DNA from: an uncultured Candidatus Saccharibacteria bacterium
Lineage (GTDB): Bacteria; Patescibacteriota; UBA1384; 2-12-FULL-50-11
Direction of reading: 5' to 3'
Assembly: GCA_964599405.1 (NCBI GenBank)
Contig: CAZRED010000001.1
Location: forward strand, 149,942 to 213,941
DNA: 64,000 bases
Below are positions 1-64,000 of the stretch, piece by piece; positions within the stretch are counted from its first letter, which is position 1; every line of letters begins with the position of its first letter. The position numbers were made by a program, and so were the translations under genes. Under the pieces are notes generated by a model. It had not been told where the DNA came from. It worked only from the letters and a program-made list of their open reading frames with translations, and made no database searches.

Positions 1-1291
1 CGTAAAATTCGATAATCACTTCCGACAGCGGCGCCTCGTAGCGACAAATTACTCGGTCGCCGACATACTCAACCGTTACAAAATTCATCCGATAGCGCGA
101 ACAGAGTTCGCTAATTGTGCCGTAGTAGCGATTAGGCCCAACAATCTCTAGATCCACCCACGGCTCTTCTTGCACATCACCGGTAAACTTGTAGGCCACG
201 GTGGGAGTAGTGACTAGAACCGAGACATCGAACTCGCGATTTAGGCGCTCTTTAACAATTTCCATATGTAATAGTCCTAAAAAGCCAATATTATAGCCTG
301 GCCCGAGTGCCTTCGAGTGGATTGGCTCGTAGGTAAGCGAAGCGTCGTTGAGCTGAAGCTTTTCCAGGGCTTGAGCTAATAACCGTTCCTCGCCCGGCTC
401 CGGAAAAAACGAGGCGTACAGCATTGGCTTGGGTGTTTGGTAGCCCTCCAGTGCCGTGGCCGTGCTGCCCGCTTCGACAATGGTATCGCCCACCCGACAG
501 TCGCGAACAGTTTTTAAACCGGTGGCAACGTAACCGATCCCGCCGTTTTCTAACACCTCTTGGGCAACGCGTTTGATTTGCATATACCCCGTTTGGACGC
601 AGTCGAACTGGGCGGTAGTAGCGCGCATCAATAGCCGCTGTTGCCTAGACAACTGGCCGTCGATGACTTTGACATATGCTACGGCACCAAGGTACTGATC
701 AAAAAACGAATCGAAAACCAACGCTCGTAGTGGCTTGTCAGAAGTTTGGATCGGGGCAGGAATTCGGCCGACAATGGCGTGTAATAGGTCATTAACCCCC
801 TCGCCGGTTTTGCCGGACACAAAGCAGACATCGTTCAAGCTACAGTCCAGCAAGTTCATCACTTGTGCGGCCGTGTCTTCCACTTGAGCTGTTGGTAGGT
901 CAATTTTGTTGACCACCGGAATTACAATAAGCCCCAGTTTTTGAACCAAATGGAGGTTGGTTAATGTCTGAGCTTGAATACCCTGGCTGGCGTCAACCAA
1001 CAAAACCACCCCCTCCACCGCTGCCAGCGAGCGAGAAACTTCGTAGCCAAAATCCACATGGCCGGGGGTGTCGATTAGGTTAAGCTGAAAATCCCGACCA
1101 TCGTGACGGTAGAACATTCGAGCGGGGTTGAGTTTGATAGTAATGCCCTTTTCTTTTTCCAGATCCATTGTGTCGAGCATTTGATCGCCGCTGCCAACTT
1201 TTACGGTTCCAGTTTTCTCTAGCAAACGATCGGCCAGTGTCGACTTGCCGTGATCAATATGAGCAATGATGGCGAAATTCCGGATTTGCAT
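1..1291 (-). CDS. lepA: Elongation factor 4 (LepA), 3'-truncated by the window edge
   Basis: Reverse-strand translation from ATG at 1289-1291 gives MQIRNFAIIAHIDHGKSTLADRLLE...NLIDTPGHVDFGYEVSRSL, the canonical translational GTPase G1-G3 motifs of LepA. The ORF runs off the window start. Confidence 0.9.
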   Translation of the reverse strand, partial: MQIRNFAIIAHIDHGKSTLADRLLEKTGTVKVGSGDQMLDTMDLEKEKGITIKLNPARMFYRHDGRDFQLNLIDTPGHVDFGYEVSRSLAAVEGVVLLVDASQGIQAQTLTNLHLVQKLGLIVIPVVNKIDLPTAQVEDTAAQVMNLLDCSLNDVCFVSGKTGEGVNDLLHAIVGRIPAPIQTSDKPLRALVFDSFFDQYLGAVAYVKVIDGQLSRQQRLLMRATTAQFDCVQTGYMQIKRVAQEVLENGGIGYVATGLKTVRDCRVGDTIVEAGSTATALEGYQTPKPMLYASFFPEPGEERLLAQALEKLQLNDASLTYEPIHSKALGPGYNIGFLGLLHMEIVKERLNREFDVSVLVTTPTVAYKFTGDVQEEPWVDLEIVGPNRYYGTISELCSRYRMNFVTVEYVGDRVICRYEAPLSEVIIEFY

Positions 1292-1428
1292 ACCTGTTAA
1301 TTCTACCTGAAAACCTATAAAAAATCCCTACCTGTACAGAAAGAAATAGGCCAGTGCGCCCAAAACAAGTAATCCAAAAATCGCCACAAAAATCATGCAC
1401 GAAAAACCGCGGCGGTGCCGAGATTTAT

Positions 1429-3042
1429 CTACGTCTCGATAGAATTCTTCTCTGGTTGAATGAGGCGCCATTGTTCAAGTTTTAAGACCTTACTCCAAGC
1501 GATATAGAAAACCATCCCGACAAGCAAGCCGAAAATGATTTCCACGAAGCGGCGGACCGACCCCCCGACACCGAGCTGGGCGCTAAAAGTCGGGGCAAAT
1601 TTTTCGGCGATAATAAAAACGGTTGTCGTGATGCCAACACCCAATAGCAGCGGCAAAAAGTTGAAACGTCGGTCGGCGTCAAACAGAATCTCCCGAATCG
1701 GCAGGCGGAGCGAGAAAAAGAGCAGTATAGCATTGAGCGCCGAACCAATCGAAAAGGCTAGTGATAGACCAGCAACACCCAGATTGGTAGATTGGGCAAA
1801 ATATTCGGCCAGCAGCCAGGCACTACCTAACGAAACTAAGCTAATGGTGGTGGGAATAATGGTGTTGTTTTGGGCAAAGAACGCTCGAGCCAGTAGTAAC
1901 ACCGTAGCCTGAAAGAAAAGTGAGATAACAAAATAGGTAAACGTCGTCACCGCTAGTTGAGTTTCGGCTGGATCAATGCTCTGCCCCAGCGATATATAGA
2001 GGCCAATAATTTGCTCGCGAAAAACCAAGAGAAACGCCATCGTCGGCAGGAATACGTAAAGAATGAATCTTAGAGCCTTCCCAACTAACGCCCGAAACTC
2101 GGTGAGCTGGGCTTTAGCAAAATGTCGGGCAAAGTCCGGCAAAATCGCCATGGCCAACGTATTGGCCAACAACAAAACCGGTGCGGTTTGAAGGTCGTCG
2201 GTTAAGCGGTAAATCGCAATCGAGCCGTCGGGAAAATTCGAGGCGATCCGGTAGAAAACAATTAGTAACAATTGGGTGCCGGTCAGCGCAATTGTCCGGG
2301 GGATCATCAGCCGCACTACCCGAGCAATATGCTGATTACCAAAACCCAGCTCGAATTGGAATCTCCACCCCAACCGCAACAGACTAGGTAGCTGGACTAA
2401 GAAGTGGGCGGCAGCACCTAATACCACGCCAAAAACCAGTACCGACAGGCCGTACTGGGGAATTAAGGTGGCCGCCGAGATGATCGCCAAGTTGTAGATA
2501 ATCGGCGACAAAGCTGGCGCAAAAAATAGCCGCTTGGCTTGCAGAGCCGAACTGGAAAGTTGGGAGACGGTGAAGAAAAGCGGCGAAAGTAATAATACTT
2601 GGGACAGGGTAGTGGTAAGACGCAGCTCCTCGCCGGTAAAGCCGGGGAAAAGACGCGGTGTCACTAATGGTAGTACAAAGTAGAGCACTACCAGCCCCAA
2701 CATCACCGCGATAATGCCAGTACTAATTAAGACGTTGAAAGTGTGCCAAAACTTTTTCTGATCACCTTCCGTATCAATCTGGACCAGTAGTGGCAGAATG
2801 GCCGAGGAAAGAGCGCCGACAATTAAAATACTGTAGAGCAAGTCCGGAAGGGCAAAAGCACTATAGTAGGTGTCGAGCGGGCCAATTGAGCCATAGGTTA
2901 ACCCGACGCGATTGGCGATAATAATATTGCGCGTCAAACCTAAAACGTTGCTGATTAGCACCGTCACAAAAAGAATGCCGGCGGCTTGCTTAAGATTGTT
3001 TGATTTGTGGAATAGTCCGGCCAACCGGCGCAGGGCAGTCAT
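1429..3042 (-). CDS. murJ: Lipid II flippase MurJ (MviN family)
   Basis: 537 aa polytopic membrane protein. N-terminus KQAAGILFVTVLISNVLGLTRNIIIANRVGLTY is typical of MurJ/MviN. Confidence 0.8.
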   Translation of the reverse strand: MTALRRLAGLFHKSNNLKQAAGILFVTVLISNVLGLTRNIIIANRVGLTYGSIGPLDTYYSAFALPDLLYSILIVGALSSAILPLLVQIDTEGDQKKFWHTFNVLISTGIIAVMLGLVVLYFVLPLVTPRLFPGFTGEELRLTTTLSQVLLLSPLFFTVSQLSSSALQAKRLFFAPALSPIIYNLAIISAATLIPQYGLSVLVFGVVLGAAAHFLVQLPSLLRLGWRFQFELGFGNQHIARVVRLMIPRTIALTGTQLLLIVFYRIASNFPDGSIAIYRLTDDLQTAPVLLLANTLAMAILPDFARHFAKAQLTEFRALVGKALRFILYVFLPTMAFLLVFREQIIGLYISLGQSIDPAETQLAVTTFTYFVISLFFQATVLLLARAFFAQNNTIIPTTISLVSLGSAWLLAEYFAQSTNLGVAGLSLAFSIGSALNAILLFFSLRLPIREILFDADRRFNFLPLLLGVGITTTVFIIAEKFAPTFSAQLGVGGSVRRFVEIIFGLLVGMVFYIAWSKVLKLEQWRLIQPEKNSIET

Positions 3043-3048
3043 TCGGTC

Positions 3049-4359
3049 TTAGTGTACCCGCAGCAGCCGCACCAGAACTAGCCCAGTCGTGAGCAGAATT
3101 ACTAACACTGCCAATACTATCAACTGGACACTGCGGGTAAACGGCAGCGTCTGGTTAATGGTTTGATCGGGCTCCGCCAGTTGCTCAACTGTTGGATCAA
3201 ATAGTAGGGAAGTTCGAGCGATAACCACTTCACCAGCCACCGCTTCCACTACCACTTTTTGTTTTTGGCTGGATAGTGTTTGAACTCGGACTCTTGGTAA
3301 TGTGTCGTCGGCTGCTGTGATAGTCGCTTCACCCGTGACAATGCGAAAGATGACGGAGTTGGTGTCCGCCGCGCCACCATCAACCGTGCGCAGCTTGCCG
3401 TAGACGTCGCTCTCCCGGCTGGTGACCGGCGCCACAGCCAGCAGCTGACTGGTTTCGGCACTGGCTGGTTGGGCCGAAGCTAATGGAGTGGTAAAAGTTT
3501 TTATCTGCGAAGCAGTACTGGTGTCTCCGGTAACAGTGAGGGTACTGACCCGGAAAAAATATTGCTCGCCAGGTAACAGACCGCTCAAACGAATAGCTTG
3601 GTTGGCGTCAGAGGTAGAACCAACAACTTTTTGCGACAGATTGTTGGCGGACACTCCGAAACGAACCTCTACCTGCCCCAGGTAGCGCAGTTGGGCTAAT
3701 ACCACCGCTTCGGTTGGGTACGGCACTACTTCCACTCGGGATATTTGCTGAATCGTCCCCAATTTTTCCCTGGGTTGTTCAACTATTTCTGGCGCTGTTA
3801 CCGCGTCGCTACTAGCTCCACTGCTAATTTGCCCGACGCTGCCTTGAGTAGAAACAACGGCATTGTAGAGGGCGGTGGCTCCTTCTGGGTCGATAGCCGA
3901 GATGATCGTCCGGCTCGGATCAATAGCAATTGTCGTGGCAGATTCAACTAATGCTTTGAAGCTAATCAACCCCACCGATATGTCGCCACGCAGTTGAGCA
4001 ACTAGTCCGTGGCTTGGCGCCGGGATAAACGCCCAGAGGGTTTCGCCGGCTTCGTTAACGGTTTTGCTGGTAGTAAAATCGCTGGCCGGTGTAATCCCCA
4101 CGTACTCCAGTTGGGTTTCGTCGTAAGTCACAGCCACTTGCCCAGCCACGATAAAGGCCGGTATGGAGAAATTGGAGCGCAGCGTCAGCTCCACCGTCCC
4201 GCTGGGCTGAACAGAAAAACTGGTAGGCGTAACGTAAAAACTCGATTGACTTTCAGCCGCTTTAAAGACAATTCGCTGCAAAAACACCGAACCCAGCAGT
4301 AGTACTAGTGTGACAAACGTGACAAAGACAAAGGCCAGCCGGGTGCTCTTCACAGCCAC
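3049..4359 (-). CDS. Membrane-anchored extracellular protein with a fibronectin-III-like domain
   Basis: N-terminal TM helix and C-terminal TM helix. Internal GLLPGEQYFFRVSTLTVTGDTS matches the FN3 signature. Confidence 0.5.
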   Translation of the reverse strand: MAVKSTRLAFVFVTFVTLVLLLGSVFLQRIVFKAAESQSSFYVTPTSFSVQPSGTVELTLRSNFSIPAFIVAGQVAVTYDETQLEYVGITPASDFTTSKTVNEAGETLWAFIPAPSHGLVAQLRGDISVGLISFKALVESATTIAIDPSRTIISAIDPEGATALYNAVVSTQGSVGQISSGASSDAVTAPEIVEQPREKLGTIQQISRVEVVPYPTEAVVLAQLRYLGQVEVRFGVSANNLSQKVVGSTSDANQAIRLSGLLPGEQYFFRVSTLTVTGDTSTASQIKTFTTPLASAQPASAETSQLLAVAPVTSRESDVYGKLRTVDGGAADTNSVIFRIVTGEATITAADDTLPRVRVQTLSSQKQKVVVEAVAGEVVIARTSLLFDPTVEQLAEPDQTINQTLPFTRSVQLIVLAVLVILLTTGLVLVRLLRVH

Positions 4360-4871
4360 TCCTTGCCATCAGGACGCTTTTCGCCAACACCATAATTTAG
4401 CCGCACCAGCGCTAAGTCTTCACTGGTAACAAAACTATCCAAATCGACATCACCAGTTAGCTGGTCGCTAAACAGGTTATTAATTACGATGGCTTCGTCG
4501 CGCTCGTCAATAACGTTGTCGGCATTAACGTCGCCGATCCGTGGCGTAACAACGTAACGTGCCACGCTTTTGCTGTAGGAAATAGACAACGGTAAGGCCT
4601 GGGGAAGGAGTAGGTAAACCGTGTCCCGCTCCCCGAGAGTGATATTGTCAAGGTTGATTGACCGACAGTTGGTAACCGGGGCATTAATCACCATTGTAAG
4701 ATTGCTGGCGTAGAGCAGCTTCGCCTGCTCCGGACAATAACGCTCCGGCAGGTTGGCTAAGGAAATTGTTTGCCCAACGCTTTGTTGGTTAGCCGCCTTC
4801 GGCCAAGTAACAATGGCATACGCCGCCAATCCCACCAAACCAGTCAAAACCAGGAGGTAAAAATACCGCAT
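4350..4871 (-). CDS. Secreted dockerin-like domain protein
   Basis: Signal peptide. C-terminus carries two Ca-binding F-hand-type loops, GDVNADNVIDERDEAIV and GDVDLDSFVTSEDLALV (D-x-N/D-x-D...D spacing as in dockerin type I). Confidence 0.5.
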   Translation of the reverse strand: MRYFYLLVLTGLVGLAAYAIVTWPKAANQQSVGQTISLANLPERYCPEQAKLLYASNLTMVINAPVTNCRSINLDNITLGERDTVYLLLPQALPLSISYSKSVARYVVTPRIGDVNADNVIDERDEAIVINNLFSDQLTGDVDLDSFVTSEDLALVRLNYGVGEKRPDGKEWL

Positions 4872-4895
4872 AATTGTAGCCTAACACACCTGTCA

Positions 4896-5159
4896 CTAAT
4901 ATTCCCTGGGAGCGTGTTGGCGGTAGACGTAACGAGACAGCCACCACAGCAGTACAAATAGTCCGACCAGCAGCCCATTAATCAGCAGCAGCGTTTCAGT
5001 AAGTGTCACGTCGGCCCTCACTGCCCCCTCGGACGCTTGCAGGAGAAACTGCTTGCCGTAGAGAAAAACTACTACCAGGTTGGCTAGTACGACACAGACA
5101 ATAAAAAGAGTGGCGTAGATTTTGACGAAGCGTTTCATTGGTTTATTAGTTTGATTCAA
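4896..5159 (-). CDS. Small 2-TM membrane protein
   Basis: 87 aa with two hydrophobic helices. No recognisable family. Confidence 0.3.
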   Translation of the reverse strand: MNQTNKPMKRFVKIYATLFIVCVVLANLVVVFLYGKQFLLQASEGAVRADVTLTETLLLINGLLVGLFVLLWWLSRYVYRQHAPREY

Positions 5160-5180
5160 GCATTGCGTTAAGATGTAGTC

Positions 5181-6776
5181 ATGGCCAAATTACATCGTAC
5201 GGTCTTGATGGGGTTGGGACAAGTAATTCTCGCCCTGTTCTTACTAACAACCGCTTCTCCTGTCAGAGCAGCCGCTCCCATCAATTCATTGGATGTATCT
5301 ATTAACTTGGAAAAGACCGGCCTAGTTACCATCACCCAAGCTATCCAATATGTAACTCCCCAGCAATTAAGCTGGACCCTCTCTTCGCCAGAACGTGGCT
5401 TGAATGTTACCGCCGACGGGAAATTTAGTGAGGTAAAAACCCGTGAACGGAGCGGCAGCACGTTGGTAACGGCCACGACTTTTGCCCGCAATTGGCAGCT
5501 GCAGTACCAGACACCGAGCAGCTTAATTCGCCACAATAACCGCGACCAATTATTTCTGAAAGTTTTCGACCAACCTGGATCGACGATTTATGCGGTTTCG
5601 ATAACGTTCAACCTACCGGGTGTTGTTACCGGTAGCCAACTCACCGGCAATGTCTATGCTATCGGCGGCGTCGAAAACCCCCAGACAACCACCAGCTCCC
5701 CCGACCAACTTCACTACTCCGCCGATTTCGCTGGACCGAGCTCACTTCTGACCGTCAACGCCAATTGGGCGAAAGATGTGCTCGTCCTATCGGCCGTTCA
5801 GGAAGCCCAACTGGCTTTCTACCAGCTTGATGCCGCCCCCTGGCTAGCATTGGGAGTACTGTTGCCACTAGCTAGCCTAATTGTTCTAGCCCGCCTACTT
5901 TTCGCCCAGCGCCGCAGCGAGAGGGTGGTTACAGCCACCAATCCAAAGTTGCCCTCCGCTGCCCCAGCCGTTATCGCTGGCGTACTGGTCCGGAAAAAAA
6001 TCTACCCAGAAGAAATCGCTGCCTTAATTATCGACCTCTGCCAGCGCGGCTACTTACTAATTGTGAAGCGATCGGGAGTGTACTACCTAGTAAGACGCAA
6101 ACCGGCCGACGAAGCCCTCCAAGATTGGGAGCGAAAAATTGTCGATGAATTACTGCCCGTCAACGATCAAACAGGCAGCGAACCAAATTTGCACCAACTG
6201 GGTAGCCAAGCCCTCTACAGCCCGAAAGTCCGCAGCGCCTTCAACAGTATCTACCAAATCGTCACTAACCAAGGCTACTTCACCGAAAACCCCCACCAAA
6301 CCCGAATTCAGTACAAGCTTTTCGCCCTTTTTCTCTATTTCGCTAGTGCTGCCGGGATGGTTTGGTTGGCCGTTTCCGCTGGCAGCCCGTACTTGATTTT
6401 ACCGCTGGCTGGAACGATTATCATTTCACAGCTGATTATTAGAACTTCGCCGCAGATTGCTCACTACAGCGCTAAGGGGATTGCGGAGCGGCAAAAGTGG
6501 CTGGAGTTTGCCAACTTTTTAGCTGAGACTAAACCGTTACCTTTTGAGATGGCTCGCAACCATACATTTGAAAAATACTTGCCGTACGCGGTCGCCCTAG
6601 AAAAAACCTTACCGTGGGCCAAGCGCTTTGACTACTCCAGCATCACCATTTTGAAACCGGACTGGTTTGTGGCCTACGAAGACAGCTCAACCGTTGAGTT
6701 CGCTAAAGAAATTACGGCTTTCGTCAACGAAATATCAACTGGTATTACGACGCTGCGGGGACCGTTAGTGGGCTGA
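5181..6776 (+). CDS. DUF2207-like membrane protein (signal peptide, extracellular domain, C-terminal TM bundle)
   Basis: 531 aa. N-terminal signal, a TM helix near residue 220 and two or three helices near residue 380 give a DUF2207-type topology. Confidence 0.45.
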   Translation: MAKLHRTVLMGLGQVILALFLLTTASPVRAAAPINSLDVSINLEKTGLVTITQAIQYVTPQQLSWTLSSPERGLNVTADGKFSEVKTRERSGSTLVTATTFARNWQLQYQTPSSLIRHNNRDQLFLKVFDQPGSTIYAVSITFNLPGVVTGSQLTGNVYAIGGVENPQTTTSSPDQLHYSADFAGPSSLLTVNANWAKDVLVLSAVQEAQLAFYQLDAAPWLALGVLLPLASLIVLARLLFAQRRSERVVTATNPKLPSAAPAVIAGVLVRKKIYPEEIAALIIDLCQRGYLLIVKRSGVYYLVRRKPADEALQDWERKIVDELLPVNDQTGSEPNLHQLGSQALYSPKVRSAFNSIYQIVTNQGYFTENPHQTRIQYKLFALFLYFASAAGMVWLAVSAGSPYLILPLAGTIIISQLIIRTSPQIAHYSAKGIAERQKWLEFANFLAETKPLPFEMARNHTFEKYLPYAVALEKTLPWAKRFDYSSITILKPDWFVAYEDSSTVEFAKEITAFVNEISTGITTLRGPLVG

Positions 6777-7310
6777 AGCCTCGTTGGCGCTGATTGAAAA
6801 AAGTCGCACTGATGCTTTACCGACAATATAACTCTCCGGTACTGGTCCCCAGGCTCGGGAGTCGGAGCTGTTGCTACGGTTGTCGCCAAGCACAAAGTAT
6901 TCGTCTTCAGTTAGTTGCCTAGTTAAATCCGGAGTTGTTGCTAAGTCTTTCGGTAAGTAAGCCTCCGGCACTGCCTGGCCGTTAACGGAAACCAGTCCGC
7001 CGGTAATTGTGACTGTTTCTCCGGGCAAGCCGATTACCCGCTTAATAAAACGTTTGTCGGTTTCGCCGGGAAAAAACATTGCCACCACGTCGCCGCGCTT
7101 CGGATTGCTAACTTGATATGTTATTTTACTAACTGCCAAGACTTCACCGTCGTGGTAATTTGGCTCCATACTAGCCCCGCGAACTACCAAGACCGAGTAG
7201 AAAAAGTAATGGGTAATTAACCCGACAACTAAAAGTATAGTCGCCAATTTCGAAAAATCGTAGAGCCAACCAGAAAACCAAAAAAGCCTGTCTGTTATCC
7301 CCTCGCGCAT
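6765..7310 (-). CDS. lepB: Signal peptidase I (S26)
   Basis: GASMEPNYHDGEVLAVSK, RGDVVAMFFPG, KRVIGLPGETV and VLGDNRSNSSDSR match S26 boxes B-E. The ORF opens at 7415, but the internal Met (MREGITD...) at 7310 avoids overlap with ftsH. Confidence 0.8.
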   Translation of the reverse strand: MREGITDRLFWFSGWLYDFSKLATILLVVGLITHYFFYSVLVVRGASMEPNYHDGEVLAVSKITYQVSNPKRGDVVAMFFPGETDKRFIKRVIGLPGETVTITGGLVSVNGQAVPEAYLPKDLATTPDLTRQLTEDEYFVLGDNRSNSSDSRAWGPVPESYIVGKASVRLFSISANEASAH

Positions 7311-7323
7311 TTGTTTTGTTTGT

Positions 7324-9138
7324 TTACCTAGCTGGCTTAAGTGTAGCAAAGATTGCCGAGAGCTCGCTGTCTTCCAGTGTTTCCTGCTCCAGCAAGGAGC
7401 TAGCCATCTGGTCAAGCACTTGGCGGTGTTTCTTTAAGAGGGCTAGCGCTTGTTTCCAGGCTCGATCAACCATGGTGAAAATCTCCCGGTCAATTTTAGC
7501 GGCTAGTTCTTCGGAATTGGTTTTATGCATGCCTAGCTCACGACCTAAGAAGACCATCTCTTCCCGTTCGCCCATTTTAATTGGCCCGAGCGGGCTCATC
7601 CCGAAAATCATTATCATGTTGCGGGCAATAGTGGTGGCTCGATCCAAATCGTTACTGGCACCGGTCGTGATGCTTTTGAATACTAATTCTTCAGCCGCGC
7701 GGCCACCCAGCAATTGAACAATTTCCTGCTCGAATTTGGCTTTGGAAATTAGTTTACGATCTTCGCTCGGCAAGCTCAAAGTGTAGCCCAGCGCCATTCC
7801 CCGCGAGACAATCGAAACTTTATGAACGTCGTCCAGCTCTGGCAGGAGGTGACCGATTATGGCGTGTCCGGCTTCGTGATAGGCGACAATTTTTCGCTCA
7901 TCTTCTTTCATTAAGTGGCTGGTTCGCTCCGGCCCCAGCAGGGTTTTTTCAATCGCCTGGCGCAAGTGTTTTTGGCTGATTTTTTTCTTGTTTTCCCGGG
8001 CGGCTAAAATCGCCGCTTCGTTAACAACATTGCGCAAATCCGCTCCCGACAAACCGGGGGTGGATTTAGCGGTTTCGGAAAAGTTAACAGTGCTGTCAAA
8101 TGGTTTGTTTTTGGAGTGGATCTTCAAAATCTCTTCGCGTTCTTGGCGATCTGGTAAATCCAGCACGACCTTGCGGTCAAACCGGCCCGGGCGCATCAGC
8201 GCTGGGTCCAACACATCTGGCCGGTTAGTAGCGGCCAAAACAATAACATTAACGTCGGTCTCGAAGCCGTCCATCTCCACCAGGATTTGGTTAAGGGTTT
8301 GTTCACGCTCATCGTGCGAGCCGCCCAGGCCAGCACCGCGCTGGCGACCAACGGCATCCAGCTCGTCGATGAAAATCACCGTCGGCGAAAGTTTCTTGGC
8401 TTTATTAAATAAGTCACGGACCCGGGAAGCCCCGACACCGACAAACATCTCGACAAACTCAGAGGCCGATAGCGACATGAACGGCACGGCGGCTTCACCG
8501 GCGACCGCTTTGGCCAGTAGGGTTTTACCGACACCGGCCGGACCGACCAGCAAGACACCGCGGGGGATTTCTGCGCCGAGAGCTTGGAACTTTTTCGGAT
8601 TTTTCAAAAATTCCACGATTTCCACCAGCTCCTGTTTGGCGTGTTTCAAGCCAGCGACATCGGCAAAAGTCACTTTATTAGCACCGGCATACGGCCGGGC
8701 ACTGGTTTTGCCAAACGACATCGCCTGGGAGTTGCCGCTACGAGCCTGACGGCTCAAGTACCAAAACAGCCCACCGAGCAGTAAGAACGGCAATATAATA
8801 GAAGCAAGCGTGCCCCAAATCGCCCCGGCATCAGGGTCTTTAATGTCAACAATCGTTTTTTCTTGGGTGATGCCATAGTCTTTCAGACCTTGGCTAGCCT
8901 CTTTGTAACCTAGTAGTTTTTTACCTTCGCGGGTTTCGGCGGTAATTTTATTGCCTTCCACCACAACTCGCTCAATATTGCCCTGCTCAACCTGTTTGGC
9001 GATATCGGAGATTGCTACTTCTTCAACAGCCGGATTGCCGCCGAGCGCAAAAAGGCTCCAGATCACCAGCCCTAGAAAAACTAGGGTGAGCACCGAAAAA
9101 GTTTGTCGCCAAAACCGGTTCCTGTTTGTCATTGCCAT
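7324..9138 (-). CDS. ftsH: ATP-dependent zinc metalloprotease FtsH
   Basis: 604 aa with two N-terminal TM helices. Walker A GPAGVGKT, AAA SRH region and zinc motif HEAGHAI are present. Confidence 0.95.
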   Translation of the reverse strand: MAMTNRNRFWRQTFSVLTLVFLGLVIWSLFALGGNPAVEEVAISDIAKQVEQGNIERVVVEGNKITAETREGKKLLGYKEASQGLKDYGITQEKTIVDIKDPDAGAIWGTLASIILPFLLLGGLFWYLSRQARSGNSQAMSFGKTSARPYAGANKVTFADVAGLKHAKQELVEIVEFLKNPKKFQALGAEIPRGVLLVGPAGVGKTLLAKAVAGEAAVPFMSLSASEFVEMFVGVGASRVRDLFNKAKKLSPTVIFIDELDAVGRQRGAGLGGSHDEREQTLNQILVEMDGFETDVNVIVLAATNRPDVLDPALMRPGRFDRKVVLDLPDRQEREEILKIHSKNKPFDSTVNFSETAKSTPGLSGADLRNVVNEAAILAARENKKKISQKHLRQAIEKTLLGPERTSHLMKEDERKIVAYHEAGHAIIGHLLPELDDVHKVSIVSRGMALGYTLSLPSEDRKLISKAKFEQEIVQLLGGRAAEELVFKSITTGASNDLDRATTIARNMIMIFGMSPLGPIKMGEREEMVFLGRELGMHKTNSEELAAKIDREIFTMVDRAWKQALALLKKHRQVLDQMASSLLEQETLEDSELSAIFATLKPAR

Positions 9139-9223
9139 AATTTTACACGCAACGGCGAAAAATTCAATCAGCCTAACTGGTTTGGCTGGATTTTTTCAAC
9201 CTAATACTGTAAAATTGTTAATT

Positions 9224-9294
9224 AGCGGGGTGGAGGAATGGCACCTCGGGTGGCTCATAACCACCAGTTGCACGTTCGAATCGTGCCCCCGCTA
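9224..9294 (+). tRNA. tRNA with CAU anticodon (Met, fMet or Ile2)
   Basis: Folded by hand. Acceptor AGCGGGG/CCCCGCT, D-arm GAGG-AATGGCA-CCTC, anticodon arm GGTGG-CTCATAA-CCACC, T-arm GCACG-TTCGAAT-CGTGC, discriminator A. Confidence 0.7.
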
Positions 9295-9394
9295 CAAAAA
9301 GAAAGGCCGCCCAACCGGGCGGTTTTTCTTGATAGGCCAACCAAAATGAACTAAAGTCGACTTTACTAGTCAGCGATATGAACGACTGTTACAT

Positions 9395-10114
9395 ATGAAC
9401 AATCCCATGAGTCACCAGGTAAAAATTCACGGCGCCCAAACCAGCATTTTGCGCGAGCTGTTGTTTAAGCCGGTGATGGGTTATGCCGAGCTACAGAAGC
9501 CCACTGGCCTAACCAGCGACCACTTCAACTTTCACATCAAAAGGCTTGTTGATGTTGGATTTGTAGAAAAATCCAAAAACGGTCAGTACAAATTAACGTC
9601 GCGTGGCAAAGAATACGCCAATAAGCTCGATACCGACCAAAACACCATCGAACAACAACCGAAAACTACGGTAATCTTAGCGATCACCCGTCAGCGCCAG
9701 GGCGAAACCGAATACCTTTTCCAAAAGCGGTTGAAGCATCCGTATTACGGCTATTGGGGCTTCCCCACCGGAAAAATCCGCTGGGGGGAAACGGTTTTAG
9801 AGACCGCGGCGCGCGAGCTAAAAGAAGAGACCGGACTGGAAGCCAAACACGCCTTCAAAGGAATCTACCACGAGCACGTCTACCAAGAAGAGTCGGGAGA
9901 GCTGCTGGAAGATAAATTATTCTTTATTGTCAGCTGCACCGATACAACGGGGGACTTGATCGAAGAGTTTGAGGGCGGCAAGAACGCCTGGGTTACCCTG
10001 AAAGAAATGGAGACAAAAAAAGTTTTTAACAGCTACCAGCTGGAGCTAGAAGTCGCCCAGGGCAAGCACCGCTTCGTTGAACAAATCCACAAATACTCCA
10101 AAGAGGAGTTTTAA
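9395..10114 (+). CDS. Winged-helix DNA-binding domain fused to a NUDIX hydrolase
   Basis: N-terminal HTH-like region. Nudix box GFPTGKIRWGETVLETAARELKEETGL is present. Confidence 0.7.
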   Translation: MNNPMSHQVKIHGAQTSILRELLFKPVMGYAELQKPTGLTSDHFNFHIKRLVDVGFVEKSKNGQYKLTSRGKEYANKLDTDQNTIEQQPKTTVILAITRQRQGETEYLFQKRLKHPYYGYWGFPTGKIRWGETVLETAARELKEETGLEAKHAFKGIYHEHVYQEESGELLEDKLFFIVSCTDTTGDLIEEFEGGKNAWVTLKEMETKKVFNSYQLELEVAQGKHRFVEQIHKYSKEEF

Positions 10115-10170
10115 TATTGCTCTTCGTTTCGTTTAAATTATCACCGTTTCTTGCTACAATTTACAGGTTC

Positions 10171-10243
10171 GCCGGTGTAGCTCAACGGTTAGAGCGAAGC
10201 ACTCATAACGCTTAGGCAGGTGGTTCAACTCCACCCATCGGCA
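10171..10243 (+). tRNA. tRNA with CAU anticodon (Met or Ile2)
   Basis: Acceptor GCCGGTG/CATCGGC, D-arm GCTC-AACGGTT-AGAGC, anticodon loop CTCATAA, T-arm GGTGG-TTCAACT-CCACC. Confidence 0.7.
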
Positions 10244-10246
10244 CGA

Positions 10247-10687
10247 TTAACCGTTTCGGCTTTGTCCGAGCAGGTACTTCCACCATTTTTGTAAGTTTGT
10301 TTCTTGGGGAGGCGCTTCCGGAGTGGGTTCGCGGTAAACAAAATCTTCTAGCGCCGAGGCTAAACTATTAGCTGGAATGCCGTTAACCAAAACTGCCGTT
10401 TCGTCGGGCCGCTTTAAGCCGAGCCGCCGCTTCGCTTCCACTTCTTGATATTCCGGAGTTTGGTAGAAGGTTAGTAACAATTTCAATTTTTCGTTACGAG
10501 CCGAAAGGTCGCTAACTTCTTGTCTGGTAAATTCAATTGTTTGGTTAATTTGATAGTTACGCACCCCCAGGCGGACGTTAGAGTAGGCCGCAAACAGAAA
10601 GACCGCCACCAACAACAAGTAGCCCAACCAGCGCTGCGTTAACTTTAGGCTCATCAAGGGCAGTCTAACAAACCAAGCCCAAAACAA
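10247..10687 (-). CDS. Septum-formation initiator (FtsB/DivIC-like)
   Basis: Single TM helix plus coiled-coil (SDLSARNEKLKLLL) plus YQEVEAKRRLGLKRPDE, the conserved FtsB C-motif. The true start is probably the internal Met at about 10654. Confidence 0.5.
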   Translation of the reverse strand: MFWAWFVRLPLMSLKLTQRWLGYLLLVAVFLFAAYSNVRLGVRNYQINQTIEFTRQEVSDLSARNEKLKLLLTFYQTPEYQEVEAKRRLGLKRPDETAVLVNGIPANSLASALEDFVYREPTPEAPPQETNLQKWWKYLLGQSRNG

Positions 10688-10722
10688 AAACGACTCCCTG
10701 TCCGGGGAGCCGCTTTTGTTTG

Positions 10723-12882
10723 TTAGCGGCGTGACTTACCGCGTTTCTTACCCTTTCTCTTCGCTGCCTTGCCAGCAGCAACCGGCAGTGCCGGAATATC
10801 CAGTGGACCGCTCTGCATGGAACGGGACAGCGAGTAGAACCCGCCGGCCACTATCAGCAGCAGTACCACCACGATGGCAATGCGCAACCAATCTTGCTGT
10901 CCGGCCACGTTGACCACCATGTCGTCGGCCGCTTGGGCGGTTGGGACGAGTTTAGCAGGCGTTGTTGGAGCCGGTGACTGGATTGTTTCCTTGCTACCTT
11001 CTAAAGCAGCAGTCGTTACCGCCAAATCGCCGTCAACCAGTTCGCCGCTTGTCACTACCCCGGCCACCAGACTGGCAAAAAAGCTGTTGCTCTTGCCGCT
11101 GATGTTGCCGAATTGATCAAGCGCGTAGACCACGAAACTGTTGTAACTGCCGTCGGCCGGCAAATCCAGAATTAGCGTCGTGTTGCTGATTGGGGCAGTG
11201 CGGATAACGTTGACGCCCGAGCCATATTCAACGATGTATGCTGTTGAATCCGCTGGAGCTGTCCAACTCAATTCCACTCGGCAGGACATGGTTTTGCAGG
11301 TCACTTTACCTTTGGTAATCGTCGGTGTTGCTGGTCCAACAATGTCGTTGGCCACACTAACGATGTTGCTGGCATTACCACCAGCATCCACTAACTGCAG
11401 CCAGACAGTTGGGTAGCGATTGTCGCCAATTGAGACGGCGTCAAAGCCAAAACCAACGTTAGTCTGGACCGAAGCCAGTACCACCGCCATTGGGTCGGTT
11501 GGAGCTCGGTCGAAGACTGTTACCGTTGCCAACTCACTGGAAGCGCCAGCTGCGCCGGAAACCGTGTCGTTGCTGCCCGGATTGTTCTGGGCAACTGTTA
11601 ACTTCGTTGCGTCCAAGATCGGAGCGAGGTTGTCTAGCGCCGAACCTTGAACAGTTGGATTAACCAACGATTCGCGGGAGCTGAAGTCAATTGCCACAAT
11701 GGCAAACTCGTAAACAACGGGGCCATTTTCCAGACCGTTAATCGTTGCTTCGAGCAAACTGCCGGCACTTTGACTAAGAACAGTGGCGTCACCAACTTTG
11801 TGGTAGTCGACGCGGTAGGTGATTTCATCTAACGAAGTCGAAGCATCCCACTGCACCAGTACGCTACCGCCATTATCGCTGGCGACGTCTGTTACCGTTG
11901 GGTTGCTGGCTGGTTCCGGGTTAGCCGTATCGACGGTAAAACCGTCGCTCGACAGTTCGCTGACCAATCCAACACCGTTGACTGCCTGAACCGTTGCGAA
12001 ATACGTCACGCCTTCCGTCAAATTCGCGCCTAGCACGAAGACGTGGGAAGTGGCCAGATCGACATCAGTAAATGCAACAACATCGTCAGATCCCGCGGAC
12101 AGACCAAGACCGACCATGTAATCAACAACGCCGCTCTCATCGTCGGCAAAACCGTCCCAGTTGGCACTGGCTACTGCCGGATTGTCGTTCCAGTCAACGT
12201 CGTCAGCCGATCCGTCGTTAACGATTGCCGCCGTTGTGTTGGCTGGTGTTTCGTCGTTGACGAATTTGGGCGTGGCGAAGTTGTTTGGTGCGGCACCAGC
12301 AACCAGGTTTTTGAACCCAATTGACGTGTGCCAATTACCCGGCTGAGTGCCATCTGCAACGATGAAGTTTCGCTCTAATGAGCGCTTTGTTGCTGTGTTT
12401 TCACCGCCAAAGTAACTTCCATCGCCGTTACAATCCATACCGTCGATTAACTCGTCGAGCTGATTTTTCAGCTCAATTATCCGACAGCTCGAAGGATTAC
12501 TAAGCGAGAAGCTTGTTACTTCAAGGTCTAGCGGTACTGCCCTTACGGTGGATAATAGACCAGCCTGACCGATCAGTAAGTACTCACCGGCATTTAGTTC
12601 AGTGTTGGCGGGAATGACAAAGTCGTTACCAGCTCCAACCGTTCTAACGTTTGTTAGCGTCCAGCTGGAAAGGTCGACAAATCCTTCGGTCGCAGTGTTG
12701 AACAATTCAACCCACTCATCTTCAGAACCACTAGCAGCAGTTGACCCCATCCACATCACTTCATTAATGACCACATCGGGCGCCGCGGAAGCGTGAGCGG
12801 GCTCAATCACAAGGAGTTGAGCAGCCACGAAACCCTGGAACGCCAAAAGGATCGTAAGGAAGCGTATCATTACGTTTTTCAT
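10723..12882 (-). CDS. Large surface protein with a lamin-tail (LTD) domain, signal peptide and C-terminal TM plus basic tail
   Basis: VVINEVMWMGS...DEWVELFNT...VDLSSWTL is the LTD signature. C-terminal hydrophobic helix is followed by KAAKRKGKKRGKSRR. Confidence 0.55.
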   Translation of the reverse strand: MKNVMIRFLTILLAFQGFVAAQLLVIEPAHASAAPDVVINEVMWMGSTAASGSEDEWVELFNTATEGFVDLSSWTLTNVRTVGAGNDFVIPANTELNAGEYLLIGQAGLLSTVRAVPLDLEVTSFSLSNPSSCRIIELKNQLDELIDGMDCNGDGSYFGGENTATKRSLERNFIVADGTQPGNWHTSIGFKNLVAGAAPNNFATPKFVNDETPANTTAAIVNDGSADDVDWNDNPAVASANWDGFADDESGVVDYMVGLGLSAGSDDVVAFTDVDLATSHVFVLGANLTEGVTYFATVQAVNGVGLVSELSSDGFTVDTANPEPASNPTVTDVASDNGGSVLVQWDASTSLDEITYRVDYHKVGDATVLSQSAGSLLEATINGLENGPVVYEFAIVAIDFSSRESLVNPTVQGSALDNLAPILDATKLTVAQNNPGSNDTVSGAAGASSELATVTVFDRAPTDPMAVVLASVQTNVGFGFDAVSIGDNRYPTVWLQLVDAGGNASNIVSVANDIVGPATPTITKGKVTCKTMSCRVELSWTAPADSTAYIVEYGSGVNVIRTAPISNTTLILDLPADGSYNSFVVYALDQFGNISGKSNSFFASLVAGVVTSGELVDGDLAVTTAALEGSKETIQSPAPTTPAKLVPTAQAADDMVVNVAGQQDWLRIAIVVVLLLIVAGGFYSLSRSMQSGPLDIPALPVAAGKAAKRKGKKRGKSRR

Positions 12883-13042
12883 GTGTTCTCCTTTTTATTA
12901 ACGAGCACAGAAACCGATTGCGGTCTCTAGCCCCTCTTTCTGTTTCCCCTCTACGCTCCCTAAGAACGGTCTGTCCGCCCCTAAAGTGCTGCTTCTCAAC
13001 GTTAATCATATGCGTCACCACCTGTCAAATCTGTTGAACTGG

Positions 13043-13071
13043 TTGAGAATTGGCCTCTAAAATCGTACAAT
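13043..13071 (+). promoter_or_regulatory. Sigma-70-type promoter for the tRNA cluster
   Basis: TTGAGA, 17-nt spacer, TACAAT, about 12 nt upstream of the first tRNA nucleotide. Confidence 0.45.
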
Positions 13072-13083
13072 ATACTTCCGTAA

Positions 13084-13266
13084 GGGTCCGTAGCTCAGTG
13101 GCAGTAGCAATCGGCTTAACAGTCAGGCCAGGTGGGAGTGTAGCTCAGCGGTTAGAGCGCCAAGCTTATACCTTGGTGGTCCATGGTTCGAATCCATGCA
13201 CTCCCACCTGGCAGGACTGTATGTAATATATCCGATCGGTCGGAGGTTCGATCCCTCCCGGACCCA
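13084..13266 (+). tRNA. Interrupted (split) class-I tRNA gene: 5' half 13084-13114 and 3' half 13232-13266, separated by a 117-nt insert in the anticodon loop
   Basis: Acceptor GGGTCCG (13084-90) pairs 7/7 with CGGACCC (13259-65). D-arm GCTC-AGTGGCAG-TAGC. Anticodon stem ATCGG (13110-14) pairs 5/5 with CCGAT (13232-36). Variable CGGTC. T-arm GGAGG-TTCGATC-CCTCC. The insert 13115-13231 contains a whole tRNA. Confidence 0.45.
13134..13206 (+). tRNA. tRNA-Ile with UAU anticodon, nested inside the split tRNA
   Basis: Acceptor GGGAGTG/CACTCCC, D-arm GCTC-AGCGGTT-AGAGC, anticodon arm CCAAG-CTTATAC-CTTGG (anticodon TAT), T-arm CATGG-TTCGAAT-CCATG, discriminator A. Confidence 0.75.
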
Positions 13267-13270
13267 CAGA

Positions 13271-15082
13271 ATGAAAAATATTTGGCGGCTTTTCGAGTTA
13301 GTCCCCAGCTACAAAAAGCGTCTAACCCGTGTGTTATTGGTTAATAGCGTCCTCGGCCTGGTTGGCCTAGCAACACCGTATCTCCTTAAAACTGTCCTCG
13401 ACCTGGTCATTGCCGCCGTTGGAACGGGGGTGACGCCAGAAAGTAGCGGGCAAATCACTACCGCACTCTCGGTTCTCATAAGCGTAAGTTTGCTTGGTGT
13501 CTTATTTGACTATATAGGTGAACGCCTTAGCGACTTACTATTCATCGACATTATGTGGGAGATCCGCAAAAAAACCTTCCAGCATCTTTCGAAACTGTCG
13601 ATCGACTACTACGAGAAGAACAGGGCAGGGGAAATTATGGAACGCATTAGTACGGGTACGATGGCTTTCTCCCGATGGGCATTTAGTATTGCCGATGGTT
13701 TTCTGGGAGTATCCATCACCATTATTCTTGCTATTATCCTGCTCTGGATACAAATCCCAGTGGTCGGGTTAATTGCCACCATTTCCGTACCGTTAAATTT
13801 CTATTTAGTAATTAACCGTAGTATTAAAACGAAACCAATCCGCGAGGAGTGGTCTAAGCATGCCGAACAGGGCATGGGCGAGATGGGCGAAACCCTGTCA
13901 CAAATTAGTACCGTACGGAGTTTCGCTCAGGAAGAAGAGCGCCTTAGTCGCTACACAAAACAAGTCGACGGCTACCGACATTTGCGTATCCGCCAATCGC
14001 AAATCGAGTGGCGGACGAACGCCCTTCGCGGGCTTCTCAACATGGTAACGTTCATCGGATCGATTGGTTATGTAGCTTGGGGCATTTTTCACGGTCAGCA
14101 CACCGTTGGTGACGTTCTAATGGTATCTCTATACCTCCAACAGATTCGCGGAAATATTGCCCCGTTGAGCAGAATTATGACCGATACGGGTGAGGTCGAA
14201 ACCGCCGCTACCCGACTAGCTACTATTCTTGACGCTGACTCTGCAGTCATCGACCAGGTCGGTGCTTCCGATCTCGATGAGCTGCGATCAATAGAGTTCC
14301 GTTCGGTTTCTTTCCAATACCCGGGAAAAACCAAAAAGGTCCTTCGCGACGTTTCGTTCAAGCTCGCGCGCAGCCAAACACTAGCTTTGGTCGGCCCCTC
14401 TGGCGTCGGTAAAAGCACGATTACCAAACTGCTATTACGTTTTTACGAACCAACCAGCGGTCAGATTCTGATAAACGACAAACCAATTGAAACGTTTACC
14501 CAAAGTTCTGTCCGGAAACTGCTCGGAATGGTTATGCAAGACGTTGCGTTATTTAACGACACCATTAAGGAGAATCTTCGTTTCGCGCGGCCAGACGCCA
14601 GCGATGCTGAAGTGATGCGCGCCGCGGCAATCGCCCACGCTGACGCGTTTATCGATAAATTCCCAGATAAATACGAAACGCTTGTTGGCGAACGGGGAGT
14701 ACGTTTGAGCGGTGGCGAGAAGCAGCGGGTTGCGATTGCCCGAGCCGTATTGAAAAATCCCCAGTTAATTATCCTTGACGAAGCTACATCAGCCCTCGAT
14801 TCCCAATCTGAACGCTATGTCCAAGACGGTCTTTACCAGCTCTTAAAGGATAAGACGGCTCTCATTATCGCGCACCGGCTCAGTACCGTGATGCGAGCAG
14901 ATAAAATCGTTGTACTCAGCGACGGTTCAGTCCTAGAGCAGGGTAACCATCAAGATCTGCTCGAGCAAAAAGGACTCTACGCCAAGCTCTTCTCCATGCA
15001 ATCCGACAGCCTCAAAGATTTCGACATTGCCCCAGAACTAATATCGAAACGGACCAAGAATGATACCGAACCCACACAATGA
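13271..15082 (+). CDS. ABC exporter, fused permease and ATPase (MsbA/lipid-exporter type)
   Basis: Six-TM N-terminal domain. Walker A GPSGVGKST, signature LSGGEKQR and Walker B LILDEATSALD. The track start at 13196 lies inside the tRNA, so MKNIWRLFELVP at 13271 is used. Confidence 0.9.
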   Translation: MKNIWRLFELVPSYKKRLTRVLLVNSVLGLVGLATPYLLKTVLDLVIAAVGTGVTPESSGQITTALSVLISVSLLGVLFDYIGERLSDLLFIDIMWEIRKKTFQHLSKLSIDYYEKNRAGEIMERISTGTMAFSRWAFSIADGFLGVSITIILAIILLWIQIPVVGLIATISVPLNFYLVINRSIKTKPIREEWSKHAEQGMGEMGETLSQISTVRSFAQEEERLSRYTKQVDGYRHLRIRQSQIEWRTNALRGLLNMVTFIGSIGYVAWGIFHGQHTVGDVLMVSLYLQQIRGNIAPLSRIMTDTGEVETAATRLATILDADSAVIDQVGASDLDELRSIEFRSVSFQYPGKTKKVLRDVSFKLARSQTLALVGPSGVGKSTITKLLLRFYEPTSGQILINDKPIETFTQSSVRKLLGMVMQDVALFNDTIKENLRFARPDASDAEVMRAAAIAHADAFIDKFPDKYETLVGERGVRLSGGEKQRVAIARAVLKNPQLIILDEATSALDSQSERYVQDGLYQLLKDKTALIIAHRLSTVMRADKIVVLSDGSVLEQGNHQDLLEQKGLYAKLFSMQSDSLKDFDIAPELISKRTKNDTEPTQ

Positions 15083-15951
15083 ATGAAGTAGGAATCCTCA
15101 CTGGAGGAGATTCATCAGAACGGGAAGTTTCGCTTAAAACTGCCGAAATAATAAAAAAATGTCTGAAAGAAAATGGAACTAGATTTAAAGTTATTGACGT
15201 ATCCGACAAAGATTGGCAAAAACAAGTTCCTAGCTCCGTAGTTATTATCGCCCTCCATGGTCGTTTTGGTGAAGATGGAACGCTACAGAATATTCTTGAA
15301 GGTCTCCAAATCCCTTTTACGGGTTCTGGCAGTCAGGCTTCAAAAATCGCCTTCGACAAAATCGCTACTAAAAAAATTGCTCAAGAACTTGGGATTAATT
15401 GCCCTGAGAACGTTAGCGCCGACAGTACGGGTTTTCCTGTCGTTGTTAAGCCAAACAGAGAGGGCTCAAGTTATGGGGTAACTATTGTTAAAGATAGCTC
15501 CAAGATGCCCGAAGCCATCGCCTTGGCAAAACAATACGGCAAAGACCTTGTCATAGAAAAGTATATCGAAGGCAAGGAATTAAGTTGCGCCATTACCCAA
15601 ATGATCGGTCACGCAAAAGCCCTGCCGGTAATTGAGATTGTTCCTAAGGGGGAGTACTTCGATTACAAATCAAAATATTCTACAGATGGCGCCAATGAGA
15701 TTGTTCCGGCCAATATAAGTCAAGAAATAAGCGAGAAAATCCAAAAGTTATCCGAAAAAATATTCGACACTCTTAAATTGCGTCAATACGCTCGTATTGA
15801 CTGGATATTGAACGGCGAAACGCCGTATTTTCTGGAGGTAAACACGCTACCAGGAATGACCAAAACTTCGCTAATAAATAAAGAATTGGCAGCCGCCGGT
15901 GTTTCTACTGCTGATTTCATACAATTTTTAGTTGATACCGCCTCCTCCTAG
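15079..15951 (+). CDS. ddl: D-alanine--D-alanine ligase
   Basis: ATP-grasp fold with the typical Ddl N-terminus (VGILTGGDSSEREVSLKTA, IALHGRFGEDGTLQ) and C-terminal EVNTLPGMT. Confidence 0.85.
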   Translation: MNEVGILTGGDSSEREVSLKTAEIIKKCLKENGTRFKVIDVSDKDWQKQVPSSVVIIALHGRFGEDGTLQNILEGLQIPFTGSGSQASKIAFDKIATKKIAQELGINCPENVSADSTGFPVVVKPNREGSSYGVTIVKDSSKMPEAIALAKQYGKDLVIEKYIEGKELSCAITQMIGHAKALPVIEIVPKGEYFDYKSKYSTDGANEIVPANISQEISEKIQKLSEKIFDTLKLRQYARIDWILNGETPYFLEVNTLPGMTKTSLINKELAAAGVSTADFIQFLVDTASS

Positions 15952-15984
15952 TAAAACCTCAATAATTTCGTAATATATACACAG

Positions 15985-17415
15985 ATGAAACACGGAACCC
16001 GCAAAGTATTTGCCTGGACGTTCGGCATTCTTTCGGGCGTGTCGTTGTTGCTGGCCGCCGCCGGGGGAGTGGCCACGGCATATCAGGGGCGGATCGCACC
16101 CAATACGATAGTGGCTGGGGTTTCCGTCGGCGGGCTAACCGTTAGAGACGCCTACCAAAAGATTAATGCCAAAAGTCAGTCGATTGCCGAAGCGGCGATT
16201 CCTGTTGTGGTCGATAGCGAGCAAAAAGAGCTAACCCTCCAACAGCTTGGTGTTAGCTTGCAAGCCAACCAAAGCGAGCTTTTTCTTTCCTCAAAAAATT
16301 CCTTTGCTTGGGTCACCCCGGGTTATTGGCAGAAGTTTTTTGCTAAAAAAGTGCTACCAGTAGAATACGACATTAACGAAGAACAGTTCCGCCAGGCTGT
16401 GGAAGACAGTTTCAACCTCCATAGCACCGCCAAAAATGCCGAAGTTACCATCCAAAACAAAGAGCTAACTGTTAGCCCGGCCATCACTGGCAAGCAGATT
16501 GACGTAACGGCCGCCCTCCAGAAGCTAAAAGACCAATTCCAAACCGGCATCTTATTAACTCTGCCGTTTACCTACGCCGAAACAGCCGCGGAAATTAGTA
16601 CCGACGAGGCCACCCAAACAAAAAACGAAATAACTACCGCTCTCCAGCCAGCTAAGCTCACCGGCGGGGGACGCAATTTTACTATTAGCGTCGAAGACCA
16701 GTACGGGCTGATTGATTACACTACCACCGGCAGCGATTTACAGTGGCGGGTTTCTGAAGAAAAATTGCGTAGCTACCTAACAACTACTGTTGCCAGCAAG
16801 CTGAATATTAAAATGATTGAACGGGTATTTCAGATTAAGCCGGAAGCGCTGCTCCAAGAGGGGAAAGATGGCCGAGCCGTGGTGATGCCAACGCTGTTAG
16901 CCAGTGTCTACCGTAGAATAACCGAACAAAAAGACACTGGCGTGATCGAAGTGCCGCTGCAAACAATTACCTTCACCGATAAGTGGGTGGAAGCCGATTA
17001 CATTCCGGGGCTTTTCCCGGGAATCTACGTGGACATTAACTTGGCCAAACAACGCCTCCATATCGTCAACGGCGAGACGTTGGTCAGCACTTTTCTCATT
17101 TCCAGCGGTAAGGCCGGCCTACCAACGCCGAAAGGAACTTTCTACATCAAGAATAAAATTGACCTGGCCCAGTCACGGCTCTACCCAGGAATTTGGATGC
17201 GCTACTGGAACGCCCTGGCCAAAAACCCTGACGGCTCGGGGTATGAGGGCTACGGCATCCACGACCTACCGTGTTTCAACTCTAGCTGTACCCTGATTGA
17301 AGGAGCCGGACACTTAGGCCGACCGGTGTCGCACGGCTGCGTTCGGTTAGGACACGATAACGCTGTCTGGTTCTACGAGAACATCCCGATCGCCACACCG
17401 GTTAATATCCACTAA
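15985..17415 (+). CDS. L,D-transpeptidase (YkuD domain) with N-terminal PG-binding/VanW-like region
   Basis: C-terminal catalytic motif SHGCVRL preceded by GLPTPKGTFYI. N-terminal TM/signal. Confidence 0.8.
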   Translation: MKHGTRKVFAWTFGILSGVSLLLAAAGGVATAYQGRIAPNTIVAGVSVGGLTVRDAYQKINAKSQSIAEAAIPVVVDSEQKELTLQQLGVSLQANQSELFLSSKNSFAWVTPGYWQKFFAKKVLPVEYDINEEQFRQAVEDSFNLHSTAKNAEVTIQNKELTVSPAITGKQIDVTAALQKLKDQFQTGILLTLPFTYAETAAEISTDEATQTKNEITTALQPAKLTGGGRNFTISVEDQYGLIDYTTTGSDLQWRVSEEKLRSYLTTTVASKLNIKMIERVFQIKPEALLQEGKDGRAVVMPTLLASVYRRITEQKDTGVIEVPLQTITFTDKWVEADYIPGLFPGIYVDINLAKQRLHIVNGETLVSTFLISSGKAGLPTPKGTFYIKNKIDLAQSRLYPGIWMRYWNALAKNPDGSGYEGYGIHDLPCFNSSCTLIEGAGHLGRPVSHGCVRLGHDNAVWFYENIPIATPVNIH

Positions 17416-18782
17416 ATCTGCACAGACTGGCCGACTCGGGCGGGCTGGACACTGACACCGGGAAACGCCGCAATCACATTTTTTCCAAATGTTTCCACCC
17501 GTTTCGGGTCGGCGTGAACGATAAAAATTTTGCCGTCTGCGGCTAATTTGATGGCTTTCAGCCAATCCAGTAGTTCCGAGTTATCGGCGTGGCCGGAAAA
17601 GGCATCAATTACCTGGATTTTGGCGTTAATCGGCACATCTTTTCGGTCAATCCGCACATGTTTAGCGCCGTTAATAATATCGCGCCCGAGTGTTCCTTCG
17701 GCCTGATAGCCAATTACCAACAGCAGGGTTTTCGAGTTTGGCAGGTAACGCTTCATATGGTGGACAATCCGGCCACCGACCATCATGCCACTGCCAGCAA
17801 TAATTACTTTCGGTGGCGGGATGTCGTTGATGGATTTGGACTGCTCAACGGACGGCGTTAAGGCCAGGCTCTTAAAAGAGAAAATTTCGTGATCAGTGTT
17901 GGAATCTTTCCGGACCTGCTCGGCGTACAGCTCCAAATGCCGGTCAAACACTTCCAGCGCCTCAATTCCCAGCGGTCCGTCCAGATAAATCGGCAGTTGC
18001 GGTAATTTTTGGTGGGTAAATAGTTGGTGGAACAAATAGAGCAGTTCCTGGGTGCGCTCAATAGAAAAGGCCGGGATCAGTAGCACGCCCTTATTTTGGA
18101 TTGTCCACTCAATCGCTTCCCGCAACACCGTCATTCGGTCTTGGCGGGGTTCGTGTTCAACGCCGCCGTAGGTGCCTTCGGTCACAATTACATCCGCTTC
18201 CGGTGGTGGCTGGGAATGGGGCAGTAGAGTATTCGGGTAGTGGCCCAAATCACCCGAGAAAACTATCCTCTTACCGCCAGCATCGAGCAAAACGCTGGAC
18301 GAGCCCAAAATATGCCCAGCGTCATATAGCGTTACCGAGTCATCGCCCTCGAGCGGCTGGGGTTTATGATAAGAAATCGACTTAAACAGCGTCAATGTTC
18401 GTTTTAAATCCGCCTCTTCGTACATTAACCCCTCGTTTCTTTGCATCTGATCGTGATGAGCCCGGCTTAGCATCACGTGGTAGGCATCTTTCAATACCAA
18501 GCTAGTTAGCTCCAAGGTCGCCTCGGTGGCATAGATCGGGCCGCGGTAGCCGTCTTTAACTAATTTGGGCAAACGCCCGATATGGTCCAAATGGGCGTGA
18601 GTCACTGTTACCGCCTTAATTTCAGCTGGGTCGAACTGAAATCCGGCCATATTCGAATCAAAGGCGTGCTCGCTGCCCTGGAATAAGCCACAATCTACTA
18701 AATATTTGGCTGAACCGGTGTTGATTAGAAAATTTGAGCCCGTTACTTCGCCGGCAGCGCCGTAAAAGCTAATTTCGGTCAT
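17412..18782 (-). CDS. MBL-fold beta-CASP ribonuclease (RNase J/CPSF73-like)
   Basis: HAHLDH metallo-beta-lactamase motif, beta-CASP motifs (D, H, H) and a C-terminal RNA-metabolising MBL domain. Confidence 0.7.
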   Translation of the reverse strand: MTEISFYGAAGEVTGSNFLINTGSAKYLVDCGLFQGSEHAFDSNMAGFQFDPAEIKAVTVTHAHLDHIGRLPKLVKDGYRGPIYATEATLELTSLVLKDAYHVMLSRAHHDQMQRNEGLMYEEADLKRTLTLFKSISYHKPQPLEGDDSVTLYDAGHILGSSSVLLDAGGKRIVFSGDLGHYPNTLLPHSQPPPEADVIVTEGTYGGVEHEPRQDRMTVLREAIEWTIQNKGVLLIPAFSIERTQELLYLFHQLFTHQKLPQLPIYLDGPLGIEALEVFDRHLELYAEQVRKDSNTDHEIFSFKSLALTPSVEQSKSINDIPPPKVIIAGSGMMVGGRIVHHMKRYLPNSKTLLLVIGYQAEGTLGRDIINGAKHVRIDRKDVPINAKIQVIDAFSGHADNSELLDWLKAIKLAADGKIFIVHADPKRVETFGKNVIAAFPGVSVQPARVGQSVQI

Positions 18783-19342
18783 TAGTCGCGCCGAGCACGG
18801 TCTTTTTTGACTTCTTTGAGTAGTCCGATTACTAATTTTTCCGGGTCGGATTCAAACACAATCCTGGCTCGACCGCGCTTGGCAACAGTTAAGATATGAT
18901 CAATTTCGTCGATCATTCCGCCGGAATCCAGCAAAATGCCGATCGGTTTTTTGTCTTCAAAGGCTACTGTAAACTCGTTCAAAGTCCCAATCCGGCCGCA
19001 GATAAAAATCACCGCGTCGGTCGAGCGAATAAACAGCAAATTGCGCCCGGAGTAGCCAAAGCCGGTGTACATGGTGAAGTCGGTGTACTGGTGGGGGAGC
19101 TTGTACTTGCGGACGTGCTCAAGATAGCTGGAAGCAGGGGAAATCCCCACCGTAAAGCCACCGGCTTTTTTGGCGCCCTTGGCCGCTTCCAGGGGAATAC
19201 CGGTAGTGTCACCGGTAACCACTACGATACCGCGTTTGGCTAGTTCCCGGCCAACTTTTTGGGCATTTTCTATCGCATCCGGTGTGCAGTTAAAAACCGC
19301 CGAACCAGAAACGCCAATCTTAATTGAATCGTTTGACCCCAT
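18782..19342 (-). CDS. TIGR00725/LOG-family Rossmann-fold protein
   Basis: GxSGS...VVTGDTTGIPLEAAKGAKKAGG...GGxGTLNE pattern of the LOG/TIGR00730 superfamily. Confidence 0.65.
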   Translation of the reverse strand: MGSNDSIKIGVSGSAVFNCTPDAIENAQKVGRELAKRGIVVVTGDTTGIPLEAAKGAKKAGGFTVGISPASSYLEHVRKYKLPHQYTDFTMYTGFGYSGRNLLFIRSTDAVIFICGRIGTLNEFTVAFEDKKPIGILLDSGGMIDEIDHILTVAKRGRARIVFESDPEKLVIGLLKEVKKDRARRD

Positions 19343-19437
19343 CCCTTTTAATCATCTTACTGGGAAACTGGCTAAATATCCAAACTACCCCCCACCGTTG
19401 CCCGAAAGGCCCAAAATAAGGTAAAATACACCCGTAT

Positions 19438-19509
19438 TCCGGAGTAGCTCAGCGGTAGAGCGACGCCCTGTTAAGGCGCTGGCCGTCGGTTCGAATCCGA
19501 CCTCCGGAG
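19438..19509 (+). tRNA. tRNA-Asn (GUU)
   Basis: Acceptor TCCGGAG/CTCCGGA, D-arm GCTC-AGCGGT-AGAGC, anticodon loop CTGTTAA, T-arm GTCGG-TTCGAAT-CCGAC. Confidence 0.9.
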
Positions 19510-19514
19510 CAAAA

Positions 19515-19550
19515 ACAAAAAATCCACCCTTGCGGTGGTCTTTTTGTTTT
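19515..19550 (+). terminator. Rho-independent terminator after tRNA-Asn
   Basis: Hairpin CCACC-cttgc-GGTGG followed by a T-rich run. Confidence 0.55.
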
Positions 19551-19687
19551 GTTTGGGAGGAGATTGAACCGACCAGCCGAAGGCTTGTCGGTGCGGTTCC
19601 GAGCGAGTACATTGCGAGCGAGGATCAAGGAGCGAAGCGACGCTTGGTCTCCGACCTCCGGAGCAGCATGGACGACGTTAGAACCTA

Positions 19688-19727
19688 ACTCGACATTTTA
19701 AGGTTGGGGGGTACAATCCTGAATATG
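19688..19727 (+). promoter_or_regulatory. Conserved promoter cassette copy P1 (CTCGACATT...TACAAT)
   Basis: TCGACA 19690-95, 16-nt spacer, TACAAT 19712-17. ATG of a 14-codon mini-ORF lies 7 nt downstream. The DUF305 gene follows, with its own SD. Confidence 0.55.
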
Positions 19728-19850
19728 AACCTTACAACACGCGGAGCGGAGGAAGTAAAAGGAGGTTAACTGTCGGCGAGCAAATGGCGACAAGGGAGAC
19801 CATAAAGAAACGATAAATTTCAGCCGTTTGGCTGATAAATAGGAGGTAAA

Positions 19851-20450
19851 ATGGAAAATAAGAGTAACTTATTCATCGCCGGTGTGTTCTTGGTAGGAAT
19901 AATTGCCGGGGTATTACTTGCTCCAGTCGTAAAAAATACTACGGGAATGATGAGCAGAGATGGTAGCACGCAACAGGAGCGAATGGACAAAATGTTCATT
20001 GAACAGATGGTCCCACATCACGAAGACGCGATTGCAATGGCTAAGATTGCCCAAGAAAAAGCTACACGACCGGAGATTAAACAGTTAGCAGCTGATATTA
20101 TTTCTAGTCAGTCGACGGAAATAGAACAAATGAAGAAGTGGTATAAAGATTGGTTTGGGAGTGATGTATCTAGCGTTGACCATACCGCAATGCATCACGG
20201 CGGTGGAATGATGCCAGGCAGTATGATGTCTGAAACTGATATTACCCGACTCACGACAGCCAATCCATTTGAGAAAGAATTTATTCGGCAGATGATACCC
20301 CATCATCAAATGGCAGTAATGATGGCCGAGATGCTAAAAACTACAACTGACCGAGCCGAAATGAAAAAACTGGCCGAAGATGTTATTACGGCCCAAACCG
20401 CTGAGATTGAAAAAATGAGAGCGTGGGATAAGGCTTGGTATGGGGCCTAA
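19851..20450 (+). CDS. DUF305 family four-helix-bundle metal-binding protein
   Basis: Two repeats of the DUF305 motif (QMVPHHEDAIAMAKIA and QMIPHHQMAVMMAEML). N-terminal TM/signal. Confidence 0.8.
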   Translation: MENKSNLFIAGVFLVGIIAGVLLAPVVKNTTGMMSRDGSTQQERMDKMFIEQMVPHHEDAIAMAKIAQEKATRPEIKQLAADIISSQSTEIEQMKKWYKDWFGSDVSSVDHTAMHHGGGMMPGSMMSETDITRLTTANPFEKEFIRQMIPHHQMAVMMAEMLKTTTDRAEMKKLAEDVITAQTAEIEKMRAWDKAWYGA

Positions 20451-20493
20451 TAACGAAAGGTTCTAGACCGGAGTAGCGAGCGAAATAATACCC

Positions 20494-20862
20494 ATGAAAC
20501 AGGACGATAAGACAAAACAACGGATTCACACAATGAGAGTCGGCGGCGTCTATCCTTTCTATGTTGCTAAAGCACAGAAAAAAGGACGCACAAAAGCAGA
20601 GGTTGATGAAGCCATCTGTTGGCTAACGGGCTATAGCCAGAAAGAGCTGGAAGCCGAGCTGGCCAAAGAAACCAACTTTGAAGCTTTCTTTAAGAAAGCG
20701 CCGAAGCTGAACCCAGCCCGAAAATTAATTACCGGCCTAATCTGCGGTGTGCGGGTGGAAGAGATCGAAGATCCAATAATACGGGCTGTTCGTCAGCTAG
20801 ATAAGCTGATCGACGAGTTAGCCAAAGGCAGAGCGATGGAGAATATTCTGCGTAAACAATAA
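20494..20862 (+). CDS. DUF2200 family protein
   Basis: [40 protein letters not shown] matches the DUF2200 consensus closely. Confidence 0.75.
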
Positions 20863-20875
20863 GCTCTCATCGAAT

Positions 20876-20912
20876 ACTCGACATTTCCAGGTTCGGCGGT
20901 ACAATTCGGATA
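20876..20912 (+). promoter_or_regulatory. Conserved promoter cassette copy P2 (leaderless)
   Basis: TCGACA 20878-83, 16-nt spacer, TACAAT 20900-05, ATG at 20913 (7 nt after the -10). Confidence 0.6.
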
Positions 20913-21470
20913 ATGAATTTAGAAAAAAGCTTTCGTGAGTTCATCGAAAGCGACGCACTTTATCAGGAAGCTTTTAGAATCGTTCAGCACAACTCATCGG
21001 GAAAAATCTGGCTAATTGGCGGGTACCTATCCCGTAACCTGGCAAACATCCTGTATGGCACCGGGGAACCAGACAAGGGCGATATTGATTTTATTGTTGA
21101 AAAGCTCAACCCGTATTTCTTTGCTTCCGACTGGGGGATACGGATAAACAGTTACGGTAATCCCAAGTTAAGAAAAGGTGCGGTGCGAATGGACGTAGTT
21201 CCGCTAGACAATGTCCTTTCCATTCGGCAGCGAAGCCTTGAGCCAACAATCGAAAACTACCTTACAGGCGTTCCCCTCACATTTCAGTCAATCGCTTATG
21301 ACACAACCAGTGGCAAAATAATTGGCGGGATTGGCAAACACTCACTGAAGACTAGAACTATCGGTATTAATAGCCCCGAGTTGATTGCCAGCACAGCCCG
21401 GAAAAAAGGCATGACTATAGACGAGTATGTAGACAAGTACTGTCGCAGCTTCGGTTTCCGAAAAGTTTAG
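20913..21470 (+). CDS. Minimal nucleotidyltransferase-fold protein (putative)
   Basis: IGGYLSRNL...GDIDFIV resembles the GS/GG...D-x-D motif of NTase-fold proteins. Confidence 0.45.
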   Translation: MNLEKSFREFIESDALYQEAFRIVQHNSSGKIWLIGGYLSRNLANILYGTGEPDKGDIDFIVEKLNPYFFASDWGIRINSYGNPKLRKGAVRMDVVPLDNVLSIRQRSLEPTIENYLTGVPLTFQSIAYDTTSGKIIGGIGKHSLKTRTIGINSPELIASTARKKGMTIDEYVDKYCRSFGFRKV

Positions 21471-21506
21471 CTCGACATTCCCAGGTTCGGGAGTAGAATC
21501 TAAGGA
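21471..21506 (+). promoter_or_regulatory. Conserved promoter cassette copy P3 (leaderless)
   Basis: TCGACA 21472-77, 16-nt spacer, TAGAAT 21494-99, ATG at 21507. Confidence 0.6.
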
Positions 21507-22154
21507 ATGAAGCGAAGCGAGCTACTTGTAGATATTGGTCTTGTGGTATTGGCTATAATCTCTACCGGTCTATTAGTCTTCGAGATTACCCACGATGTAA
21601 CCGCTTCAACAAGCACGCTAATAAGCCGGGTGGATATAGTTATTGCACTAATTTTCCTCGCAGATTTCATATACGGTTTCTCGCAAGCAAAGAATAAAAG
21701 TCAGTTTTTTAGTAAGCGTTGGTACGAATTACTTGCTTCTATACCGATTACGTCAACTACAACTCAGATTCTAAGAAGTTTGCGGTTGTTGAGGGTACTC
21801 CGAATCATCCGTTTGATGGCACGAATGAGGCGGGTAGCCGATTTTTACCTCGACGGTCCAAAGTTTCAGATTCTATCAATCGTGCTGACAGTATTTACTC
21901 TTGTATTTATGGGGGCAGTCGCCTTCCACAGTTATGAATTCGGAATAAATCAGAATGTTCACAACCTCTTCGACAGTTTCTGGTGGGCAATGGTTACGGT
22001 TACGACCATTGGTTATGGCGATATTTATCCGGTCACAACTGCGGGAAGGGTTGTTGCAATGATATTAATGGTTATCGGTATAGGAACTCTGGGAACGGTT
22101 ATCGGATCCGTGGCTACCCAATTCCTAAAAGCCGAAGAAGAATTCAAAAGGTAG
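21507..22154 (+). CDS. Voltage-gated potassium channel (Kv-like)
   Basis: Selectivity filter TTIGYGD. S4-type arginine repeat RSLRLLRVLRIIRLMARMRR. Confidence 0.75.
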   Translation: MKRSELLVDIGLVVLAIISTGLLVFEITHDVTASTSTLISRVDIVIALIFLADFIYGFSQAKNKSQFFSKRWYELLASIPITSTTTQILRSLRLLRVLRIIRLMARMRRVADFYLDGPKFQILSIVLTVFTLVFMGAVAFHSYEFGINQNVHNLFDSFWWAMVTVTTIGYGDIYPVTTAGRVVAMILMVIGIGTLGTVIGSVATQFLKAEEEFKR

Positions 22155-22157
22155 CAG

Positions 22158-22190
22158 GCTCGACATTCCCAGGTTCACACACCTGTCAAA
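22158..22190 (+). promoter_or_regulatory. Degenerate copy (P4) of the cassette -35 block, lacking a recognisable -10
   Basis: CTCGACATTCCCAGGTTC is present 5 nt after the K-channel stop codon, but no TAnAAT follows at 16-17 nt. A 10-bp-stem hairpin lies at 22213-22238. Confidence 0.3.
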
Positions 22191-22259
22191 CCTAATGACG
22201 CCTGGGAACAACCCAGCCGGGTGGGTTGTTCGTGATACAGGCGGGAACAGGAGGAACCA

Positions 22260-22586
22260 CTATGTGCGCGTGCTCTTTAAGCGTTTGTCGAGAATCCCCT
22301 GGATTGACGGACTAATCTTTTTGTCCGGGCGGTGGATACAACCTACCCAGCAACAAGGCCGGCGCTTGCCTTCGAGTAGTTCTTCGCCGGTTCTTTTAAT
22401 ACGGCGGCTCCGGGTTTCAATCTGTTTGGCATTCTCCACCCAGCAGATGAACTCGTTGCGAGCGAGCACAGTTATGTCTTCCCATAGCTTAAGAACTTTT
22501 GGGTCCGCAACCAGCGCTTTGCGCAGATCCGCTGGCATTTTATGTACTGTGCCGCCAGAAATTTCTTTTGCAACCATTGGATACAT
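22260..22586 (-). CDS. YdeI/OmpD-associated (DUF1801-related) family protein
   Basis: 108 aa with a coherent sequence (KMPADLRKALVADPKVLKLWEDITVLARNEFICWVENAKQIETRSRRI). The overlapping plus-strand ORF 22195-22596 is low-complexity. Confidence 0.5.
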   Translation of the reverse strand: MYPMVAKEISGGTVHKMPADLRKALVADPKVLKLWEDITVLARNEFICWVENAKQIETRSRRIKRTGEELLEGKRRPCCWVGCIHRPDKKISPSIQGILDKRLKSTRT

Positions 22587-22601
22587 TTTACATTAACATG
22601 C

Positions 22602-22636
22602 CTCGACATTTCTAGGTTCAACGGTAGAATTGAGCA
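22602..22636 (+). promoter_or_regulatory. Conserved promoter cassette copy P5 (leaderless)
   Basis: TCGACA 22603-08, 16-nt spacer, TAGAAT 22625-30, ATG at 22637. Confidence 0.6.
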
Positions 22637-22909
22637 ATGGATCTACAATTGCTGTTCAGTATTTTGGTTACAATCTTCTCGCTGGGCCTAACACTTATCG
22701 GCATCCCAGCACAAATTATGAAAAACTATCGGGAAAAGCGTTCTGGCCAACCATTAATCACTATTGTAATTGCTATGGGATTTTACGCGTCTTCAATCGT
22801 CCTTTTTGCCTTGACCAAAACATACCTCCCACTGGCCGCTTTCTGCATCGGTTTCGTGATGTGGGGGATAACCTTAGGACAGTACTTGACGTATAACCGG
22901 AAACGTTAG
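22637..22909 (+). CDS. 3-TM PQ-loop/SemiSWEET-like small membrane protein
   Basis: 90 aa with three helices. Helix 1 is followed by GIPAQIMKNYREKRSGQ, resembling the PQ-loop motif. Confidence 0.4.
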   Translation: MDLQLLFSILVTIFSLGLTLIGIPAQIMKNYREKRSGQPLITIVIAMGFYASSIVLFALTKTYLPLAAFCIGFVMWGITLGQYLTYNRKR

Positions 22910-22954
22910 CTCGACATTTTCAGATTCAAGATACGAGTTTTGGACTGCTATAAT
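22910..22954 (+). promoter_or_regulatory. Cassette -35 block (P6) followed by an extended -10 (TGcTATAAT)
   Basis: CTCGACATTTTCAGATTC starts 1 nt after the stop codon. TATAAT at 22949-54 is preceded by TGC. Confidence 0.4.
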
Positions 22955-22996
22955 ACGGGCGTTATGAACCTTATTCTTATCGGAGGTGACTAGAGT

Positions 22997-23188
22997 TTGG
23001 ACGAGAGTGATCGTTACTGCGTGAAGTGTGGCCGCCCCATTGAAGAATGCATGGGGTTTGTGAAAGCCGGCGATGTCCTGGAGTTGATTCTGGGGACGGG
23101 CACGAGACTTCGCGAACTTTGCGGAGTTTGCATAATCCTCTGGAGATGGACCAGAAAAGACACCCTCGTCATGCGAAAAGCTGCCTGA
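22997..23188 (+). CDS. Small zinc-ribbon-like protein (TTG start)
   Basis: SD GGAGGTGA lies 6 nt upstream. CVKCGRP...CGVC gives two CxxC pairs. Confidence 0.35.
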   Translation: MDESDRYCVKCGRPIEECMGFVKAGDVLELILGTGTRLRELCGVCIILWRWTRKDTLVMRKAA

Positions 23189-23195
23189 CCAAGCC

Positions 23196-23236
23196 AAAAG
23201 AGACTTACTACCAAAACAGTTGGTCTCTTTTTTTAT
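23196..23236 (+). terminator. Rho-independent terminator
   Basis: AAAGAGAC...GTCTCTTT stem followed by TTTTTTT. Confidence 0.55.
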
Positions 23237-23270
23237 ACTCGACATTATCGGGTTCGGAGGTATGATCAAG
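23237..23270 (+). promoter_or_regulatory. Conserved promoter cassette copy P7
   Basis: TCGACA 23239-44, 16-nt spacer, TATGAT 23261-66, then SD AAGGAG and ATG at 23284. Confidence 0.6.
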
Positions 23271-23283
23271 AAAAGGAGAGAGA

Positions 23284-23412
23284 ATGATGGATTGGACGTG
23301 GGGCCAAGGGATGATGAGTGGAATGGGTTTTTGGGGAGCGATCTTCGGTATTGTTATCCTGATTAACCTAGTTTTTCTCGCTGTCTGGCTCTGGAAACAA
23401 ATTAGTAAGTAG
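23284..23412 (+). CDS. 42-aa Met-rich single-TM micro-protein, co-transcribed with the P1B ATPase
   Basis: MMDWTWGQGMMSGMGFWGAIFGIVILINLVFLAVWLWKQISK. SD AAGGAG lies 6 nt upstream. Stop is 4 nt before the ATPase ATG. Not in the ORF track because it is short. Confidence 0.4.
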   Translation: MMDWTWGQGMMSGMGFWGAIFGIVILINLVFLAVWLWKQISK

Positions 23413-23416
23413 CTCA

Positions 23417-25384
23417 ATGGATCACCACGGTCATACTAGCGGCCATCATTCGATGGGCGCTGATGATGCTCAAATGTTTTTGCGGCGATTTTGGTACACA
23501 ACATTTCTGCTAGTTCCGCTCCTGTTGGTTAGCAACGTCGGGATAAAGTTTTTTGGTGTGCCGGACTTTGGCGGCCGTGAATTTGTTGGCTTTGCCATTT
23601 CCACGGTAATCTTTTACTTTTCTTGGATATTCTTTGAGCACGCTACCCACGAGATAAAGAGCCGAAGTTACGGGATGATGACACTGGTTTCGGTAGCGGT
23701 GGCCAGCGGCTTTTTGTTTTCAGTGGCTTCCACTTTTATTCCGTCGTTTGGCGGGGTGGAATTTTTCCTGGAAATCTCAACCTTAATCTGGGTACTGCTG
23801 TTTGGCCACTATTTGGAGGCGAAATCAACGGCGACCGCCGGTTCGGCCTTGCAAGAAGTGGCCAAATTACTGCCAAAAGTTGTCCACCTGCTCGACGGCG
23901 AGCAAACCACAGACGTGCCGGTGGAGCAGATTAAAGCTGGTGACATGATTGTGGTTAAGCCAGGCGAAAAGTTACCGGCCGACGGCACAATTTTGGAAGG
24001 GGCGGCCAATATGGACGAAGCGCTAGTAACTGGCGAGTCAAAACCAATCAGTAAAAAAACGGGGGACGCGGTGATTGCCGGATCAATTTGTTTGGACGGT
24101 TCGCTCAAAATCAGAATTGAAAAAACTGGCCTGGATTCGACGGTTGGTCATATTCAACAGCTAGTTGAGCAGGCCCAAACAACCAAGCCACAACTGCAAC
24201 ATATCGCCGACCGGGTGGCCTCGTTGTTGACCTTTGTGGCGCTGGGTACGGCAATTTTGACGGTGCTGATTTGGACGTTGGTGAGTGGCCAGACGTTTGC
24301 ATTTGCCCTGACGATGGCCGTGACGGTGCTGGTGATTGCTTGCCCGCACGCCCTGGGATTAGCAATTCCAACCGTTTCTACTACCGCCACTTCCTTGGCA
24401 CTAAAGCACGGCATTTTCTTAAAATCACTTAAAAAATTAGAGGCGGCCCGAAATATCAGCATCGTTGCCTTCGACAAAACCGGGACACTGACCGAAGGCC
24501 ATCCTGGGGTTACTGATGTGGTGGGCGAGAACCGTGAGGAGGCTTTGCGAGTTGCCGCGGCGTTAGAAGCGGGCTCCAGCCACCCGCTCGCCCAGGCAAT
24601 TATTGCCGAGGCTAAGGGAGCTAAGGCGAAAGTAACCGAATTTAAAAACCTGGCCGGGCGGGGCGTTAGCGGCACAGTTGAAGGCAATAAGTATTGGCTG
24701 GGCAACACAGAGATTCTGGAACAAGTTGATTTGAGCGAACAGAAAAATGATTTCGAGCGATTAAGCGCCGAGGGCAAAACAGTGGTGATACTACGCGATA
24801 AAACCCAGGTGCTTGGTCTAATCGCCGTTGCCGACAAAGTTCGTCCGGAGTCCAAAGAGGCGGTCAAACAACTGCACAACATTGGCGTGAAAGTGGCGAT
24901 GATTACCGGCGATAACGAAGGCGTGGCCAAAACCGTCGCCGGAGAATTGGGAATCGATACGTACTTTGCACAGGTTTTGCCAGAGGACAAATACAAAAAA
25001 ATTAAAGAACTTCAGGACAAGGGCGAGCAAGTGATGATGGTCGGGGACGGGGTCAATGATGCCCCGGCCTTGATTCAGGCAAACGTTGGGGTAGCAATCG
25101 GTGCCGGAACGGATGTGACGGTGGAAGCTGGCGATATTATTTTAACCAAGAACAACCCTGCTGATATCCCCAAGCTATTAATATTAAGTAAAAAAGTTTA
25201 CGGCAAAATGATTCAAAACTTGGTCTGGGCCGTTGGCTACAACGTTATAGCGATCCCCGCTGCCGCTGGGGCGTTTGCGAGCTTCGGTTTATTTTTGCGC
25301 CCGGATGTCGGAGCGTTTCTGATGGCGATGTCGTCGGTGGTGGTGGTAATTAACGCCCTGCAATTAAAGAGAGTGAAATTGTAG
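23417..25384 (+). CDS. copB: P1B-type heavy-metal ATPase, CopB-like (CPH motif, His-rich N-terminus, no HMA domain)
   Basis: N-terminal MDHHGHTSGHHSMG. TM6 CPH (IACPHALG). DKTGTLT phosphorylation site, GDGVNDAP, HP motif. Confidence 0.9.
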   Translation: MDHHGHTSGHHSMGADDAQMFLRRFWYTTFLLVPLLLVSNVGIKFFGVPDFGGREFVGFAISTVIFYFSWIFFEHATHEIKSRSYGMMTLVSVAVASGFLFSVASTFIPSFGGVEFFLEISTLIWVLLFGHYLEAKSTATAGSALQEVAKLLPKVVHLLDGEQTTDVPVEQIKAGDMIVVKPGEKLPADGTILEGAANMDEALVTGESKPISKKTGDAVIAGSICLDGSLKIRIEKTGLDSTVGHIQQLVEQAQTTKPQLQHIADRVASLLTFVALGTAILTVLIWTLVSGQTFAFALTMAVTVLVIACPHALGLAIPTVSTTATSLALKHGIFLKSLKKLEAARNISIVAFDKTGTLTEGHPGVTDVVGENREEALRVAAALEAGSSHPLAQAIIAEAKGAKAKVTEFKNLAGRGVSGTVEGNKYWLGNTEILEQVDLSEQKNDFERLSAEGKTVVILRDKTQVLGLIAVADKVRPESKEAVKQLHNIGVKVAMITGDNEGVAKTVAGELGIDTYFAQVLPEDKYKKIKELQDKGEQVMMVGDGVNDAPALIQANVGVAIGAGTDVTVEAGDIILTKNNPADIPKLLILSKKVYGKMIQNLVWAVGYNVIAIPAAAGAFASFGLFLRPDVGAFLMAMSSVVVVINALQLKRVKL

Positions 25385-25506
25385 GGTTGTTACTTCGTAA
25401 TCAACGCCCTGCAGCTACGTCGGGTAAAGTTATAGCTCTCGGCACGTTAACCAGAATTTAACAACTCCGTGCTATCCTTAATATAATTAAGGAGCCGAAG
25501 ATAACT

Positions 25507-26718
25507 ATGTACCGCCAGCACGAATCACCTAAAAAATTTGATTTTGGAAGGTTGGTAATTGTTGCCATCACGGCAGTCGTAATAATTACCGCCACCCTCA
25601 TTTATCTAACCCGCAAAGAAATTATAAAATTTGGCGAGCTTGGCCCTACCCCTCTAGCCTACAACTCCACCCTTTCCTTACTACCTGGTAGCGGGGTACT
25701 TAACTTGGGCGAGCCCCAACGCATTGCTATTCAGCTAACAACGGGTGGTGATGCGATAAACGCCGTCCAGACCACGGTTGTCTATGACCCCCAAAAAGTA
25801 ACGATTACCGAAATTCTGACAACCGATTCTTTCTGTCAGCTCTTTCCGGTTAAAACTATTAACGCCACAATCGGCGAAGCAACGATCGGCTGTGGCTTAC
25901 CAACCCCCGGGTTTAGCGAGGCTACCGGTACAGTTGCGGTGTTATCGCTGGGCCTGAACCAGGCCGGTACAGTCTCGTTGGGATTGAAAGACAGCTTAGT
26001 TTTAGCCAACGACGGGCTGGGAACAAACGTTTTGCGCTCAACCACTGGCGCTGAGTATCAAGTGACCGACAGCTTACAGACAACGACTGTTTTGGCGCAA
26101 GGATCGGGCATGCTGACTGTCGCACCGATTTTGAGCGTTACTTCGCCAACCCACCCAGATCCTGAACAGTGGTATAAAAGCCGGGACGTGCAGTTTGTCT
26201 GGACAGCCACTAGCGGCTACCAATATGTCTACCACTTTGATCAACTTCCAGCCTTGGTACCGGACAGTTCGTTTATAGCTGCCGTTAGCCCTTTAACTGT
26301 AACCGCCCCCGCTGATGGGGTTTTTTACTTCCATATGGCAACAAAAAAGGCCGGGGTCGTCCAATCAATCTACGACCGACCGGTTAGAGTTGATACCGCC
26401 CCACCGCAAACCGTTAATCTTAGTGCCAGTCAAACCGAGATTAAAGTAGGCGAGATTGTTCAGCTCGTGTCGTCAGGCCAAGACGATACCAGCGGCGTTC
26501 AGTCTGCTTTTTACCTGCGAGAGGGTAGCGGCTCCCCCCTGTTTATCGGTGCTAATCACAGCCATACATTTAGCGACCCGGGAGAACACATTTTAGTACT
26601 GCAAGCGTTCGATAACGCTGGTAATTATAGTGAGGATCAGATTGTGATTAGCGTCACTAGCCCCGGGTTCTTTGCCAAAGTCTGGTCTGGTCTGTTGTCA
26701 CTGGTTGGTCTGCGCTAA
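25507..26718 (+). CDS. Membrane-anchored cohesin-like domain protein
   Basis: N-terminal TM. Residues about 60-190 match the cohesin beta-sandwich pattern (INAVQTTVVYDPQKVTITEI compared with cohesin CDFVYSYDPNVLEIIEI). Confidence 0.5.
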   Translation: MYRQHESPKKFDFGRLVIVAITAVVIITATLIYLTRKEIIKFGELGPTPLAYNSTLSLLPGSGVLNLGEPQRIAIQLTTGGDAINAVQTTVVYDPQKVTITEILTTDSFCQLFPVKTINATIGEATIGCGLPTPGFSEATGTVAVLSLGLNQAGTVSLGLKDSLVLANDGLGTNVLRSTTGAEYQVTDSLQTTTVLAQGSGMLTVAPILSVTSPTHPDPEQWYKSRDVQFVWTATSGYQYVYHFDQLPALVPDSSFIAAVSPLTVTAPADGVFYFHMATKKAGVVQSIYDRPVRVDTAPPQTVNLSASQTEIKVGEIVQLVSSGQDDTSGVQSAFYLREGSGSPLFIGANHSHTFSDPGEHILVLQAFDNAGNYSEDQIVISVTSPGFFAKVWSGLLSLVGLR

Positions 26719-26784
26719 TTGTAATAATTCCTGACAATTACCGGACTTCAAAAGACTTGTAATTAACGTAACAAAATAGTTACT

Positions 26785-27516
26785 ATGGTTATGAACCAAC
26801 AAAAAATACTAATGAAAAACATCACATTTGTTGTACTACTCATCGTGACCGTCGTGGCTTTTGTGCTTATTGCGACAGTTAGTAATCTGGTAGCAACCAC
26901 TGTCCCGGGTTTTCCCAACACTAGCTCCACTTCTGATTTTACCCAGACGATTAACCCCGGCACGTTGACAGTGGATATCGTCGACGGCAGTTACGTGGCA
27001 GTTGGTAGCCCGGCCGTAGCGATGAGCGCGGCAACGTTCGGTTTTACCTGTCAGACCACCACTGGCACCTTCGGAACCGGCACCCAGCAAATTTATGTTA
27101 AAAACCCCGACGCTTCCGACACCGGCTGGTCAACTACATTGGCCGCTTCCGCCCCCACCGCTTTTTGGGACAGTGCCGGTACTGATATGGACTTTAACGA
27201 CCCAACAACTGCTGGCTGTACTGATGGTGCCGACGCCGATAGTTTGAAAGGCCAAATGACGGTTGATCCTTCGGTCGGTACATTGGCCGTTGGGCAGTGC
27301 TTAAGCTGTGTGGTCACCAACGTCACCAAAGGATCGCTGGCGGCATTTAACCAAGCCACTCTCGATAGCATCACTATCTTAAGCGGCGCTGCAGGGTCGG
27401 ATGATATCGGCGACTGGAAATTAACCGGTGTATCGATTAGCCAAAAGATCCCGGGCGAACAGCCAGCGGCCAGCGACTACACCATTCCTCTGACACTTTC
27501 GATTGTGGCCATCTAA
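26785..27516 (+). CDS. Small secreted protein with a C-terminal WxL-like module (paralog A)
   Basis: N-terminal TM/signal, then a roughly 170-aa module shared with 27503-28228 and with the C-terminus of the 1914-aa protein. Trp-x-Leu motifs GDWKLTGVS and GWSTTL. Confidence 0.6.
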   Translation: MVMNQQKILMKNITFVVLLIVTVVAFVLIATVSNLVATTVPGFPNTSSTSDFTQTINPGTLTVDIVDGSYVAVGSPAVAMSAATFGFTCQTTTGTFGTGTQQIYVKNPDASDTGWSTTLAASAPTAFWDSAGTDMDFNDPTTAGCTDGADADSLKGQMTVDPSVGTLAVGQCLSCVVTNVTKGSLAAFNQATLDSITILSGAAGSDDIGDWKLTGVSISQKIPGEQPAASDYTIPLTLSIVAI

Positions 27517-28210
27517 AGTTTGGGGGATTATCAAAAACAATACATTCCTCCTCGTCATCATCTCCATTGTCGTGCTGTCGATACCGTTTATTGTTAATGC
27601 CTTAATTACCAACGAAGCCCCACGATTACCAAACACCGCCGACGTTAACTTCACCCATACCATCAACCCCGGCACGTTGACGGTGGATGTTGTGGATGCT
27701 AGTTATGTCGTCGTCGGCAGTCCATCGGTGGCAATAAGCGCCTCAACCTTTGGTTTTACCTGTCAGAGTGCAACTGGGCTTTTTGGTACGGCCACCCAGC
27801 AAATCTACGTCAGAAATCCCGACGCGGCCGATAACGGTTGGGTAACGAGTTTGGCCGCTTCCGTCCCCACCGCTTTTTGGGACAGTGCCGGGACCGATTT
27901 AGACTTCAACGATCCGACGACTGCTGGCTGTACTGACGGCGCTGATACCGATACCTTGAAGGGTCAGATGTCGGTTAACCCAACCGTGGGGACATTGGCC
28001 ATCGGGCAGTGCGCCAGCTGTACTACTACCAACGTCACTAAGGGCTCCTCATCGGCCTACAACGAAGGGACGGTAGACAGCATTACCATTTTGAGCGGCG
28101 CCGCGGGGTCAGATGACATCGGCGACTGGAAATTAACCGGTGTGTCTGTTAGTCAAACTATTCCCGCCGAACAGCCAGCGGCCAGTGATTACAATATCAA
28201 CCTAACTCTT
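26940..28210 (+). repeat. Tandem gene duplication (two roughly 560-bp near-identical coding repeats)
   Basis: 26940-27500 and 27650-28210 encode near-identical modules (TINPGTLTVD...LTLSIVA). Confidence 0.7.
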
Positions 28211-28228
28211 AGTATTGTTGCCAGCTAA
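27503..28228 (+). CDS. Small secreted protein with a C-terminal WxL-like module (paralog B, tandem duplicate)
   Basis: About 80% identical to paralog A over the module. 14-nt overlap with the upstream gene. Confidence 0.6.
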   Translation: MWPSKVWGIIKNNTFLLVIISIVVLSIPFIVNALITNEAPRLPNTADVNFTHTINPGTLTVDVVDASYVVVGSPSVAISASTFGFTCQSATGLFGTATQQIYVRNPDAADNGWVTSLAASVPTAFWDSAGTDLDFNDPTTAGCTDGADTDTLKGQMSVNPTVGTLAIGQCASCTTTNVTKGSSSAYNEGTVDSITILSGAAGSDDIGDWKLTGVSVSQTIPAEQPAASDYNINLTLSIVAS

Positions 28229-28269
28229 CAATAATTAGAGAATAATAATTATATAAAACAGAGGGGATT

Positions 28270-29271
28270 ATGAAAAAACTACATCTAAAAAAACTCTTAT
28301 TGGCAACCAACCTAATGACTGTGCTGTCGTTATTGTCGCCCAACTTTGCCCAGGCAATTGAGTATGGTGGCGTTGGTGGAAAACCGGCCAATCCGATTGC
28401 CGGCAACTCTCGAACCGAGTCAATATTTATCCACACCCTTGAGCCGGGAGCAACCCAAGAAGACGGGGTGCTGGTGGTAAATAATAGCCCCGAGACTAAA
28501 ACCCTGTTGGTCTATGCAGCCGACTCCACTCCTTCCACCGATGGCGCTTTCGCCTGTAAGCAACTAACCGAAGAGAAGACCGACGTCGGTGCTTGGATTA
28601 CCTTAAAAAAGTCAGAGGTAACACTGGAATCCGGTACCAAAGAAACCGTTCCCTTCACCATTCGCACTCCTCTAACCGCCAGCGTTGGCGAACATAACGG
28701 CTGTATCCTGATTCAGGAAAAGAAAGCCGCCGTTGAAGGCCAAACCGGCGCGGCCATATCGATGCGGACCGGTCTGCGCGTCGCTATTACTATTCCTGGA
28801 GATATCCTTAGAAAACTGGAAATTGGCGCCCTGACAGTGGCACCAACAGACGCTGGATTTTCCCTTACCCCCACAGTTAAAAACATTGGTAACGTCTCAA
28901 TTGACGCAAACGTTCGGGTAATAACACGCAATTTCATTGGGATGACGCATTTCACGAACGGCGGAGAGTTTCCGATTCTCCGAGGCGATACCTCACAGTG
29001 GAATTTCGATTTGAAAAGACCGTTTTGGGGCGGTTTTTACCGTTCCACCCCCGGCGTTGAGTACGACGAAAATCCAGAAGCGGGCGTTGGACTAAAAAGC
29101 GGCAAGGCGCTGACTAATTTAACTGGAGCCACCGTTTGGTTCTTTAGTTTCCCAACGCTACCGGCCTTACTAATCGAAATCTTGGTACTACTGTTTATTT
29201 TCCTTGGCTTACCGTTGATCATTCGCCAGATCCGCAAAAATCGCTCAGTGCCTTCAGTGCCGCTAGCTTAG
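28270..29271 (+). CDS. Signal-peptide protein with a C-terminal TM anchor and short basic tail (DUF916/CscA-like architecture)
   Basis: 333 aa. Lipobox-less signal peptide. C-terminal helix FPTLPALLIEILVLLFIFLGLPLII is followed by RQIRKNR. Confidence 0.45.
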   Translation: MKKLHLKKLLLATNLMTVLSLLSPNFAQAIEYGGVGGKPANPIAGNSRTESIFIHTLEPGATQEDGVLVVNNSPETKTLLVYAADSTPSTDGAFACKQLTEEKTDVGAWITLKKSEVTLESGTKETVPFTIRTPLTASVGEHNGCILIQEKKAAVEGQTGAAISMRTGLRVAITIPGDILRKLEIGALTVAPTDAGFSLTPTVKNIGNVSIDANVRVITRNFIGMTHFTNGGEFPILRGDTSQWNFDLKRPFWGGFYRSTPGVEYDENPEAGVGLKSGKALTNLTGATVWFFSFPTLPALLIEILVLLFIFLGLPLIIRQIRKNRSVPSVPLA

Positions 29272-29308
29272 GCCAGCTTGTGCTGGTGGTGGGGCTTTTG
29301 GATAAAGG

Positions 29309-32300
29309 ATGACTAAGCTCCAAATACAACTCCTGCTTGTGATTGGTCTATTGGCGTTGATTGTCAGTGGTTCCTTGGCGTTACGTAAACCGCCCTCAGT
29401 AACTCCGCCCGAAGCTACCTACCGCTACCGCCCACTATCAGAGCTGAAGCTCAATACCACGAATCGGGACAAGTATTTCGTTGGCCAGCACGAAGTGGTT
29501 CCGACGACGGAGCCAATCACGGCGGCTGTGCCACCACTGGCGCACCAAGCTCGGCTCTCTTTGAACAGCGCTCACCCCGGTCTACCAAATACTGGTGCCG
29601 GCGATTTTGATACCTCGATTAAAGCCACTGGCACGGGTTCGATTGCCGAAGCGGTACCGAAAAGCTCCCAGGCCAAAGCGGGTCTGTATCAGCTGAAAGT
29701 AACCGACGGGGTCACTGGGCAGGTAGTTTCTGACCAGACCGTTGCCTGGGGCGTATTAGTTTTTAACTCCGATTACGCCGCCTATCCAATCAACACCAAA
29801 GCCAGACTAGCGATGGCGGTTTTGGACGACCGTGGCAAGATGATCTGTGACGCCGAGCTGACGCTGGCGATCACTGAGCCCAACGGCCGAACTATTACAT
29901 TAAGCACGGCTAATAACCAAATTCTCGTTAATGAGGCCTGTTTTGTCTACGGATTGACCGAAGAGCCAGACTACGTGGCCGAATATTTACCAACCCAAGC
30001 TGGTAACTATCAGGTTGCCTTAACCGCTCGGATCGGTAACGGCGTTAGAGTGCTACACGATCAATTCTCCGTGGTCGAAAACGCCCCGTTCTATCTGCAA
30101 AGGGTTGGTGCTTCCCGAACCTATCCGGCCGCTAGCTATCCCTACACCTTTAACTTTCAACCCACCCAAAGCGGTCGTTACCAATTAACCGAAAACGTGC
30201 CGGGCAGTTTCGAAATACTCGACCTGACGATTGACGGCAACCCCTGCCCGACGGAAAGCTTACTGAACGCCGGAGCTTGCAAGATTGAGGTCTCTGAGGA
30301 CGGCAATGAGAAGCAATTAATCTGGCGGGTCGACGCCCGAGCCAATCGTGATATAAAGATCGCCTATACATTTAAGGGGCCTAGTATTTCGCCGTATTTA
30401 TTCCGGCTTGGACCGGCCGAAATCACCTCACCCGACGACTCAATTTGGACGGAGACACGTTCTTGGCTAATTGCCTCCGATGCCGCTTGCCAATCGAACG
30501 GCACTGGCGGCGGCAACTCCAACGCATCTGGCTCTTGGCAGACCTGCGGTGGGACGACCCCGCAGGCCGCTGACTCAATTACCATTCTGAGCGGCGACAC
30601 CATTACTATGAACGCCGCCTTGAGCGTCACCAGCATTGTTATCAACAACGGCGGCATTTTTACCAACAACGCCAGCCCCTTCACCTTAACGCTCACCGGT
30701 ACCACTGGCACCCTCTTCACCTTGGGCGCAACCGGTACCTTCACGCCCGGCACTTCGATTAGCGTCACGATGAACCCAAATGCTTCAATTACCACTACCT
30801 CCGGTACCATTACTTTTTTTGACTTAAACTTTACGCCGACAATCTCTGCCAGCAACAAAACCTATACGATGGGTTCCGGCGCTCTGACCATTAACGGCAA
30901 CTGGGCTATTACCGGTACGGCCGCGAGTAACGCCTTAACCTTAACGGTTAATATGAGTGCCAACGTGACGGTGGCTTCGACAAAAACCACGACGATTGGC
31001 CCGGCGTCGTTAACTAACAGAGCCACTTTGGACGTACAGCCCTCACTGGCCAGCTACAACCTAACGACCGGTACCCTGGCTATCACCGCCCTAGGTACGC
31101 TAAACGCCGCCAATGCCACCTCGGCGATTACGGTTGCCAACAGCTACAGCAATAGCGGCATTTTCACCGCCGGTTCTAGCACGGTTAGCTTCACCGCTAC
31201 TGCCACTGGTAAAACTTTGAGCGGTACACTATCCGGCGCTAACGGTAAATTCTTCAACGTCATTTTCAACGGCGTCGGCGGTGCCTGGGCATTCGGTGCT
31301 GCCGTCGAAGTAGCTAACGACTTTACCGTTACAAATGGGGCCGTCACTGCTAGTAACAATAATCTCTCCGTCACTCGTGACTTTACACTGGCTTATACCG
31401 CCGGTGTTTCTTACGTGGCTGGATCGTCAACCGTTACCGTCGCCAGACACTTCAATGACCCTGGCGTCAAATACGTTTCTAACACTTCCGAGCTGGCTCT
31501 GGACGGCACGGGCACTTTAACCACCGCTACAACTGCTTCCCTTTACGATGTATCGCTTGGCCAATCCGGCAACACAACAACACTGGCAATGGCCGGAGCG
31601 ATCGACAACTTTAACTACTACGCTAGCGACACAGATCATTTCCGGGTCCTGCTCTTCGACGGGAGTGTTGTCAAATACAAAAGCGCCGAGATAACCCCGC
31701 CCGGCACCGGTGTCAGAAGCTATACTCCGCCATCCCCTGTCCCCTACAAAGCTGGCTGGAGTATCGGTATCTATACCGTCGGTAATGGCGTCATTCCCTA
31801 CACCGGTAGCGGCGGCACACACTACTACCAAGCCAATAACTCTGGCCAACCAAACGAGGAAGCTACGATTTCCTGGCAAGGAACAACAGTCCGAACCTAT
31901 TCGATTAACGGCGAGGTCAACGGCGTCCGGGTAATCGGCAATGACGCTATCAGCCGGCCTTCGCTCGACTCATTCACTAATACCTCCCTGAAAGACACCA
32001 ATAACAACGCTACGGGGGTGGCGGAAGGATTATTAACTGTGACCAACGGCGCTACCTTGAACGGCGGTACGGTTACCGGCACTGATACCGGACTATTTCT
32101 ACCGTGTAGCACAACTTGTTCCGGCCACCTGGTCTTTAACTCACCGACCACCTTGAGCGGCTCCGGCGACAACCGGGTAGTTTACTCAACCGGCAACTCA
32201 ATAACCTATACCGTTACTGGGGGAACCTACGGCAGTTGGAATATTGCAATGGAGACAACCACCCTGTCCGATACGCCGATAACGTTCGAGCTTGGGGGAA

Positions 32301-35053
32301 ATATTATCACCGACGGGTTTGTCGCCCTTCAAGGGTCGCCCCTGGGTGGGAGCAATAGCTTCAACACCGCCGGTTTCAATATGACCGCACTGCGTTTTGA
32401 CGCTGGCAGCGAAAACCAGACCGGTAGTTGGGTCGTTAATCTTGGCGCCTCAACAATTACCCTGGACTCGACTAGCGACTCCTTTGGCGTAGCCAGCAAC
32501 GGCGGCTCCCATACCTTCAACCTCTCTACTTCCTCTGTCTCCACGACTGGGGATATCCGGTTTATTAACGGTACCGGTACAGTCGCCGCGTCTGGCAGTA
32601 CTTCCACGATTACGATGACACCAGCCGCTTCGACCACCCGGACTTTCACCACTAACGCCCAAACGATTGATAACTTTGTCGTTAACGGCGGTAACGGTGC
32701 CGCCACTGTCAACCTGGACGGCAATTTAATTGCCTCTGACAACTTAACGATTACCGCTGGTACTTTGGACGTTACGGCAACGCCGTACAGCGTCACAATC
32801 GGCGGCAACTACTCTAACTCCGGCAGCTTTACTCCCCGGTTGGGTACTGTGACTTTTAATGCTACCGACGCGGGTAATACTCTGGCGGGCACGATGACCG
32901 GTGCGTCAGCCTTTTATAATCTCGTTTTCGACGGCGTTGCTGGCGGCTGGAGCTTTAGCGCCGCGGTGACGGCAACGAACGACTTTACCGTTACCAACGG
33001 GGACGTTACCGCCAATAACAATAACTTGACTGTTACCAGGGACTTTACGCTAACTAACGTGGTGGGCGTTTCCTACACGGCCGGCTCCTCCACCATCACC
33101 GTTAGCCGCGACTACAATAACCCCGGCGACCGGTTTGTTCGTGGCACATCATTAGTTATCCTTGACGGCACCGGCAACGTTAATACCACTGGCGGTAAAT
33201 TTAATAACCTTTCTCTGGCTTACACCTCACAAGTCTCAACCTTCAATACCACCAACTTCGCGGTTTACGGCGTTCTCACCTTTAACGGCGGTACCGCCAA
33301 CGGGAGTGTTGACGGTTACGTTTCGCTGGAGCGATCTGCTAGCGCTACCCCAATTGTGTTCGCATCAGCCACCACCCTCTCCGGCACTAGTAGGACGCTT
33401 TTTCATAACAACAACGCCAATAGCCTGACTACCACCATCGCTGGTGGTAACTACGGGACGTGGAATATTATTTTGTTTACTACCCTTGGGCCTGCCACCA
33501 GTAGTATCTACCAGTTAGCCGGTAATATTACTAACACTGGTTACGTTACCCTCCAGGCCGTTGGGGGATCGACGGGCAACGTTTTTAACACCCAAAACTT
33601 CAACATTACATCGCTACGGTTTGACCTCGGCACCCAGTCCCGAACCGGACCGTGGACTGTCAATTTTGGGTCTTCGACGCTGACCCTTTCTGATACTGCT
33701 GATTCGTTTGGCGTTGCTAGTAACGGCGGCTCTCATACCTTCAACCTTTCAACCGCCGCCATCAACACCGTTGGGAACGTGCTGTTTGCCAACGGCACCG
33801 GCACCGTGTCCGTGAGTCAGGGCACCTCGACCGTGACTTGGGCGCACCCAACTGGTACCAAAACTTACGCCCCCAACAGCCAATCTCTGCACAATCTCAC
33901 GCTCAACAGCGCCGCTGGTACCCTTCAACCCAATGGTGCCGTTATTGCTACCGGCAACTTTATTATCACCGCCGGCAGCTACGACACCGTTGCTGGCCAA
34001 GACTACGCCTTAACGATCGGCGGCAACTACACCAACTCCGGCACATTTAATGCGCAGGGTGGAACGGTTACCCTAAACGGCTCCGCTACCCAAACGCTTT
34101 CTGGCACGATGGTCGGCGGTAGCGCATTCAATAACTTAACGATTACCAATAATTCTGGCACATCGGCTAGCGACTGTGAGCGAACAAGTTTTGTCCCATC
34201 AGTGGACTTTAATGCCGCTGCTTGGACAAGCGGTAACTACACCATCACTACGGCCAATGTTCGGGTCGAGTACAACTCCGGCTCTACCTACGCCTTCACC
34301 AACATCAATTGGAACGGTCAGACGATTGGGACACAGATTTACTTCCGCAACTCGGTCGCCAGCGACACCTGGCTGTTGGATGTTTCGGGAACGCAGACAG
34401 CTGTCTCCTACGTTAACGTCTCCCGGTCTAACGCCGCTAGTGGCCTTCAGATTGTTGCTAGCGACGGTACCAACACTGACTGCAACAACAATAGTAACTG
34501 GCTTTTCGTTTCTGGTGCCTTATCGACCGATATCGTTAACGCTGGCGGCACTCCAATTGATTCACCATCTATCGCCATGGGTGCAGCCACATTCTCCCTT
34601 TTATATCAAACAGTTAGCGGTATCTTTGGCGCCACTGATGAAAAAGTCAGAGTTAGTAACACCACCGTTAACCCCCAATGGAGCTTGACGATTGCCGCCA
34701 GTAGCGGTCCGACTGGGCTCTGGTCGGCTGGGACACCGAAGTATGACTTTAACGACCCAACTGGGAGTGCAGGAGACGGCGGCGATGGCGACGCTTACGG
34801 GGGACAGCTGACAATGGATGTGACTGGTGGAACCCTTGGTGGAACCTGCTCGACGACCGGAATAACTAAAGGATCATCTGCTGGTTTTTCTGAAGGAGTG
34901 GTCAACTCAATCACCCTGCTCACGGCCAGTGGCACGGCCGACGTTAGTTGCTATTGGGATTTAACCGGCGTGGACGTACTTCAAACCCTACCTTCCGAGC
35001 AAGCAACTAGCAGCTACTCCATCAATATGACTCTCACTATTACCGCCAATTAA
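29309..35053 (+). CDS. Giant (1914 aa) repeat-rich surface protein ending in the WxL-like module
   Basis: Signal/TM at the N-terminus. Long Thr/Gly/Asn-rich beta-solenoid-like repeats with two roughly 400-aa internal duplications. The last roughly 170 aa are homologous to the two small paralogs (YWDLTGVDV, QWSLTIAAS). Confidence 0.7.
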   Translation: MTKLQIQLLLVIGLLALIVSGSLALRKPPSVTPPEATYRYRPLSELKLNTTNRDKYFVGQHEVVPTTEPITAAVPPLAHQARLSLNSAHPGLPNTGAGDFDTSIKATGTGSIAEAVPKSSQAKAGLYQLKVTDGVTGQVVSDQTVAWGVLVFNSDYAAYPINTKARLAMAVLDDRGKMICDAELTLAITEPNGRTITLSTANNQILVNEACFVYGLTEEPDYVAEYLPTQAGNYQVALTARIGNGVRVLHDQFSVVENAPFYLQRVGASRTYPAASYPYTFNFQPTQSGRYQLTENVPGSFEILDLTIDGNPCPTESLLNAGACKIEVSEDGNEKQLIWRVDARANRDIKIAYTFKGPSISPYLFRLGPAEITSPDDSIWTETRSWLIASDAACQSNGTGGGNSNASGSWQTCGGTTPQAADSITILSGDTITMNAALSVTSIVINNGGIFTNNASPFTLTLTGTTGTLFTLGATGTFTPGTSISVTMNPNASITTTSGTITFFDLNFTPTISASNKTYTMGSGALTINGNWAITGTAASNALTLTVNMSANVTVASTKTTTIGPASLTNRATLDVQPSLASYNLTTGTLAITALGTLNAANATSAITVANSYSNSGIFTAGSSTVSFTATATGKTLSGTLSGANGKFFNVIFNGVGGAWAFGAAVEVANDFTVTNGAVTASNNNLSVTRDFTLAYTAGVSYVAGSSTVTVARHFNDPGVKYVSNTSELALDGTGTLTTATTASLYDVSLGQSGNTTTLAMAGAIDNFNYYASDTDHFRVLLFDGSVVKYKSAEITPPGTGVRSYTPPSPVPYKAGWSIGIYTVGNGVIPYTGSGGTHYYQANNSGQPNEEATISWQGTTVRTYSINGEVNGVRVIGNDAISRPSLDSFTNTSLKDTNNNATGVAEGLLTVTNGATLNGGTVTGTDTGLFLPCSTTCSGHLVFNSPTTLSGSGDNRVVYSTGNSITYTVTGGTYGSWNIAMETTTLSDTPITFELGGNIITDGFVALQGSPLGGSNSFNTAGFNMTALRFDAGSENQTGSWVVNLGASTITLDSTSDSFGVASNGGSHTFNLSTSSVSTTGDIRFINGTGTVAASGSTSTITMTPAASTTRTFTTNAQTIDNFVVNGGNGAATVNLDGNLIASDNLTITAGTLDVTATPYSVTIGGNYSNSGSFTPRLGTVTFNATDAGNTLAGTMTGASAFYNLVFDGVAGGWSFSAAVTATNDFTVTNGDVTANNNNLTVTRDFTLTNVVGVSYTAGSSTITVSRDYNNPGDRFVRGTSLVILDGTGNVNTTGGKFNNLSLAYTSQVSTFNTTNFAVYGVLTFNGGTANGSVDGYVSLERSASATPIVFASATTLSGTSRTLFHNNNANSLTTTIAGGNYGTWNIILFTTLGPATSSIYQLAGNITNTGYVTLQAVGGSTGNVFNTQNFNITSLRFDLGTQSRTGPWTVNFGSSTLTLSDTADSFGVASNGGSHTFNLSTAAINTVGNVLFANGTGTVSVSQGTSTVTWAHPTGTKTYAPNSQSLHNLTLNSAAGTLQPNGAVIATGNFIITAGSYDTVAGQDYALTIGGNYTNSGTFNAQGGTVTLNGSATQTLSGTMVGGSAFNNLTITNNSGTSASDCERTSFVPSVDFNAAAWTSGNYTITTANVRVEYNSGSTYAFTNINWNGQTIGTQIYFRNSVASDTWLLDVSGTQTAVSYVNVSRSNAASGLQIVASDGTNTDCNNNSNWLFVSGALSTDIVNAGGTPIDSPSIAMGAATFSLLYQTVSGIFGATDEKVRVSNTTVNPQWSLTIAASSGPTGLWSAGTPKYDFNDPTGSAGDGGDGDAYGGQLTMDVTGGTLGGTCSTTGITKGSSAGFSEGVVNSITLLTASGTADVSCYWDLTGVDVLQTLPSEQATSSYSINMTLTITAN

Positions 35054-35081
35054 CAGACTTTCCTCTCCATTAATTTACGTA

Positions 35082-36089
35082 GTGAGTTTGTTTCGTTATC
35101 CTAATATTGGTAGGGGTGTAATCGATTCCATGAGAACTGGCCGTTTTAAACTGTTTGCTTTGATACTAGGTCTGACCATAGTAGCGTTTGGGAGTGGCAT
35201 AAAAACCGTCGCCGCCCAAGACAGTCCCAGCGTCTTATATGTCCCCTTAATCGGCCTAACATCGGTACCAGATCCGTTGGCACTACCGGATGGGGCGGGT
35301 GATGTAACGTATCATTACGCAGTTAAAAACTTTCTTAGCGAGGCGGCTTTAACTAACGTCCAAGTCGTCGACGACAACTGTGCCTCCGTTAAATTTATCG
35401 AAGGCGACGATAATAACGACTCCGAGCTTGATTACGACGAAACCTGGCGCTACACCTGTACCACTAAAGTTTCCGTCACCACTCAAAGTACGGCCACGGC
35501 CACCGGTACTGCCAATAATTTAACCGCGACTCACAAAGCCTACGTTACCGTTATTGTTGGTCTAAGTGACCCAGCCCCACTTGTTAGTATTGTTAACATC
35601 ACCAAAGTTGCCTATCCATTGTCCCTACCGGCCGAAGGAGGCGACATTACCTTTATCTATAAGGTTAACAATCCAGGCGTCGTGTCATTAAGTGATGTCA
35701 CTGTCGTTGATGATAGGTGTGGGGCGATGTCCGGCAAACTCGGGGACAGGAACGGCAACGGCCTGCTGGATACCAATGAGGTTTGGATTTACACCTGTAC
35801 AATGACTCTGAGAGAGACTACTACCAATACCGCCACCGTTACCGCTTTTGCTAATGGATTAATGGCCACGAATAACTTTTCCCTGACCGTCAAGGTTGAC
35901 ACCCTAGTCGATCAGGCGCTCATCAAACTTCCCGATACCGGCAAAGATGCGCTATTAAAAATTATGGTTTGGGAAATCTTATTAGGTATATTGGTAACTC
36001 TACTCACCATATCTATTGTTTTAAACCGAAAGAATCGACTGCGAAGCGTTGAAATTACACAAAATATCTTAGACGGGGGAAGAAAGTAA
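35082..36089 (+). CDS. LPXTG-anchored surface protein with two tandem roughly 110-aa repeats
   Basis: C-terminal LPDTG, hydrophobic helix, then NRKNRLRS. Repeats contain VVDDNC...WRYTCT and VVDDRC...WIYTCT. The likely start is the internal Met at 35130. Confidence 0.65.
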   Translation: MSLFRYPNIGRGVIDSMRTGRFKLFALILGLTIVAFGSGIKTVAAQDSPSVLYVPLIGLTSVPDPLALPDGAGDVTYHYAVKNFLSEAALTNVQVVDDNCASVKFIEGDDNNDSELDYDETWRYTCTTKVSVTTQSTATATGTANNLTATHKAYVTVIVGLSDPAPLVSIVNITKVAYPLSLPAEGGDITFIYKVNNPGVVSLSDVTVVDDRCGAMSGKLGDRNGNGLLDTNEVWIYTCTMTLRETTTNTATVTAFANGLMATNNFSLTVKVDTLVDQALIKLPDTGKDALLKIMVWEILLGILVTLLTISIVLNRKNRLRSVEITQNILDGGRK

Positions 36090-36132
36090 CCATGAATTGT
36101 TTAGAGGACTAAATGAATAGTTTGTTACACAA

Positions 36133-37044
36133 ATGAAAAGACCAAAATTAGTATTAATAATTATTGTGCTGGTTGTTGTAGCCGCGTTGGGGGCCGGAGT
36201 TTATTTCAAGCTGATTCCCCGTCTGTTCCAAAAACCCGTCGCCACAGTAGTCGATCAGCTATTCGGTTGGAAGTTTCCAATTACCAAATTCCCACTGGTT
36301 GGGCCGGATGGCCAACTGGCGTACTCCAACATCCGTGATCCTGGCGGTATACCACAAGGGCTACCAGTTCGCCTGAAAGTTCCCGTTATCGGCGTCGATT
36401 CAGCTATTGAAGACGCGCTGATTACCCCGGACGGAAGAATGGACGTGCCAATCGGCTCGGTTAATGTTGCCTGGTTTTCTCTTGGCCCTCATCCCGGCGA
36501 CGAAGGAAGCGCGGTGATCGGTGGGCATTTTGGGATTAGAGACGGGGTGCCGTTCGTCTTCTACAACTTAGACAAGCTAAAGGTTGGCGACAAGGTATAT
36601 GTGGTCGACGACAAAGACCAGACATTGGCTTTCCAGGTCAGGGAAATTAAATTATTCGATCGAAACGCTGATGCAACGACGGTTTTTACCTCCGATGACG
36701 GGTTGGCTCATCTTAACCTGATTACTTGCGAAGGCATTTGGAACCAAGTTGACGGTTCGTATCCCGAGCGGCGAGTAGTGTTTACCGATGCCATACCATC
36801 AGAAGGGGCAGTAACCGTTACTCCTAAGTCTCCAACGGCGGCGATTCCCACGCCAAACCCAACACCAACTCCGACACCAACTCCGACAACAGAAAATACA
36901 GTATCTACAGCTGCCTTGCTTCAGAGCGTGAATCGGGCAATAAAAAGTGCGGCCAGTACGCCAATCGACGCACTAATCACTTTCACCCTACTAGCTTCGA
37001 TAGCGTATATGGCCACCAAAATCGTCAGGCTCCGCAGAGCATAG
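36133..37044 (+). CDS. Sortase family transpeptidase
   Basis: N-terminal TM. Catalytic His in GGHFG, TLxTC-type motif LNLITCEG, Arg in RRVVFTD. Pro/Thr-rich linker and C-terminal TM. Confidence 0.75.
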   Translation: MKRPKLVLIIIVLVVVAALGAGVYFKLIPRLFQKPVATVVDQLFGWKFPITKFPLVGPDGQLAYSNIRDPGGIPQGLPVRLKVPVIGVDSAIEDALITPDGRMDVPIGSVNVAWFSLGPHPGDEGSAVIGGHFGIRDGVPFVFYNLDKLKVGDKVYVVDDKDQTLAFQVREIKLFDRNADATTVFTSDDGLAHLNLITCEGIWNQVDGSYPERRVVFTDAIPSEGAVTVTPKSPTAAIPTPNPTPTPTPTPTTENTVSTAALLQSVNRAIKSAASTPIDALITFTLLASIAYMATKIVRLRRA

Positions 37045-37060
37045 CGACAGTGTTACCGCA

Positions 37061-38032
37061 CTATTTAGTTGTTAAATTCCACAGAAACTCAATTGCTCGA
37101 TTCTCTGCCCAGTGATGGTCGGGGTCGCCGTTTTTGGACTGACTAATAAATCCACCGTGGCCACCGCCATTGGTGATGATTAACTGGACGTTCGGGTTGT
37201 TGTCTACCCCATCAAACGAGCGGGCGGGGATTACCACATCGTCAGCGCTCTGAATAATCAGGGTGGGAACGGCAATGTTTGGCAAAAACGGCCGGGCGCT
37301 GGCCTTGGCGTGATAGTCGCCGGCATCAATAAAACCGTTATGGGGAGCACAGAACCGATCGTAATCCCCCAGTGTTTTAATGTGCTTAATGGCCTGGATA
37401 TCGTACCTTCCCGGAAAAAGACGGCTCCGAGTGCGCAGCGACGACATCTGCCAATACAACATCAGCCAACGATAGATGGCCGGGGCCTTGTTATCGACAG
37501 AATCAACAGCGGCGGCTAGGTCAATTAGCGGTGAAATTCCGACTGCTCCAATTAGTTGCTTCGGAGCGTCCTGGCCCCATTCGCCAACCGCTTTTAGGCA
37601 GGCGTTGCCGCCGTAGGAAAAACCCATCAGCCCAATTTTCGGCAGTGAATCTTCCCTAATTAACTCTTCAATCACTATGCGCAGATCGGCACTCTGGCCG
37701 GCGTGAGAGAGGGTTTTACTGTATTTCTCACTGCCGCCGCCGTTGCGTAAATTAACCCTGACCACGTTGAAACCGCGGGTGTAGGCTTTGGCGGTGGTGC
37801 CTCGAACGTATGGGCTGATAGTCGAACCATTGAGCCCGGCAATGATAACTAAAGTGGGGGAGGTAGTTTTATCAGCCTGCCAAGAGCATTCCCCAACTAG
37901 TTGAGAGCCATCGGGCAGTTGAAAACGGCGATCTTTCGACGGAAAAAACCTAATTGGCCTGGGCATCAGCACGCTGCCGATTGTTTGGAGATGCGGGCTT
38001 TTTAACCATTTGGCTACGACAAAATTATTCAT
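37061..38032 (-). CDS. Alpha/beta-hydrolase (YheT/ABHD-type)
   Basis: Nucleophile elbow GFSYGGN. Asp and His positions are consistent with the fold. Confidence 0.65.
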   Translation of the reverse strand: MNNFVVAKWLKSPHLQTIGSVLMPRPIRFFPSKDRRFQLPDGSQLVGECSWQADKTTSPTLVIIAGLNGSTISPYVRGTTAKAYTRGFNVVRVNLRNGGGSEKYSKTLSHAGQSADLRIVIEELIREDSLPKIGLMGFSYGGNACLKAVGEWGQDAPKQLIGAVGISPLIDLAAAVDSVDNKAPAIYRWLMLYWQMSSLRTRSRLFPGRYDIQAIKHIKTLGDYDRFCAPHNGFIDAGDYHAKASARPFLPNIAVPTLIIQSADDVVIPARSFDGVDNNPNVQLIITNGGGHGGFISQSKNGDPDHHWAENRAIEFLWNLTTK

Positions 38033-38117
38033 TTAGTCCTCTAAACAGTTCATTTAGTCCCCTAAACAGTTCATTTAGTCCTCTAAACAATTCATTTAGT
38101 CCTCTAAACAATTCATT
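38029..38117. repeat. 21-bp tandem repeat, 4.2 copies (TCATTTAGTCCTCTAAACAGT)
   Basis: Copies at 38029, 38050, 38071 and 38092. The first copy contains the hydrolase start codon and SD on the minus strand. Confidence 0.85.
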
Positions 38118-38189
38118 ATATTTGGTGTAGTATACATCGTTAGCTCTAGGACTTACCGGTACTTGAATTCTACAGCTGCGGGCTGGAAA

Positions 38190-39470
38190 TTAGCGAGTAT
38201 AAACTTGAGCGGCGGCGGTGAAGGCAGATACTTCGCTGGCCATTTTGCCGGGGAATGTTTCTACCTTCAACTTGTCGGGCGCAGTCATTTGCAGCAACGC
38301 AACTCCCTTAACCTGATTGCCAGCCTGTAATTTCGGGTTCGCAATGACATGGTCGAGCATCCAGCTCGCACCACTGTCGCCATCGATGTAGCCGCCCTCG
38401 ACAAGCTCGTACTTAACGAGCCCTGTCTCCATGCTAACGACGGCGGGATCTGGGGCATTGCCCTTGACCATAAATTGACTGGCCCCGGTCTTCCAGTTGC
38501 CGACCGAAAATTTAATGGCGGTTGGGTCTAAATAGTCGTAGGCAATCGCCAAATGGCCATCCCAATAACGCGAAAGGGCCTGGCCTTGGATAGCTGGCGG
38601 TCCGTTAAATCCATTCGTTCCTTCTTGGAACCAGTTGCCAACGAGCTTGCCAGCAATATCGTAATTGATTTTTCCTGTCCGCGGTTCAACAACGCGCGCT
38701 GCTTTGGCCAAGAGCTGTGCCCGGAGCCCTACTTCAAAATATTTGAACATATCATCAAGGTAAAAACGGGATTCCTGGTCCTTATAGGAAGCGGTATTGG
38801 CGACAAAATCTGGTTCTTTTTCAAAATTCCAGACTGCAAAATCAACGGTCTGGCCGCCAATCCGACCGACTAACTGACCGGCCTTGATTGGAATGCGAAC
38901 GGACTTACTCTCGAAGCCTTCAAGTTTGCCGACAACCGCGGTCAGCTCTGGTGAGAGCGAGGTCAAAAGGTCGTAATAACTATAAAACGTGCACGTATGC
39001 TCAAACTGCATCTGATACTCGTCAGTGACGTGATTCGGGTCTTGATTGTCACCGACGGCCTGACCGCGATGGGAAATACTAACGATAAAGCCGTCGGCGA
39101 TAGCGTAAACAGGATATTTATCGCGCTCTGACCTAAAAATGATGGGAGAATAGTAGCCGTGATCGGTTGGCATCACGTGCGCACCGACCATAATACCGTA
39201 GGGCTGAATAATGCCGATATCGGCGACATCCATCGGGGCGTGCGTAAACACGACGGTACCGCTTCCCTGACATTTCCCTTGACTCATGTTCCGGCTAAAT
39301 GGATTATCTTTCGCGTCTCCGGTGGTGGTTGTCTCTTGGGTCGTGGGGTTGTTGGTTACCGTCAGTTTACGAGTACTCCTGTACACAAAATAGCCGGCCG
39401 TCAGAAGAATAACGCCACTCACGACCACCACAATCAGCCAACGCTTCATTTTGTGAGCGCTAGCGAACAA
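38190..39470 (-). CDS. N-terminally anchored extracellular protein, unknown function
   Basis: TM helix at residues 10-30. No recognisable motif. Confidence 0.4.
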   Translation of the reverse strand: MFASAHKMKRWLIVVVVSGVILLTAGYFVYRSTRKLTVTNNPTTQETTTTGDAKDNPFSRNMSQGKCQGSGTVVFTHAPMDVADIGIIQPYGIMVGAHVMPTDHGYYSPIIFRSERDKYPVYAIADGFIVSISHRGQAVGDNQDPNHVTDEYQMQFEHTCTFYSYYDLLTSLSPELTAVVGKLEGFESKSVRIPIKAGQLVGRIGGQTVDFAVWNFEKEPDFVANTASYKDQESRFYLDDMFKYFEVGLRAQLLAKAARVVEPRTGKINYDIAGKLVGNWFQEGTNGFNGPPAIQGQALSRYWDGHLAIAYDYLDPTAIKFSVGNWKTGASQFMVKGNAPDPAVVSMETGLVKYELVEGGYIDGDSGASWMLDHVIANPKLQAGNQVKGVALLQMTAPDKLKVETFPGKMASEVSAFTAAAQVYTR

Positions 39471-39583
39471 AAGAATAGAATATTCATTACTTTTAGTTTG
39501 ACCGGTTAGTAGTAAAGAACAAGTCGACAGCCCTTGCGCAAAATATTGAATTAATCCATGCTGGACAAAAGGAGCAACAAACT

Positions 39584-39850
39584 ATGGGATGGATTGTCAC
39601 TATTATAGTGGGAGCGTTAATTGGTTGGATAGCCAGTAAGATGATGAGTACGGACGAGCAACAGGGGGCGTTGGCCAATATTGGGATTGGAATTGCCGGC
39701 TCGTTGCTGGGTAGCTGGTTGTTTGGCAGTGTCCTGGGAATTGGTAGCGCCGGTGCCGCCGGAGCGTTTAGCTTCTGGGGAGTTGTTTGGGGAATCGTTG
39801 GCGCAGTGGTCTTAATTGCCATATTGAAGGCCTTTAAGGTGTTGAAGTAA
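39584..39850 (+). CDS. GlsB/YeaQ/YmgE family transglycosylase-associated membrane protein
   Basis: [20 protein letters not shown]...[13 protein letters not shown] glycine-zipper pattern of PF04226. Confidence 0.7.
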
Positions 39851-40266
39851 TGCCGGTGGAAGTGGAGAAAGAGGTAACGACCACCAGCGAAGGGCCAGTG
39901 GCCGACCAAGTCAGCCAAACTGCTACCGTTTCGCAAGTGCCAACGGGAGCAGAAGTTCAAGACGCCCGTTCGGATCGGGGCAATGCCTGGATTTGGTATA
40001 TCGTGGGAATTATCGATCTGATACTACTGCTACGATTGGTATTTTTGCTGTTGGGCGCTCGAGCTGTCGGCTTTGCCGATTTTCTCTACAGTATTTCTAG
40101 CCCGTTTGTAGCGCCGTTTCGGGGAATCTTTCCCAACCCGCAAGTAGAAGGGTCGTATTTTGATATGGCCTCGTTTGCTGCGATTATCGTCTACGCCCTG
40201 TTAGGCTGGGTTGTGGCTCGGCTAATTGATCTGGCCACTCGGCCAGGGAACAGCAGCAAAATCTAA
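39850..40266 (+). CDS. YggT family membrane protein
   Basis: FLYSISSPFVAPFRGIFP...DMASFAAIIVYALLG matches the YggT (PF02325) consensus. Confidence 0.6.
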   Translation: MPVEVEKEVTTTSEGPVADQVSQTATVSQVPTGAEVQDARSDRGNAWIWYIVGIIDLILLLRLVFLLLGARAVGFADFLYSISSPFVAPFRGIFPNPQVEGSYFDMASFAAIIVYALLGWVVARLIDLATRPGNSSKI

Positions 40267-40311
40267 CTTCCTCTTGACAGTACTATTTCTAATATACTAA
40301 CCTAACTACAT

Positions 40312-41253
40312 ATGAGGGTTCTGAACATGACTAAGCCTAGTAAGTATTCAACAATCAATGTATTGATCGCTTCCTTGGTGGTTGGACTCGCTGGTGTAGT
40401 TGTAGCATTCGCGGCCGGCCCCACAACCGTCAATCTTGGCACAGCCGAACCTTTTGCCATCCTAGCTGGGACTCCTGATATTACTGACTCTCCGACATCG
40501 ACTATTACTGGAAACGTTGGGTTGTACCCAGGCCCTGCTTCCGGTATCGGGCTACTTTGTTCACAAGTAACCGGGACAATCTATGGGCGCGATGGCACGG
40601 GTGACCCGTGTTTTACGGTCAACGATCCGTTACTCCTGGCGGCCAAGAACGACTTAACTGCCGCGTTTACCGATGCAGCCGGGCGAACACCGGTTATTAT
40701 TGTACCAACCGAGCTCGGCGGAACGACTAAATTTGCAGGTGTTTACGCCTCTGACGACACTACGTTTCAGATTTCGGCACCAATCCCCCTCATCCTCGAT
40801 GGACAAGGCGATCCCAATGCCGTTTTCATCTTCGAAATGAATGCGGAGGGAACCGGACTGACTGTCGGACCGGGTAGTGTGGTACAGCTCACGGGCCAGG
40901 CCCAGGCCTGCAACGTCTTTTGGCGAGTAGACACAGCTACTATCGACAGCACCGCGGTATTCAAGGGTACTATCCTGGCTCTGACCTCGATTACGGTGGC
41001 TAACGGCGCCAACATTGAAGGAAGACTATTGGCTCGTAACGGTAGCGTCACCTTAATTAACGACACCATCACCAAACCGACTTGTGTAGCAGCGGCTACA
41101 GTCACTCCGCCGGCAACTACGCCATCTCTCCCCGACACTGGTCTAACTCCCGATGGCAGCAACAGTGCCGTGTGGAGCGTTATTATCCCAGTTTGGGCCA
41201 TTGCCGGTCTGTTCTCGTTCTGGTTAGTTCGACGCAAACAGCGGACGATTTAG
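40312..41253 (+). CDS. LPXTG-anchored ice-binding-like (DUF3494) beta-helix protein
   Basis: AEPFAILAGTPDIT...GNVGLYPG and CNVFWRVDTATIDSTAVFKGTILALTSITVANGANIEGRLLARNGSVTL are DUF3494 hallmarks. C-terminal LPDTG, TM, then RRKQRTI. Confidence 0.7.
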   Translation: MRVLNMTKPSKYSTINVLIASLVVGLAGVVVAFAAGPTTVNLGTAEPFAILAGTPDITDSPTSTITGNVGLYPGPASGIGLLCSQVTGTIYGRDGTGDPCFTVNDPLLLAAKNDLTAAFTDAAGRTPVIIVPTELGGTTKFAGVYASDDTTFQISAPIPLILDGQGDPNAVFIFEMNAEGTGLTVGPGSVVQLTGQAQACNVFWRVDTATIDSTAVFKGTILALTSITVANGANIEGRLLARNGSVTLINDTITKPTCVAAATVTPPATTPSLPDTGLTPDGSNSAVWSVIIPVWAIAGLFSFWLVRRKQRTI

Positions 41254-41301
41254 TCTAGGCATTAAATAAGAGGCGCTAATATATTTACCTGGAGGGCCGG
41301 T

Positions 41302-41922
41302 ATGGGTCTATCACCAGCTCCATTAAAACGAGTGCTATTAGCTATCAAGCTGGTGGGGGTGTCAGCGGGAATTGTCGTCTCTTTGGCAATTTACTCTGCC
41401 AAAAATACCCCCGACTATGAAAACGTCTTAGTGCCCGTTGAGAAAATCGTCGTTCCTTCGGTGGTAGCGCCGGCTCTTTTGGCTTCTCCGTTGCGACTGA
41501 AGATTCCTAAGATTGAGGTTAACGCCGTCATCGAATACGTCGGTCTGAACACTGATGGAGCAATGGGAGTGCCGAAAGATCCCGCCGATGTTGCTTGGTT
41601 CAATCTCGGGGCACGACCCGGTGAGGTTGGTAGCGCGGTAATCGCCGGGCACTACGGGTGGAGAAATAATATTCCAGCGGTATTTGACGATCTCCATAAA
41701 TTGCGTCCTGGTGATACCTTAGTAATCGAGGACGACAGAGGAGCAAGCACCACCTTCGTGGTGCGGGAAAGCCGCCGGTACGACCCGACAGCGGACGCCT
41801 CGGAGATATTTTTGCAAAGCGACGGGATAGCTCACCTTAACCTAGTTACCTGCGAAGGGGTGTGGAACGTCGCTACTGATAGTTACTCTCGGCGGCTGGT
41901 GGTATTTACCGACAAACAGTAG
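41302..41922 (+). CDS. Sortase family transpeptidase (second copy)
   Basis: Paralog of 36133-37044 (IAGHYGW, NLVTCEG, RRLVVFTD). N-terminal TM. Confidence 0.75.
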   Translation: MGLSPAPLKRVLLAIKLVGVSAGIVVSLAIYSAKNTPDYENVLVPVEKIVVPSVVAPALLASPLRLKIPKIEVNAVIEYVGLNTDGAMGVPKDPADVAWFNLGARPGEVGSAVIAGHYGWRNNIPAVFDDLHKLRPGDTLVIEDDRGASTTFVVRESRRYDPTADASEIFLQSDGIAHLNLVTCEGVWNVATDSYSRRLVVFTDKQ

Positions 41923-41925
41923 CCA

Positions 41926-41964
41926 GCTCGACATTTGCGTGTCTGTAGGTAACATCTAGACAAT
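41926..41964 (+). promoter_or_regulatory. Conserved promoter cassette copy P8
   Basis: TCGACA 41928-33, 16-nt spacer, TAACAT 41950-55, ATG at 41965. The cassette starts 3 nt after the sortase stop codon. Confidence 0.5.
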
Positions 41965-42324
41965 ATGCAAAAAGCTCAATCAGTTGACGAATACATCGGC
42001 CGTGAGCCAAAAAATGTTCAAGAAAAACTGAAACAGTTTCGAGAGATTGTTAAGGAAGCCGCGCCAATGGCTGAAGAACGAATCAGCTATGGGATGCCGG
42101 GTTACTTCTACAACGGAGCGCTGGTATATTTCGGCGGATTTAAGAATCATGTAAGCCTGTTCGGAACAGCCTCCGGCGTGATGAAAAAATTCGCCAAAGA
42201 ACTGGATGATTACATTACGTCAAAAGGGACAATTCAGTTTCCGCTCGACCAACCCCTGCCGACTGTCCTCATAAAAAAATTAGTGCACGAACGGGTTGCT
42301 GAAAACGAATTGAAGAAGGGCTGA
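41965..42324 (+). CDS. DUF1801 (YdhG-like) domain protein
   Basis: SVDEYIG...KLKQFREIVKEAAP...ISYGMPGY...FKNHVSLFG matches the DUF1801 pattern. Confidence 0.6.
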   Translation: MQKAQSVDEYIGREPKNVQEKLKQFREIVKEAAPMAEERISYGMPGYFYNGALVYFGGFKNHVSLFGTASGVMKKFAKELDDYITSKGTIQFPLDQPLPTVLIKKLVHERVAENELKKG

Positions 42325-42373
42325 GAATGGACAGCTATTGCGCAAAGAGTACAATCACCTCAAAGGAGAATAG

Positions 42374-42610
42374 ATGAAAAAGGAAGAATTCAAAGTCAAC
42401 GGCGAAGAACTACTGAAAAAGGTTAAAGCCCTCATTAAAGAGGGTAATATCCGCTCGATTGCCATCACTGATAAATCTGGCAAAAAGTTAGCCAATTTCC
42501 CTCTGACGGCCGGAGTAGTTGGAGCAGTGTTACTGCCGACATTAGCCGCCATCGGCGCTATCGCCGCTTTAATTACTGAGTGTACAATCACCGTGGAGAG
42601 AGAGGACTAA
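42374..42610 (+). CDS. DUF4342 family protein
   Basis: KVNGEELLKKVKALIKEGNIRSIAI...PLTAGVVGAVLLPTLAAIGAIAAL matches DUF4342. Confidence 0.55.
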   Translation: MKKEEFKVNGEELLKKVKALIKEGNIRSIAITDKSGKKLANFPLTAGVVGAVLLPTLAAIGAIAALITECTITVERED

Positions 42611-42611
42611 T

Positions 42612-42833
42612 ATGGGTAACTGGGACTATTTCGGCGTTAACACCCATCCTGGATTCACGGTAATGTTTCCGTTTTTTCTGCTGTTAGCCTTGTGGGAGCT
42701 GGCGTGGAAGGGCTGGGCCATGTGGAAAGCGGCCGAGAGTAAGGAAACCGGCTGGTTTATCGCCCTACTAATCTTCAACACTATCGGTATTCTGCCGATT
42801 CTCTACATCTACGTTTTTTCTAAGAAAAAATAA
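42612..42833 (+). CDS. Small 2-TM membrane protein
   Basis: 73 aa, Trp-rich (WELAWKGWAMWK). Confidence 0.35.
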   Translation: MGNWDYFGVNTHPGFTVMFPFFLLLALWELAWKGWAMWKAAESKETGWFIALLIFNTIGILPILYIYVFSKKK

Positions 42834-42865
42834 GGCAAAAGTCCGGCTTCTTATTTTATAAAAAA

Positions 42866-42897
42866 CAAAAAGTCCGCCATCTGGCGGAATTTTTGTT
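42866..42897. terminator. Bidirectional rho-independent terminator
   Basis: TCCGCCA-tc-TGGCGGA stem flanked by an A-run upstream and a T-run downstream, between convergent genes. Confidence 0.6.
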
Positions 42898-42923
42898 AAC
42901 CAAACGTTCGGTTATAACACCTT

Positions 42924-43760
42924 TTACCTGCTATCTTGGCCAGTATTTACGAACCTAATACACTGACCTTGATTGCTGAAGCCGAAGTCCATCCAACCGC
43001 CTTGTTTGCAGTCGTCTTTAGTCTCGGGATCAACCAGTCCTGCGTGCCAATGCGCCGCGTAGCTGTCGTTACTTAGAGTTGGGAACTCATCCAAGCCATA
43101 GTTGTAGCTGTTTAGAAACAGCTCACGGATGAAGTTTTCGCCACCCCCTGCACTCGCTACGAAGTCACCGTTGAGGTAGTAGTTGTACAACTGCGTCGTG
43201 GTATCGAGCTCAATGCCCAGCGTTACCCATTCTCCGTAGGTAAACGGTGTATTTAGGTTGGTCCATAAGCCGGTTGCAGAACTCCAGAAACGCCAGCCTT
43301 CGTGGTTGCCTTGTGCCGAAGCGCCGGAAGTGCTCGGTTCTAGGTTCACGAACTCGAGAATCCCAAACCAGTTATCTCTAGCACCAGCACCATCATCTCC
43401 AACCACCCAGAACCCTGCTCGGACCGCCTTGTTTTCCCAATTGGGGTCGATATAAAGATCAACCTGTACTGAGTCGCCGTAGTTATCTACACCCGTGGTT
43501 TTAATTCCTTCGGTGCGCTGGAAGGTTCCAGCGGCTGTTTCGTCGCTATCGATACCTAAGCGCGCAACGTCATCCCTGCCAAAGGCCGAGACTGAAGTTA
43601 CTCCGTCAGTCGGAAATGCTCGATCTGCTTCCCAATTAGTGTCTAACTCAGCTTGAGTAAATGGGTTTAACAAGTGGCTACTTGCCGTTGCAGTTCCGAT
43701 TGAAGCCATTAGAGTAAGCACACCAGCCATTGAGAACATTAATACTTTTCTTATATTCAT
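42924..43760 (-). CDS. Secreted protein, unknown function
   Basis: Signal peptide. Asp/Gly/Trp-rich. No family recognised. Confidence 0.4.
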   Translation of the reverse strand: MNIRKVLMFSMAGVLTLMASIGTATASSHLLNPFTQAELDTNWEADRAFPTDGVTSVSAFGRDDVARLGIDSDETAAGTFQRTEGIKTTGVDNYGDSVQVDLYIDPNWENKAVRAGFWVVGDDGAGARDNWFGILEFVNLEPSTSGASAQGNHEGWRFWSSATGLWTNLNTPFTYGEWVTLGIELDTTTQLYNYYLNGDFVASAGGGENFIRELFLNSYNYGLDEFPTLSNDSYAAHWHAGLVDPETKDDCKQGGWMDFGFSNQGQCIRFVNTGQDSR

Positions 43761-43852
43761 TTATTTCACCACCTTCCCGACGTTTTTTATTACTACTGCG
43801 AACATAGTCCCCGACACCAGCACTGTCAAACAAAAATGTGTAATATTGATAT

Positions 43853-44611
43853 ATGAGTACTGCTCGTAAACTTTTTCTCTTCCTAGGCCTACCCCTGATA
43901 CTGGTCTTTGCCATTGTGGTGGCTTGGGCGTTTCAAGGGAAGAATACCACCGACACTGCCAACACCAGCCAAGTTACCACCGAAACAGCTTCTTGCGACC
44001 TACTGTCACCAGTTGACGTATCCAAAGCTACTAGTATCCTCTACCCCGGTCAAACCCGTGGCGGCGACTTCAAACCGCACGGCGGTTTCCGCTTTGACGG
44101 GTTGAAAAACGAAGACGTAACGGTAACAGTACCGCTTGCCGCCAAGGTTACTTCCGGCAGTCGTTATATTGAGCGGGGAGAGGTTCAGTATATGTTCGAT
44201 TTTGAGGGTGATTGCGGTATAAATTATCGCTTCGACCACCTGAAAACCCTGTCGGCCAAGTTTCAAGCAATTGCCGATAAATTACCGGCTGCCAAAGTAG
44301 ACGATTCTCGCACTACCGCGGTCAGCCCCGAAGTATCGGTAGCGACCGGGGAAGTTGTAGCAACAGCTGTCGGATTTGCGGTAGGCGACAACGGTCCAAA
44401 CGTCAGTGTTGACTTCGGCGTCTACGACAAGCGGCAGAAGAATGCATCTTCGAAAGATGCTGCATGGGTAGCTGCCCACAGCGAAGACGGCGACCAAGCC
44501 TATTACGGCGTTTGTTGGTTTGATTTGCTGCCGGCGGCCGACGCCGCTATCGTCAAAGCTCTACCGGCTGGCGATAGTGCTGCCGGCAAAACCAGTGATT
44601 ACTGTAACTAG
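43853..44611 (+). CDS. Secreted protein, unknown function
   Basis: N-terminal TM/signal. No family recognised. Confidence 0.4.
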   Translation: MSTARKLFLFLGLPLILVFAIVVAWAFQGKNTTDTANTSQVTTETASCDLLSPVDVSKATSILYPGQTRGGDFKPHGGFRFDGLKNEDVTVTVPLAAKVTSGSRYIERGEVQYMFDFEGDCGINYRFDHLKTLSAKFQAIADKLPAAKVDDSRTTAVSPEVSVATGEVVATAVGFAVGDNGPNVSVDFGVYDKRQKNASSKDAAWVAAHSEDGDQAYYGVCWFDLLPAADAAIVKALPAGDSAAGKTSDYCN

Positions 44612-44613
44612 CT

Positions 44614-45828
44614 ATGAGTAAACTTCCCGGCTGGCTCTTAGGAGTGATCGGCGCAGTAGTAGTTGTTGGCTCGGCAACAGCTTTTTACTTTTGGCAGAAG
44701 CAACCGGAGCCGCCAGCTCAATCAGAACAGGTAGAAACCACCGCCACTCCACCGCCCGCCACCACCAAGCTAGCATCAATATTGGTAGTAGACGGGCTGG
44801 AAGCGCCAACTGTCATAATGACCATTGCCGGTGACGATCGGCTGTTTGTGGCTGAACAAGGCGGCACCATCCGAACCGTCGCCAACAAAACGTTGTCAGC
44901 AACACCATTTATCGACATTTCCGACCGAGTGCGCTTCGACGGCGAAATGGGGCTGCTAGGTGCGTCCTTTCACCCGGACCTAGCCAATGACGGCCGGATT
45001 TTCCTGAACTACGTTGATAAAAACATGAATACCACTATCTCCAGTTTTCGGGTGACCGGCGAAAATTTCGCCACGGCCGATCCGGCCAGTGAGAAAGTGC
45101 TACTGCGCTTTAAGCAACCGTATGCCAACCATAACGGCGGTGATCTGCATTTTGGACCAGACGGCTACTTGTACATTGCCACCGGTGATGGCGGGAGCGG
45201 TGGCGATCCGCAAGACCGCGCCCAAAACTTAACTAATTTTTTCGGGAAAATTCTCCGAATTGATGTCAACAGCGGCGACCCCTACAAAGTTCCCACCGAC
45301 AATCCGTTCGTGGCCACGGCGGGCGCTACCACCGAAATTTGGGCCTACGGGTTGCGTAATCCCTGGCGCTTCAGTTTCGACAAAACCACCAAGGATATGT
45401 GGATTGCCGATGTCGGACAAGGGGACCAAGAGGAAGTTAACTTCATTGCAGTTGGTAGTAAGAGTGGTTTGAACTTTGGTTGGCGCTGCTACGAAGCGGC
45501 CAGCAATTATAATTTGAGCGGCTGTTTGGCCAAAGAAAATTACACTTTCCCCGTTACCAGCTACGACCATAGCGCCGGGCGCTGCTCGGTAACCGGCGGC
45601 CACGTTTACCGCGGCGAAAAGTACCCATCTTTGGTGGGACAGTATTTCTACGCCGATTACTGTGGTGGGCAGATCTACACCGGCTCAATTGCTAACGGAG
45701 TATGGACGGACGGCTTCAGTTTAGAAACAGAATTTGGGCCGACCGCCTTTGGCCAAGACAACGACGGCGAAATATATCTGGCCGACGCCAAATCCGGCAG
45801 CCTCTACCACCTCCAAGGCGCTAACTAA
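44614..45828 (+). CDS. PQQ-dependent sugar dehydrogenase family beta-propeller (sorbosone/glucose dehydrogenase-like), N-terminally anchored
   Basis: LFVAEQGGTIR, GLLGASFHPD, HNGGDLHFGPDGYLYIATGDGG and KILRIDV motifs of the soluble quinoprotein glucose dehydrogenase family. Confidence 0.7.
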   Translation: MSKLPGWLLGVIGAVVVVGSATAFYFWQKQPEPPAQSEQVETTATPPPATTKLASILVVDGLEAPTVIMTIAGDDRLFVAEQGGTIRTVANKTLSATPFIDISDRVRFDGEMGLLGASFHPDLANDGRIFLNYVDKNMNTTISSFRVTGENFATADPASEKVLLRFKQPYANHNGGDLHFGPDGYLYIATGDGGSGGDPQDRAQNLTNFFGKILRIDVNSGDPYKVPTDNPFVATAGATTEIWAYGLRNPWRFSFDKTTKDMWIADVGQGDQEEVNFIAVGSKSGLNFGWRCYEAASNYNLSGCLAKENYTFPVTSYDHSAGRCSVTGGHVYRGEKYPSLVGQYFYADYCGGQIYTGSIANGVWTDGFSLETEFGPTAFGQDNDGEIYLADAKSGSLYHLQGAN

Positions 45829-45962
45829 CTGGGGTTACGTTTGGCGGTGCACATCGGGCACTCGCAAGCGTTATCGCTGCATTTGCACTCGGCCATGCCG
45901 TCGTTATTGTTGGCGCCGCACACTGCACACGGTGCTCCACAAACACACATACTTTCTTCCAT
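45825..45962 (-). CDS. 45-aa Cys-rich metallothionein-like micro-protein
   Basis: MEESMCVCGAPCAVCGANNNDGMAECKCSDNACECPMCTAKRNPS has 10 Cys in 45 aa. SD GGAGG lies 5 nt upstream. The stop overlaps the convergent dehydrogenase stop. Absent from the ORF track because it is short. Confidence 0.45.
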   Translation of the reverse strand: MEESMCVCGAPCAVCGANNNDGMAECKCSDNACECPMCTAKRNPS

Positions 45963-46052
45963 CAAGCCTCCTTTTCAATACCTAACCACAAAATCACAAA
46001 AAGAAAAACCGCGCTCGAAGCGCGGTTTTCCGCCGAACATGTAATCCGTTGA

Positions 46053-46487
46053 CTACATTACCGGTTTTTGCGGTGGTGGCATGCTGCTGCCGCCACTTGA
46101 GGCCATCGAATCCATTGACGAGCCGCCTCCTGCGAAGCCGCCCCAAAGGAAAATCAGAGCCAAGACCACGTAGACCCAAGTGTGGGCCATATTGGTATCC
46201 ATAATTCCTAGAATCGTATCGGTTTGGAAGAAGCCGATAATCGCAAACAGCGCAAAAATAACTCCGAAAATCCGGAGATAAGTCTTGGCTGAATCGTTAC
46301 CCGCCATACCCATCCATAGACCCAAAGCACCAATGACGATATGAACAATGCTGTGAACGGTATCAACTTGGAAGATACCGAAGATCATTTTGTCGTCGTT
46401 AGTAATGCCAGGGATGAAACCAAGAACACCTAGCACGACTAGGATTAATCCGAACCATGTTGCTAATGACTTTGCCATAGGTTTCAC
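46053..46487 (-). CDS. DUF4383-like 4-TM membrane protein
   Basis: Two repeated LG(F)IPG...H.IVH.VIGALG units. Gly/Ser-rich tail. Confidence 0.4.
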   Translation of the reverse strand: MKPMAKSLATWFGLILVVLGVLGFIPGITNDDKMIFGIFQVDTVHSIVHIVIGALGLWMGMAGNDSAKTYLRIFGVIFALFAIIGFFQTDTILGIMDTNMAHTWVYVVLALIFLWGGFAGGGSSMDSMASSGGSSMPPPQKPVM

Positions 46488-46627
46488 CTCCTCCCCTAAT
46501 AGTTGTTCAACTTTACTCTTGTATTAAGAGTTATCTATTTAAAATAAAAAAGCAAGCAATTACCGCCGCCAGGCTGATTGACAGGGTTAGCGGGAGGCGT
46601 ATCGTAATATTAAAGAGGGGGTTAATA

Positions 46628-46852
46628 ATGTGGTTTGGAAAAAAACATCAGGATCGATCGTACGTAGCAGTCGCCATGACCGTGATTTTCATGGGAGCAG
46701 CGATTTTTGCCTTTGGAGTGAGCGGCTGGCTGATTAACTGGATGAACGAAGACCTTATCGTCGCGATTCCATCAATGAAAATCCTCGGCGGTATTGTGAT
46801 TATGAGTCTTGGCTACATTCAATTAGAGCTCGGTTTACTACGCAACAAGTAA
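46628..46852 (+). CDS. Small 2-TM membrane protein
   Basis: 74 aa, two helices. Confidence 0.35.
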   Translation: MWFGKKHQDRSYVAVAMTVIFMGAAIFAFGVSGWLINWMNEDLIVAIPSMKILGGIVIMSLGYIQLELGLLRNK

Positions 46853-46853
46853 A

Positions 46854-47348
46854 ATGCTGCGCGCGCTTTACGTAATTGCTATCGGCCTGCTTTTTGCGGG
46901 GGTGGTAGGTTTTGGTTTTTCAGCCTTTTATCCGGCGCCAGAGTATCCAGAAACACCGGCGTCGCTACGCTACCCACCGGTTTACAACGATCAGCCTACG
47001 GCTGAAGAGAAGGCAGCTCAAGAAAAATTCGACGCTGAACAGAAGGCCATCAACGACAGCTATACTGACGTCTCTGAAAACTACAACCGCAATCTGTCGA
47101 TTGGGCTGATTATTGTGGCCATGATTGTTCTGGCCGTTTCAATTATCGGGCTAGGAAAAATTGAGGTAATTGGCGACGGGCTAACCCTGGGTGGCGTGTT
47201 TACTTTGCTGTATGGATTGGGCCGAGCGATGGCTGCCGGTAACGAAAAAATTCAATTTTTAGCAGCACTGTTTGGCCTGGGAGTATTAATTTTCCTGGTT
47301 TACTGGAAATATATCCGGTTGGAAAAGAAAAGTGTTCCAATAACTTAG
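46854..47348 (+). CDS. 4-TM membrane protein, unknown function
   Basis: 164 aa. Start is 2 nt after the upstream stop, so the two are probably co-transcribed. Confidence 0.4.
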   Translation: MLRALYVIAIGLLFAGVVGFGFSAFYPAPEYPETPASLRYPPVYNDQPTAEEKAAQEKFDAEQKAINDSYTDVSENYNRNLSIGLIIVAMIVLAVSIIGLGKIEVIGDGLTLGGVFTLLYGLGRAMAAGNEKIQFLAALFGLGVLIFLVYWKYIRLEKKSVPIT

Positions 47349-47368
47349 TTAAAAATTTAGGTATAGAG

Positions 47369-47398
47369 AAAGGCCACAGTCTGAAGACTGTGGCCTTT
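47369..47398. terminator. Bidirectional terminator hairpin (13-bp perfect stem)
   Basis: AAAGGCCACAGTC-tgaa-GACTGTGGCCTTT between convergent genes. Confidence 0.6.
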
Positions 47399-47409
47399 AG
47401 TGTCCGCCG

Positions 47410-47718
47410 TTAGGACATTTGGGCTGGCTGTGATGCCCCCTGAGATTGCCCAGAGGTTATCTCCCCAATCTTCTGAAGGAAGCTCTCTCCTTCGTTTCTC
47501 GTGTCAACCGAGAGGAGTAAGTTTCCGTCGTGCCAAAGCTGTGGACCCTCAGCCCTCTTGCAAGAGAGTTCGTCTCCGGTCTGGACTGTAACCCCAATCG
47601 TAAGACCGGGGTAAGCTTCTTTGCATCTGCGCACAATCCTGTTGTTCTCGTTGTGCGATGGTGGGACTACAATGTGCAAATCGATATTCGTTACTTCCTG
47701 TCGCATAAAATTTCCCAT
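47410..47718 (-). CDS. Hypothetical protein
   Basis: 102 aa ORF with a coherent sequence. No family recognised. Confidence 0.3.
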   Translation of the reverse strand: MGNFMRQEVTNIDLHIVVPPSHNENNRIVRRCKEAYPGLTIGVTVQTGDELSCKRAEGPQLWHDGNLLLSVDTRNEGESFLQKIGEITSGQSQGASQPAQMS

Positions 47719-47870
47719 TTCCGCAGGTGGCGGTTATACAATTCTGCTCCCAATTTCTAGCAATTTCAACATTTTCAGTGACATTTTTACTCGGGCAATG
47801 TAGGATAGCAGGTTAGGACGCCCGCTTTGTAGCTGTAAAAAATATTATTCCCAGCTACAATGACCCAAGC

Positions 47871-48938
47871 ATGAATGACGTCTATTACCTAATCGGCGGA
47901 GTGATTTTGGGCGCGGGGATTGTCTACGCGGTAATGCGTCACCGTCAAACCGATTTCTCCAAAATTAGCGAACAATTCCTTGGTTTAGCCAAAGAACGAT
48001 TGGGCGCGGAAAAAGAGGTGATCAGAACCGATCTTGAAGGCAAAAAAGACGCGATTAAAACCCTGGTAGACGAAATCCGCAAACAGCTCAAAGACACCGA
48101 CGACAAATTGCGAGCCAGCGACAAAGAGCGGATTAATTCGTTTTCCACCCTGAAAGCCGAGCTTGAGAACCAACGTCAACTAACCCACGAACTACGGGGC
48201 AGTGCCGAAGATTTAAAGCGCGTGCTCTCCAATAATCAGATGCGCGGCGCTTTCGGCGAACGAGTGGCCGAAGACCTGCTAAAAATGGCCGGTTTTGTAA
48301 TTGGCCAGGACTACACCGTTCAAACCCAAGCTGGCTCCACTCGCCCGGATTTAACGCTGCTAATGCCGGACGGCACGAAAGTCCAAATTGACGTTAAGTT
48401 CCCTTACTCCAACCTCCAACGCTTTACCGAAGCTAAGACCGAAGAAGAAAAGCAAAAATACATCAAACTCTTCAAGGCCGACGTTAAAGAAAAAATTAAG
48501 CAAATCGCCAGCCGCGACTACATTAACCCGGACGAAAAAACGGTGGATTTTGCGATTGCTTTTATCCCCAACGAAATGATTTTCAGCTTCATCTACGACC
48601 AGATGAACGATATTTGGGAGGATGGCATGCATAAAAAAGTAGTATTGGCTGGACCGTTTAGCTTTACGGCCATGTTGCGCTTAATCCGCCAAACGCACTC
48701 GAATTTCCAGTTCCAGGAAAATATCCACCAGATTATTTCGTTAATCCAAAAATTCCGTGGCGAGTACGACAAATTTAGCGAGTCGGTGGATGTGCTTGGT
48801 GCCCGGTTGGAATCAGCCAGCAAACAGTTTGAAGTGGTTTCCTCCACTCGTTCCCGCCAGCTTGGCCGAGTGATGGACCAAATTGACAACCAGCAGCTTC
48901 CCGCCGCGCCAAAAAGCGACCGACTTCTGGAGGAGTAA
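47871..48938 (+). CDS. rmuC: DNA recombination protein RmuC
   Basis: N-terminal TM, coiled-coil, and the RmuC core (RPDLTLLMPDGTKVQIDVKFPYSN, FIPNEMIFSF). Confidence 0.8.
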   Translation: MNDVYYLIGGVILGAGIVYAVMRHRQTDFSKISEQFLGLAKERLGAEKEVIRTDLEGKKDAIKTLVDEIRKQLKDTDDKLRASDKERINSFSTLKAELENQRQLTHELRGSAEDLKRVLSNNQMRGAFGERVAEDLLKMAGFVIGQDYTVQTQAGSTRPDLTLLMPDGTKVQIDVKFPYSNLQRFTEAKTEEEKQKYIKLFKADVKEKIKQIASRDYINPDEKTVDFAIAFIPNEMIFSFIYDQMNDIWEDGMHKKVVLAGPFSFTAMLRLIRQTHSNFQFQENIHQIISLIQKFRGEYDKFSESVDVLGARLESASKQFEVVSSTRSRQLGRVMDQIDNQQLPAAPKSDRLLEE

Positions 48939-48960
48939 GGTTTAGGGTAAAATCTGGTAG

Positions 48961-50421
48961 ATGACACAGGCGCCAAAGCCGGAATCAGTTGTTCGGTTGG
49001 AAAAGTTAGCGGAGCTGAAGAAGCTCGGAATCAACCCGTTTCCGGCAACTACGCCGGCTTATATTACGATTGAAGAAGCCCGAACCAAGAAAAATAGCGC
49101 CAAGTTGGCCACGGTCGGACGAATTACTGGTGTCCGCGGCCACGGTGGTTCGGCGTTTTTGGATATTGAAGACGAAGGCCATAAGCTCCAGCTTTTCTTC
49201 AAAAAAGACGAAGTTGGCAAAGACTACGACTTACTAAAGCTACTCGACCACGGCGACTATATCTGGGTGGAAGGTGAGATTTTTACGACCAAGGCCGGGG
49301 AGTTGTCGCTAAAAGCCACTAAATTCCAGCTATTAGCCAAATCGCTACTGCCGGTACCAGATGGCTGGCATGGTTTGAGCGATGTCGAAACCCGCTATCG
49401 CCAGCGGACAGTTGACTTTAAAGCTAACGATAAAGCCCGGGAAATTATCGTCACCCGTTCAATGGTGGTGGAAGCCATCCGCGAGTTTTTCGTCCGCCAC
49501 GGCTTTATGGAGATCCACACCCCTGTTTTGCAGCCGATTCCCGGTGGAGCAATGGCCAAGCCGTTTATCACCCACCACAATGCCTTGGACGCCGATTTTT
49601 ACCTGCGAATCGCCCCGGAGCTCTACCTGAAGCGCCTGATAGCTGGCGGTTTTAACCGAGTTTTTGAGATTGGCCCGAACTTCCGTAATGAAGGTTTGAG
49701 CCATATGCACAACCCGGAATTTTACTCGGCCGAAGCCTATTGGGCGTATCAAGATTATGTTGGTTTTATGAAAGCCACCCAAGAACTAATCCAAGAATTG
49801 GTCAAGAAAGTCCATGGCTCACTGAAAATCACCTACCAGAACCAGAAAATCGACTTTTCTGGTGACTTTAATACCGTTAAATACGCCGATTTAATCAAGA
49901 AAGACACCGGCATCGACATCGCCAAAGAAAATGACTTCGATAAACTCAATGCGGCGGTGAAAAAAGCCAAAATCACCTTCGATAACCAAAATATTAAGGT
50001 TTGGAGCGAGATGGTGGATGAACTGTTTAAAAAAGTTAGCCGGCCAAAAATCGTCCAGCCAACTTTTGTCGTTGACTACCCGTTAGTAACTACCCCGTTA
50101 GCCAAGAAACACCGCGATAACCCCGAATTAGCCGAGAGATTCCAGCTGATTGTTGCCGGTGGTTTCGAACTAGTTAACGCCTATACCGAGTTGAATGACC
50201 CAGTTGACCAAGAAAATCGCTTCCGTGAGCAGCTGAAAATGAAACAACAGGGCTGGGAGGAAGCCCAAATGCTCGATGAGAACTTTGTGGAAGCCCTGAA
50301 GTTCGGCATGCCGCCCACTGCCGGCTGGGGCATGGGGATTGAGCGGTTAGTGATGGTTTTAACCAACCAGCACTCGATCAAAGAAGTGATCCCTTTTCCA
50401 ACATTGCGGCCAATAAAATAG
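48961..50421 (+). CDS. lysS: Lysine--tRNA ligase, class II
   Basis: Anticodon-binding OB fold plus class-II motifs (FMEIHTPVL, FRNEG, GGFELVNAYTELNDP, GMGIERLVM). TAAAAT lies 7 nt before the ATG (leaderless). Confidence 0.9.
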   Translation: MTQAPKPESVVRLEKLAELKKLGINPFPATTPAYITIEEARTKKNSAKLATVGRITGVRGHGGSAFLDIEDEGHKLQLFFKKDEVGKDYDLLKLLDHGDYIWVEGEIFTTKAGELSLKATKFQLLAKSLLPVPDGWHGLSDVETRYRQRTVDFKANDKAREIIVTRSMVVEAIREFFVRHGFMEIHTPVLQPIPGGAMAKPFITHHNALDADFYLRIAPELYLKRLIAGGFNRVFEIGPNFRNEGLSHMHNPEFYSAEAYWAYQDYVGFMKATQELIQELVKKVHGSLKITYQNQKIDFSGDFNTVKYADLIKKDTGIDIAKENDFDKLNAAVKKAKITFDNQNIKVWSEMVDELFKKVSRPKIVQPTFVVDYPLVTTPLAKKHRDNPELAERFQLIVAGGFELVNAYTELNDPVDQENRFREQLKMKQQGWEEAQMLDENFVEALKFGMPPTAGWGMGIERLVMVLTNQHSIKEVIPFPTLRPIK

Positions 50422-50448
50422 CTCCATCATAAATATCACTCTAACCCC

Positions 50449-50476
50449 TTGACTTTTCTCGAGAATCTGCTATAAT
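50449..50476 (+). promoter_or_regulatory. Strong sigma-70 promoter with extended -10
   Basis: TTGACT, 16-nt spacer, TGcTATAAT. Confidence 0.55.
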
Positions 50477-50532
50477 TCCGGCACAACGTTCGAGCAGCTT
50501 CAAGCTGCTTTGGGCGCGCAAGTAGGACAAAC

Positions 50533-51213
50533 ATGAAGGCAAATATTTTACTCGCAGTCTTTGTACTGGCTGCGCTTTCGAGCGCCCAGTACGTTCAGCG
50601 GCCTGAAGAAACGGAACCAATTCGGCAGCAGGAAACCACAACTGTGGAGACCGGCTCGCCGCAGACAACCGACCTAGAGCCGACCGACCAGGGTTACCAA
50701 CAGCCGACTAACACCGGGCAACAGTCCGGTGTGGACGAGCAAGGGCGTCTCCGTCAGGAGAAAGCGTTGCGCGAGCGCGATCGTGAATGGTTTCAGTCCG
50801 TATTGGACAGCCCCGGCATGGTTAAAGATCACGGTTCGGCAAGTAAGAAACTTGCTAAAACCAACAATCGTTTAGCCGTGCTTGAGAAAAAACTCAACGA
50901 TCTGGCCAACGAAACACGCCGCGGGCTAAACAAGCACCGACAGGAGATTGACGCACTCAACAAGAGGGTTGATGACATCTGGGGATCGGAAGAGGCTAAA
51001 GCACTCAAAAGCTCACTCAAGAAGGAGCTGCTTAGCGAGCTGGCCGCCCCACCCGAAGATGCCGGCCAAGAGGTTGCCGACACCCAAGAAAAAGGTAACA
51101 CCTTCTACTGGATTGTTGGAGTCTTTGTTTTGGCTTTGGTGGTGCTGGGGTACCTAATGTTTGGAAGAAAGCCCCAGAAAGAAACGCCCGAAGAAAAAAG
51201 CGAGACTCCCTAG
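50533..51213 (+). CDS. Secreted coiled-coil protein with a C-terminal TM anchor
   Basis: Signal peptide, Gln/Thr-rich region, coiled-coil, then C-terminal helix FYWIVGVFVLALVVLGYLMF. Confidence 0.45.
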   Translation: MKANILLAVFVLAALSSAQYVQRPEETEPIRQQETTTVETGSPQTTDLEPTDQGYQQPTNTGQQSGVDEQGRLRQEKALRERDREWFQSVLDSPGMVKDHGSASKKLAKTNNRLAVLEKKLNDLANETRRGLNKHRQEIDALNKRVDDIWGSEEAKALKSSLKKELLSELAAPPEDAGQEVADTQEKGNTFYWIVGVFVLALVVLGYLMFGRKPQKETPEEKSETP

Positions 51214-51225
51214 CTCTCGCACCCC

Positions 51226-51256
51226 GCCTGGTCGCACCCGCGACCAGGCTTTTTTA
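51226..51256 (+). terminator. Rho-independent terminator
   Basis: GCCTGGTCG-cacccg-CGACCAGGC followed by TTTTTTATT. Confidence 0.65.
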
Positions 51257-53197
51257 TTACTGTTTTTTGCGTTTCTTGTTGATACGTTCGGTCAACATAT
51301 CTAATTGCTGCTGGTTTAGTTCGGTGTGAGTTTCAATTTTATTGTTACGGTTGTCGAAAACATTAAGTGAGAAATGATCCCTCTTAATAGCATCTCGGTG
51401 ATTATTAACAGTGTGTGAATAGTAGTAGGTATGGCCATTTTTGTCTGAAAAGACAATCCGGCGCGTCTCTACACCGGGCTCTGGCTCTTTAATGTTCATA
51501 GTCTCGACGCCTTCCCACTCTTCTTTCGATTCGGGAGCGCTCACCCCCTGAAAAATGTTGTCAAACCGGTCAAAGTTAGTAGTAGCTTCTTCGTTACCGG
51601 CTGGTTTTTCTTCTGAAATACCGCCGTTTATTGGCACGCGAACTTCTTCGTCGTATTTCGGTCCGCTGCCGGGGACGCTCGGTTCTTGCTGGGCTGCAGC
51701 TGCGCCCGCTTCCCACTGTTCCCACGCCCGATCCGTCACCGAACCTTCGTCCGAAGGCGTTTTGGGCGGCTCGCCGCGGCCAGCAAACAGGTTGCGGACA
51801 AAGAAAGCCATATTGGCGGCGGCCACTGGTACCGCTTCCCGGAAAAACCCGGCAGTATTAAACACCGTCTGCGTCACAACCTCTGTGCTGATGCCAGGCA
51901 CTTTACCTAGTAACTCGGCAAACCGGCTATCGGTCATGCCGGAAAGGGTATGAACAACTTCACCACTATTCAGGGTTGCTGTTGTCATTTCGTAGCCGTA
52001 TTTGGCTGCTTCCGCCGTTTTAGCAGCCAGCTCGCCGGGGTTGTATTGGAAAACGTAGCCACCACTTTCGCGGAGAAGTTCGCTGAACCCTTCCTGGCTA
52101 GTAGAGGCAACCTGATTCGGGGTTATATGGCGGACAAAATGCTCAACAGTGTCTTTATCAAAATCGGCTGCAAACCCTTGAGCGGCTTCCTGAGTAGTAC
52201 GTTGGAATGTATCAACAACAAACGATCCGGCAAAACCACCGATAATCGATCCGCCAGCCGCGATCAAATCGGCGGTTTTTTCCCGCTTTCTTTCAAGAGT
52301 ATTTTTGGCTTTACCCAGCTCGAAAACCTTTTCCATGCCTCGGATTGTTGCCTTTTCGCCCTCGTCGCCTTCGCTATATATATTTTCTTCGGATTTGTAT
52401 TTTAGTTCGGCCACCAGCTGGATTTGCATATTCTTAATTTCCGCATCAATCTCTGCTTGACGCTCCGGAGTAGCGCTTCCCCGTTCGTCCAGCAAAACCC
52501 CCTCCTCTTGCTTTAGGCGAGCGGCGTAGGCAAAAACATCAGCTCGTGCCTCAATGGCTTTGAAGCGGGACTCCTGTTCGTTAAGATCAAACTGCCGTAA
52601 CAGTTCGTAGACGCCACGGAAAACTGCGCCGCCAGCCAAGGCCGCTAAGAAAGCTGGAGAGGCAACTGCGCCACCCAAGACCGCCGTAATCCCGGCACCG
52701 ACTCCACCGGTAACAGCAGTTTTAACGAGGTTTTTGCCAATGCGCCTGGCACTTTCCCGACTGAAAAAATTCAACGCTGTCTTAATCGCCTCTTCCCGTT
52801 GCTCTGGGTCCAGTTCAGCAACTTCCTTGGCGATATCGATGTCCCGACGTTCCCCGGCAAAAAAGACGGAGACGTTTTTAATAAACTTGGATATGGCGTT
52901 ACCGTCGTTTAGCTTGTAGCGTTCGGCCAGCTCTTTGTCGCTCGCCTCTTTAACAAGATCGATAGCACTCAACAGTACCGCTTCCCGCTCCTGTCGAGAT
53001 TCCGCAAGGCGGTCTGGGTCGGCTTCGTTAATCAGCGGCTCGGCATCAGCCGGGTCTTTTTCGGTCCCCTTATCAAAATCAGCCTCCGCCCGCCGGCTGT
53101 CGTCCTGCCACTGCTCGCCCGCTTCCGGACTGGCTGCGCCGATATTTTCTGGGCCAGCTGCTTCACCTGAACCTAGCCCGCCCCCTTCTACTGACAT
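51257..53197 (-). CDS. Large hypothetical protein with an acidic N-terminus and central Gly-rich TM hairpin
   Basis: 646 aa ORF. No recognisable family. Confidence 0.4.
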   Translation of the reverse strand: MSVEGGGLGSGEAAGPENIGAASPEAGEQWQDDSRRAEADFDKGTEKDPADAEPLINEADPDRLAESRQEREAVLLSAIDLVKEASDKELAERYKLNDGNAISKFIKNVSVFFAGERRDIDIAKEVAELDPEQREEAIKTALNFFSRESARRIGKNLVKTAVTGGVGAGITAVLGGAVASPAFLAALAGGAVFRGVYELLRQFDLNEQESRFKAIEARADVFAYAARLKQEEGVLLDERGSATPERQAEIDAEIKNMQIQLVAELKYKSEENIYSEGDEGEKATIRGMEKVFELGKAKNTLERKREKTADLIAAGGSIIGGFAGSFVVDTFQRTTQEAAQGFAADFDKDTVEHFVRHITPNQVASTSQEGFSELLRESGGYVFQYNPGELAAKTAEAAKYGYEMTTATLNSGEVVHTLSGMTDSRFAELLGKVPGISTEVVTQTVFNTAGFFREAVPVAAANMAFFVRNLFAGRGEPPKTPSDEGSVTDRAWEQWEAGAAAAQQEPSVPGSGPKYDEEVRVPINGGISEEKPAGNEEATTNFDRFDNIFQGVSAPESKEEWEGVETMNIKEPEPGVETRRIVFSDKNGHTYYYSHTVNNHRDAIKRDHFSLNVFDNRNNKIETHTELNQQQLDMLTERINKKRKKQ

Positions 53198-53198
53198 G

Positions 53199-53525
53199 TT
53201 ATTTCGAGTAGCTCTCGCTCTTGAGTGCTTCGGATAAGCTGGCTAGTTCAACCTTGTATTTCAATGTTTCAGTAGTAGCTAACTGCTCAATTTCGATGCC
53301 GTTGTCGGTAAAAAACTGGCTGACCGCCCCGCCGTCGCCTTTTTCAAATAATGCTTTTAATTCGTCTAGTTTGACTTCGTCGAGCCGGTCGGCAATCTGT
53401 AACATTATCCGGTTCATCACCGTATCGTAAGCCTGCTGAAAAATTTCGTCTTTCTTTTCTTGAGGTAGATGCTCAAGATCAAGCAGCTCGAAGATGTTTT
53501 GCTGGAGTACCCCCTCCAATTTCAT
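53199..53525 (-). CDS. Hypothetical acidic helical protein
   Basis: 108 aa. Its stop abuts the start of the 646-aa gene, so the two are probably co-transcribed. Confidence 0.35.
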   Translation of the reverse strand: MKLEGVLQQNIFELLDLEHLPQEKKDEIFQQAYDTVMNRIMLQIADRLDEVKLDELKALFEKGDGGAVSQFFTDNGIEIEQLATTETLKYKVELASLSEALKSESYSK

Positions 53526-53590
53526 AGCTTTAGCCTAGCAGAATTGCGGGCTGTTATCGACGTAAAGAAAAACCGGCATGTTACTGCCGG

Positions 53591-54475
53591 TTAAGAAACT
53601 AGGTGCTTAAAGTGGTCTTTCTGCAAGCGCAGCTTTCGAATTGCAGATGTCTCTGCATCAATGACCGTGTGACGACAGATGCTAAGTATCTCTCCAACTT
53701 CATCAAGTGTTCTAACAACGCCATCTTCTATGCCGAAGCGCAATACGATGACGTCTCTCTGTCGAGCTGTGAGTTCCCCCAGTACTGCTTTGAACAGTTC
53801 TTCTCGCACTAACTTATCTTCAACTTCGGACATTTGATTACTAGCTAGTAGTTCAACGATCGTATCATCGCCACTTTCTCCAACAGGTGTGTCAAGAGAA
53901 ATAATAGACTGCCCAGAAGACAACATATTGGCTACTTTTTCCGAACTGTAGCCTAGGTAGTTGGAGATATCGGCTTGCGTCACGGAATGCCGAAGTTTTT
54001 TCTCGAGTGCTTCCACCTCCTTTCGAAAACCGCTCAATGCGGTGGTAACGTGGATTGGAAGACGGATAGTTCTACCTTCATTGAGTAAACCGCGATTTAT
54101 CTTCTGGCGAATCCATAGAGTCGCGTAAGTAGAAAATCGACAGCCTCTGCTATAGTCGTAGCGCTTCGCCGCTTCCATCAGACCTATAAACCCCATCATG
54201 AAAAGGTCGTCCATATCCTGGGAGTAGGCTTTTCTTTCGGCGGCCTTTTTGGCGATCGACAAGACCAGACGAAGGTTGGCCTTGACCAGGTGTCTGTGCG
54301 CTTCAATACTTCCTTCTTCTTTAACCTTTCGGCCAAGATCTAACTCCTGTTCTTTGTTCAGAAGGTGATCTTGCGAAGTTACCCGGACAAGTGCCGAAAT
54401 TGATGACGAGCTTTCCAGCTCGCTCTCTTGTGTTAGTAACGAGTTGGTCGGCTTTTTTCTCATATCAAGTCTCAT
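53591..54475 (-). CDS. Sigma-70 family sigma factor (group 2/3-like, regions 2-4)
   Basis: Region 2 (YSQDMDDLFMMGFIGLMEAAKRYDYSRGCRFSTYATLWIRQ) and region 4 HTH (TLDEVGEILSICRHTV). Confidence 0.75.
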   Translation of the reverse strand: MRLDMRKKPTNSLLTQESELESSSSISALVRVTSQDHLLNKEQELDLGRKVKEEGSIEAHRHLVKANLRLVLSIAKKAAERKAYSQDMDDLFMMGFIGLMEAAKRYDYSRGCRFSTYATLWIRQKINRGLLNEGRTIRLPIHVTTALSGFRKEVEALEKKLRHSVTQADISNYLGYSSEKVANMLSSGQSIISLDTPVGESGDDTIVELLASNQMSEVEDKLVREELFKAVLGELTARQRDVIVLRFGIEDGVVRTLDEVGEILSICRHTVIDAETSAIRKLRLQKDHFKHLVS

Positions 54476-54540
54476 ATGTGAACGTTCACTGGGAAATTAT
54501 AGCTCTAAAATGGCACAAACTCAATTATCAAGCCGGCAGT

Positions 54541-55659
54541 TTACGTCAAGTAGTCTTTGAGACGCGAGGCTTCTTCGTGCTTTTTCAGCTTCTGCAGAGC
54601 TTTGGCTTCAATCTGGCGGATACGCTCGCGAGTAACGCCGAACTCTTTACCCACTTCTTCCAGGGTGTGGGTGCGGCCGACGCCCTCTTCTGGCTCCAAG
54701 CCAAAGCGCATTCGGAGAATCTTTTGCTCGCGCGGCGTTAGAATCGCTAGGGATTCCTCGACGTGGCCTTTCATCAACTGGTAAATCGCCTGCTCTTCTG
54801 GGGAGATGGCCGTTTTGTCTTCGATAAACTCGCCCAAACTGGAATCGCCTTCATCGCCGACAGGGGATTCCAGCGAAACGGTTTCTTGGGAAATCTTCAT
54901 GATGTGCTCGAGCTTCTCCAGGTCAACGCCAAGTTTTTTGGCCAGCTCTTCGTGGGTTGGTTCGCGGCCCAGCTCTTGCTGCAGTTCGCGCTGGGTGCGC
55001 ATGTAGCGATTGATGGTTTCCACCATGTGAACTGGGATACGAATCGTTCTGGCTTGGTCGGCAATCGCTCGGGTAATCGCTTGGCGAATCCACCAGGTAG
55101 CGTAAGTCGAGAACTTAAACCCCTTTTTGTAATCAAATTTTTCAACGGCTCGGTGCAAACCCAGGTTGCCTTCTTGAATTAAATCCAGCAGCGACAGACC
55201 CCGGCCGATGTATTTTTTGGCAATCGAAACAACAAGGCGCAGGTTAGCTTCAGCTAAACGGCGCTTAGCGGCTTTATCGCCGCGCTCAATCCGCTTGGCT
55301 AGCGCCACCTCTTCTGGGCCGGTTAGCAATGGGTATTGCCCAATTTCCCGCAGGTACATTCGAACAGAATCTTCGGAAATGCCGGTTAAATCGTCTTCTT
55401 TGATGTTTTTCTTTTTCTCATCAACGCCCGGGATATCCAGTAGGGCTTTTGGTTCGCGCAGCTCCACGCCAATAGCGCTAAGGTAGCGCATATATTCGTC
55501 AATCATCTCCAAATCCTGCTCCGGTTCGGGAAACGACTGGAGAATTTCTTTGTAGGTAACAAAGCCGTGCTGACGGCCTTTTTTAATCATGTACATTAGC
55601 TCATCGGGAAAATCTAACCCGACGTCTTGTTTAACTTTTTTGGGAACCGCTTTTGTCAT
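54541..55659 (-). CDS. rpoD: Primary sigma factor RpoD
   Basis: Region 1.2, region 2.x ([41 protein letters not shown]), region 3 and region 4 ([24 protein letters not shown]). Confidence 0.9.
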
Positions 55660-55660
55660 C

Positions 55661-57433
55661 TTAGGAAGTTACCTCTTTTGTTAGCTGGTTGAGCTCGTCC
55701 ATTAATTTTTTCACTCCGGCAATATCGCCGGTTTCCTGGGCGGCTCTGATGGCTTGAGCCAGGTCGGTTTTTTGGTTCTCCCGCGCTCGGGTAGAGAGTA
55801 GGGCCAATTTTTCGTCGATCAACTCTGTTGCTGTTTCATCGGTCAAATTTTCCCACTGACGGGAAAGCCAAAACATCCACGAATCGATCTTCTCTGCAGC
55901 CTGCGAGTCCAATGGGTTTTTAACCTTAGATAGGAATTGGGTCTGGTTACTAACCAAAGCTTTGTCAGTATAACACTTCTGAAGTTCTCGAGCAATCGTC
56001 TCGGCATCGACGCTTTTCCACGACACGTCAGCCAAAGTCTTGGCAACTTTGGTGATTAACTTCGGTCGGTTCAATAATATCGCCAATATCTGCTCTTCGT
56101 TCGTTAATGCTGCCGACACGGCAACGGGTGAGGAAGAGGATCCGGGACCAGACTTAGACTTGGCAACAGCTGCGTAGACGCTATCAACCGACAGTCCTAA
56201 ACGAGTGGATAGGCGTTGGACGGCATAATCTAGCCGAGTCGGATCCACCAGTAAGCGTAGCGACGGCAGAACCGCTTTGAGGATGGTTTTCTTGTTCTCG
56301 ATCTGTTTAATATCACCAGCTTCGCTAATCGCTTGATCAATCAGCCAGTCGACCGCTTCTTTGGCGGCTTTTTCCTGAATAGCCCAGCCGGTTGGGTCGT
56401 TCGCCAACAGCTCGTCGGCGTCTTTATGCATGCCAAAATCCACCACCCGCGCGTTCAAATCAGCCGCCAGCAGCATCTCTATTACCTTTTTAGTGGTGTT
56501 AATGCCGGCCGAATCGTTGTCGAAAGCCAGCAGAAAGTTCTGGGTGTACTTGGAAAGGATCTGCAGTTGACCTTCAGTAATGGCGGTGCCGGAGCTAGCG
56601 ACAGCGTTGGTGACGCCGTAGCGATGAAGGGTGACCACGTCGAACTGCCCCTCGACCAGAATTACCGAGTCTTTTTCTTTAATAGCCGCTTTGGCGAAGT
56701 TTAGGCCGTAGAGAATCCGACTTTTATTGAAGAGCGGCGTCTCGGGCGAATTAAGGTATTTTGGCTGGGCATCGCCCAAAGTTCGGCCGGTAAAGCCAAT
56801 CACATGCCCCATCACATCGAAAATCGGGAAAATTATCCGCTCGAAAAACTTGTCGGGCGAGCCGGCCTTTTCCAAATCGGCCGCTGGGACGCCTTTTTTG
56901 AGCATTAAATCTTTGACCGAAATGTTCCGGGCAGCAAAACCCAGGCGGAAGTCTTTGATAGTTTTGTCGTCCAGCCCCCGCTTTTTTAGATAATTTTGGG
57001 CGACTTGGCCATCTTTGGTATCCCAAAGGATTTTTTCAAATATTTTGCTGGCCAATTCGTTAATCCGGTAGAGCGAGTCTTTTCGGCCCTGGCTTTGGTG
57101 CTCGGCTTGGGTACGCGGCTTCAACGTAACGCCGGCTTTTTGAGCCAACAAGCGCAAAGCATCGCCGAACTCTAAGTGTTCGGTTTCCATAATGAAGGAG
57201 AAATGGTCACCGCCCTTACCGCAGCCAAAGCATTTCCAAATTTGTTTCTGCGGGCTAACCATCAGCGACGGGGTTTTTTCCTGGTGAAACGGGCAGACGC
57301 CTTTGTAGTTGGCGCCGGCTTTTTTGAGCGTAACGTACTGACTAATTAGGTCGACAATATCCAGCCGCTGGCGGACTTCTTCAACTTCGTTCATCGCCCC
57401 AATTCTAACAGGGAAATAACAGATTAAAAGCAC
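55661..57433 (-). CDS. dnaG: DNA primase DnaG
   Basis: Zinc-binding [10 protein letters not shown]...CFGCG. TOPRIM domain (EGQFDV, DNDSAG). Confidence 0.9.
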
Positions 57434-57444
57434 AAACGCCCCTC

Positions 57445-57473
57445 TTGACTTTTAGGTGTTTTTATGGTATGGT
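57445..57473 (+). promoter_or_regulatory. Sigma-70-type promoter
   Basis: TTGACT, 17-nt spacer, TATGGT. Confidence 0.4.
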
Positions 57474-57496
57474 ATCGAAACCACTATGCGGAGAAG

Positions 57497-57849
57497 TGGA
57501 ACACGGAGGAAATGCACTTTTGCAAACAAATACTAAGGCGCCGCTAAGCGTCCAGCTTGAGAAATGTTCTCGGGCTGCTAACTTTCGCTCTCTTACCCGC
57601 CAAGCCCTGTCAGAGGACTGGCGAAGGATCGAAAAGATCGTCGAGATCGCCGAACGATCCGCCAATCTCAACGGCGAAAAAGAAGCGCTGCTCAAAGAGC
57701 TTCGCGAAATGAAGGAAACTCTCCCAAAACTTCGAGATGGAGAATTGGGTGCGTTCCTGAAGGTCGCTTGCCGACGGAGCAGCCGGATCACCACCTTACG
57801 GCGATTCCAGGTCCTTCAGCAAAACAAACGCGGCGTCAAAGAGCGCTGA
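57497..57849 (+). CDS. Small hypothetical helical protein (possible GTG start)
   Basis: The ORF has a protein-like C-terminal half (EKIVEIAERSANLNGEKEALLKELREMKETLPKLRDGELGAFLKV). It is bracketed by a promoter and a terminator. The start is uncertain. Confidence 0.3.
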
Positions 57850-57859
57850 AACAAATCAA

Positions 57860-57892
57860 GCCCTCCCCATCGCGGGGAGGGCTAAACTTTTA
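57860..57892 (+). terminator. Rho-independent terminator
   Basis: GCCCTCCCC-atcgc-GGGGAGGGC then a T-rich tract. Confidence 0.5.
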
Positions 57893-57921
57893 CCCTGAAA
57901 AAAGGTACAATTTCAAGCATT

Positions 57922-58011
57922 GGAGAGGTCGCCTAGTGGACTATGGCGCCGCCTTGGAAAGGCGGTTTGCTCGCAAGAGTATCGAGGGTTCGAATCCCTC
58001 CCTCTCCGCCA
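57922..58011 (+). tRNA. tRNA-Ser (GGA), class II with long variable arm and encoded CCA
   Basis: Acceptor GGAGAGG/CCTCTCC, anticodon arm CGCC-TTGGAAA-GGCG, 17-nt variable arm, T-arm GAGGG-TTCGAAT-CCCTC, then G-CCA. Confidence 0.85.
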
Positions 58012-58187
58012 GATTAAAATGTGGAACTTTTTTATGGTTCCAAAAGACATAACAAAGGAAGGAAATCACCGAAAGATCGCTTTTGGGCTGACGTGATGCC
58101 CAAAAAGGCTTACTTTGGGCAAGACCCCACTAGGGACTCGAACTAAATTTTCTCCTGAACCCTCATGAAATTGTGGAACTTTTCTGA

Positions 58188-58568
58188 TTACTTGGCTACG
58201 TAACGATTACCGGCTTTTGAATAGGCCTCTTGTTCGTACTTGTTATTACGGTAACCGTGCCGTGCCGACTCCAACGAATAGAGAAAAAAGTGAACGAACG
58301 GCTCTCGCTCATACTGTTGAACGTGAATGAGCTCGTGAACAAGATCCTTTTCGTCAGCCAAAGGCCCGAGCTGGACAACATTACCGTTCGCGAGTGCCCG
58401 GGCGCCTCGGTAAGCTGGGATCCAATCGAGCCACCAAAAGCTTTTTACTCGGAAAATAAGGGCAAAAGGCTTCATAGAAATCTTAACGCCTGTCGGCATC
58501 GATAATACCGCCCCGATTAAGCCAATTAACGTCCATGGCAAGTTGAGGATCAGAGCCAGGAACTTCAT
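58188..58568 (-). CDS. DUF4157-type HExxH zinc-metallopeptidase-like small membrane protein
   Basis: N-terminal TM. RGARALANGNVVQLGPLADEKDLVHELIHVQQYE matches the DUF4157 core with HELIH. Confidence 0.55.
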   Translation of the reverse strand: MKFLALILNLPWTLIGLIGAVLSMPTGVKISMKPFALIFRVKSFWWLDWIPAYRGARALANGNVVQLGPLADEKDLVHELIHVQQYEREPFVHFFLYSLESARHGYRNNKYEQEAYSKAGNRYVAK

Positions 58569-59227
58569 TCTGGTAAACGGTCATATAGCGCATTGAGAGC
58601 GCTGGTTCGAAGAGCCCAGCCAGAGTCGCCATAGCTCCAGTGCCACCACTCGCCGACGTAATTTGTTAGGCCGACTGATTCCATGGCACCGGTTAGTAAT
58701 TGACGGTTCTTTCGCGTCTTTTCACTTAGCCCCTTGACGCTAGTTTCAGCACTTTCGGTGCTCCACGGTTCGTACGGCGAAGTCATATCCAACATCTTCC
58801 CAGTTTTATTGTCGATTAAATAAATATCAGCCGCTCCACCGGTTAAATGTGGGGGCGGACATCGGTCATCAGCGGGCGCTGAAAACTCATTAATTTTTCG
58901 CTGCAGTGCGGCTTTGGTCCAATTAGGGTACTTTTCGGTCATAATTTTTCGAACCCACTCGTTATTAGAACGTTGAACCTCGATCGGCCGAAAACCTTCA
59001 AAAATAACTAATTCAATTCCGGCTGGTAGTTTTTCCGCAGCCTCGGCAAGTTTTTTAGCGACCGTTTCGCGCAACAATATGCTGCGCTCAATGCCTGGCA
59101 TAACAGGATGTTCTTCAGCTTTGTGAACTCGCTTCGATAAGGATGTCGGATCAATCAACTTCTCGCCGTTATCCTCGATTGGTACGGCTCGCAGTTTCTT
59201 CAACGGCTCACCGAAGGACTTAGCCAT
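58565..59227 (-). CDS. D-Ala-D-Ala dipeptidase, M15 VanX/DdpX family
   Basis: xHxxGxAxD (PPHLTGGAADIY) and ExxH (GEWWHW) catalytic motifs. Confidence 0.65.
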   Translation of the reverse strand: MAKSFGEPLKKLRAVPIEDNGEKLIDPTSLSKRVHKAEEHPVMPGIERSILLRETVAKKLAEAAEKLPAGIELVIFEGFRPIEVQRSNNEWVRKIMTEKYPNWTKAALQRKINEFSAPADDRCPPPHLTGGAADIYLIDNKTGKMLDMTSPYEPWSTESAETSVKGLSEKTRKNRQLLTGAMESVGLTNYVGEWWHWSYGDSGWALRTSALNALYDRLPE

Positions 59228-59627
59228 TTAAATATTCTAGGTAGAGTCGACAGCAGTCACCCATAACCTTCATTGATCCCAACTGCTTCTTTGGCTCAAA
59301 CCAGCCTAGCTCGATATAATCGTCAGAAGCTATTCTCGGCTCACCACTCTCGATAATTGCTTCGTAGTCGTGCATAAATAAGATGAAATCATCACGCTCT
59401 GACTTACCTTCGTTTATCAGCTTGCCGGTAGCTAACTCAATCCCAAGTTTATCTTTGCCGATTCGGTTAATAGTTTCTTCGGGGCTCTCTTCACCATCCA
59501 CGAAATACGATGGTAGACTCCAGGCAAGTGGGTAAGAGCGTTTACGAGCTGAGCGCTTCGCAAACAACGTTTTGCCCTTACTGTCATTGATAACCACAGA
59601 AATTGCGTGACGAACCGGCTTGCTCAT
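59220..59627 (-). CDS. NUDIX-like hydrolase
   Basis: Approximate Nudix box GEESPEETINRIGKDKLGIEL. Confidence 0.45.
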   Translation of the reverse strand: MSKPVRHAISVVINDSKGKTLFAKRSARKRSYPLAWSLPSYFVDGEESPEETINRIGKDKLGIELATGKLINEGKSERDDFILFMHDYEAIIESGEPRIASDDYIELGWFEPKKQLGSMKVMGDCCRLYLEYLNG

Positions 59628-60361
59628 AAATGGTACGTATCCAAGAATCTGCCAATACTTTCGTTTATTTCTTTGATGGCTGTTGGGTGATAGCGGTAGT
59701 CGTGCTTGGACTTAATCTCATGGATTTCTTTTGGCTCAGCCGAGGATTCGTAAGCTTTCTGTACGTCTCCTGGTTCGGCCATCACATCCTCCGTGCCGTA
59801 AAAGAACAGCTTTGGTTTACTCCAGACTTTCAGTCCGGGCAGGGCGTTATACTTTTGACCATCTTCAAAATAGCTCAGAGGTAGTTTAAAAACCTTCTTT
59901 TTATCTGTCGGTGCAGTACCCGGCGGCAAGTCCCTAAAAGACTCGTCATAGCCCAGCGTTTTCGCGTTTTTTCCTGGAGGACTAGCCGGCCCGACGTTAG
60001 AAAATATGGCAACGATATGTGATACATGCGGATTGTTAGGTCCAGAGAGCATTGCCACGCTTCCACCCCTACTATGACCGGCCAGAACGGTTGGTTTGTT
60101 GCCAAAGTATTCGATTAACTCGTTTACTGCTTTGATGTAGTTGGTGGTGGTGTAAATATCAATTTCCCCGGCACTTTCCCAAGTTCCGGGCGGGTCAAAC
60201 GAGAGAGCTAAATATCCTTTTCCCGCCAAGTAATCTACAAGGCTCATGTTGTGAGCGTAGTCTTTGGTGTCTAAACGGCCGGGAATAACAATCGCGAGCT
60301 TGTCTGAATTTGGATCACCTTTGATGTATTCAGCCAGTTCAAAGCTTTTAGTTTTTATCAT
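59624..60361 (-). CDS. Alpha/beta-hydrolase (dienelactone-hydrolase-like)
   Basis: GHSRGGS nucleophile elbow. Later Asp and His. Confidence 0.6.
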   Translation of the reverse strand: MIKTKSFELAEYIKGDPNSDKLAIVIPGRLDTKDYAHNMSLVDYLAGKGYLALSFDPPGTWESAGEIDIYTTTNYIKAVNELIEYFGNKPTVLAGHSRGGSVAMLSGPNNPHVSHIVAIFSNVGPASPPGKNAKTLGYDESFRDLPPGTAPTDKKKVFKLPLSYFEDGQKYNALPGLKVWSKPKLFFYGTEDVMAEPGDVQKAYESSAEPKEIHEIKSKHDYRYHPTAIKEINESIGRFLDTYHL

Positions 60362-61013
60362 TGAAAACTATATGGTCGCCTTCACCGACAACTTCTAATT
60401 TGTCGCCTTCAATCTTGATCGCAGTGTTATCGTCAACTGCGTAAGTTGGAATATCTATTTCTTCTGCACATTTAGCGATCTTGTTCTCGCGCAAGTTAGT
60501 AAAGTATTCCGAGTTTAAGTGGGGCAAGAGACAGAAATCAACAATGCTAAGACCATCTTTGACGCCCATTTCGTTTGTTTCCCCTGGATAGAGAAAGTCG
60601 TTGTACGGAATATCGAGCCTTGGTCCCATCACCATACTGCCAGCGCTAATACCGACATAAATCTTTGATTCCAACAACCTCTGTAATATTTCAGCTAAGC
60701 CGGATTGGGTGATGTGCCACATTAGGTGAAAAGTGTTGCCGCCGCCCATAAAAATTATGTCGGCTTTTTCGAGTCGAGGCCTCCAGTTTTCCGGCTTCAC
60801 TGCGGCAATATCCACAATGTCGAGATATTTAAACCCACAGTCTCGTGTCTGAACCAAGTTCTCTATCAACCAAGTCTTTTCTTCGTTCACCGCACTGGCA
60901 GCTGTGGGGATAAAGACTGCTGAAAGCTCGGTTAATGGCTTTCCCGCTAATTGTTGCAGCACGTTTTTAAGTGTTGGGTTTGTGATACCCGAGGAAGTAA
61001 GAAGAGCCTTCAT
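60348..61013 (-). CDS. Peptidase S51 (dipeptidase E-like)
   Basis: GGGNTFHL and GISAGSMV motifs. Confidence 0.65.
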   Translation of the reverse strand: MKALLTSSGITNPTLKNVLQQLAGKPLTELSAVFIPTAASAVNEEKTWLIENLVQTRDCGFKYLDIVDIAAVKPENWRPRLEKADIIFMGGGNTFHLMWHITQSGLAEILQRLLESKIYVGISAGSMVMGPRLDIPYNDFLYPGETNEMGVKDGLSIVDFCLLPHLNSEYFTNLRENKIAKCAEEIDIPTYAVDDNTAIKIEGDKLEVVGEGDHIVFNDKN

Positions 61014-61016
61014 AAG

Positions 61017-61415
61017 CTACCCTAGCTTAACTGATCGCCACCAATAAGGCTGAACTTGTTTTAGCGATACCGATTGCCATTTAGTCGGATCGTTTTCTTG
61101 CGGAATTGCTACCTGCACTTCTCCACCAAACCAAAAGAAGCGTTCCTGGCAAATACCGCAAGGAGTATAAACGATTATCTGCCCAGTTTTATCGTTATTG
61201 GCGATACAAATTGAGGCGGCAATTTTCTTCTTTAATTTTTGGGCTTCACAAATTGGTCCAGCTTCAGCGCACAGACAAACTTGGTCGTGTGGACTTTCTG
61301 TTGAAACTCCGGTCAGAATTTGGCCATCTTCTGTATAACAAGCGCTCACAGCTTGATCGGGATGCTGTTCCAATAGTTCCTTTGCTGCACCGTACAATTT
61401 GTCATCAACTTTCAT
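61017..61415 (-). CDS. cdd: Cytidine deaminase
   Basis: CAEAGPICEA and PCGICQERF zinc-binding motifs of the CDA fold. Confidence 0.7.
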   Translation of the reverse strand: MKVDDKLYGAAKELLEQHPDQAVSACYTEDGQILTGVSTESPHDQVCLCAEAGPICEAQKLKKKIAASICIANNDKTGQIIVYTPCGICQERFFWFGGEVQVAIPQENDPTKWQSVSLKQVQPYWWRSVKLG

Positions 61416-61419
61416 ATTG

Positions 61420-61962
61420 CTAAAGTCTTTCTAGAAACTCTTTTAGTTTTTCAAATGGTTTGATTTGAATATAGGTTTTACGATCATCTTCCTCGCTTAA
61501 CGAAGCTCGAGTTACGGAATAGCCTTCGGGAATAAATATCCTGTCCCAACCAAAGCCGTTCTCGCCGGTCGGAGTTTCGGCAATCTCGCCGTTCATTGAA
61601 CCCTCAAATAGCTCTAGGCGCTCGCCGTCGTAATAACCAAATACGCATCGAGCGATCGCCTTTCGGTCTTTGCCGTCGAGCAATGAACAAATTGTTTCAA
61701 AAGGCATCTCGTCAACAAAGAAGCGGATGAAAGTGCCGGGTAACCGACCAAGGGCAGAGAATTCTAACGACACGTCCTCAACAATCACCGGCTTTTTAAT
61801 CTGCTCGTATGCCTGTTTAACTTTGTGTTCAACGATTTCTTTAAGATCTAACGATTGAAGCTCGTCCAGATCCAGCTTTTGATGTTCGACGGGAAACCCT
61901 AAAAATTTCGCTAAATAATCAGCTTTATTTTGATTGCCAGTAATAAATACGATTTCTTTCAT
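61420..61962 (-). CDS. rdgB: Non-canonical purine NTP pyrophosphatase (RdgB/Ham1)
   Basis: ITGNQNKADY N-terminal motif. FGYD/GFGWD motif. Confidence 0.75.
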   Translation of the reverse strand: MKEIVFITGNQNKADYLAKFLGFPVEHQKLDLDELQSLDLKEIVEHKVKQAYEQIKKPVIVEDVSLEFSALGRLPGTFIRFFVDEMPFETICSLLDGKDRKAIARCVFGYYDGERLELFEGSMNGEIAETPTGENGFGWDRIFIPEGYSVTRASLSEEDDRKTYIQIKPFEKLKEFLERL

Positions 61963-62003
61963 CTACTAAATTGTACTCCTGAACCTGGGGTCAGTCGAGG
62001 CGG

Positions 62004-63359
62004 CTAGGAATTTAATGTAATCAGTTTTCGATTTTCTATGTAGAGGACGGTGCTTAGGCAGCTAACTAGCTGTCGCTTCTCTTCTTTGGCGCCTTCTTCA
62101 AAGATATGTCTGATGAAATTCTTGTGAAGGGTTTGCTCAACGCCCTCTTCGTCCATTCCCATGACACTGAAGCGCTGGAAAATGGCGAACTTTTCTTTCA
62201 GCCCTGGATTAATTTTGATCTGCTCGAGAGCCGGGTCGTCAAACCTAGATACTAACTCCTCAATTAAGATCTCTTCTCTAATATACGGTTCTGGGCAGTG
62301 AAGATCCCGGGCTTTGGTACAGTGGTAGTAGATATATTTATGCAAGCCTTTCTTGGTTTGCTTAGACTTCTCTTGAGCTGTAATTCCTGATCCACACGTA
62401 GCGCATTTAAATATTTTACTGAAAGTGAACGTCTTAGTACCCGGCCTGGTTTTCGGGTGGATAGCTAACTTCAGCTGAACTTCTTTAAATAGCTCTTTTG
62501 AGATGATTGGTTCGTAGGAACCCTTGTACCATTTGCCGCTACCGACTGGGAACTCAAACGTGCCGCAGTAATACGGATTATTGAGCATCCGATAAATTGA
62601 GCTTAGAGTCAGCAGCTTGCCGGTTCTCGTACGGAAATTAGCCTCGTTTTTATGCCAGGCGAAGATATCTCGCCCTGAAGCGCCAGCCGCTACTTTCTCG
62701 AACATTTCCTTAATAAACGGGGCTATCTTCTGATCTACAAAGACTTTCTTCAGACCCTTACCGGAATAGTGATCATTTAAGTAGCCAAGTGGTGTTAAAT
62801 TCGGGCGAAAACCGAGCTGGCACTTGGTTTTCATGCCTCGTTTGACGTTGACCCCTCGATTATCGTTCTCCAGCTTGGCTTGGGAGCAAAGGATCATCAG
62901 CAAAAATTTGTCATTTGGCGAGTTGGTAAAACTTTGTCCGTGAGTCCGGATTTGGGTCAGGTAACCGTTGTCCATCAGGTCAACAATTGCGCCTAGGTCC
63001 CCGGCATTGCGACTTAATCTATCCGGTGCCCAGCTAAGAATGCCCTGGAACACTCCACATCGAATGTCAGCGATTAATTGGTTGAAAACCGGCCTCTGGC
63101 CAGTCGCCTTGGCCGAATGGCTCTCTTGGCGAATTTCGATCACACTTATCCCTTCTGATTGAGCCTGAACGGTCATTTCCCGGATCTGGGATTCAATTGA
63201 AAGAGCTTGCCGTTCGTCGTCTTCGCTGCTTTTACGGGCATATAAACAGTAGTTAACTCTAACTACGGGCTTATCGGCTACGTTAACAGGATGACCGTTC
63301 TCTTCTTGTGGCAGAGTAATTGGCGATGTGTTGGTTAGCTGAACCTGTTCTTCTTCCAT
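62004..63359 (-). CDS. Large serine recombinase
   Basis: N-terminal resolvase domain with catalytic Ser (YARKSSEDDE...SIESQ), recombinase domain, and C-terminal zinc ribbon (CATCGS...YYHCTKARDLHCPEPY). Confidence 0.8.
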   Translation of the reverse strand: MEEEQVQLTNTSPITLPQEENGHPVNVADKPVVRVNYCLYARKSSEDDERQALSIESQIREMTVQAQSEGISVIEIRQESHSAKATGQRPVFNQLIADIRCGVFQGILSWAPDRLSRNAGDLGAIVDLMDNGYLTQIRTHGQSFTNSPNDKFLLMILCSQAKLENDNRGVNVKRGMKTKCQLGFRPNLTPLGYLNDHYSGKGLKKVFVDQKIAPFIKEMFEKVAAGASGRDIFAWHKNEANFRTRTGKLLTLSSIYRMLNNPYYCGTFEFPVGSGKWYKGSYEPIISKELFKEVQLKLAIHPKTRPGTKTFTFSKIFKCATCGSGITAQEKSKQTKKGLHKYIYYHCTKARDLHCPEPYIREEILIEELVSRFDDPALEQIKINPGLKEKFAIFQRFSVMGMDEEGVEQTLHKNFIRHIFEEGAKEEKRQLVSCLSTVLYIENRKLITLNS

Positions 63360-63405
63360 TTACAGGAGGAAGGGTACCGCCACGGTCTAGCAAGTCAAGC
63401 GAAAT

Positions 63406-63918
63406 TTAGGAGTAATTCTTTCGTAAAACGTCGAGCCTCTTTTTCAGCTCGTACGGGTCGTCAATGTGGTCCATTTTCTTGTCTTTCTGCCCGACGTCAG
63501 CCGTATGAACACTTATACCACCAATCTTGAGTAGCTTTCTTTCGAGAAATCCCTGCTCGACGGTGATATCGGTAATCTTTTCGTAATCGAGGCTAGTAGT
63601 TTTATGGCTTAGCCAGCCGGTATGGATAACCACTCTTTTATTGGTTAACGCATAAGCTCGAGCGGCCTTTAGATAAAAGGCGAAGTAGAAGAAGATGCTG
63701 CCAAAGATGATCAAGCTGATCCAAGTTCTCCCGAAGAACCACATTGCCAAAAGACCAATAATTATTGATATAGCCATACCAAGCATCATGTAGTTGTCGC
63801 TTACGCCGAACTCATGGACAATCTTTTCATCCTCGCTCAGAACCTTGTTCCAAATATCTGGATGCTCGAGCCTCACTCCCGCCTCCTTTGGCTGATCTAA
63901 ATTAGGGGATTCTAACAT
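63406..63918 (-). CDS. Bacterial PH-domain (DUF304/YdbS-like) membrane protein
   Basis: Two N-terminal TM helices then KRVVIHTGWLSHKTTSLDYEKITDITVEQGFLERKL. Confidence 0.6.
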   Translation of the reverse strand: MLESPNLDQPKEAGVRLEHPDIWNKVLSEDEKIVHEFGVSDNYMMLGMAISIIIGLLAMWFFGRTWISLIIFGSIFFYFAFYLKAARAYALTNKRVVIHTGWLSHKTTSLDYEKITDITVEQGFLERKLLKIGGISVHTADVGQKDKKMDHIDDPYELKKRLDVLRKNYS

Positions 63919-64000
63919 TTCTTGGCGCCTTATTTGTAGTCTTCAACGGTCATGGTGTAGGTACCGAGCGAGTTCGAATCAATATAGTAGTCACCCTTCC

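What the first reader, a model, noticed from the sequence alone, without database searches (positions are those of the whole stretch)
13084..13266. tRNA gene split in its anticodon loop by a 117-nt insert that is itself a complete tRNA-Ile(UAU) on an extended helix
An outer class-I tRNA can be folded with perfect acceptor (GGGTCCG/CGGACCC), D, T and anticodon (ATCGG/CCGAT) stems, but its anticodon loop is interrupted from 13115 to 13231. The insert contains a canonical tRNA (13134-13206, anticodon TAT). The flanks of the inner tRNA are reverse complements (CAGTC..CCAGGT|tRNA|ACCTGG..GACTG), so the inner acceptor stem continues as a roughly 20-bp helix with a 2x2 internal loop. RNase P or Z excision of the inner tRNA would leave two outer halves that could still anneal through these flanks. 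That is reminiscent of archaeal split tRNAs, but here in a bacterium. Alternatives are a novel structured tRNA intron, or a tRNA-carrying miniature element that targeted a tRNA anticodon loop.
Basis: seen in the sequence. Interest (0 to 1): 0.8.

Follow-up and report, generated by a model that had tools for sequence, protein, structure and literature searches.

The report
tRNA gene nested inside another tRNA
A complete isoleucine tRNA gene sits inside the anticodon loop of a second isoleucine tRNA gene in a Saccharibacteria-like bacterium, and the same Russian-doll layout recurs in related and unrelated bacteria; I found no published description of it, and how it arises and is processed is unknown.

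Summary
Window 13084-13266 holds an outer tRNA whose halves (13084-13118, 13229-13266) are separated by 110 nt. That insert is a canonical tRNA-Ile(UAU) (13134-13206) bracketed by a 15-nt inverted repeat that extends its acceptor stem. Joined between positions 35 and 36, the outer halves also give a clean tRNA-Ile(UAU).

It is not a one-off. The orthologous locus, upstream of the same ABC-transporter gene, is uninterrupted in four relatives and in the visible part of a fifth. It is nested once in two relatives and twice (three tRNAs deep) in another. Nests also occur elsewhere for Ile, Arg, Gln and Cys, always with the same isoacceptor inside and outside.

No group I/II intron, ribozyme or bulge-helix-bulge signal is present. 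Flank helices covary.

Outer copies often carry tRNA-disabling changes: D-loop inserts, lost G19, a lost encoded CCA, a damaged anticodon loop. Their acceptor and T stems nevertheless stay paired. In a Cys nest the outer halves are conserved between two diverged genomes.

Best reading: an inserted tRNA cassette supplies the working gene. The interrupted host copy no longer decodes but survives as a folded clamp or processing module. Splicing of the outer tRNA is unproven but not excluded. I found no prior description.

The parts
13043..13071 (+). Promoter-like site TTGAGA-17 nt-TACAAT, 12 nt upstream of the outer tRNA. It is the only candidate promoter for the whole nest.
   Evidence: Consensus scan, 10/12 matches. 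The -10 TACAAT aligns with the same element upstream of the uninterrupted tRNA in L254. This is a consensus match only; function is inferred.
13084..13118 (+). Outer tRNA-Ile(UAU) 5' half: acceptor 5' strand, D arm (3 bp plus C13.U22), anticodon stem 5' strand ATCGG, and loop positions 32-35 CTTA.
   Evidence: Sequence. ARAGORN calls the joined halves tRNA-Ile(tat). All pairs are canonical in the explicit structure.
13119..13133 (+). 5' flank of the insert (i5, ACAGTCAGGCCAGGT). It pairs with 13206-13220.
   Evidence: Inverted repeat I1, 22 nt, 91% complementary. Leader/trailer duplex of -17.2 kcal/mol, p=0.025 against shuffles, whereas ordinary tRNAs of the lineage show no such pairing.
13134..13206 (+). 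Inner, canonical tRNA-Ile(UAU). It is probably the working gene.
   Evidence: ARAGORN. Rfam RF00005, 74.3 bits. It differs by 1 nt from the uninterrupted tRNA at the orthologous locus of L254.
13207..13228 (+). 3' flank of the insert (i3). 13207-13220 is the helix strand CCTGGCAGGACTGT, with the discriminator A13206 pairing T13133. 13221-13228 is an unpaired tail, ATGTAATA.
   Evidence: The helix is 6 bp, a 2x2 AG/AG internal loop, then 7 bp continuous with the 7-bp inner acceptor stem.
13229..13266 (+). Outer tRNA-Ile(UAU) 3' half: loop positions 36-38 TAT, anticodon stem 3' strand CCGAT, variable loop CGGTC, T arm, acceptor 3' strand and discriminator A.
13271..15082 (+). ABC transporter gene (ABC_membrane + ABC_tran). 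Its ATG lies 4 nt after the outer tRNA. It is the conserved right-hand neighbour used to find orthologous loci.
   Evidence: Pfam. Orthologues at 57-81% identity. tRNA-Ile(UAU) lies directly upstream in 9 related genomes besides the window.

Best explanation
This is a nested tRNA locus.

What it is:
- A 110-nt cassette lies between anticodon positions 35 and 36 of a resident-position tRNA-Ile(UAU) gene.
- The cassette is a complete tRNA-Ile(UAU) gene bracketed by 15-nt inverted repeats.

How it most likely works:
- Both tRNAs are transcribed as one RNA from the promoter upstream of the outer 5' half (inferred).
- The flank helix prolongs the inner acceptor stem into a rod of about 20 bp. This folds the inner tRNA as an independent domain and keeps it from mispairing with the outer halves.
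- The inner tRNA is then released by the ordinary end-processing enzymes RNase P and RNase Z, possibly after an RNase III cut in the rod (inferred). It is the cell's working tRNA-Ile(UAU).
- The outer gene no longer yields a decoding tRNA.
- The outer acceptor stem, T arm and anticodon stem still pair, closing the precursor. They probably persist as a clamp or an RNase P/Z processing module. In the window this module would cut the transcript 4 nt before the ABC-transporter start codon (inferred).

Origin:
- Nests arise repeatedly by insertion of a copy of a tRNA transcription unit into a break in the anticodon-loop DNA.
- They survive only when the cargo replaces the tRNA that was destroyed. 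This explains why inner and outer are always the same isoacceptor.
- The enzyme or repair route that makes the insertion is unknown.
For: Derived, lineage-specific state:
- The orthologous tRNA is uninterrupted in L254 (81% ABC identity), L258, L259/L260 and L263, and in the visible part of L001.
- It is nested with three different flank types in the window, L257, L256 and L002. L002 holds three tRNAs, one inside another.
- The distribution on the ABC-protein tree is patchy.

Same isoacceptor in every nest:
- Ile in five genomes of this clade, plus L066/L267.
- Arg (L090), Gln (L111) and Cys (L101/L266) elsewhere.

Inner tRNAs are always canonical; outer copies collect tRNA-disabling changes:
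- About 40-nt D-loop inserts replacing G19, with a T12.C23 mismatch (L002 level 2, L256, L257).
- A 72-nt D-loop insert in L090.
- C32G in L257.
- A 6-nt loop plus an A4.C69 mismatch in L002 level 1.
- G19 to A in L267.
- Encoded CCA lost on the outer only, in L266 and L267.
- Partial forms also exist: L105 keeps the pairing flanks and an outer 3' half, and L095 keeps only a second 3' half; no matching 5' half turned up in the 160 nt I scanned upstream.

The flank helix is specific to nests and maintained:
- Ordinary tRNAs of the lineage lack leader/trailer pairing.
- Types A and B differ by 3 compensatory pairs out of 9 shared pairs, and their 3' hairpin covaries.
- There is one compensatory change in L066 vs L267 and one in L101 vs L266.

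Cassette origin from a tRNA locus: the 3' flank of types A and B matches the native trailer, which is the first ~20 nt of the ABC gene (p<0.0005).

No self-splicing or protein-splicing signal.

Constraint on the outer acceptor and T arm:
- In the Cys nest the outer halves are 71/72 identical between genomes whose flanking 40 nt are about 50% identical.
- The outer-specific acceptor pairs are kept, and the single change preserves a pair.
Against: - No RNA data. That the inner is the only functional product is inferred.
- The window's inner tRNA is the one that matches the vertically inherited tRNA of its closest relative L254 (72/73). The outer matches no tRNA in any fetched locus. A simple 'foreign cassette into resident gene' history would predict the opposite.
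- The window's own outer has no disabling change. It keeps G18G19, a 7-nt loop if joined at 35/36, and all stems.
- Conservation of the outer halves in the Cys nest is as strong as for neighbouring functional tRNAs. That fits a functional outer equally well.
- The D-insert hairpin covaries (GATGAC/GTCATC, GATGGC/GCCATC, GGTGGC/GCCACC), which a dead region would not be expected to do.
- The insertion mechanism is unidentified. There is no target duplication beyond 0-2 nt and no recombinase or transposase nearby.
Confidence: 0.5

Rival explanations
1. The outer gene is a genuine intron-containing tRNA-Ile(UAU). A bacterial pathway not yet known removes the 110-nt intron, which happens to contain a tRNA, and ligates the exons, so one transcript yields two tRNAs. 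One conceivable route: RNase P cuts at the 5' junction, which lies at the foot of a long helix as in other RNase P substrates; a second nuclease cuts at the 3' junction; an RNA ligase seals the loop.
For: - The window's outer halves give a flawless cloverleaf when joined at 35/36, as do L066, L101, L111 and L266.
- The flank helix begins 0-2 nt after the 5' junction in all eight nest types, bringing the two junctions together.
- The outer halves of the Cys nest are under purifying selection as strong as that on neighbouring tRNAs.
- Outer acceptor stems differ from inner ones by compensated pairs.
- Nearly all nests are compatible with one site, 35/36. This is the same unusual site used by self-splicing group I introns of Patescibacteria (PMC13011429).
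- Flank and D-insert helices covary.
Against: - No ribozyme or intron family match even at E<=10.
- No bulge-helix-bulge motif.
- No shared sequence or structure at the 3' junction, where the tail ranges from 0 to 20 nt.
- No splicing endonuclease or RNA ligase among the window ORFs scanned; ORFs under 140 aa, the 1914-aa ORF and 58.5-64 kb were not scanned. The window is only 64 kb of the genome.
- Many outers carry changes incompatible with a working tRNA: G19 lost, D-loop inserts, CCA lost, a 6-nt loop.
- L254 does without any outer copy.
- RNase P/Z chemistry alone cannot restore a 7-nt loop.
Confidence: 0.2
2. The cassette is a dedicated non-coding mobile element. It would be MITE-like or intron-like: a tRNA cargo between terminal inverted repeats, which actively targets anticodon loops of its own isoacceptor and spreads horizontally using an enzyme encoded elsewhere.
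For: - The type B cassette (118 nt) differs at 2 positions between L002 and L256, and its 46 non-tRNA positions at only 1. Four-fold degenerate sites of the adjacent gene are saturated at 34% identity (P about 1e-19 if neutral). The host tRNA parts differ more: the outer 3' half at 4/38 and the D insert at 25%.
- L002 shows successive invasions, three levels deep.
- Distribution among close relatives is patchy.
- The flanks resemble terminal inverted repeats.
- A TA overlap at the window junction is possible.
Against: - No second copy of any flank in the window or in about 270 fetched loci.
- Flanks of different nests are unrelated, apart from types A/B and a CCTGCC/GGCAGG motif shared by L066, L090 and L111.
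- Flanks covary instead of keeping a protein-binding sequence.
- There is no consistent target duplication (0-2 nt).
- The type A/B 3' flank derives from the local ABC gene start rather than from element-specific sequence.
- No transposase or integrase is consistently nearby.
- No phage copies were found.
Confidence: 0.2
3. The nest is an assembly or binning artefact, for example a chimeric join of reads from two strains' tRNA-Ile genes.
For: The source is a metagenome-assembled genome. tRNA genes are conserved repeats at which assemblers can err. The L001 contig ends inside this tRNA.
Against: - The inner and outer sequences of the window are very different apart from the 5' GTAGCTCAG(T/C)GG stretch (11 of 12 identical), so there is no long repeat to misjoin.
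- The junctions fall precisely in the anticodon, and the flanks are mutually complementary.
- Nests at the same locus occur in independent assemblies from different samples and pipelines: L002 (NCBI), L256 (Logan), L257 (NCBI).
- Nest pairs are conserved with compensatory changes: L101/L266 and L066/L267.
Confidence: 0.02

Closest known systems
Group I introns in bacterial tRNA anticodon loops, including the Patescibacteria introns at position 35/36 (Nakagawa et al. 2026, PMC13011429)
   Same: An interruption of a bacterial tRNA gene inside the anticodon loop, in the same phylum and compatible with the same unusual 35/36 site. Standard tRNA finders miss the host gene.
   Different: Those introns are self-splicing ribozymes of 200 nt or more, recognisable by Rfam and shown to splice. 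Here the insert is 110 nt, of which 73 nt are a tRNA. There is no group I core and no evidence of splicing.
Archaeal protein-spliced tRNA introns and the split tRNAs of Nanoarchaeum equitans (own knowledge; reviews PMC4090602 and PMC4033280 appeared in search but were not read)
   Same: tRNA halves are brought together by a 12-15-bp helix formed by sequences next to the break in the anticodon loop. Several interruptions can occur per gene (D loop and anticodon loop).
   Different: The archaeal systems depend on a bulge-helix-bulge motif cut by the EndA endonuclease and on RtcB ligation. No such motif exists at any nest junction, the hosts are bacteria, and the halves are contiguous and enclose a whole tRNA.
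Integrative elements that target tRNA genes and carry a replacement tRNA segment, and the mobile-element model of tRNA gene disruption in Caldiarchaeum (Sugahara et al. 2012, PMC3293823)
   Same: DNA is inserted into a tRNA gene, often at the anticodon loop. The incoming DNA restores the function it destroys and leaves a displaced tRNA fragment. The partial forms L095 and L105 look like this.
   Different: Those elements are kilobases long, encode an integrase, duplicate the 3' part of the tRNA as att sites and leave no 5' half upstream. Here the insert is 110-150 nt, non-coding, carries a whole tRNA, and leaves both halves of the host with 0-2 nt of overlap.
Processing stalks of bacterial rRNA operons and tRNA 'punctuation' of polycistronic transcripts (own knowledge)
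   Same: Sequences flanking a stable RNA pair into a long helix from which the RNA is released. tRNA-like structures mark cleavage sites for neighbouring RNAs.
   Different: These are general features of rRNA operons and organellar transcripts. They are not found inside another tRNA, and RNase III cleavage of the nest helix is untested.
Engineered 'tRNA scaffold' for expressing recombinant RNAs (Ponchon and Dardel; own knowledge)
   Same: A structured RNA inserted in place of a tRNA's anticodon loop is stabilised and processed because the scaffold keeps its acceptor and T arms.
   Different: It is an artificial construct. It serves here only as a functional analogy for why the outer acceptor/T arm might be retained.

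Membership tests
Group I (or group II) self-splicing intron in a tRNA gene | Conserved catalytic core detectable by covariance models (Rfam Intron_gpI, group-II domains) | tested here: not met
   Rfam at gathering threshold on the whole window, and at E<=10 on window 12950-13350 and L002 3560-4040. Only tRNA matched.
Group I (or group II) self-splicing intron in a tRNA gene | Length sufficient for a ribozyme (about 200 nt or more) | tested here: not met
   The insert is 110 nt, of which 73 nt are the inner tRNA.
Group I (or group II) self-splicing intron in a tRNA gene | Insertion within the anticodon loop of a tRNA gene | tested here: met
   The junction is compatible with 35/36. ARAGORN calls the joined exons tRNA-Ile(tat).
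Archaeal/eukaryal protein-spliced tRNA intron | Bulge-helix-bulge (3-nt bulge, 4-bp helix, 3-nt bulge) at the exon-intron junctions | tested here: not met
   Constrained folds of eight nest types show a helix starting 0-2 nt after the 5' junction and a 0-20-nt tail before the 3' junction, with no BHB.
Archaeal/eukaryal protein-spliced tRNA intron | Splicing endonuclease (EndA/Sen) and RtcB-type ligase in the genome | not testable with these tools
   Only 64 kb of the genome is available. None is present among the window ORFs scanned with Pfam; ORFs under 140 aa, the 1914-aa ORF and 58.5-64 kb were not scanned. No paper links Patescibacteria with a tRNA splicing endonuclease.
Split tRNA (Nanoarchaeum type) | Halves encoded at separate loci, transcribed separately and joined in trans | tested here: not met
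   Both halves lie 110 nt apart on one strand behind a single promoter-like site.
Integrase-mediated insertion into a tRNA gene (attL/attR) | Direct repeat of the tRNA 3' segment at both ends of an element that encodes a recombinase | tested here: not met
   The overlap at the junctions is 0-2 nt. The insert has no ORF. No integrase is among the window ORFs scanned, nor consistently near other nests.
Miniature inverted-repeat transposable element (MITE) | Terminal inverted repeats | tested here: met
   A 15-nt imperfect inverted repeat abuts the inner tRNA.
Miniature inverted-repeat transposable element (MITE) | Multiple dispersed copies with conserved termini, and a target-site duplication | tested here: not met
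   No further copy of the flank in the window beyond chance or in the fetched loci. Termini are unrelated between most nests and covary between types A and B. Duplication is 0-2 nt and inconsistent. Whole genomes could not be searched.
Canonical bacterial tRNA gene (inner copy) | Cloverleaf with conserved D and T loop residues and a score above the Rfam gathering threshold | tested here: met
   RF00005 at 74.3 bits against a gathering score of 29. ARAGORN calls tRNA-Ile(tat).

The most novel reading that the evidence does not exclude
Bacteria possess a hitherto unknown kind of tRNA intron whose body is itself a tRNA. The cell's own tRNA end-processing enzymes recognise the embedded tRNA and its helical stalk to excise it. 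The outer exons are then trimmed and ligated, so one nested gene yields two or three tRNAs. This would be protein-dependent tRNA splicing in Bacteria, and a living example of tRNA halves joined through a helix. A weaker variant that is also not excluded: the cassette is a new class of selfish, non-coding 'replacement' element that homes into the anticodon loop of its own isoacceptor.
Probability: 0.25. Interest if true: 0.95.

Novelty: new variant of a known kind. Interest (0 to 1): 0.8.

Why it matters
Interrupted tRNA genes are known as self-splicing introns in bacteria and organelles, and as protein-spliced, split or permuted genes in archaea and eukaryotes. A tRNA gene whose anticodon is interrupted by another complete tRNA of the same specificity fits none of these. 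The layout here goes up to three deep, recurs in at least four isoacceptors and several bacterial lineages, and has covarying stalk helices.

- If the outer copies are dead, the nests record a recurrent and very precise way of breaking and rescuing essential tRNA genes. They also show that tRNA-like modules can persist for processing rather than decoding.
- If the outer copies are spliced, this would be a new RNA-processing pathway in bacteria. It would bear directly on old arguments about tRNA halves and the origin of tRNA introns.
- In practice, standard tRNA finders report only the inner gene. Such loci are therefore invisible in current annotations and could distort tRNA gene counts in reduced genomes.

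Tried and rejected
- **Known intron or ribozyme.** Rfam finds only tRNA, even at E<=10. Rejected.
- **Bulge-helix-bulge splicing motif.** Absent in constrained folds of eight nests. Rejected.
- **Flank helix as a general feature of pre-tRNAs in this lineage.** Ordinary tRNAs show no significant leader/trailer pairing. Rejected.
- **Phage-borne source of the inner or outer tRNA.** No exact match to either 3' half in IMG/VR. The two-T-loop scan of viral contigs gave tight tandem tRNAs and one odd tRNA-like scaffold (L234), but no clear nest.
- **L254's 33-nt leader as a relic of the window's outer 5' half.** MAFFT aligns GCTC(A/G)GTGG and TTAACAGTCA-like strings, but the local alignment is not significant (p=0.11). 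Not claimed.
- **Repeated (REP/MITE-like) families.** Neither the flanks nor the D-insert hairpins recur in the window or the fetched loci.
- **A shared neighbouring gene such as an integrase, ligase or nuclease.** Contexts of L066, L090, L101 and L105 differ. Only L105 has an rve integrase nearby. None was found among the window ORFs scanned.
- **Looking up the window's own contig by its ABC protein.** Not on record, although a 100% identical cluster representative exists.
- **ARAGORN intron mode.** It finds the outer tRNAs of L002, L101, L111 and L266 but not that of the window.
- **Literature.** Eight full-text searches found no description of a bacterial tRNA nested in a tRNA. The library holds open-access papers and bioRxiv only.
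Full report
**1. The observation**

- Window 13084-13266 reads GGGTCCG-TA-GCTC-AGTGGCAG-TAGC-A-ATCGG-CTTA | ACAGTCAGGCCAGGT | inner tRNA | CCTGGCAGGACTGT-ATGTAATA | TAT-CCGAT-CGGTC-GGAGG-TTCGATC-CCTCC-CGGACCC-A.
- ARAGORN finds tRNA-Ile(tat) at 13134-13208. Rfam's tRNA model scores 13134-13206 at 74.3 bits.
- The outer acceptor (7/7), anticodon (5/5) and T (5/5) stems are perfect. The D stem has three Watson-Crick pairs plus C13.U22.
- The flanks and the inner acceptor stem form one 22-nt inverted repeat, 13119-13140 / 13199-13220, 91% complementary.
- The 183 nt fold at -85.6 kcal/mol, z=-6.0, with 0 of 200 shuffles as stable.
- An explicit double cloverleaf uses only canonical pairs and scores -79.8 kcal/mol.
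- Joined between positions 35 and 36, the outer loop becomes CTTATAT and ARAGORN calls the product tRNA-Ile(tat). The same loop occurs in an uninterrupted tRNA-Ile(UAU) of a relative, L263. Joining at 36/37 would give anticodon UAA on a class I body, which is implausible for Leu.
- The outer gene is therefore, like the inner, a tRNA-Ile(UAU).
- A promoter-like TTGAGA-17-TACAAT lies at 13043-13071. No terminator-like site follows.
- The ABC-transporter ATG is 4 nt after the outer tRNA.

**2. The organism**

- Neighbouring genes are bacterial: FtsH, DivIC, Ddl, an L,D-transpeptidase, MurJ, sortases, sigma-70 and DnaG.
- The closest genomic relatives are MAGs labelled Saccharibacteria or Patescibacteria.

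**3. The orthologous locus in relatives**

I used the ABC transporter as an anchor.

- tRNA-Ile(UAU) lies directly upstream of the ABC gene in ten genomes, counting the window.
- It is uninterrupted in:
  - L254 (81% protein identity; its tRNA differs by 1 nt from the window's inner tRNA);
  - L258 (68%);
  - L259/L260 (66%);
  - L263 (63%);
  - L001, as far as the contig reaches.
- It is nested in:
  - the window (flank type C);
  - L257 (type A: TGTTCATTTCATTGT / CAATGAAATGAA plus a hairpin);
  - L256 (type B: TCTTCTTAACA / TGTTAAGAAGA plus the hairpin GTTGGCGAAAGCCAAC);
  - L002, where a type B cassette lies inside the tRNA of a type A cassette, itself inside a third tRNA. That is three tRNA-Ile(UAU) genes, one inside another.
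- On a tree of the ABC proteins, nested and un-nested genomes are interleaved.
- Nesting is therefore derived, lineage-specific and recurrent at this locus.

**4. Nests elsewhere**

A script then checked outer acceptor and anticodon pairing.
- Four further nests turned up among 120 loci:
  - L066: Ile-UAU in Ile-UAU.
  - L090: Arg-UCU in Arg-UCU, confirmed after removing both inserts.
  - L111: Gln-UUG in Gln-UUG.
  - L101: Cys-GCA in Cys-GCA, GC 60%. The nearest named homologues of a neighbouring protein are from Candidatus Omnitrophica at 45-51% identity.
- Two partial forms also appeared: L105 has an intact tRNA-Glu with pairing flanks followed by a 3' half, and L095 an intact tRNA-Ile followed by a 3' half after a 17-nt spacer.
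- Every nest pairs identical isoacceptors.
- All are compatible with insertion at 35/36 except L101, which is at 34/35.
- Full-text searches found no description of such loci.

**5. Anatomy shared by the nests**

- After loop positions 32-35, a helix of 10-15 bp begins 0-2 nt into the insert. It encloses the inner tRNA and runs on into, or close to, its acceptor stem.
- Where the inner gene encodes CCA (L066, L090, L101), the ACCA is left unpaired.
- On the 3' side, a tail or hairpin of 0-20 nt precedes loop positions 36-38.
- No junction shows a bulge-helix-bulge.
- Rfam finds no intron or ribozyme even at E<=10.
- The helix is not a general property of pre-tRNAs in this lineage. Ordinary tRNAs give leader/trailer duplexes of -5 to -11 kcal/mol, with p>0.05 for all but one. 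Nested inner tRNAs give -15 to -18 kcal/mol, with p<=0.025.

**6. The helices are maintained**

- Types A and B are homologous and in the same register. They differ by three compensated pairs out of nine shared pairs, with no disruption. Their 3' hairpins covary as GTTGCC/GGCAAC, TTGCCC/GGGCAG and GTTGGC/GCCAAC.
- L066 vs L267 shows CCCGTC/GACGGG changing to CCCGCC/GGCGGG.
- L101 vs L266 shows AGCC/GGCT changing to AACC/GGTT.
- Template-switch 'correction' of quasi-palindromes at the DNA level could mimic such covariation (own knowledge). RNA-level selection is therefore likely but not proven.

**7. Where the cassettes come from**

- The 3' flank of types A and B resembles the native trailer of the resident tRNA, which is the first ~20 nt of the ABC gene: ATG(TT)AAGAAGAGTTGGCGA against ATGAAGAATATCTGGCGA. 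Local alignment gives p<0.0005 for type B and p=0.0025 for type A against L258.
- These cassettes are thus copies of a tRNA-Ile/ABC junction, not generic transposon ends.
- The 5' flanks resemble no native leader and are simply complementary to the 3' flanks.
- The window's type C flanks resemble nothing.
- Four-fold degenerate sites of the ABC genes are saturated between these genomes, at 26-37% identity.
- Despite that, the 46 non-tRNA positions of the type B cassette differ at one position between L002 and L256. The host D insert is 75% identical and the outer 3' half 89%.
- Either the cassette moved recently between lineages, or every position is constrained.

**8. Is the outer copy a working tRNA?**

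Evidence against:
- D-loop inserts of about 40 nt replace G19 and come with a T12.C23 mismatch in L002 level 2, L256 and L257. L090 has a 72-nt D-loop hairpin.
- L257 has C32G.
- L002 level 1 has a 6-nt loop and an A4.C69 mismatch. Level 2 has a T-stem mismatch.
- In L267 the outer loses the universally conserved G19.
- In both L267 and L266 the outer loses its encoded CCA while the inner keeps it.
- L254 has no outer copy at all.

Evidence for some constraint:
- In the Cys nest, the outer 5' half is 33/33 identical and the outer 3' half 38/39 identical between L101 and L266. Their flanking 40 nt are about 50% identical, and the variable intron parts are 73-81% identical.
- The outer-specific acceptor pairs (5-68 and 6-67) and G49-C65 are retained. 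Gene conversion from the inner copy therefore cannot explain the conservation.
- The one substitution keeps a G.U pair.
- In L256 vs L002, the outer acceptor stays paired through different wobble-compatible states.
- The window's own outer has no defect.

The pattern is decay in the D loop and anticodon loop, with retention of the acceptor, T and closing stems. This fits a module that must still fold better than it fits a decoding tRNA.

**9. Most likely mechanism (inferred; no RNA data)**

- One transcript starts a few nucleotides before 13084.
- The stalk helix isolates the inner tRNA.
- The inner tRNA is released by RNase P and RNase Z, perhaps after an RNase III cut in the roughly 20-bp stalk.
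- The outer halves pair with each other through the acceptor, anticodon and T stems. This prevents interference with the inner fold and presents an acceptor/T minihelix.
- In the window and five relatives, the 3' end of the last tRNA-like structure lies 1-4 nt before the ABC start codon, with no Shine-Dalgarno sequence in between. RNase Z cleavage there would produce a nearly leaderless ABC mRNA. This gives a reason to retain the outer acceptor/T arm.
- The complementation argument explains the strict isoacceptor match: an insertion into a single-copy essential tRNA survives only if it brings a replacement.

**10. What does not fit**

- The window's inner tRNA, not the outer, matches the vertically inherited tRNA of L254. 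The outer matches nothing else in hand, apart from sharing its acceptor stem and variable loop with the type B cargo.
- The D-insert hairpin covaries.
- The insertion chemistry is unknown: 0-2 nt of overlap, no recombinase gene, no other copies.

These points keep two rivals alive:
- a true, still unknown splicing pathway for the outer tRNA (about 0.2);
- a dedicated mobile cassette (about 0.2).

Assembly artefact is very unlikely, about 0.02. The support comes from independent assemblies, precise junctions and compensatory evolution between orthologous nests.

**11. Verdict**

- The finding is real.
Its split-tRNA analogy is geometrically apt but mechanistically unsupported.
- The locus belongs to a recurrent architecture that I could not find described.
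- I class it as a new variant among interrupted tRNA genes.
- I put the chance at about one in four that it represents something categorically new: bacterial tRNA splicing built around an embedded tRNA, or a self-replacing tRNA element.

Noticed in passing
window 13267-13273; L254:2499-2503; L258, L256, L001 and L002 at the tRNA/ABC junction: The ABC-transporter start codon follows the discriminator base of the (outermost) tRNA-Ile by only 1-4 nt, with no Shine-Dalgarno sequence, in the window and five relatives. tRNA 3' processing would leave an almost leaderless mRNA. The tRNA-like structure may double as the mRNA's 5'-end processing signal.
   Followed up: partly
L002:3661-3712; L256:2280-2331; L257:1344-1400; L090 about 6277-6348: Outer (interrupted) tRNAs often carry a second, hairpin-forming insertion in the D loop, of about 40 nt in the Ile nests and 72 nt in the Arg nest. 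Hairpin 1 of the Ile inserts covaries among three genomes (GATGAC/GTCATC, GATGGC/GCCATC, GGTGGC/GCCACC). Its origin and role are unexplained, and the hairpins are not repeated elsewhere in the fetched DNA.
   Followed up: partly
L234:6613-6800 (IMG/VR viral contig): A tRNA-Arg(CCT) is embedded in a tRNA-like scaffold: acceptor GCCTGGT/ACCAGGC, D arm and T arm. The scaffold's anticodon arm is replaced by a long helix (ACCACATAT/ATATGGTGGT) capped by the inner tRNA, and no anticodon-loop remnants are recognisable.
   Followed up: no
L095 (+ strand, about 7640-7770) and L105 (- strand, about 2657-2810): These are partial nests. In L105 an intact tRNA-Glu-UUC has pairing flanks and is followed by a second 3' half that starts in the anticodon loop. 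In L095 an intact tRNA-Ile-UAU is followed, after a 17-nt spacer, by a second 3' half. No matching 5' half turned up in the 160 nt scanned upstream. In L105 an rve-family integrase ORF lies about 330 nt upstream. They may be decay products of nests or classical integration scars.
   Followed up: partly
L020 (- strand, about 300-690): There are repeated 5' fragments (acceptor plus the start of the D arm) upstream of a tRNA-Gln(UUG), and a duplicated T arm plus acceptor downstream. This is a more complex rearranged tRNA locus that does not fit the simple nest.
   Followed up: no
window 9224-9295: ARAGORN calls a tRNA-Met(CAT) here, but the Rfam tRNA model does not report it at its gathering score. 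A second CAT tRNA at 10171-10244 is reported by both. Whether either is an initiator or a tRNA-Ile2 was not examined.
   Followed up: no
L259:2452-2500; L263:1176-1215: In the more distant relatives, a conserved about 50-nt stretch starting ATGAAAGCGAGTACG... (a possible short upstream ORF) separates the tRNA-Ile from the ABC start codon.
   Followed up: no
window 13196-15082: The mechanical ORF list extends the ABC gene to an ATG at 13196, inside the inner tRNA. Homologues and the conserved N terminus MKNIWRLFELVP place the real start at 13271.
   Followed up: yes
window 28270-41922: This is a surface-protein cluster. It holds a 1914-aa ORF (29309-35053), two sortases (36133-37044 and 41302-41922), a WxL-interacting-type domain protein and an ice-binding-like protein (40312-41253).
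   Followed up: no

What the first reader, a model, noticed from the sequence alone, without database searches (positions are those of the whole stretch)
13134..13206. tRNA-Ile with UAU anticodon
Most bacteria decode AUA with tRNA-Ile2(CAU) modified to lysidine by TilS. A genomically encoded UAU anticodon is a rare alternative, known from a few bacteria such as some mycoplasmas and others lacking tilS. Two CAU tRNAs are also present in this window (9224-9294 and 10171-10243), so the AUA decoding strategy of this organism deserves a look.
Basis: partly seen in the sequence, partly recalled or inferred. Interest (0 to 1): 0.5.

Follow-up and report, generated by a model that had tools for sequence, protein, structure and literature searches.

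The report
tRNA gene nested inside a tRNA gene
The tRNA-Ile(UAU) is real, but it sits inside the anticodon loop of a second, split tRNA-Ile(UAU) gene; this "Russian-doll" arrangement recurs in related uncultured bacteria, up to three layers deep, and I found no description of it in the papers I could search.

Summary
**Observation.** Confirmed. Window 13134-13206 is a canonical tRNA-Ile with anticodon TAT (Rfam 74.3 bits; ARAGORN agrees).

- The gene lies inside another tRNA-Ile(TAT) gene, split between anticodon positions 35 and 36. The outer halves are 13084-13118 and 13229-13266.
- A 15-nt leader and a 22-nt trailer flank the inner tRNA and pair with each other.

**Where else it occurs.**
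- The organism is a Saccharibacteria/Patescibacteria bacterium. The syntenic site next to an ABC exporter holds a single gene in six relatives, double nests in two, and a triple nest in one.
- More nests turned up in metagenome contigs.
- On the same contigs, 0 of 75 other tRNAs have such a shell.

**Evidence on function.**
- Inner genes are always intact.
- Shells range from perfect to decayed or half-deleted.

**Evidence on origin.** The same loop position elsewhere carries a group I intron, a group I intron with an HNH endonuclease gene, and, in a phage, a tRNA-Ile plus HNH cassette.

**Best reading.** This is DNA-level gene-in-gene replacement, probably the endonuclease-free end state of a homing-type invasion. 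Only the inner tRNA is functional.

**Limits.** The insertion mechanism is inferred, not shown. The tilS status cannot be settled from 64 kb.

The parts
13043..13071 (+). Sigma-70-like promoter (TTGAGA, 17 nt, TACAAT), 12 nt upstream of the outer 5' half
   Evidence: Consensus scan, 10 of 12 matches. The region aligns with the conserved TTGAGT-17-TAAAAT promoter that precedes the resident tRNA-Ile gene in relatives (alignment A1). Function is inferred.
13084..13118 (+). Outer ('shell') tRNA-Ile(TAT) 5' half: acceptor strand, D arm, anticodon-stem strand and loop positions 32-35 (CTTA)
   Evidence: Sequence. Joined to 13229-13266 it gives tRNA-Ile(tat) in ARAGORN, with only one D-stem mismatch.
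13119..13133 (+). Leader of the inserted cassette (ACAGTCAGGCCAGGT)
   Evidence: Pairs with the trailer: duplex -22.6 kcal/mol against -6.7 +/- 2.5 for shuffles, 0 of 500 shuffles as good. It extends the inner acceptor stem from position -1:73 outward.
13134..13206 (+). Inner, intact tRNA-Ile(UAU); anticodon at 13167-13169; followed by CC (13207-13208) but no encoded CCA
   Evidence: Rfam 74.3 bits; ARAGORN. It is 96-99% identical to the un-nested syntenic genes of relatives.
13207..13228 (+). Trailer of the cassette (CCTGGCAGGACTGTATGTAATA)
   Evidence: Complementary to the leader. Trailer and leader joined head-to-tail fold into one hairpin of -21.5 kcal/mol.
13229..13266 (+). Shell 3' half: loop positions 36-38 (TAT), anticodon-stem strand, variable loop, T arm (GGAGG TTCGATC CCTCC), acceptor strand and discriminator A
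   Evidence: In the RNA fold of 13075-13280 the outer acceptor stem closes around the whole insert (z = -5.6).
13271..15082 (+). ABC exporter gene whose ATG lies 4 nt after the shell's discriminator base; the syntenic anchor of the locus
   Evidence: ORF list; 603-aa product with ABC_membrane and ABC_tran domains, and homologues of 57-81% identity. In relatives the ATG lies 1-5 nt after the outermost tRNA.

Best explanation
**What is there (shown).** A 110-nt cassette of 15-nt leader, complete tRNA-Ile(UAU) and 22-nt trailer sits in the DNA between anticodon-loop positions 35 and 36 of a resident tRNA-Ile(UAU) gene. The resident gene is thereby split into two halves that remain as a shell.

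**How it most likely works (inferred).**
- The whole unit is transcribed from the resident promoter.
- The shell halves pair with each other and the leader pairs with the trailer, forming one long stalk topped by the inner cloverleaf.
- Ordinary 5' and 3' tRNA processing plus CCA addition release only the inner tRNA, which is the cell's AUA decoder.
- The shell is a relic, not a second tRNA.

**How it most likely arose (inferred).**
- The nest is the endonuclease-free end state of a homing-type invasion. HNH endonucleases circulating in these communities break tRNA-Ile genes in the anticodon loop.
- An insertion at that spot survives only if it brings its own tRNA-Ile(UAU).
- The newly arrived copy re-creates the target, so the process can repeat and build two or three layers.
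- Recombination between the repeated halves later prunes the shells.
For: **Nesting**
- Removing the insert yields tRNA-Ile(tat).
- 35/36 is the only junction compatible with the window nest and the three syntenic nests, and it rebuilds most of the other shells.

**Empty and filled alleles at one syntenic site**
- Single genes: L014/15, L017, L022/23, L018-20, L024/25, and L001 (only the 3' two-thirds of its gene is on the contig).
- Double nests: L016 and L021. Triple nest: L002.
- The L016 shell starts exactly where L022's intact gene starts, behind the same promoter and the same leader.

**Only the inner gene behaves as a gene**
- In every nest scanned, only the innermost copy scores as a tRNA in Rfam.
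- Shells range from perfect (window, L218, L241, L261) to defective: acceptor or T-stem mismatches, abnormal T loops, 6- or 8-nt anticodon loops, and extra inserts in the D or T loop.
- Some loci keep only the 5' halves: L182, L191 and L252 and L224.
- L191 looks like L174 with the trailer and 3' half deleted.
- Between L002 and L016 the shared cassette differs at 2 of about 120 nt, against 6 of 71 in the shell (hand count).

**Specificity**
- 0 of 75 other tRNAs on the same contigs have a shell.
- Leader-trailer pairing appears in all 15 cassettes tested. It is absent from un-nested tRNAs, including the un-nested tRNA-Ile genes of relatives.

**Homing link**
- L286 has a group I intron in the anticodon loop of a tRNA-Ile(TAT)-like gene.
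- L233 has an intron that also matches the Rfam group I model and resembles L286's at its 3' end (by eye), carrying an HNH ORF.
- Phage contig L305 has tRNA-Ile(TAT) plus an HNH ORF inserted at CTTA|TAA of a tRNA-Ile shell.
- tRNA-Lys plus HNH cassettes sit behind truncated tRNA-Lys copies.

**No rival machinery.** The insert matches no group I model even at E<=10.
Against: **No enzyme at hand**
- No endonuclease, integrase, transposase or reverse transcriptase lies in the window (Pfam on 50 ORFs; no HNH motif; tblastn negative). The link to HNH homing rests on other loci.
- The HNH-bearing cassette in L305 lacks the leader-trailer hairpin by eye. The descent of small cassettes from it is therefore not shown.

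**Unexplained architecture**
- The hairpin design of the small cassettes is not explained by simple loss of an endonuclease gene. It could point to a different mechanism.
- In particular, trailer plus leader form one circularly permuted hairpin in every cassette, and the X/Y trailers resemble the start of the ABC gene.

**Order of events in the window**
- The clade-typical gene is the inner one and the unusual type is the shell.
- This needs either an earlier replacement or transfer of the whole locus.

**Signs of constraint on shells**
- Several shells are still perfect cloverleaves.
- A few compensatory changes occur in shells: the L220/L282 acceptor pair and the D-loop hairpin of L016/L002/L021 (both read by eye). 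So some structural constraint on shells is possible.

**No expression data.** No RNA data were available.
Confidence: 0.6

Rival explanations
1. **An RNA-level 'tRNA intron'.** The insert is removed from the transcript and the two shell halves are ligated, so one transcript yields two functional tRNA-Ile(UAU) molecules. The leader-trailer helix would bring the exon ends together, as in archaeal split or intron-containing tRNAs.
For: - The insertion is clean, at a fixed position, with variable sequence but conserved helix architecture starting at the junction.
- Several shells are perfect cloverleaves with an exact 7-nt loop after removal.
- There are compensatory changes in shell stems and in the D-loop extension (by eye).
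- The same position hosts self-splicing group I introns in this phylum (PMC13011429).
Against: - No ribozyme can fit in 15 + 22 nt, and Rfam finds none.
- No bulge-helix-bulge motif can be drawn at the junctions (by eye).
- As far as I know, bacteria have no tRNA splicing endonuclease.
- RNase P and RNase Z cuts would leave the leader and trailer attached to the halves.
- Many shells could not work even if spliced: wrong loop length, broken stems, abnormal T loops, missing 3' halves.
- Shells evolve faster than the cassette they enclose (hand count).
Confidence: 0.12
2. **DNA-level insertion without a homing endonuclease.** Three variants are possible:
- Fold-back or template-switch repair that copies the resident tRNA with its 3' flank and re-inserts it through 1-2-nt microhomology.
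- A structure-recognising single-strand DNA transposase.
- A recombinase that moves a small circular unit of tRNA plus hairpin.
For: - Trailer and leader joined head-to-tail form one continuous hairpin in every cassette, and the shell is attached at or just after the tip.
- The X/Y trailers match the native junction of tRNA and ABC start codon at 16-18 of 24 nt, and the leader is its inverted copy.
- 'AT' is repeated at both junctions in one cassette family.
- Near-identical shell and inner copies suggest events within one genome: L252 100%, L182 97%, and L174 100% over the 5' half; L241 differs by one flipped base pair (by eye).
- There is no target-site duplication in most nests and no conserved element ends.
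Against: - No such enzyme was found near any nest.
- An intrinsic repair error does not explain why only Ile(UAU) and Val(UAC) genes are hit on these contigs. My search pattern did, however, require CTTA in the loop.
- It also does not explain why HNH-bearing insertions use the same spot.
Confidence: 0.22
3. **Artefact or chance.** The flanks only look like tRNA halves, or the contig is mis-assembled.
For: None beyond the general caution that this is a metagenome-assembled genome.
Against: - The shell has a 7-bp acceptor stem, a 5-bp anticodon stem, a 5-bp T stem with a TTCGATC loop and a TAGCTCAGTGG D arm.
- Analogous nests occur in independent assemblies from NCBI, JGI, ENA and Logan.
- L220 and L282 carry the same triple nest on different contigs.
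Confidence: 0.01

Closest known systems
Free-standing homing endonucleases in phage tRNA gene clusters (T4 SegB; 'intronless homing')
   Same: SegB cuts inside tRNA genes of related genomes, and repair copies the endonuclease gene together with the neighbouring tRNA genes (PMC2330249). L305 shows the analogous unit, tRNA-Ile plus HNH, inside a phage tRNA cluster.
   Different: - SegB lies between genes. Here the cassette sits inside the target tRNA gene, at the anticodon loop, and brings a full replacement copy of that same tRNA.
- This creates nested shells.
- The window's cassette has no endonuclease gene.
Group I introns in bacterial tRNA anticodon loops, including position 35/36 in Patescibacteria (PMC13011429)
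   Same: - Same phylum, same loop, same position.
- L002 has a 35/36 group I intron in tRNA-Asn.
- L286 and L233 have group I introns in tRNA-Ile(TAT)-like genes, L233's with an HNH ORF.
- The insertion is clean, with no target duplication.
   Different: The window insert has no group I core and is only 110 nt. It keeps the tRNA-Ile function by carrying a tRNA, not by self-splicing.
Disrupted archaeal tRNA genes (long introns, split and tri-split tRNAs with complementary flanking sequences; PMC4390854, PMC4090602)
   Same: A 5' half followed by a sequence complementary to the one that precedes the 3' half, with the break in the anticodon loop.
   Different: - Those genes are spliced at bulge-helix-bulge motifs by an archaeal endonuclease.
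- No such motif can be drawn here, and the organism is a bacterium.
- As far as I know from memory and from the literature searches, none of them carries a tRNA inside.
Integrative elements that use tRNA genes as attachment sites and restore the gene
   Same: The insertion targets a tRNA gene and compensates for the disruption.
   Different: - Classical elements carry only the 3' part of the tRNA plus an integrase, and they leave a direct repeat of that part.
- Here the two flanks are complementary halves of one gene.
- The insert is 110-170 bp, and no integrase is present.
Genomically encoded tRNA-Ile(UAU) as AUA decoder (Mycoplasma mobile; Bifidobacterium and Neorickettsia lack tilS; PMC3575796)
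   Same: An encoded UAU anticodon, with AUA codons in use.
   Different: tilS absence, IleRS adaptation and the U34 modification state are untested. Here the gene is conserved across a whole clade at a syntenic site.

Membership tests
tRNA (Rfam RF00005) | Covariance-model score above the gathering threshold, with a full cloverleaf | tested here: met
   74.3 bits against a threshold of 29, model positions 1-71; ARAGORN agrees.
tRNA-Ile(UAU) AUA-decoding system (M. mobile type) | Genomically encoded UAU anticodon | tested here: met
   TAT at 13167-13169 in both predictors.
tRNA-Ile(UAU) AUA-decoding system (M. mobile type) | Absence of tilS and of a tRNA-Ile2(CAU) | not testable with these tools
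   Only 64 kb of a 326-kb contig is available. No SGGxDS ORF lies in the window. Two CAT tRNAs are present, but their identity was not established.
Group I intron in a tRNA anticodon loop | Group I catalytic core | tested here: not met
   No RF00028 match in 12950-13350 even at E<=10. The same model finds introns in L286, L233 and L002.
Group I intron in a tRNA anticodon loop | Clean insertion within the anticodon loop | tested here: met
   Removing 110 nt restores a 7-nt loop CTTATAT.
Archaeal-type (bulge-helix-bulge) tRNA intron or split tRNA | Two 3-nt bulges separated by a 4-bp helix at the exon-intron borders | tested here: not met
   By inspection, the junctions show a 4-5-nt strand opposite a 3-12-nt strand, or a near-continuous helix. 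No bulge-helix-bulge can be drawn.
Homing-endonuclease cassette (free-standing or intron-borne) | Endonuclease gene within or next to the insert | tested here: not met
   None in the window. Present in L305, L233 and the tRNA-Lys loci.
Homing-endonuclease cassette (free-standing or intron-borne) | Filled and empty alleles of one conserved target site among related genomes | tested here: met
   Six single-gene loci (L001 only partly visible) against four nests at the syntenic tRNA-Ile / ABC site.
Homing-endonuclease cassette (free-standing or intron-borne) | Cleavage of the empty site by the endonuclease, and co-conversion of flanks | not testable with these tools
   This needs biochemistry or genetic crosses.
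Integrase-mediated island at a tRNA attachment site | Integrase gene, and a direct repeat of the tRNA 3' part flanking the element | tested here: not met
   No integrase in the window. The flanks are the two different halves of one gene, not repeats.
Miniature inverted-repeat element (IS630/Tc1 type) | Terminal inverted repeats, TA duplication, and several copies per genome | tested here: inconclusive
   Inverted flanks are present. The window junction is compatible with a TA duplication, but L194, L241 and L261 have none. There is no second copy in the window, and element ends are not conserved between cassettes.

The most novel reading that the evidence does not exclude
These nests would mark a previously unrecognised minimal selfish element: a self-replacing tRNA cassette. 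It invades the anticodon loop of its own kind of gene, destroys that gene and becomes indispensable by supplying the replacement. It also re-creates its own target, giving recursive nesting. Under this reading it moves either with HNH endonucleases acting in trans or by an unknown hairpin-based mechanism. A still more radical reading is that Patescibacteria excise such tRNA-bearing inserts at the RNA level and re-join the shell, which would be a protein-dependent tRNA splicing pathway in bacteria.
Probability: 0.35. Interest if true: 0.9.

Novelty: new variant of a known kind. Interest (0 to 1): 0.8.

Why it matters
- **Annotation.** tRNA finders report only the inner gene, so nested shells pass unnoticed. 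They could mislead tRNA gene counts and pseudogene calls in Patescibacteria.
- **Mobile-element biology.** If the homing reading holds, this shows a way for a mobile insertion to be tolerated in an essential RNA gene. Instead of splicing itself out, it carries a spare copy of the gene. That adds a third solution beside self-splicing introns and integrases that rebuild their attachment site.
- **A record of past invasions.** The layers preserve successive replacements of one gene. This makes turnover of an essential tRNA directly readable from sequence.
- **Testability.** Saccharibacteria are, to my knowledge, naturally transformable. The required sequencing and cleavage assays are simple.

Tried and rejected
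- ARAGORN's intron mode does not report the outer gene. I had to delete the insert by script.
- Viral-collection scans for two T arms or two D arms in close succession returned mostly tightly packed phage tRNA arrays or unrelated hits (inspected, only partly screened). A general search for nested tRNAs of any kind was therefore not feasible with exact patterns.
- The single metagenome scan required CTTA in the outer loop, so it is biased towards UAN anticodons. About 94 of its 123 hits lacked an intact inner tRNA; most of the roughly 60 I inspected were satellites and other repeats, though a few were real nest layers or introns such as L174, L224, L286 and L233.

**Searches that found nothing**
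- The intact version of the window's shell, and the inner tRNA type, are absent from viral contigs.
- 5'-half-only arrays have no distant 3' halves within the held flanks.

**Explanations considered and rejected**
- A TA or AT target duplication as a general rule. It fits the window and one cassette family but not L194, L241 or L261.
- An integron-type attC site. The core motifs do not fit.
- A bulge-helix-bulge intron.
- An integrase island. There is no integrase and no direct repeat.

**Not pursued**
- Literature searches found no description of a tRNA gene nested in a tRNA gene. The library is limited to open-access papers and preprints.
- Pfam alone barely recognises the small HNH proteins; PHROGs was needed.

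Full report
**1. The observation**

ARAGORN finds five tRNAs in the window. One is tRNA-Ile with anticodon TAT at 13134-13208. Infernal with Rfam gives 74.3 bits over the full model at 13134-13206. The anticodon is at 13167-13169 and no stem has a mismatch.

**2. What surrounds it**

Read directly, the flanks are the two halves of a second tRNA.
- Upstream, 13084-13118: GGGTCCG TA GCTC AGTGGCAGT AGC A ATCGG CTTA.
- Downstream, 13229-13266: TAT CCGAT CGGTC GGAGG TTCGATC CCTCC CGGACCC A.

Joining the two gives a tRNA-Ile(tat) in ARAGORN, with one D-stem mismatch. The window alone allows the junction to be placed at 33/34, 34/35 or 35/36.

Between the halves lie three elements:
- a 15-nt leader (13119-13133);
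- the intact tRNA;
- a 22-nt trailer (13207-13228).

Leader and trailer pair with -22.6 kcal/mol, against -6.7 +/- 2.5 for shuffles. This prolongs the inner acceptor stem. The RNA fold of 13075-13280 closes the outer acceptor stem around everything (z = -5.6).

A sigma-70-like promoter (13043-13071) lies 12 nt upstream of the outer 5' half, and no terminator-like site lies in 12700-13500. ARAGORN's intron mode does not see the outer gene. No group I or other Rfam family matches the insert, even at E<=10.

**3. Organism and context**

The ABC exporter that starts at 13271 has 75% identical homologues in a Candidatus Saccharibacteria genome and a Patescibacteria genome.

Pfam on 50 window ORFs shows an ordinary small bacterial chromosome. 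It encodes MurJ, FtsH, DivIC, Ddl, YkuD, an RNase J-like protein, sortases, RpoD and DnaG. There is no transposase, integrase, reverse transcriptase, RNA ligase or homing endonuclease. No ORF has an HNH motif.

**4. The same site in relatives**

Synteny is conserved: surface protein, tRNA-Ile(TAT), ABC exporter, Ddl, YkuD.

| Locus | ABC identity to window | State of the tRNA-Ile site |
|---|---|---|
| L014/L015 | 81% | single gene |
| L017 | 68% | single gene |
| L022/L023 | 67% | single gene |
| L018-L020 | 66% | single gene |
| L024/L025 | 62% | single gene |
| L001 | 75% | single gene, as far as visible (contig ends in the D stem) |
| L016 | 77% | double nest |
| L021 | 81% | double nest |
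| L002 | 75% | triple nest |

- L026 (59%) has different neighbours and no tRNA upstream of the ABC gene.
- The L016 shell begins exactly where L022's intact gene begins, behind the same promoter and the same leader. The shell is therefore the former resident gene and the inner gene is an insertion.
- Position 35/36 is the only junction compatible with all of these nests.
- The window's inner gene is 96-99% identical to the single genes of relatives. Its shell resembles nothing held, at 75% identity or less. The shell does share its acceptor stem and variable loop with the inner gene of L002 and L016.
- So two tRNA-Ile lineages appear to have replaced one another in different orders.

**5. Wider distribution**

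A script joined each 5' half to downstream 42-mers and tested the product with ARAGORN. It recovered these cases:
- Full nests in L173, L174, L194, L195, L218, L230, L241 and L261.
- A triple nest around tRNA-Val(TAC) in L220 and L282.
- Arrays of 5' half plus leader without 3' halves in L182, L191, L224 and L252.

A general nest finder was then run on all 433 tRNAs held.

| tRNA class on the Saccharibacteria and metagenome contigs | With a shell |
|---|---|
| Other tRNAs | 0 of 75 |
| tRNA-Ile(tat) | 9 of 27, plus 3 seen by eye whose shells have an extended D loop |
| tRNA-Val(tac) | 2 of 7 |

The search pattern biases this sample towards UAN anticodons.

**6. Is the shell alive?**

- Only innermost genes score as tRNA in Rfam.
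- Shells range from perfect cloverleaves (L218, L241, L261, nearly the window) to clearly defective ones:
  - L002 shell 1 has an A.C mismatch in the acceptor stem and a 6-nt anticodon loop.
  - L002 shell 2 has a T-stem mismatch.
  - L194 has the T loop ATCGTCA, and L230 has TCCGAAT.
  - L173 has an 8-nt anticodon loop.
  - L195 has a roughly 95-nt insert in the T loop.
  - L016, L002 and L021 have a roughly 42-nt insert in the D loop.
- L191 equals L174 minus the trailer, the hairpin and the 3' half. That is the product expected from recombination between the repeated 3' halves.
- Between L002 and L016, the shared inner cassette differs at 2 of about 120 positions. The shell differs at 6 of 71, and the D-loop insert at about 12 of 42 (my hand count).
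- These points favour a relic.
- Against that, a few compensatory changes occur in shells. One is the acceptor pair in L220 versus L282. Another is the D-loop hairpin GATGGC/GCCATC, GATGAC/GTCATC, GGTGGC/GCCACC. I read these by eye.
- One possible reason is selection on how the precursor folds. Another concerns the outer acceptor stem and T arm, which may still act as a processing signal.
- This second idea rests on the position of the ABC start codon, which lies 1-5 nt after the outermost discriminator in most loci with this gene order (about 50 nt in L018-20 and L021). It is an idea only.

**7. Cassette architecture**

- All 15 cassettes tested have complementary leader and trailer. Un-nested tRNAs do not, including the un-nested tRNA-Ile genes of relatives: z is -1.8 to +0.9, against -3.5 to -4.1 for nested ones.
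- Joined head-to-tail, trailer and leader form one continuous hairpin in every cassette. The shell is attached just after the terminal loop, at the loop edge (the window), or at the tip.
- In the X and Y cassettes of L002, L016 and L021, the trailer matches the native junction of tRNA and ABC start codon at 16-18 of 24 nt. The window's own cassette, used as a control, matches at 8-12. The leader is the inverted copy of the trailer. This suggests the cassette was copied from such a locus with a fold-back.
- One cassette family has 'AT' at both junctions. Most others have no duplication.
- I cannot derive the insertion mechanism from these features alone.

**8. Link to homing endonucleases**

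- L286 is a tRNA-Ile(TAT)-like gene with a group I intron in the anticodon loop (66.9 bits).
- L233 also carries a group I intron (64.7 bits), whose 3' end resembles L286's by eye. It contains an ORF that matches PHROG HNH endonuclease families (E 1e-19).
- L305 is a phage tRNA cluster. It holds a tRNA-Ile shell split at CTTA|TAA by a 9-nt leader, an intact tRNA-Ile(TAT), an HNH ORF (E 1e-23) and about 70 nt. ARAGORN rebuilds the shell as tRNA-Ile(tat).
- Phage locus L330 shows a shell around tRNA-Phe plus HNH.
- Four tRNA-Lys(CTT) loci (L196, L198, L199, L248) have a truncated 5' copy, then an intact tRNA-Lys, then an HNH ORF. L231 and L238 show the same truncated-copy arrangement, but no HNH was found there.
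- In L002 the tRNA-Asn has a group I intron at 35/36, as published for this phylum (PMC13011429).
- The closest characterised system is T4 SegB. It recognises a tRNA T-arm motif and spreads itself together with neighbouring tRNA genes (PMC2330249).
- The window's nest therefore fits the endonuclease-free stage of a homing cycle. This is an inference from other loci. The HNH-bearing cassette in L305 lacks the hairpin architecture.

**9.

- ATA makes up 132 of 1097 Ile codons in window ORFs.
- tRNA-Ile(TAT) is conserved at this locus across the clade.
- No PP-loop ORF lies in the window.
- Bacteria with UAU tRNA-Ile and no tilS are known (PMC3575796).
- Whether this genome lacks tilS cannot be decided here.

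**10. Novelty**

Four literature searches found no description of a tRNA gene nested in a tRNA gene. I rate it a new variant of known kinds, namely insertions into tRNA anticodon loops and homing of tRNA gene regions. There is a realistic chance that it represents a distinct class of minimal selfish element.

Noticed in passing
window 13267-13273; L001, L002, L014, L016, L017, L022, L024 at the tRNA / ABC junction: The ABC exporter's start codon lies 1-5 nt after the discriminator base of the outermost tRNA-Ile in most loci with this gene order (about 50 nt in L018-20 and L021). There is no room for a ribosome-binding site. This suggests that tRNA 3' processing creates a nearly leaderless mRNA.
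   Followed up: partly
window 9224-9294: This CAT tRNA was missed by the 64-kb Rfam gathering search but scores 59.7 bits in a local search. By eye it looks initiator-like: it starts AGCGGGGTGGAG, resembling E. coli tRNA-fMet from memory, but with an A1-U72 pair.
   Followed up: partly
L016 2781-2840; L002 5697-5750; L021 1340-1395: The shells of three relatives share an extra piece of about 42 nt in the D loop. Its hairpin keeps pairing through compensatory changes: GATGGC/GCCATC, GATGAC/GTCATC, GGTGGC/GCCACC. Its nature is unknown.
   Followed up: partly
L195 (minus strand), 3' half of the shell: The shell of this nest has an additional insert of about 95 nt inside its T loop.
   Followed up: no
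L196, L198, L199, L248 (also L231, L238, without HNH evidence): An intact tRNA-Lys(CTT) gene is preceded by one or two truncated 5' copies that end near position 48. In L196, L198, L199 and L248 it is followed by a hairpin and a 143-156-aa HNH endonuclease gene. This looks like a second tRNA-plus-endonuclease cassette family with a different break point.
   Followed up: partly
L002 12838-13138 compared with window 19438-19510: The tRNA-Asn(GTT) of L002 carries a group I intron at position 35/36 (CTGT|…|TAA), and ARAGORN misses the gene. The window's orthologue is intron-less.
   Followed up: yes
L220 31-290 and L282 1497-1760: A triple nest whose inner gene is tRNA-Val(TAC). The same leader and trailer are used in both layers, and the middle shell looks Ile-like. 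Alternation of tRNA types between layers also occurs in the window and in L002.
   Followed up: partly
L330 4542-5200 (phage tRNA cluster): The acceptor stem and T arm of a tRNA shell enclose an intact tRNA-Phe plus an HNH endonuclease gene. The end of the endonuclease ORF overlaps the shell's anticodon and variable region.
   Followed up: partly
window 29309-35053: A 1914-aa ORF with no Pfam match, followed by a DUF7507 protein and a sortase, with a second sortase about 4 kb further on. It may be a large surface protein locus.
   Followed up: no
window 53591-55659: Two sigma-70 family genes lie side by side, next to dnaG.
   Followed up: no

Follow-up and report, generated by a model that had tools for sequence, protein, structure and literature searches.

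A lineage-wide promoter-like module at the start of small accessory genes in Candidatus Berkelbacteria

What is the stretch of about 40 bases that reaches from one stop codon to the next start codon and recurs almost unchanged ahead of dozens of small, unrelated genes? The question arises from a DNA stretch of 64 kb (the window), for which a first-pass annotation had reported seven clustered copies of a promoter cassette and an eighth one at 41926. A motif search of the window with CTCGACATTYCCAGGTTC, allowing at most 3 mismatches, gave seven matches spanning 19689-23255, all on the + strand and starting at 19689, 20877, 21471, 22159, 22602, 22910 and 23238. These starts agree with the earlier ones within 1 nt, and the cluster is real: 0.08 matches are expected by chance, and none of 100 shuffles reached seven. 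Five window copies take the form TCGACA-16 nt-TA(C/G/T)(A/G)AT, each scoring 10 of 12 consensus matches in a promoter scan.

The left edge of the variable array is formed by a tRNA-Asn(GTT) gene (19438..19510, + strand; ARAGORN; Rfam tRNA, 69 bits), directly followed by a bidirectional terminator-like hairpin (19512-19550). A decayed second copy of the tRNA-Asn 3' half lies at 19627..19665 (+ strand; 2 matches versus 0.04 expected). It agrees with the tRNA 3' end in every one of its last 16 nt (19650-19665) and has the look of an att-like scar left at this hotspot by an earlier integration. Copy P1 (19689..19717, + strand, CTCGACATTTTAAGGTTGGGGGGTACAAT; profile search E=1.6e-10) is followed, 7 nt past its -10, by a leaderless mini-ORF of 14 codons, and then by a leader of about 130 nt with a Shine-Dalgarno (SD) site, the DUF305 gene (19851-20450) and a DUF2200 gene (20494-20862), which the first-pass annotation did not contain. 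In P2 (20877..20905, + strand; E=9.9e-13) the -10 TACAAT lies 7 nt before the ATG of a 185-aa gene (20913-21470) that matches no family. P3 (21471..21499, + strand; E=5.5e-14) directly adjoins the TAG stop of the upstream gene, and its -10 TAGAAT stands 7 nt before the ATG of the Kv-like channel gene (21507-22154).

Only the left half with CCAGGTTC is found at 22159..22176 (+ strand), 4 nt past the stop of the channel gene. As stated earlier for 22158, this copy is without a -10; it retains positions 1-18 only, and the profile matches at its positions 6-24 only. The gene behind it, of the OmdA/YdeI family (22260-22586, - strand; Pfam OmdA, 8.6e-17) and likewise absent from the first-pass annotation, is oppositely oriented. 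It probably starts at its second ATG (22577) and has a predicted leaderless promoter of its own outside the module family (TAAAAT, 7 nt, ATG; minus-strand scan, 22614..22585), while its homologue at locus L021 is placed behind a canonical module. P5 (22602..22630, + strand; -10 TAGAAT, 6 nt, ATG; E=5.2e-10) precedes the gene of a 90-aa membrane protein (22637-22909). P6 (22910..22955, + strand; E=8.1e-5) is degenerate: about 18 nt are kept, the left half abutting a TAG stop, and in place of the lost right half there is a separate TATAAT at 22950-22955, followed by a 9-codon mini-ORF, an SD site and the TTG start of a 63-aa Cys-rich protein (22997-23188). This ORF, too, was missing from the earlier annotation; its homologue at locus L032 carries a canonical leaderless module. 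A terminator-like hairpin, AAAGAGAC...GTCTCTTT plus a T run (23197..23234, + strand), ends this unit; it was read directly from the sequence, its loop exceeding the limit of the terminator scanner used. Behind it lies P7 (23238..23266, + strand; -10 TATGAT; E=1.3e-8), for which a short leadered mRNA with an AAGGAG SD site is predicted, ahead of the genes of a 42-aa Met-rich peptide (23284-23412) and a P-type ATPase (23417-25384).

Two copies lie outside the cluster. P8 (41927..41955, + strand; CTCGACATTT...G TAACAT), 4 nt past the stop of a sortase gene and 9 nt ahead of the ATG of a DUF1801 gene (41965-42324), had been counted as near-identical. It is a weak profile match (nhmmer E=0.47) sharing only CTCGACATTT and G-TAACAT at the correct spacing, and is probably a diverged family member. 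The variant copy P9 (61999-61970, - strand; CTCGAC TGACCCC AGGTTCAGGAGTACAAT, 7 nt, ATG; E=1.4e-6) has one extra nt in its left half, a canonical right half and the -10 TACAAT. It begins 4 nt past the stop of a CcrB-like large serine recombinase (62004-63359) and leads an operon (61962-58188) for Ham1, a dCMP deaminase-like protein, an S51 peptidase, an alpha/beta hydrolase, NUDIX, an M15 dipeptidase and a 126-aa protein.

Several readings of the first-pass annotation can now be adjusted. It had placed every copy 1-15 nt after a stop codon; the gap is 0 nt (21471, 22910), 4 nt (22159, 41927) or 14 nt (20877) in five cases, but copy 22602 comes after the start of a gene on the minus strand and copy 23238 lies 49 nt past the preceding stop. 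The leaderless geometry described for P2, P3, P5 and P8 is correct, with 7, 7, 6 and 9 nt from -10 to ATG. To call the family mostly leaderless overstates the case: by geometry this applies to four of the eight copies, or five of nine with P9, and the genes driven from 19689 and 23238 are leadered and preceded by an SD site. Among the gene labels, DUF305, the Kv-like channel (Ion_trans/Ion_trans_2), the P-type ATPase and DUF1801 were confirmed, while 'nucleotidyltransferase-like' and 'SemiSWEET-like' found no support in Pfam, NCBIfam or PDB. The lineage-wide occurrence of the module, its abutment on stop codons, the cassette-like hotspot with breakpoints at unit edges and the minus-strand copy P9 go beyond that annotation.

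Taking all copies together, the full unit reads tAG, CTCGAC-ATTYCC-aGGTTC-gggaG-TAnAAT, 6-7 nt, ATG. The -35 candidate TCGACA sits inside the invariant CTCGAC, usually with tAG ahead of it, and an invariant G immediately precedes the -10. In the information profile T, A and the final T of the -10 are invariant and its third position is free; conservation beyond this box covers CTCGAC, GGTTC and the G preceding the -10. Among the 57 distinct copies having the right half, 48 show an ATG-initiated ORF of at least 30 codons exactly 6-7 nt past the -10, and 24 of 50 copies lie directly against the upstream stop codon. Some copies are split, with left and right halves 17 to about 55 nt apart, and some orthologues retain the right half alone, so that CTCGAC may have a role separate from that of a -35. 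Neither strand of the motif forms a secondary structure (z=+1.28 as DNA, +0.43 as RNA) and an Rfam search with it gave no match, which suggests that it acts as duplex DNA. It is free of the dyad or direct-repeat symmetry typical of a classical dimeric regulator site, and no terminal inverted repeats or target-site duplications occur at the copies. In the window, the motif is absent in front of MurJ, FtsH, Ddl, a class II aaRS, DnaG, RpoD and other housekeeping genes, and thus is not the general promoter; window genes without the module use plain TAnnnT boxes or SD sites.

The module was also found in other Candidatus Berkelbacteria MAGs and in metagenome contigs, with 20 further metagenome loci. 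Its 18-mer is followed by a -10 in 7 of 8 hits in Berkelbacteria-type MAGs, and only there (0 of 20 hits in other phyla); none of the viral contigs searched contained it. The sequences thus speak for an old, lineage-wide family in these uncultured CPR bacteria. Backbone proteins of the compared genomes are 42-81% identical, and the motif still stays near its consensus; copies are about as similar within a genome (24.5/29) as between genomes (24.2/29, p=0.12), the window's own copies ranking among the more diverged ones. Orthologous cassettes show a 4-fold site identity of 0.37-0.83, while cassette pairs that both have the full module share 27-33 of 36 upstream nt. The conservation figures are inflated by ascertainment, since the patterns used to retrieve the relatives' loci fix many positions of the motif. 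Seventeen copies outside both search patterns still show the pattern of conservation, a check that lifts this bias only partly, as profile detection favours the consensus too; the 64-kb window is the sole sample chosen independently of motif content. The first-pass annotation had left the choice between a dedicated sigma or regulator site and recent spread of the cassette. One consensus kept across diverged genomes, with similarity within genomes matching that between them, points to purifying selection for a shared factor, i.e., to the former.

The genes behind the module are organised in arrays whose content differs in every genome examined. Behind a conserved backbone of ABC transporter, Ddl, YkuD, beta-CASP and SLOG genes, with or without tRNA-Asn, five genomes carry different module-linked gene sets, and Kv, Ham1, the M15 peptidase and a hydrolase occur beside varying neighbours. 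Compared with the stress or metal genes proposed at first, the cargo of the relatives is far broader, a mix of small stand-alone enzymes (Ham1, MazG, NUDIX, HIT, methyltransferases, glyoxalase and others). Most array genes have no terminator between them in a terminator scan, so that read-through is likely. An instructive case is the pair of loci L002 and L044, whose methyltransferase unit is 94% identical (0.83 at 4-fold sites), while the gene upstream of it is unrelated and the downstream HAD unit is 70% identical (0.48 at 4-fold sites). The divergence transitions fall at the two modules, and such a sharp change at motif boundaries implies that units are exchanged cassette-wise between genomes. 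The same mosaic could, however, stem from recombination anywhere in the very short intergenic DNA, with no use of the motif required. The accessory genes in the arrays marked by the module are reshuffled from one genome to the next.

Implementing these observations, we consider it likely that the module is a complete sigma-70-family promoter, lineage-wide, served by a shared reader and bounding the units that are exchanged. Most likely it is a dedicated promoter with transcription starting on the start codon itself; we infer this from the hexamers, their spacing, the -10 profile and the fixed 6-7 nt to the ATG, an architecture that fits the promoter and leaderless reading of the first-pass annotation here as well as in the relatives. 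The promoter would be packed from stop to start: -35 TCGACA, a conserved 16-nt spacer (ATTYCC-aGGTTC-gggaG), -10 TAnAAT, 6-7 nt and ATG. RNA polymerase would start at the A of the ATG or 1 nt earlier, yielding a leaderless mRNA, and each small gene would be a separate transcription unit. Conservation beyond the hexamers would be held by purifying selection for a trans-acting reader, which would be a sigma factor making extended contacts or else a regulator that binds within the spacer. A candidate for the former is a second sigma-70-family gene (53591..54475, - strand; 294 aa), located directly downstream of dnaG-rpoD. It has regions 2, 3 and 4 and is closest to group-2/RpoS-like models, with all Pfam and NCBIfam matches below curated cut-offs. 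Group-2 sigma factors normally recognise promoters much like those of RpoD. The regulon defined by the module would comprise accessory genes for 'housecleaning', detoxification and transport. As a sequence of about 30-40 bp bounding every unit in a hotspot beside tRNA-Asn, it would also mark the breakpoints where units are gained, lost, moved and exchanged between genomes.

A variant compatible with this explanation, possible though clearly less favoured, is an ordinary RpoD promoter (TCGACA/TAnAAT) overlapped by the operator of a global repressor or activator (CTCGAC, GGTTC, GGGAG), i.e., a transcription-factor regulon. Conserved positions fill the spacer, a region in which base-specific contacts of sigma-70 are normally few; plain-promoter genes coexist in the same genome, and the cargo has enough functional coherence to make up a stress or housecleaning regulon. 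However, the palindrome or tandem half-site used by dimeric regulators is absent, a regulator gene with a consistent link to the arrays is missing, and right-half-only copies keep both GGTTCGGGAG-TAnAAT and its fixed spacing to the ATG, which an extended -10 contact explains at least equally well. More doubtful is the idea that the module is primarily a recombination site of an integron-like platform of single-gene cassettes, its likeness to a promoter being secondary, with a serine recombinase of the kind at 62004-63359 as candidate enzyme. Arrays of unrelated small genes that are co-oriented, bordered by a conserved repeat, located beside a tRNA gene and a conserved flank, and genome-specific in content would suit it, as would the half and split copies that break in or beside the central CCAGG(TTC), the divergence steps at modules, the recombinase gene ending 4 nt before P9 and the duplicated tRNA-Asn 3' end at the array edge. 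Yet a tyrosine recombinase (IntI-type) domain occurs in none of the scanned window ORFs, no recombinase lies within 38 kb of the main array, and the other arrays examined have none except one fragment at L030. The motif is also without hairpin or dyad symmetry, and a recombination site needs no box of the -10 profile, TAnAAT, 6-7 nt from the ATG, as seen in 48 of 57 copies.

We regard it as very improbable that a mobile promoter or miniature repeat has recently spread by copy-and-paste within the genome, in which case similarity would reflect youth. The clustering of copies within 3.6 kb and the documented reuse of promoters within genomes as 'putative mobile promoters' (PMC3488235) fit such a spread, but it is already largely refuted by the diverged backbones, with synonymous sites near saturation, and by copies that are no more similar within than between genomes. 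The diverged state of the window's own copies and the lack of terminal inverted repeats and target-site duplications also disagree with it. Least credible of all is an RNA-level element on read-through transcripts that would act in termination or processing, or as an internal ribosome-binding region whose SD is GGGAG. Read-through is likely in arrays with few terminators, and GGGAG is conserved; but there is neither a stable fold nor an Rfam match, GGGAG ends 12-13 nt before the ATG while the clear SD sites of the window end 2-6 nt before it, and neither CTCGAC nor the TAnAAT profile would be explained.

How does the proposed dedicated leaderless promoter compare with known systems? Like the stress regulons of alternative or group-2 sigma factors (RpoS, actinobacterial SigB and, for general stress, Bacillus SigB), it represents a distinct promoter class ahead of many small stress or housecleaning genes that would be individually transcribed, and here, too, a second sigma-70-family gene is present, its link to the motif being that of a candidate. 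To our knowledge, the module matches no published consensus of these factors, and we know of no sigma regulon with a spacer as uniform. Correia/NEMIS elements of Neisseria and other MITEs are likewise short repeated intergenic DNA able to supply promoter elements; these have terminal inverted repeats, target duplications and varied distances to genes, whereas the module has none of these and is locked to the start codon. Putative mobile promoters are similar sequences upstream of non-homologous genes in one genome, defined by 50-100 nt and at least 80% identity, some families crossing taxa, and are taken as a sign of mobilisation, be it recent or conserved (Matus-Garcia et al. 2012, PMC3488235). 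The module shares the high similarity ahead of non-homologous genes, but it comprises only about 32-40 nt, is not more alike within a genome, and is old, lineage-wide and arranged in stop-to-start arrays.

Sigma-70 promoters of leaderless genes are known from Actinobacteria, Deinococcus and the 'group C' genomes of GeneMarkS-2 (PMC6028130). With these the module shares a TAnnnT -10 box 6-7 nt before the ATG with no room for an SD site, a geometry also seen at many other window genes. In those promoters only the -10 is conserved, whereas in the module about 32 nt including CTCGAC and the spacer stay near one consensus, together with the 2-3 nt that usually form the upstream stop, and only a subset of genes carries it. 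Chromosomal integron arrays (IntI, attI, attC) resemble the arrays in their small, co-oriented, unrelated single-gene units with a conserved repeat, variable beside a conserved flank, and in their cargo types (glyoxalase, NUDIX, methyltransferases, isochorismatase, hydrolases). The module arrays differ in having no IntI, no attC hairpin and no GTTRRRY core. While integron cassettes are mostly promoterless, the module forms the promoter-like 5' end of each gene.

Seven copies of CTCGACATTYCCAGGTTC with at most three mismatches lie on the plus strand of the window, at 19689, 20877, 21471, 22159, 22602, 22910 and 23238. By chance 0.08 copies are expected and no shuffle attains seven, so the plus-strand family proposed in the first-pass annotation is real. 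Direct reading of the sequence finds the full 29-nt unit CTCGACATTnnnnGGTTnnnnnGTAnnAT in five window copies, and a promoter scanner describes these as TCGACA, a spacer of 16 nt and TA(C/G/T)(A/G)AT, with 10 of 12 consensus matches; the sigma-70-like pattern of hexamers and spacing was counted seven times in the window against 1.23 expected. Compared with the reference copy over 42 nt, the five full-length copies of the window have 62-81% identity. Copy 22159 ends after CCAGGTTC and carries no -10, as had been claimed; the -10 is absent because the OmdA/YdeI gene behind the copy (22260-22586; Pfam) is located on the minus strand and no plus-strand gene follows. Copy 22910 has kept the left half, with a separate TATAAT 40 nt downstream. 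The eighth copy of the earlier annotation, 41927, comprises only CTCGACATTT and a G-TAACAT at the correct spacing, and is marginal in the profile search (E = 0.47). A ninth copy, P9 (61999-61970, minus strand), had been overlooked and was found by a position-weight scan and an nhmmer profile; it carries one additional base in its left half and lies 7 nt from the ATG of a Ham1 gene. Leaderless geometry is observed at 20877 (P2), 21471 (P3), 22602 (P5) and P9, and the copies at 19689 (P1) and 23238 (P7) drive leadered genes. Two mini-ORFs, 19725-19769 (14 codons) and 22965-22994 (9 codons), both start with ATGAACCTTA, 7-9 nt after a -10 box and before an SD-led main gene (DUF305; a 63-aa Cys-rich protein). 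Both may encode leader peptides, or they may be what is left of the 5' end of a displaced gene.

A profile from 30 canonical copies was searched against the window and 28 Berkelbacteria-type loci. Over 45 distinct full copies the module reads tAG, CTCGAC (invariant), A T T t c c a GGTTC g g g a G and TAnAAT, and the G directly before the -10 is likewise invariant. The -10 profile (T 1.0, A 1.0, n 0.42, A 0.82, A 0.98, T 1.0) leaves the third position essentially free and matches sigma-70 -10 hexamers, in which the first T, the second A and the last T are conserved most strongly and the third position most weakly. Because the retrieval patterns prescribe many positions of the motif, the 17 copies matching neither search pattern were inspected as a check. 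Here, CTCGAC is retained in 16-17 of 17, T9 in 17, GGTT in 15-17, and the G before the -10, the TA and the final AT in 17 each. An ORF of at least 30 codons starts with ATG exactly 6 or 7 nt past the -10 in 48 of the 57 distinct copies that bear the right half; in 4 further copies the start lies 8-10 nt past it (3 of them at 8-9 nt). At the other end, the stop codon of the upstream gene abuts the module with zero gap in 24 of the 50 copies that have a co-oriented ORF upstream. These abutting stops are mostly TAG, and in such cases exactly 35-36 nt separate the stop from the next start.

Promoters of the sigma-70 family consist of hexamers resembling TTGACA and TATAAT, 16-18 nt apart, and transcription by the RNA polymerase holoenzyme begins about 7 nt past the -10. 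In genes with leaderless mRNAs, the -10 box ends 6-8 nt before the AUG, and there is neither a 5' UTR nor an SD. The module agrees with them in its hexamers, its spacing and its distance to the ATG, and its reading as a sigma-70-type promoter of leaderless genes is well supported at the level of sequence. The same holds for the promoter and leaderless reading of the first-pass annotation, which sequence logic and comparative data support well. The canonical module folds no better than shuffled sequence, either as DNA (both strands) or as RNA, nor do two split copies as DNA and one split copy as RNA. The fixed distance to the ATG, the -10 profile and the lack of a fold thus point to a promoter acting as duplex, with the predicted +1 on the start codon.

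Several other readings of the module were weighed against the promoter. Terminators, attC-like sites and processing sites were dropped, since neither the module nor its split copies fold better than shuffled sequence; an Rfam search of 19000-24000 returned tRNA-Asn only and no family for the module. MITEs and Correia-like elements carry terminal inverted repeats and a target-site duplication; the features of the module are unlike those of a transposable repeat, and a repeat search together with folding found no inverted-repeat arms or duplications around the window copies. GGGAG is unlikely to serve as SD for read-through transcripts, as it ends 12-13 nt from the ATG and the genuine SDs of the window lie at 2-6 nt. 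Dcm-type methylation of CCWGG is an unlikely cause of the conservation, as the position varies (CCAGG, CTAGG, CCGGG, CCTGG). By inspection, the module does not fit sigma-54 promoters (consensus GG-N10-GC) or ECF-type promoters (GGAAC...CGTC). The likeness of GGTTCG to the T-arm of tRNAs (GGTTCGAATCC) is taken as coincidence, for it covers 6 nt only and the complementary stem is absent.

A general housekeeping promoter was rejected as well. Upstream of the housekeeping genes of the window there are plain TAnnnT boxes, in many cases likewise 5-9 nt before the start codon, or SD sites. MurJ, FtsH, DivIC, ABC transporter, Ddl, YkuD, beta-CASP nuclease, class II aminoacyl-tRNA synthetase, RmuC, DnaG, RpoD, sortase and surface protein genes are all without the motif; the module is thus not the general promoter of this organism. 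Among these genes, 26785-36089 holds a cluster of paralogous surface proteins including a giant of 1914 aa (29309-35053), with PKD, WxL-interacting and DUF7507 domain proteins and two sortases nearby, as is typical of the cell-surface machinery of an episymbiotic CPR bacterium. A tandem array at 38027-38117 comprises 4.3 repeats of the 21-nt unit ATTCATTTAGTCCTCTAAACA, and a 32-nt inverted copy is located 1.9 kb away (36092-36123). Both lie directly 5' of the start codons of a convergent pair of genes, a sortase and an alpha/beta hydrolase, and may serve both genes as an operator or else delimit a segment that can invert or move.

The two halves of the module can be separated. In split copies, the left half CTCGACATTYCC(AG) stays beside the upstream stop codon and the right half (CC)AGGTTCGGGRGTAnnAT keeps its distance of 6-7 nt to the downstream ATG, with inserts of 17 to about 55 nt between them. 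Such copies with short inserts are found in relatives at L001:775-840, L001:1083-1130, L005:4202-4272 and L047:277-374 (374/304). The inserts of the two neighbouring L001 copies share CTTTGCTCnGA, and the flanks repeat CC(AG). The inserts may be leftovers of deleted units or a small inserted repeat. Orthologues also differ in whether they have the full module or the right half only, as seen for the channel gene in L001 and the HIT gene in L047. The gene-proximal core is thus GGTTCGGGAG-TAnAAT, resembling an extended -10 element. CTCGAC behaves as a separable upstream element, which we read as a putative -35; an independent role is a conceivable alternative.

An exact scan of species-representative genomes for an 18-mer of the module gave 28 places. 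Eight of these lie in four MAGs. Two of the MAGs carry the label Candidatus Berkelbacteria; the other two are assigned to Saccharibacteria and match the gene order of the window. In 7 of the 8 sites the 18-mer is followed by GGGAGTACAAT, 7 nt and ATG. The remaining 20 sites come from unrelated phyla and none runs on into a -10; their number agrees with a back-of-envelope estimate of about 35 chance matches, in which one of the 18 positions is two-fold ambiguous and both strands of 596 Gb are counted. With a stricter pattern including the -10, 20 further metagenome loci were obtained. Viral contigs scanned with the module pattern gave zero matches, and on this basis the module is not phage-borne. 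The channel gene of the window (21507-22154) has 83-85% nucleotide identity to those of L001 and L008. L008, L016, L021 and L026 (CAYHNZ01, CAYGDK01) belong to MAGs labelled 'uncultured Candidatus Saccharibacteria' and have the backbone order, the motif and the 83% identical channel gene in common with the window and the Berkelbacteria MAGs. This taxonomic label is probably wrong. The lineage of the window is deduced from relatives with which it has motif and synteny in common.

Recent spread of the cassette had been offered as one explanation of its conservation, and here the comparison with relatives decides against it. Between the window and the Hainich genome, backbone proteins are 42-77% identical, and the pooled identity at four-fold sites of four backbone genes is 149/459 = 0.32, near saturation; other genome pairs give similar values. 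Orthologous cassette pairs have four-fold-site identities of 0.37-0.83 (0.37-0.56 in all except one pair). Where both orthologues have a full module, 27-33 of the 36 nt upstream of the ATG are identical. Copies within a genome agree at 24.5 of 29 positions and copies from different genomes at 24.2 (permutation p = 0.12). Concerted evolution, recent intragenomic spread and gene conversion are unsupported, because copies within a genome are no more alike than copies from different genomes. The module has been kept across diverged genomes with similar likeness within and between them, which argues for purifying selection towards one lineage-wide consensus, and this in turn implies a conserved trans-acting reader. 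A candidate for this role is encoded beside dnaG-rpoD (53591-57433 with both, minus strand). It is a second sigma-70-family protein of 294 aa (53591-54475) that comprises regions 2-4, lacks region 1 and is nearest to group-2/RpoS-type models, with scores below the cut-offs of the RpoS and group-2 models and every NCBIfam cut-off. The sigma repertoire thus appears to be small and to include one divergent, group-2-like member. A regulator that binds the spacer would be an equally possible reader of the module.

The genes behind the modules form a mixed set. In the window array, Pfam identifies DUF305 (19851-20450), DUF2200 (20494-20862) and an Ion_trans/Ion_trans_2 channel; a 90-aa membrane protein, a 63-aa Cys-rich ORF and a 42-aa Met-rich peptide with a P-type ATPase behind it are also present, and DUF1801 stands behind copy 41927. 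The 185-aa array protein, called nucleotidyltransferase-like before, has no Pfam family match and no sequence match in PDB. The 90-aa protein, called SemiSWEET-like before, likewise has no PDB sequence match, and both earlier labels are tentative; by eye, the 90-aa protein contains the PQ-type motif GIPAQIMKNYREKRSG. The P-type ATPase gene ends in 39 nt, stop codon included (25346-25384), that recur 12 nt further on (25397-25435) with 72% identity, and it looks as if its 3' end was swapped by recombination, with a remnant of the old end remaining. The operon behind P9 directly follows the gene of a CcrB-like large serine recombinase and encodes Ham1, a deaminase-like protein, an S51 peptidase, an alpha/beta hydrolase, a NUDIX protein and an M15 dipeptidase. 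The region 57922-63359 comprises tRNA-Ser, a seven-gene minus-strand operon of small hydrolases and this recombinase (62004-63359); no repeat of the tRNA-Ser end was found there. In a related genome, the Ham1 and alpha/beta hydrolase genes of the P9 operon are neighbours of the channel gene.

The proteins encoded downstream of modules in the window and in relatives fall into 43 families, of which 30 were annotated with Pfam; together with the annotations of the window itself, these extend this picture. The cargo includes nucleotide-related enzymes (Ham1, MazG, NUDIX, HD/YfbR-like, HIT, CYTH), three SAM methyltransferases and a SET domain protein, hydrolases and peptidases (HAD, isochorismatase-like, serine and alpha/beta hydrolases, S51 and M15 peptidases, peptide deformylase), detoxification or resistance-type proteins (glyoxalase, beta-lactamase-fold, APH-like kinase), a Vut_1 transporter and the channel, DUF402, DUF5680 and several proteins without a family match. 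The label 'stress or metal genes' of the first-pass annotation is too narrow for such mixed, small, stand-alone proteins; accessory housecleaning, detoxification and transport genes fits better.

By means of crude gene maps and protein clustering, the surroundings of the array were compared among five genomes. The conserved backbone of ABC transporter, Ddl, YkuD, beta-CASP and SLOG protein is complete in the window and L041 and partial in L008/L047, L021 and L038, and tRNA-Asn adjoins it in three of the five genomes. The set of module-linked genes after the backbone differs in each of them. Individual genes recur with changing neighbours. The next gene after the channel is OmdA in the window and a small protein in L001. 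In L047 it is Ham1, accompanied by the hydrolase; the window has these two 38 kb off, after the serine recombinase. The 3'-terminal 16 nt of tRNA-Asn recur without mismatch 154 nt downstream, at the border of the window array, within a decayed copy of its 3' half (19627-19665, compare 19473-19511). A repeated tRNA 3' end is the typical scar of integration at a tRNA gene, and this one looks like the att scar of a former integrative element.

Adjacent units also differ in their degree of divergence. Between L002 and L044, two loci of relatives, the methyltransferase unit has 94% nucleotide identity (four-fold sites 0.83), the gene 5' of it is unrelated, and the HAD unit 3' of it is 70% identical (four-fold sites 0.48); the steps in identity coincide with the two flanking modules. 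Similarly, the channel unit of the window and the Hainich genome has a four-fold identity of 0.56 versus 0.32 for the backbone. Such unequal divergence argues for separate histories, in which single units moved between lineages. As judged from these alignments, the breakpoints of unit exchange are at or beside the module. The module could itself be the recombination substrate, by short homology or as a recombinase site, or the breakpoints may fall there simply because it is the only non-coding DNA available. A classical site-specific system is disfavoured, as most arrays have no recombinase nearby and the motif is asymmetric. Tyrosine-recombinase domains were absent from the window ORFs scanned (all of at least 70 aa except 4, plus four shorter array ORFs), and the only recombinase among them is the serine recombinase, 38 kb from the main array. 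A bolder reading, which we regard as improbable, is that the promoter module would also be the portable junction of an integrase-free cassette system, by which single-gene leaderless units would be excised, re-inserted and swapped between Berkelbacteria genomes. In such a system, an identical sequence of 30-40 bp would flank every accessory gene on both sides, and recombination at the module would give an integron-like outcome by a different mechanism.

Taking all comparisons together, the interpretation of the module as a promoter class that is deeply conserved within an uncultured phylum appears well supported. It would bound exchangeable single-gene units in a hotspot, and the finding is thus wider than the first-pass annotation had proposed. 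To our knowledge, almost nothing is known about transcription start and its regulation in CPR/Patescibacteria, of which no Berkelbacteria are cultured, and very little is known of the biology of mobile elements in this phylum. The literature searched on promoters or leaderless genes of Berkelbacteria and CPR describes neither the module motif nor the promoter structure of Berkelbacteria. If the interpretation holds, the lineage-wide promoter class would constitute a testable regulon, a ready-made strong promoter for later genetics and a rule for calling leaderless starts. Conservation of the whole spacer would imply an unusually extensive recognition of the promoter by sigma factor, polymerase or regulator. 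The arrays of stop, promoter and start would mark the flexible part of very small genomes, consisting of nucleotide-pool sanitising and detoxification enzymes, channels and transporters, and the steps in divergence at the modules would suggest a simple route for trading single self-expressing genes between lineages.

Integrons encode the tyrosine recombinase IntI with attI beside the array, and their attC sites are imperfect inverted repeats of about 55-140 nt with a hairpin fold and a GTTRRRY core. Layout and cargo of the module arrays are like those of chromosomal integrons, with co-oriented, unrelated single-gene units that vary beside a conserved flank. The module differs from attC in its length of about 30-40 nt, in showing no fold beyond that of shuffled sequence and in having no associated inverted repeats; IntI and the attC hairpin were not found, and the module is a predicted 5' promoter rather than a 3' recombination site. 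Putative mobile promoters of 50-100 nt have been described that precede non-homologous genes of one genome with at least 80% identity (Matus-Garcia et al., PMC3488235). The module likewise precedes unrelated genes, but it is shorter (about 32-40 nt conserved), old and lineage-wide. In its predicted mode of action, it is like the leaderless promoters of the sigma-70 type.
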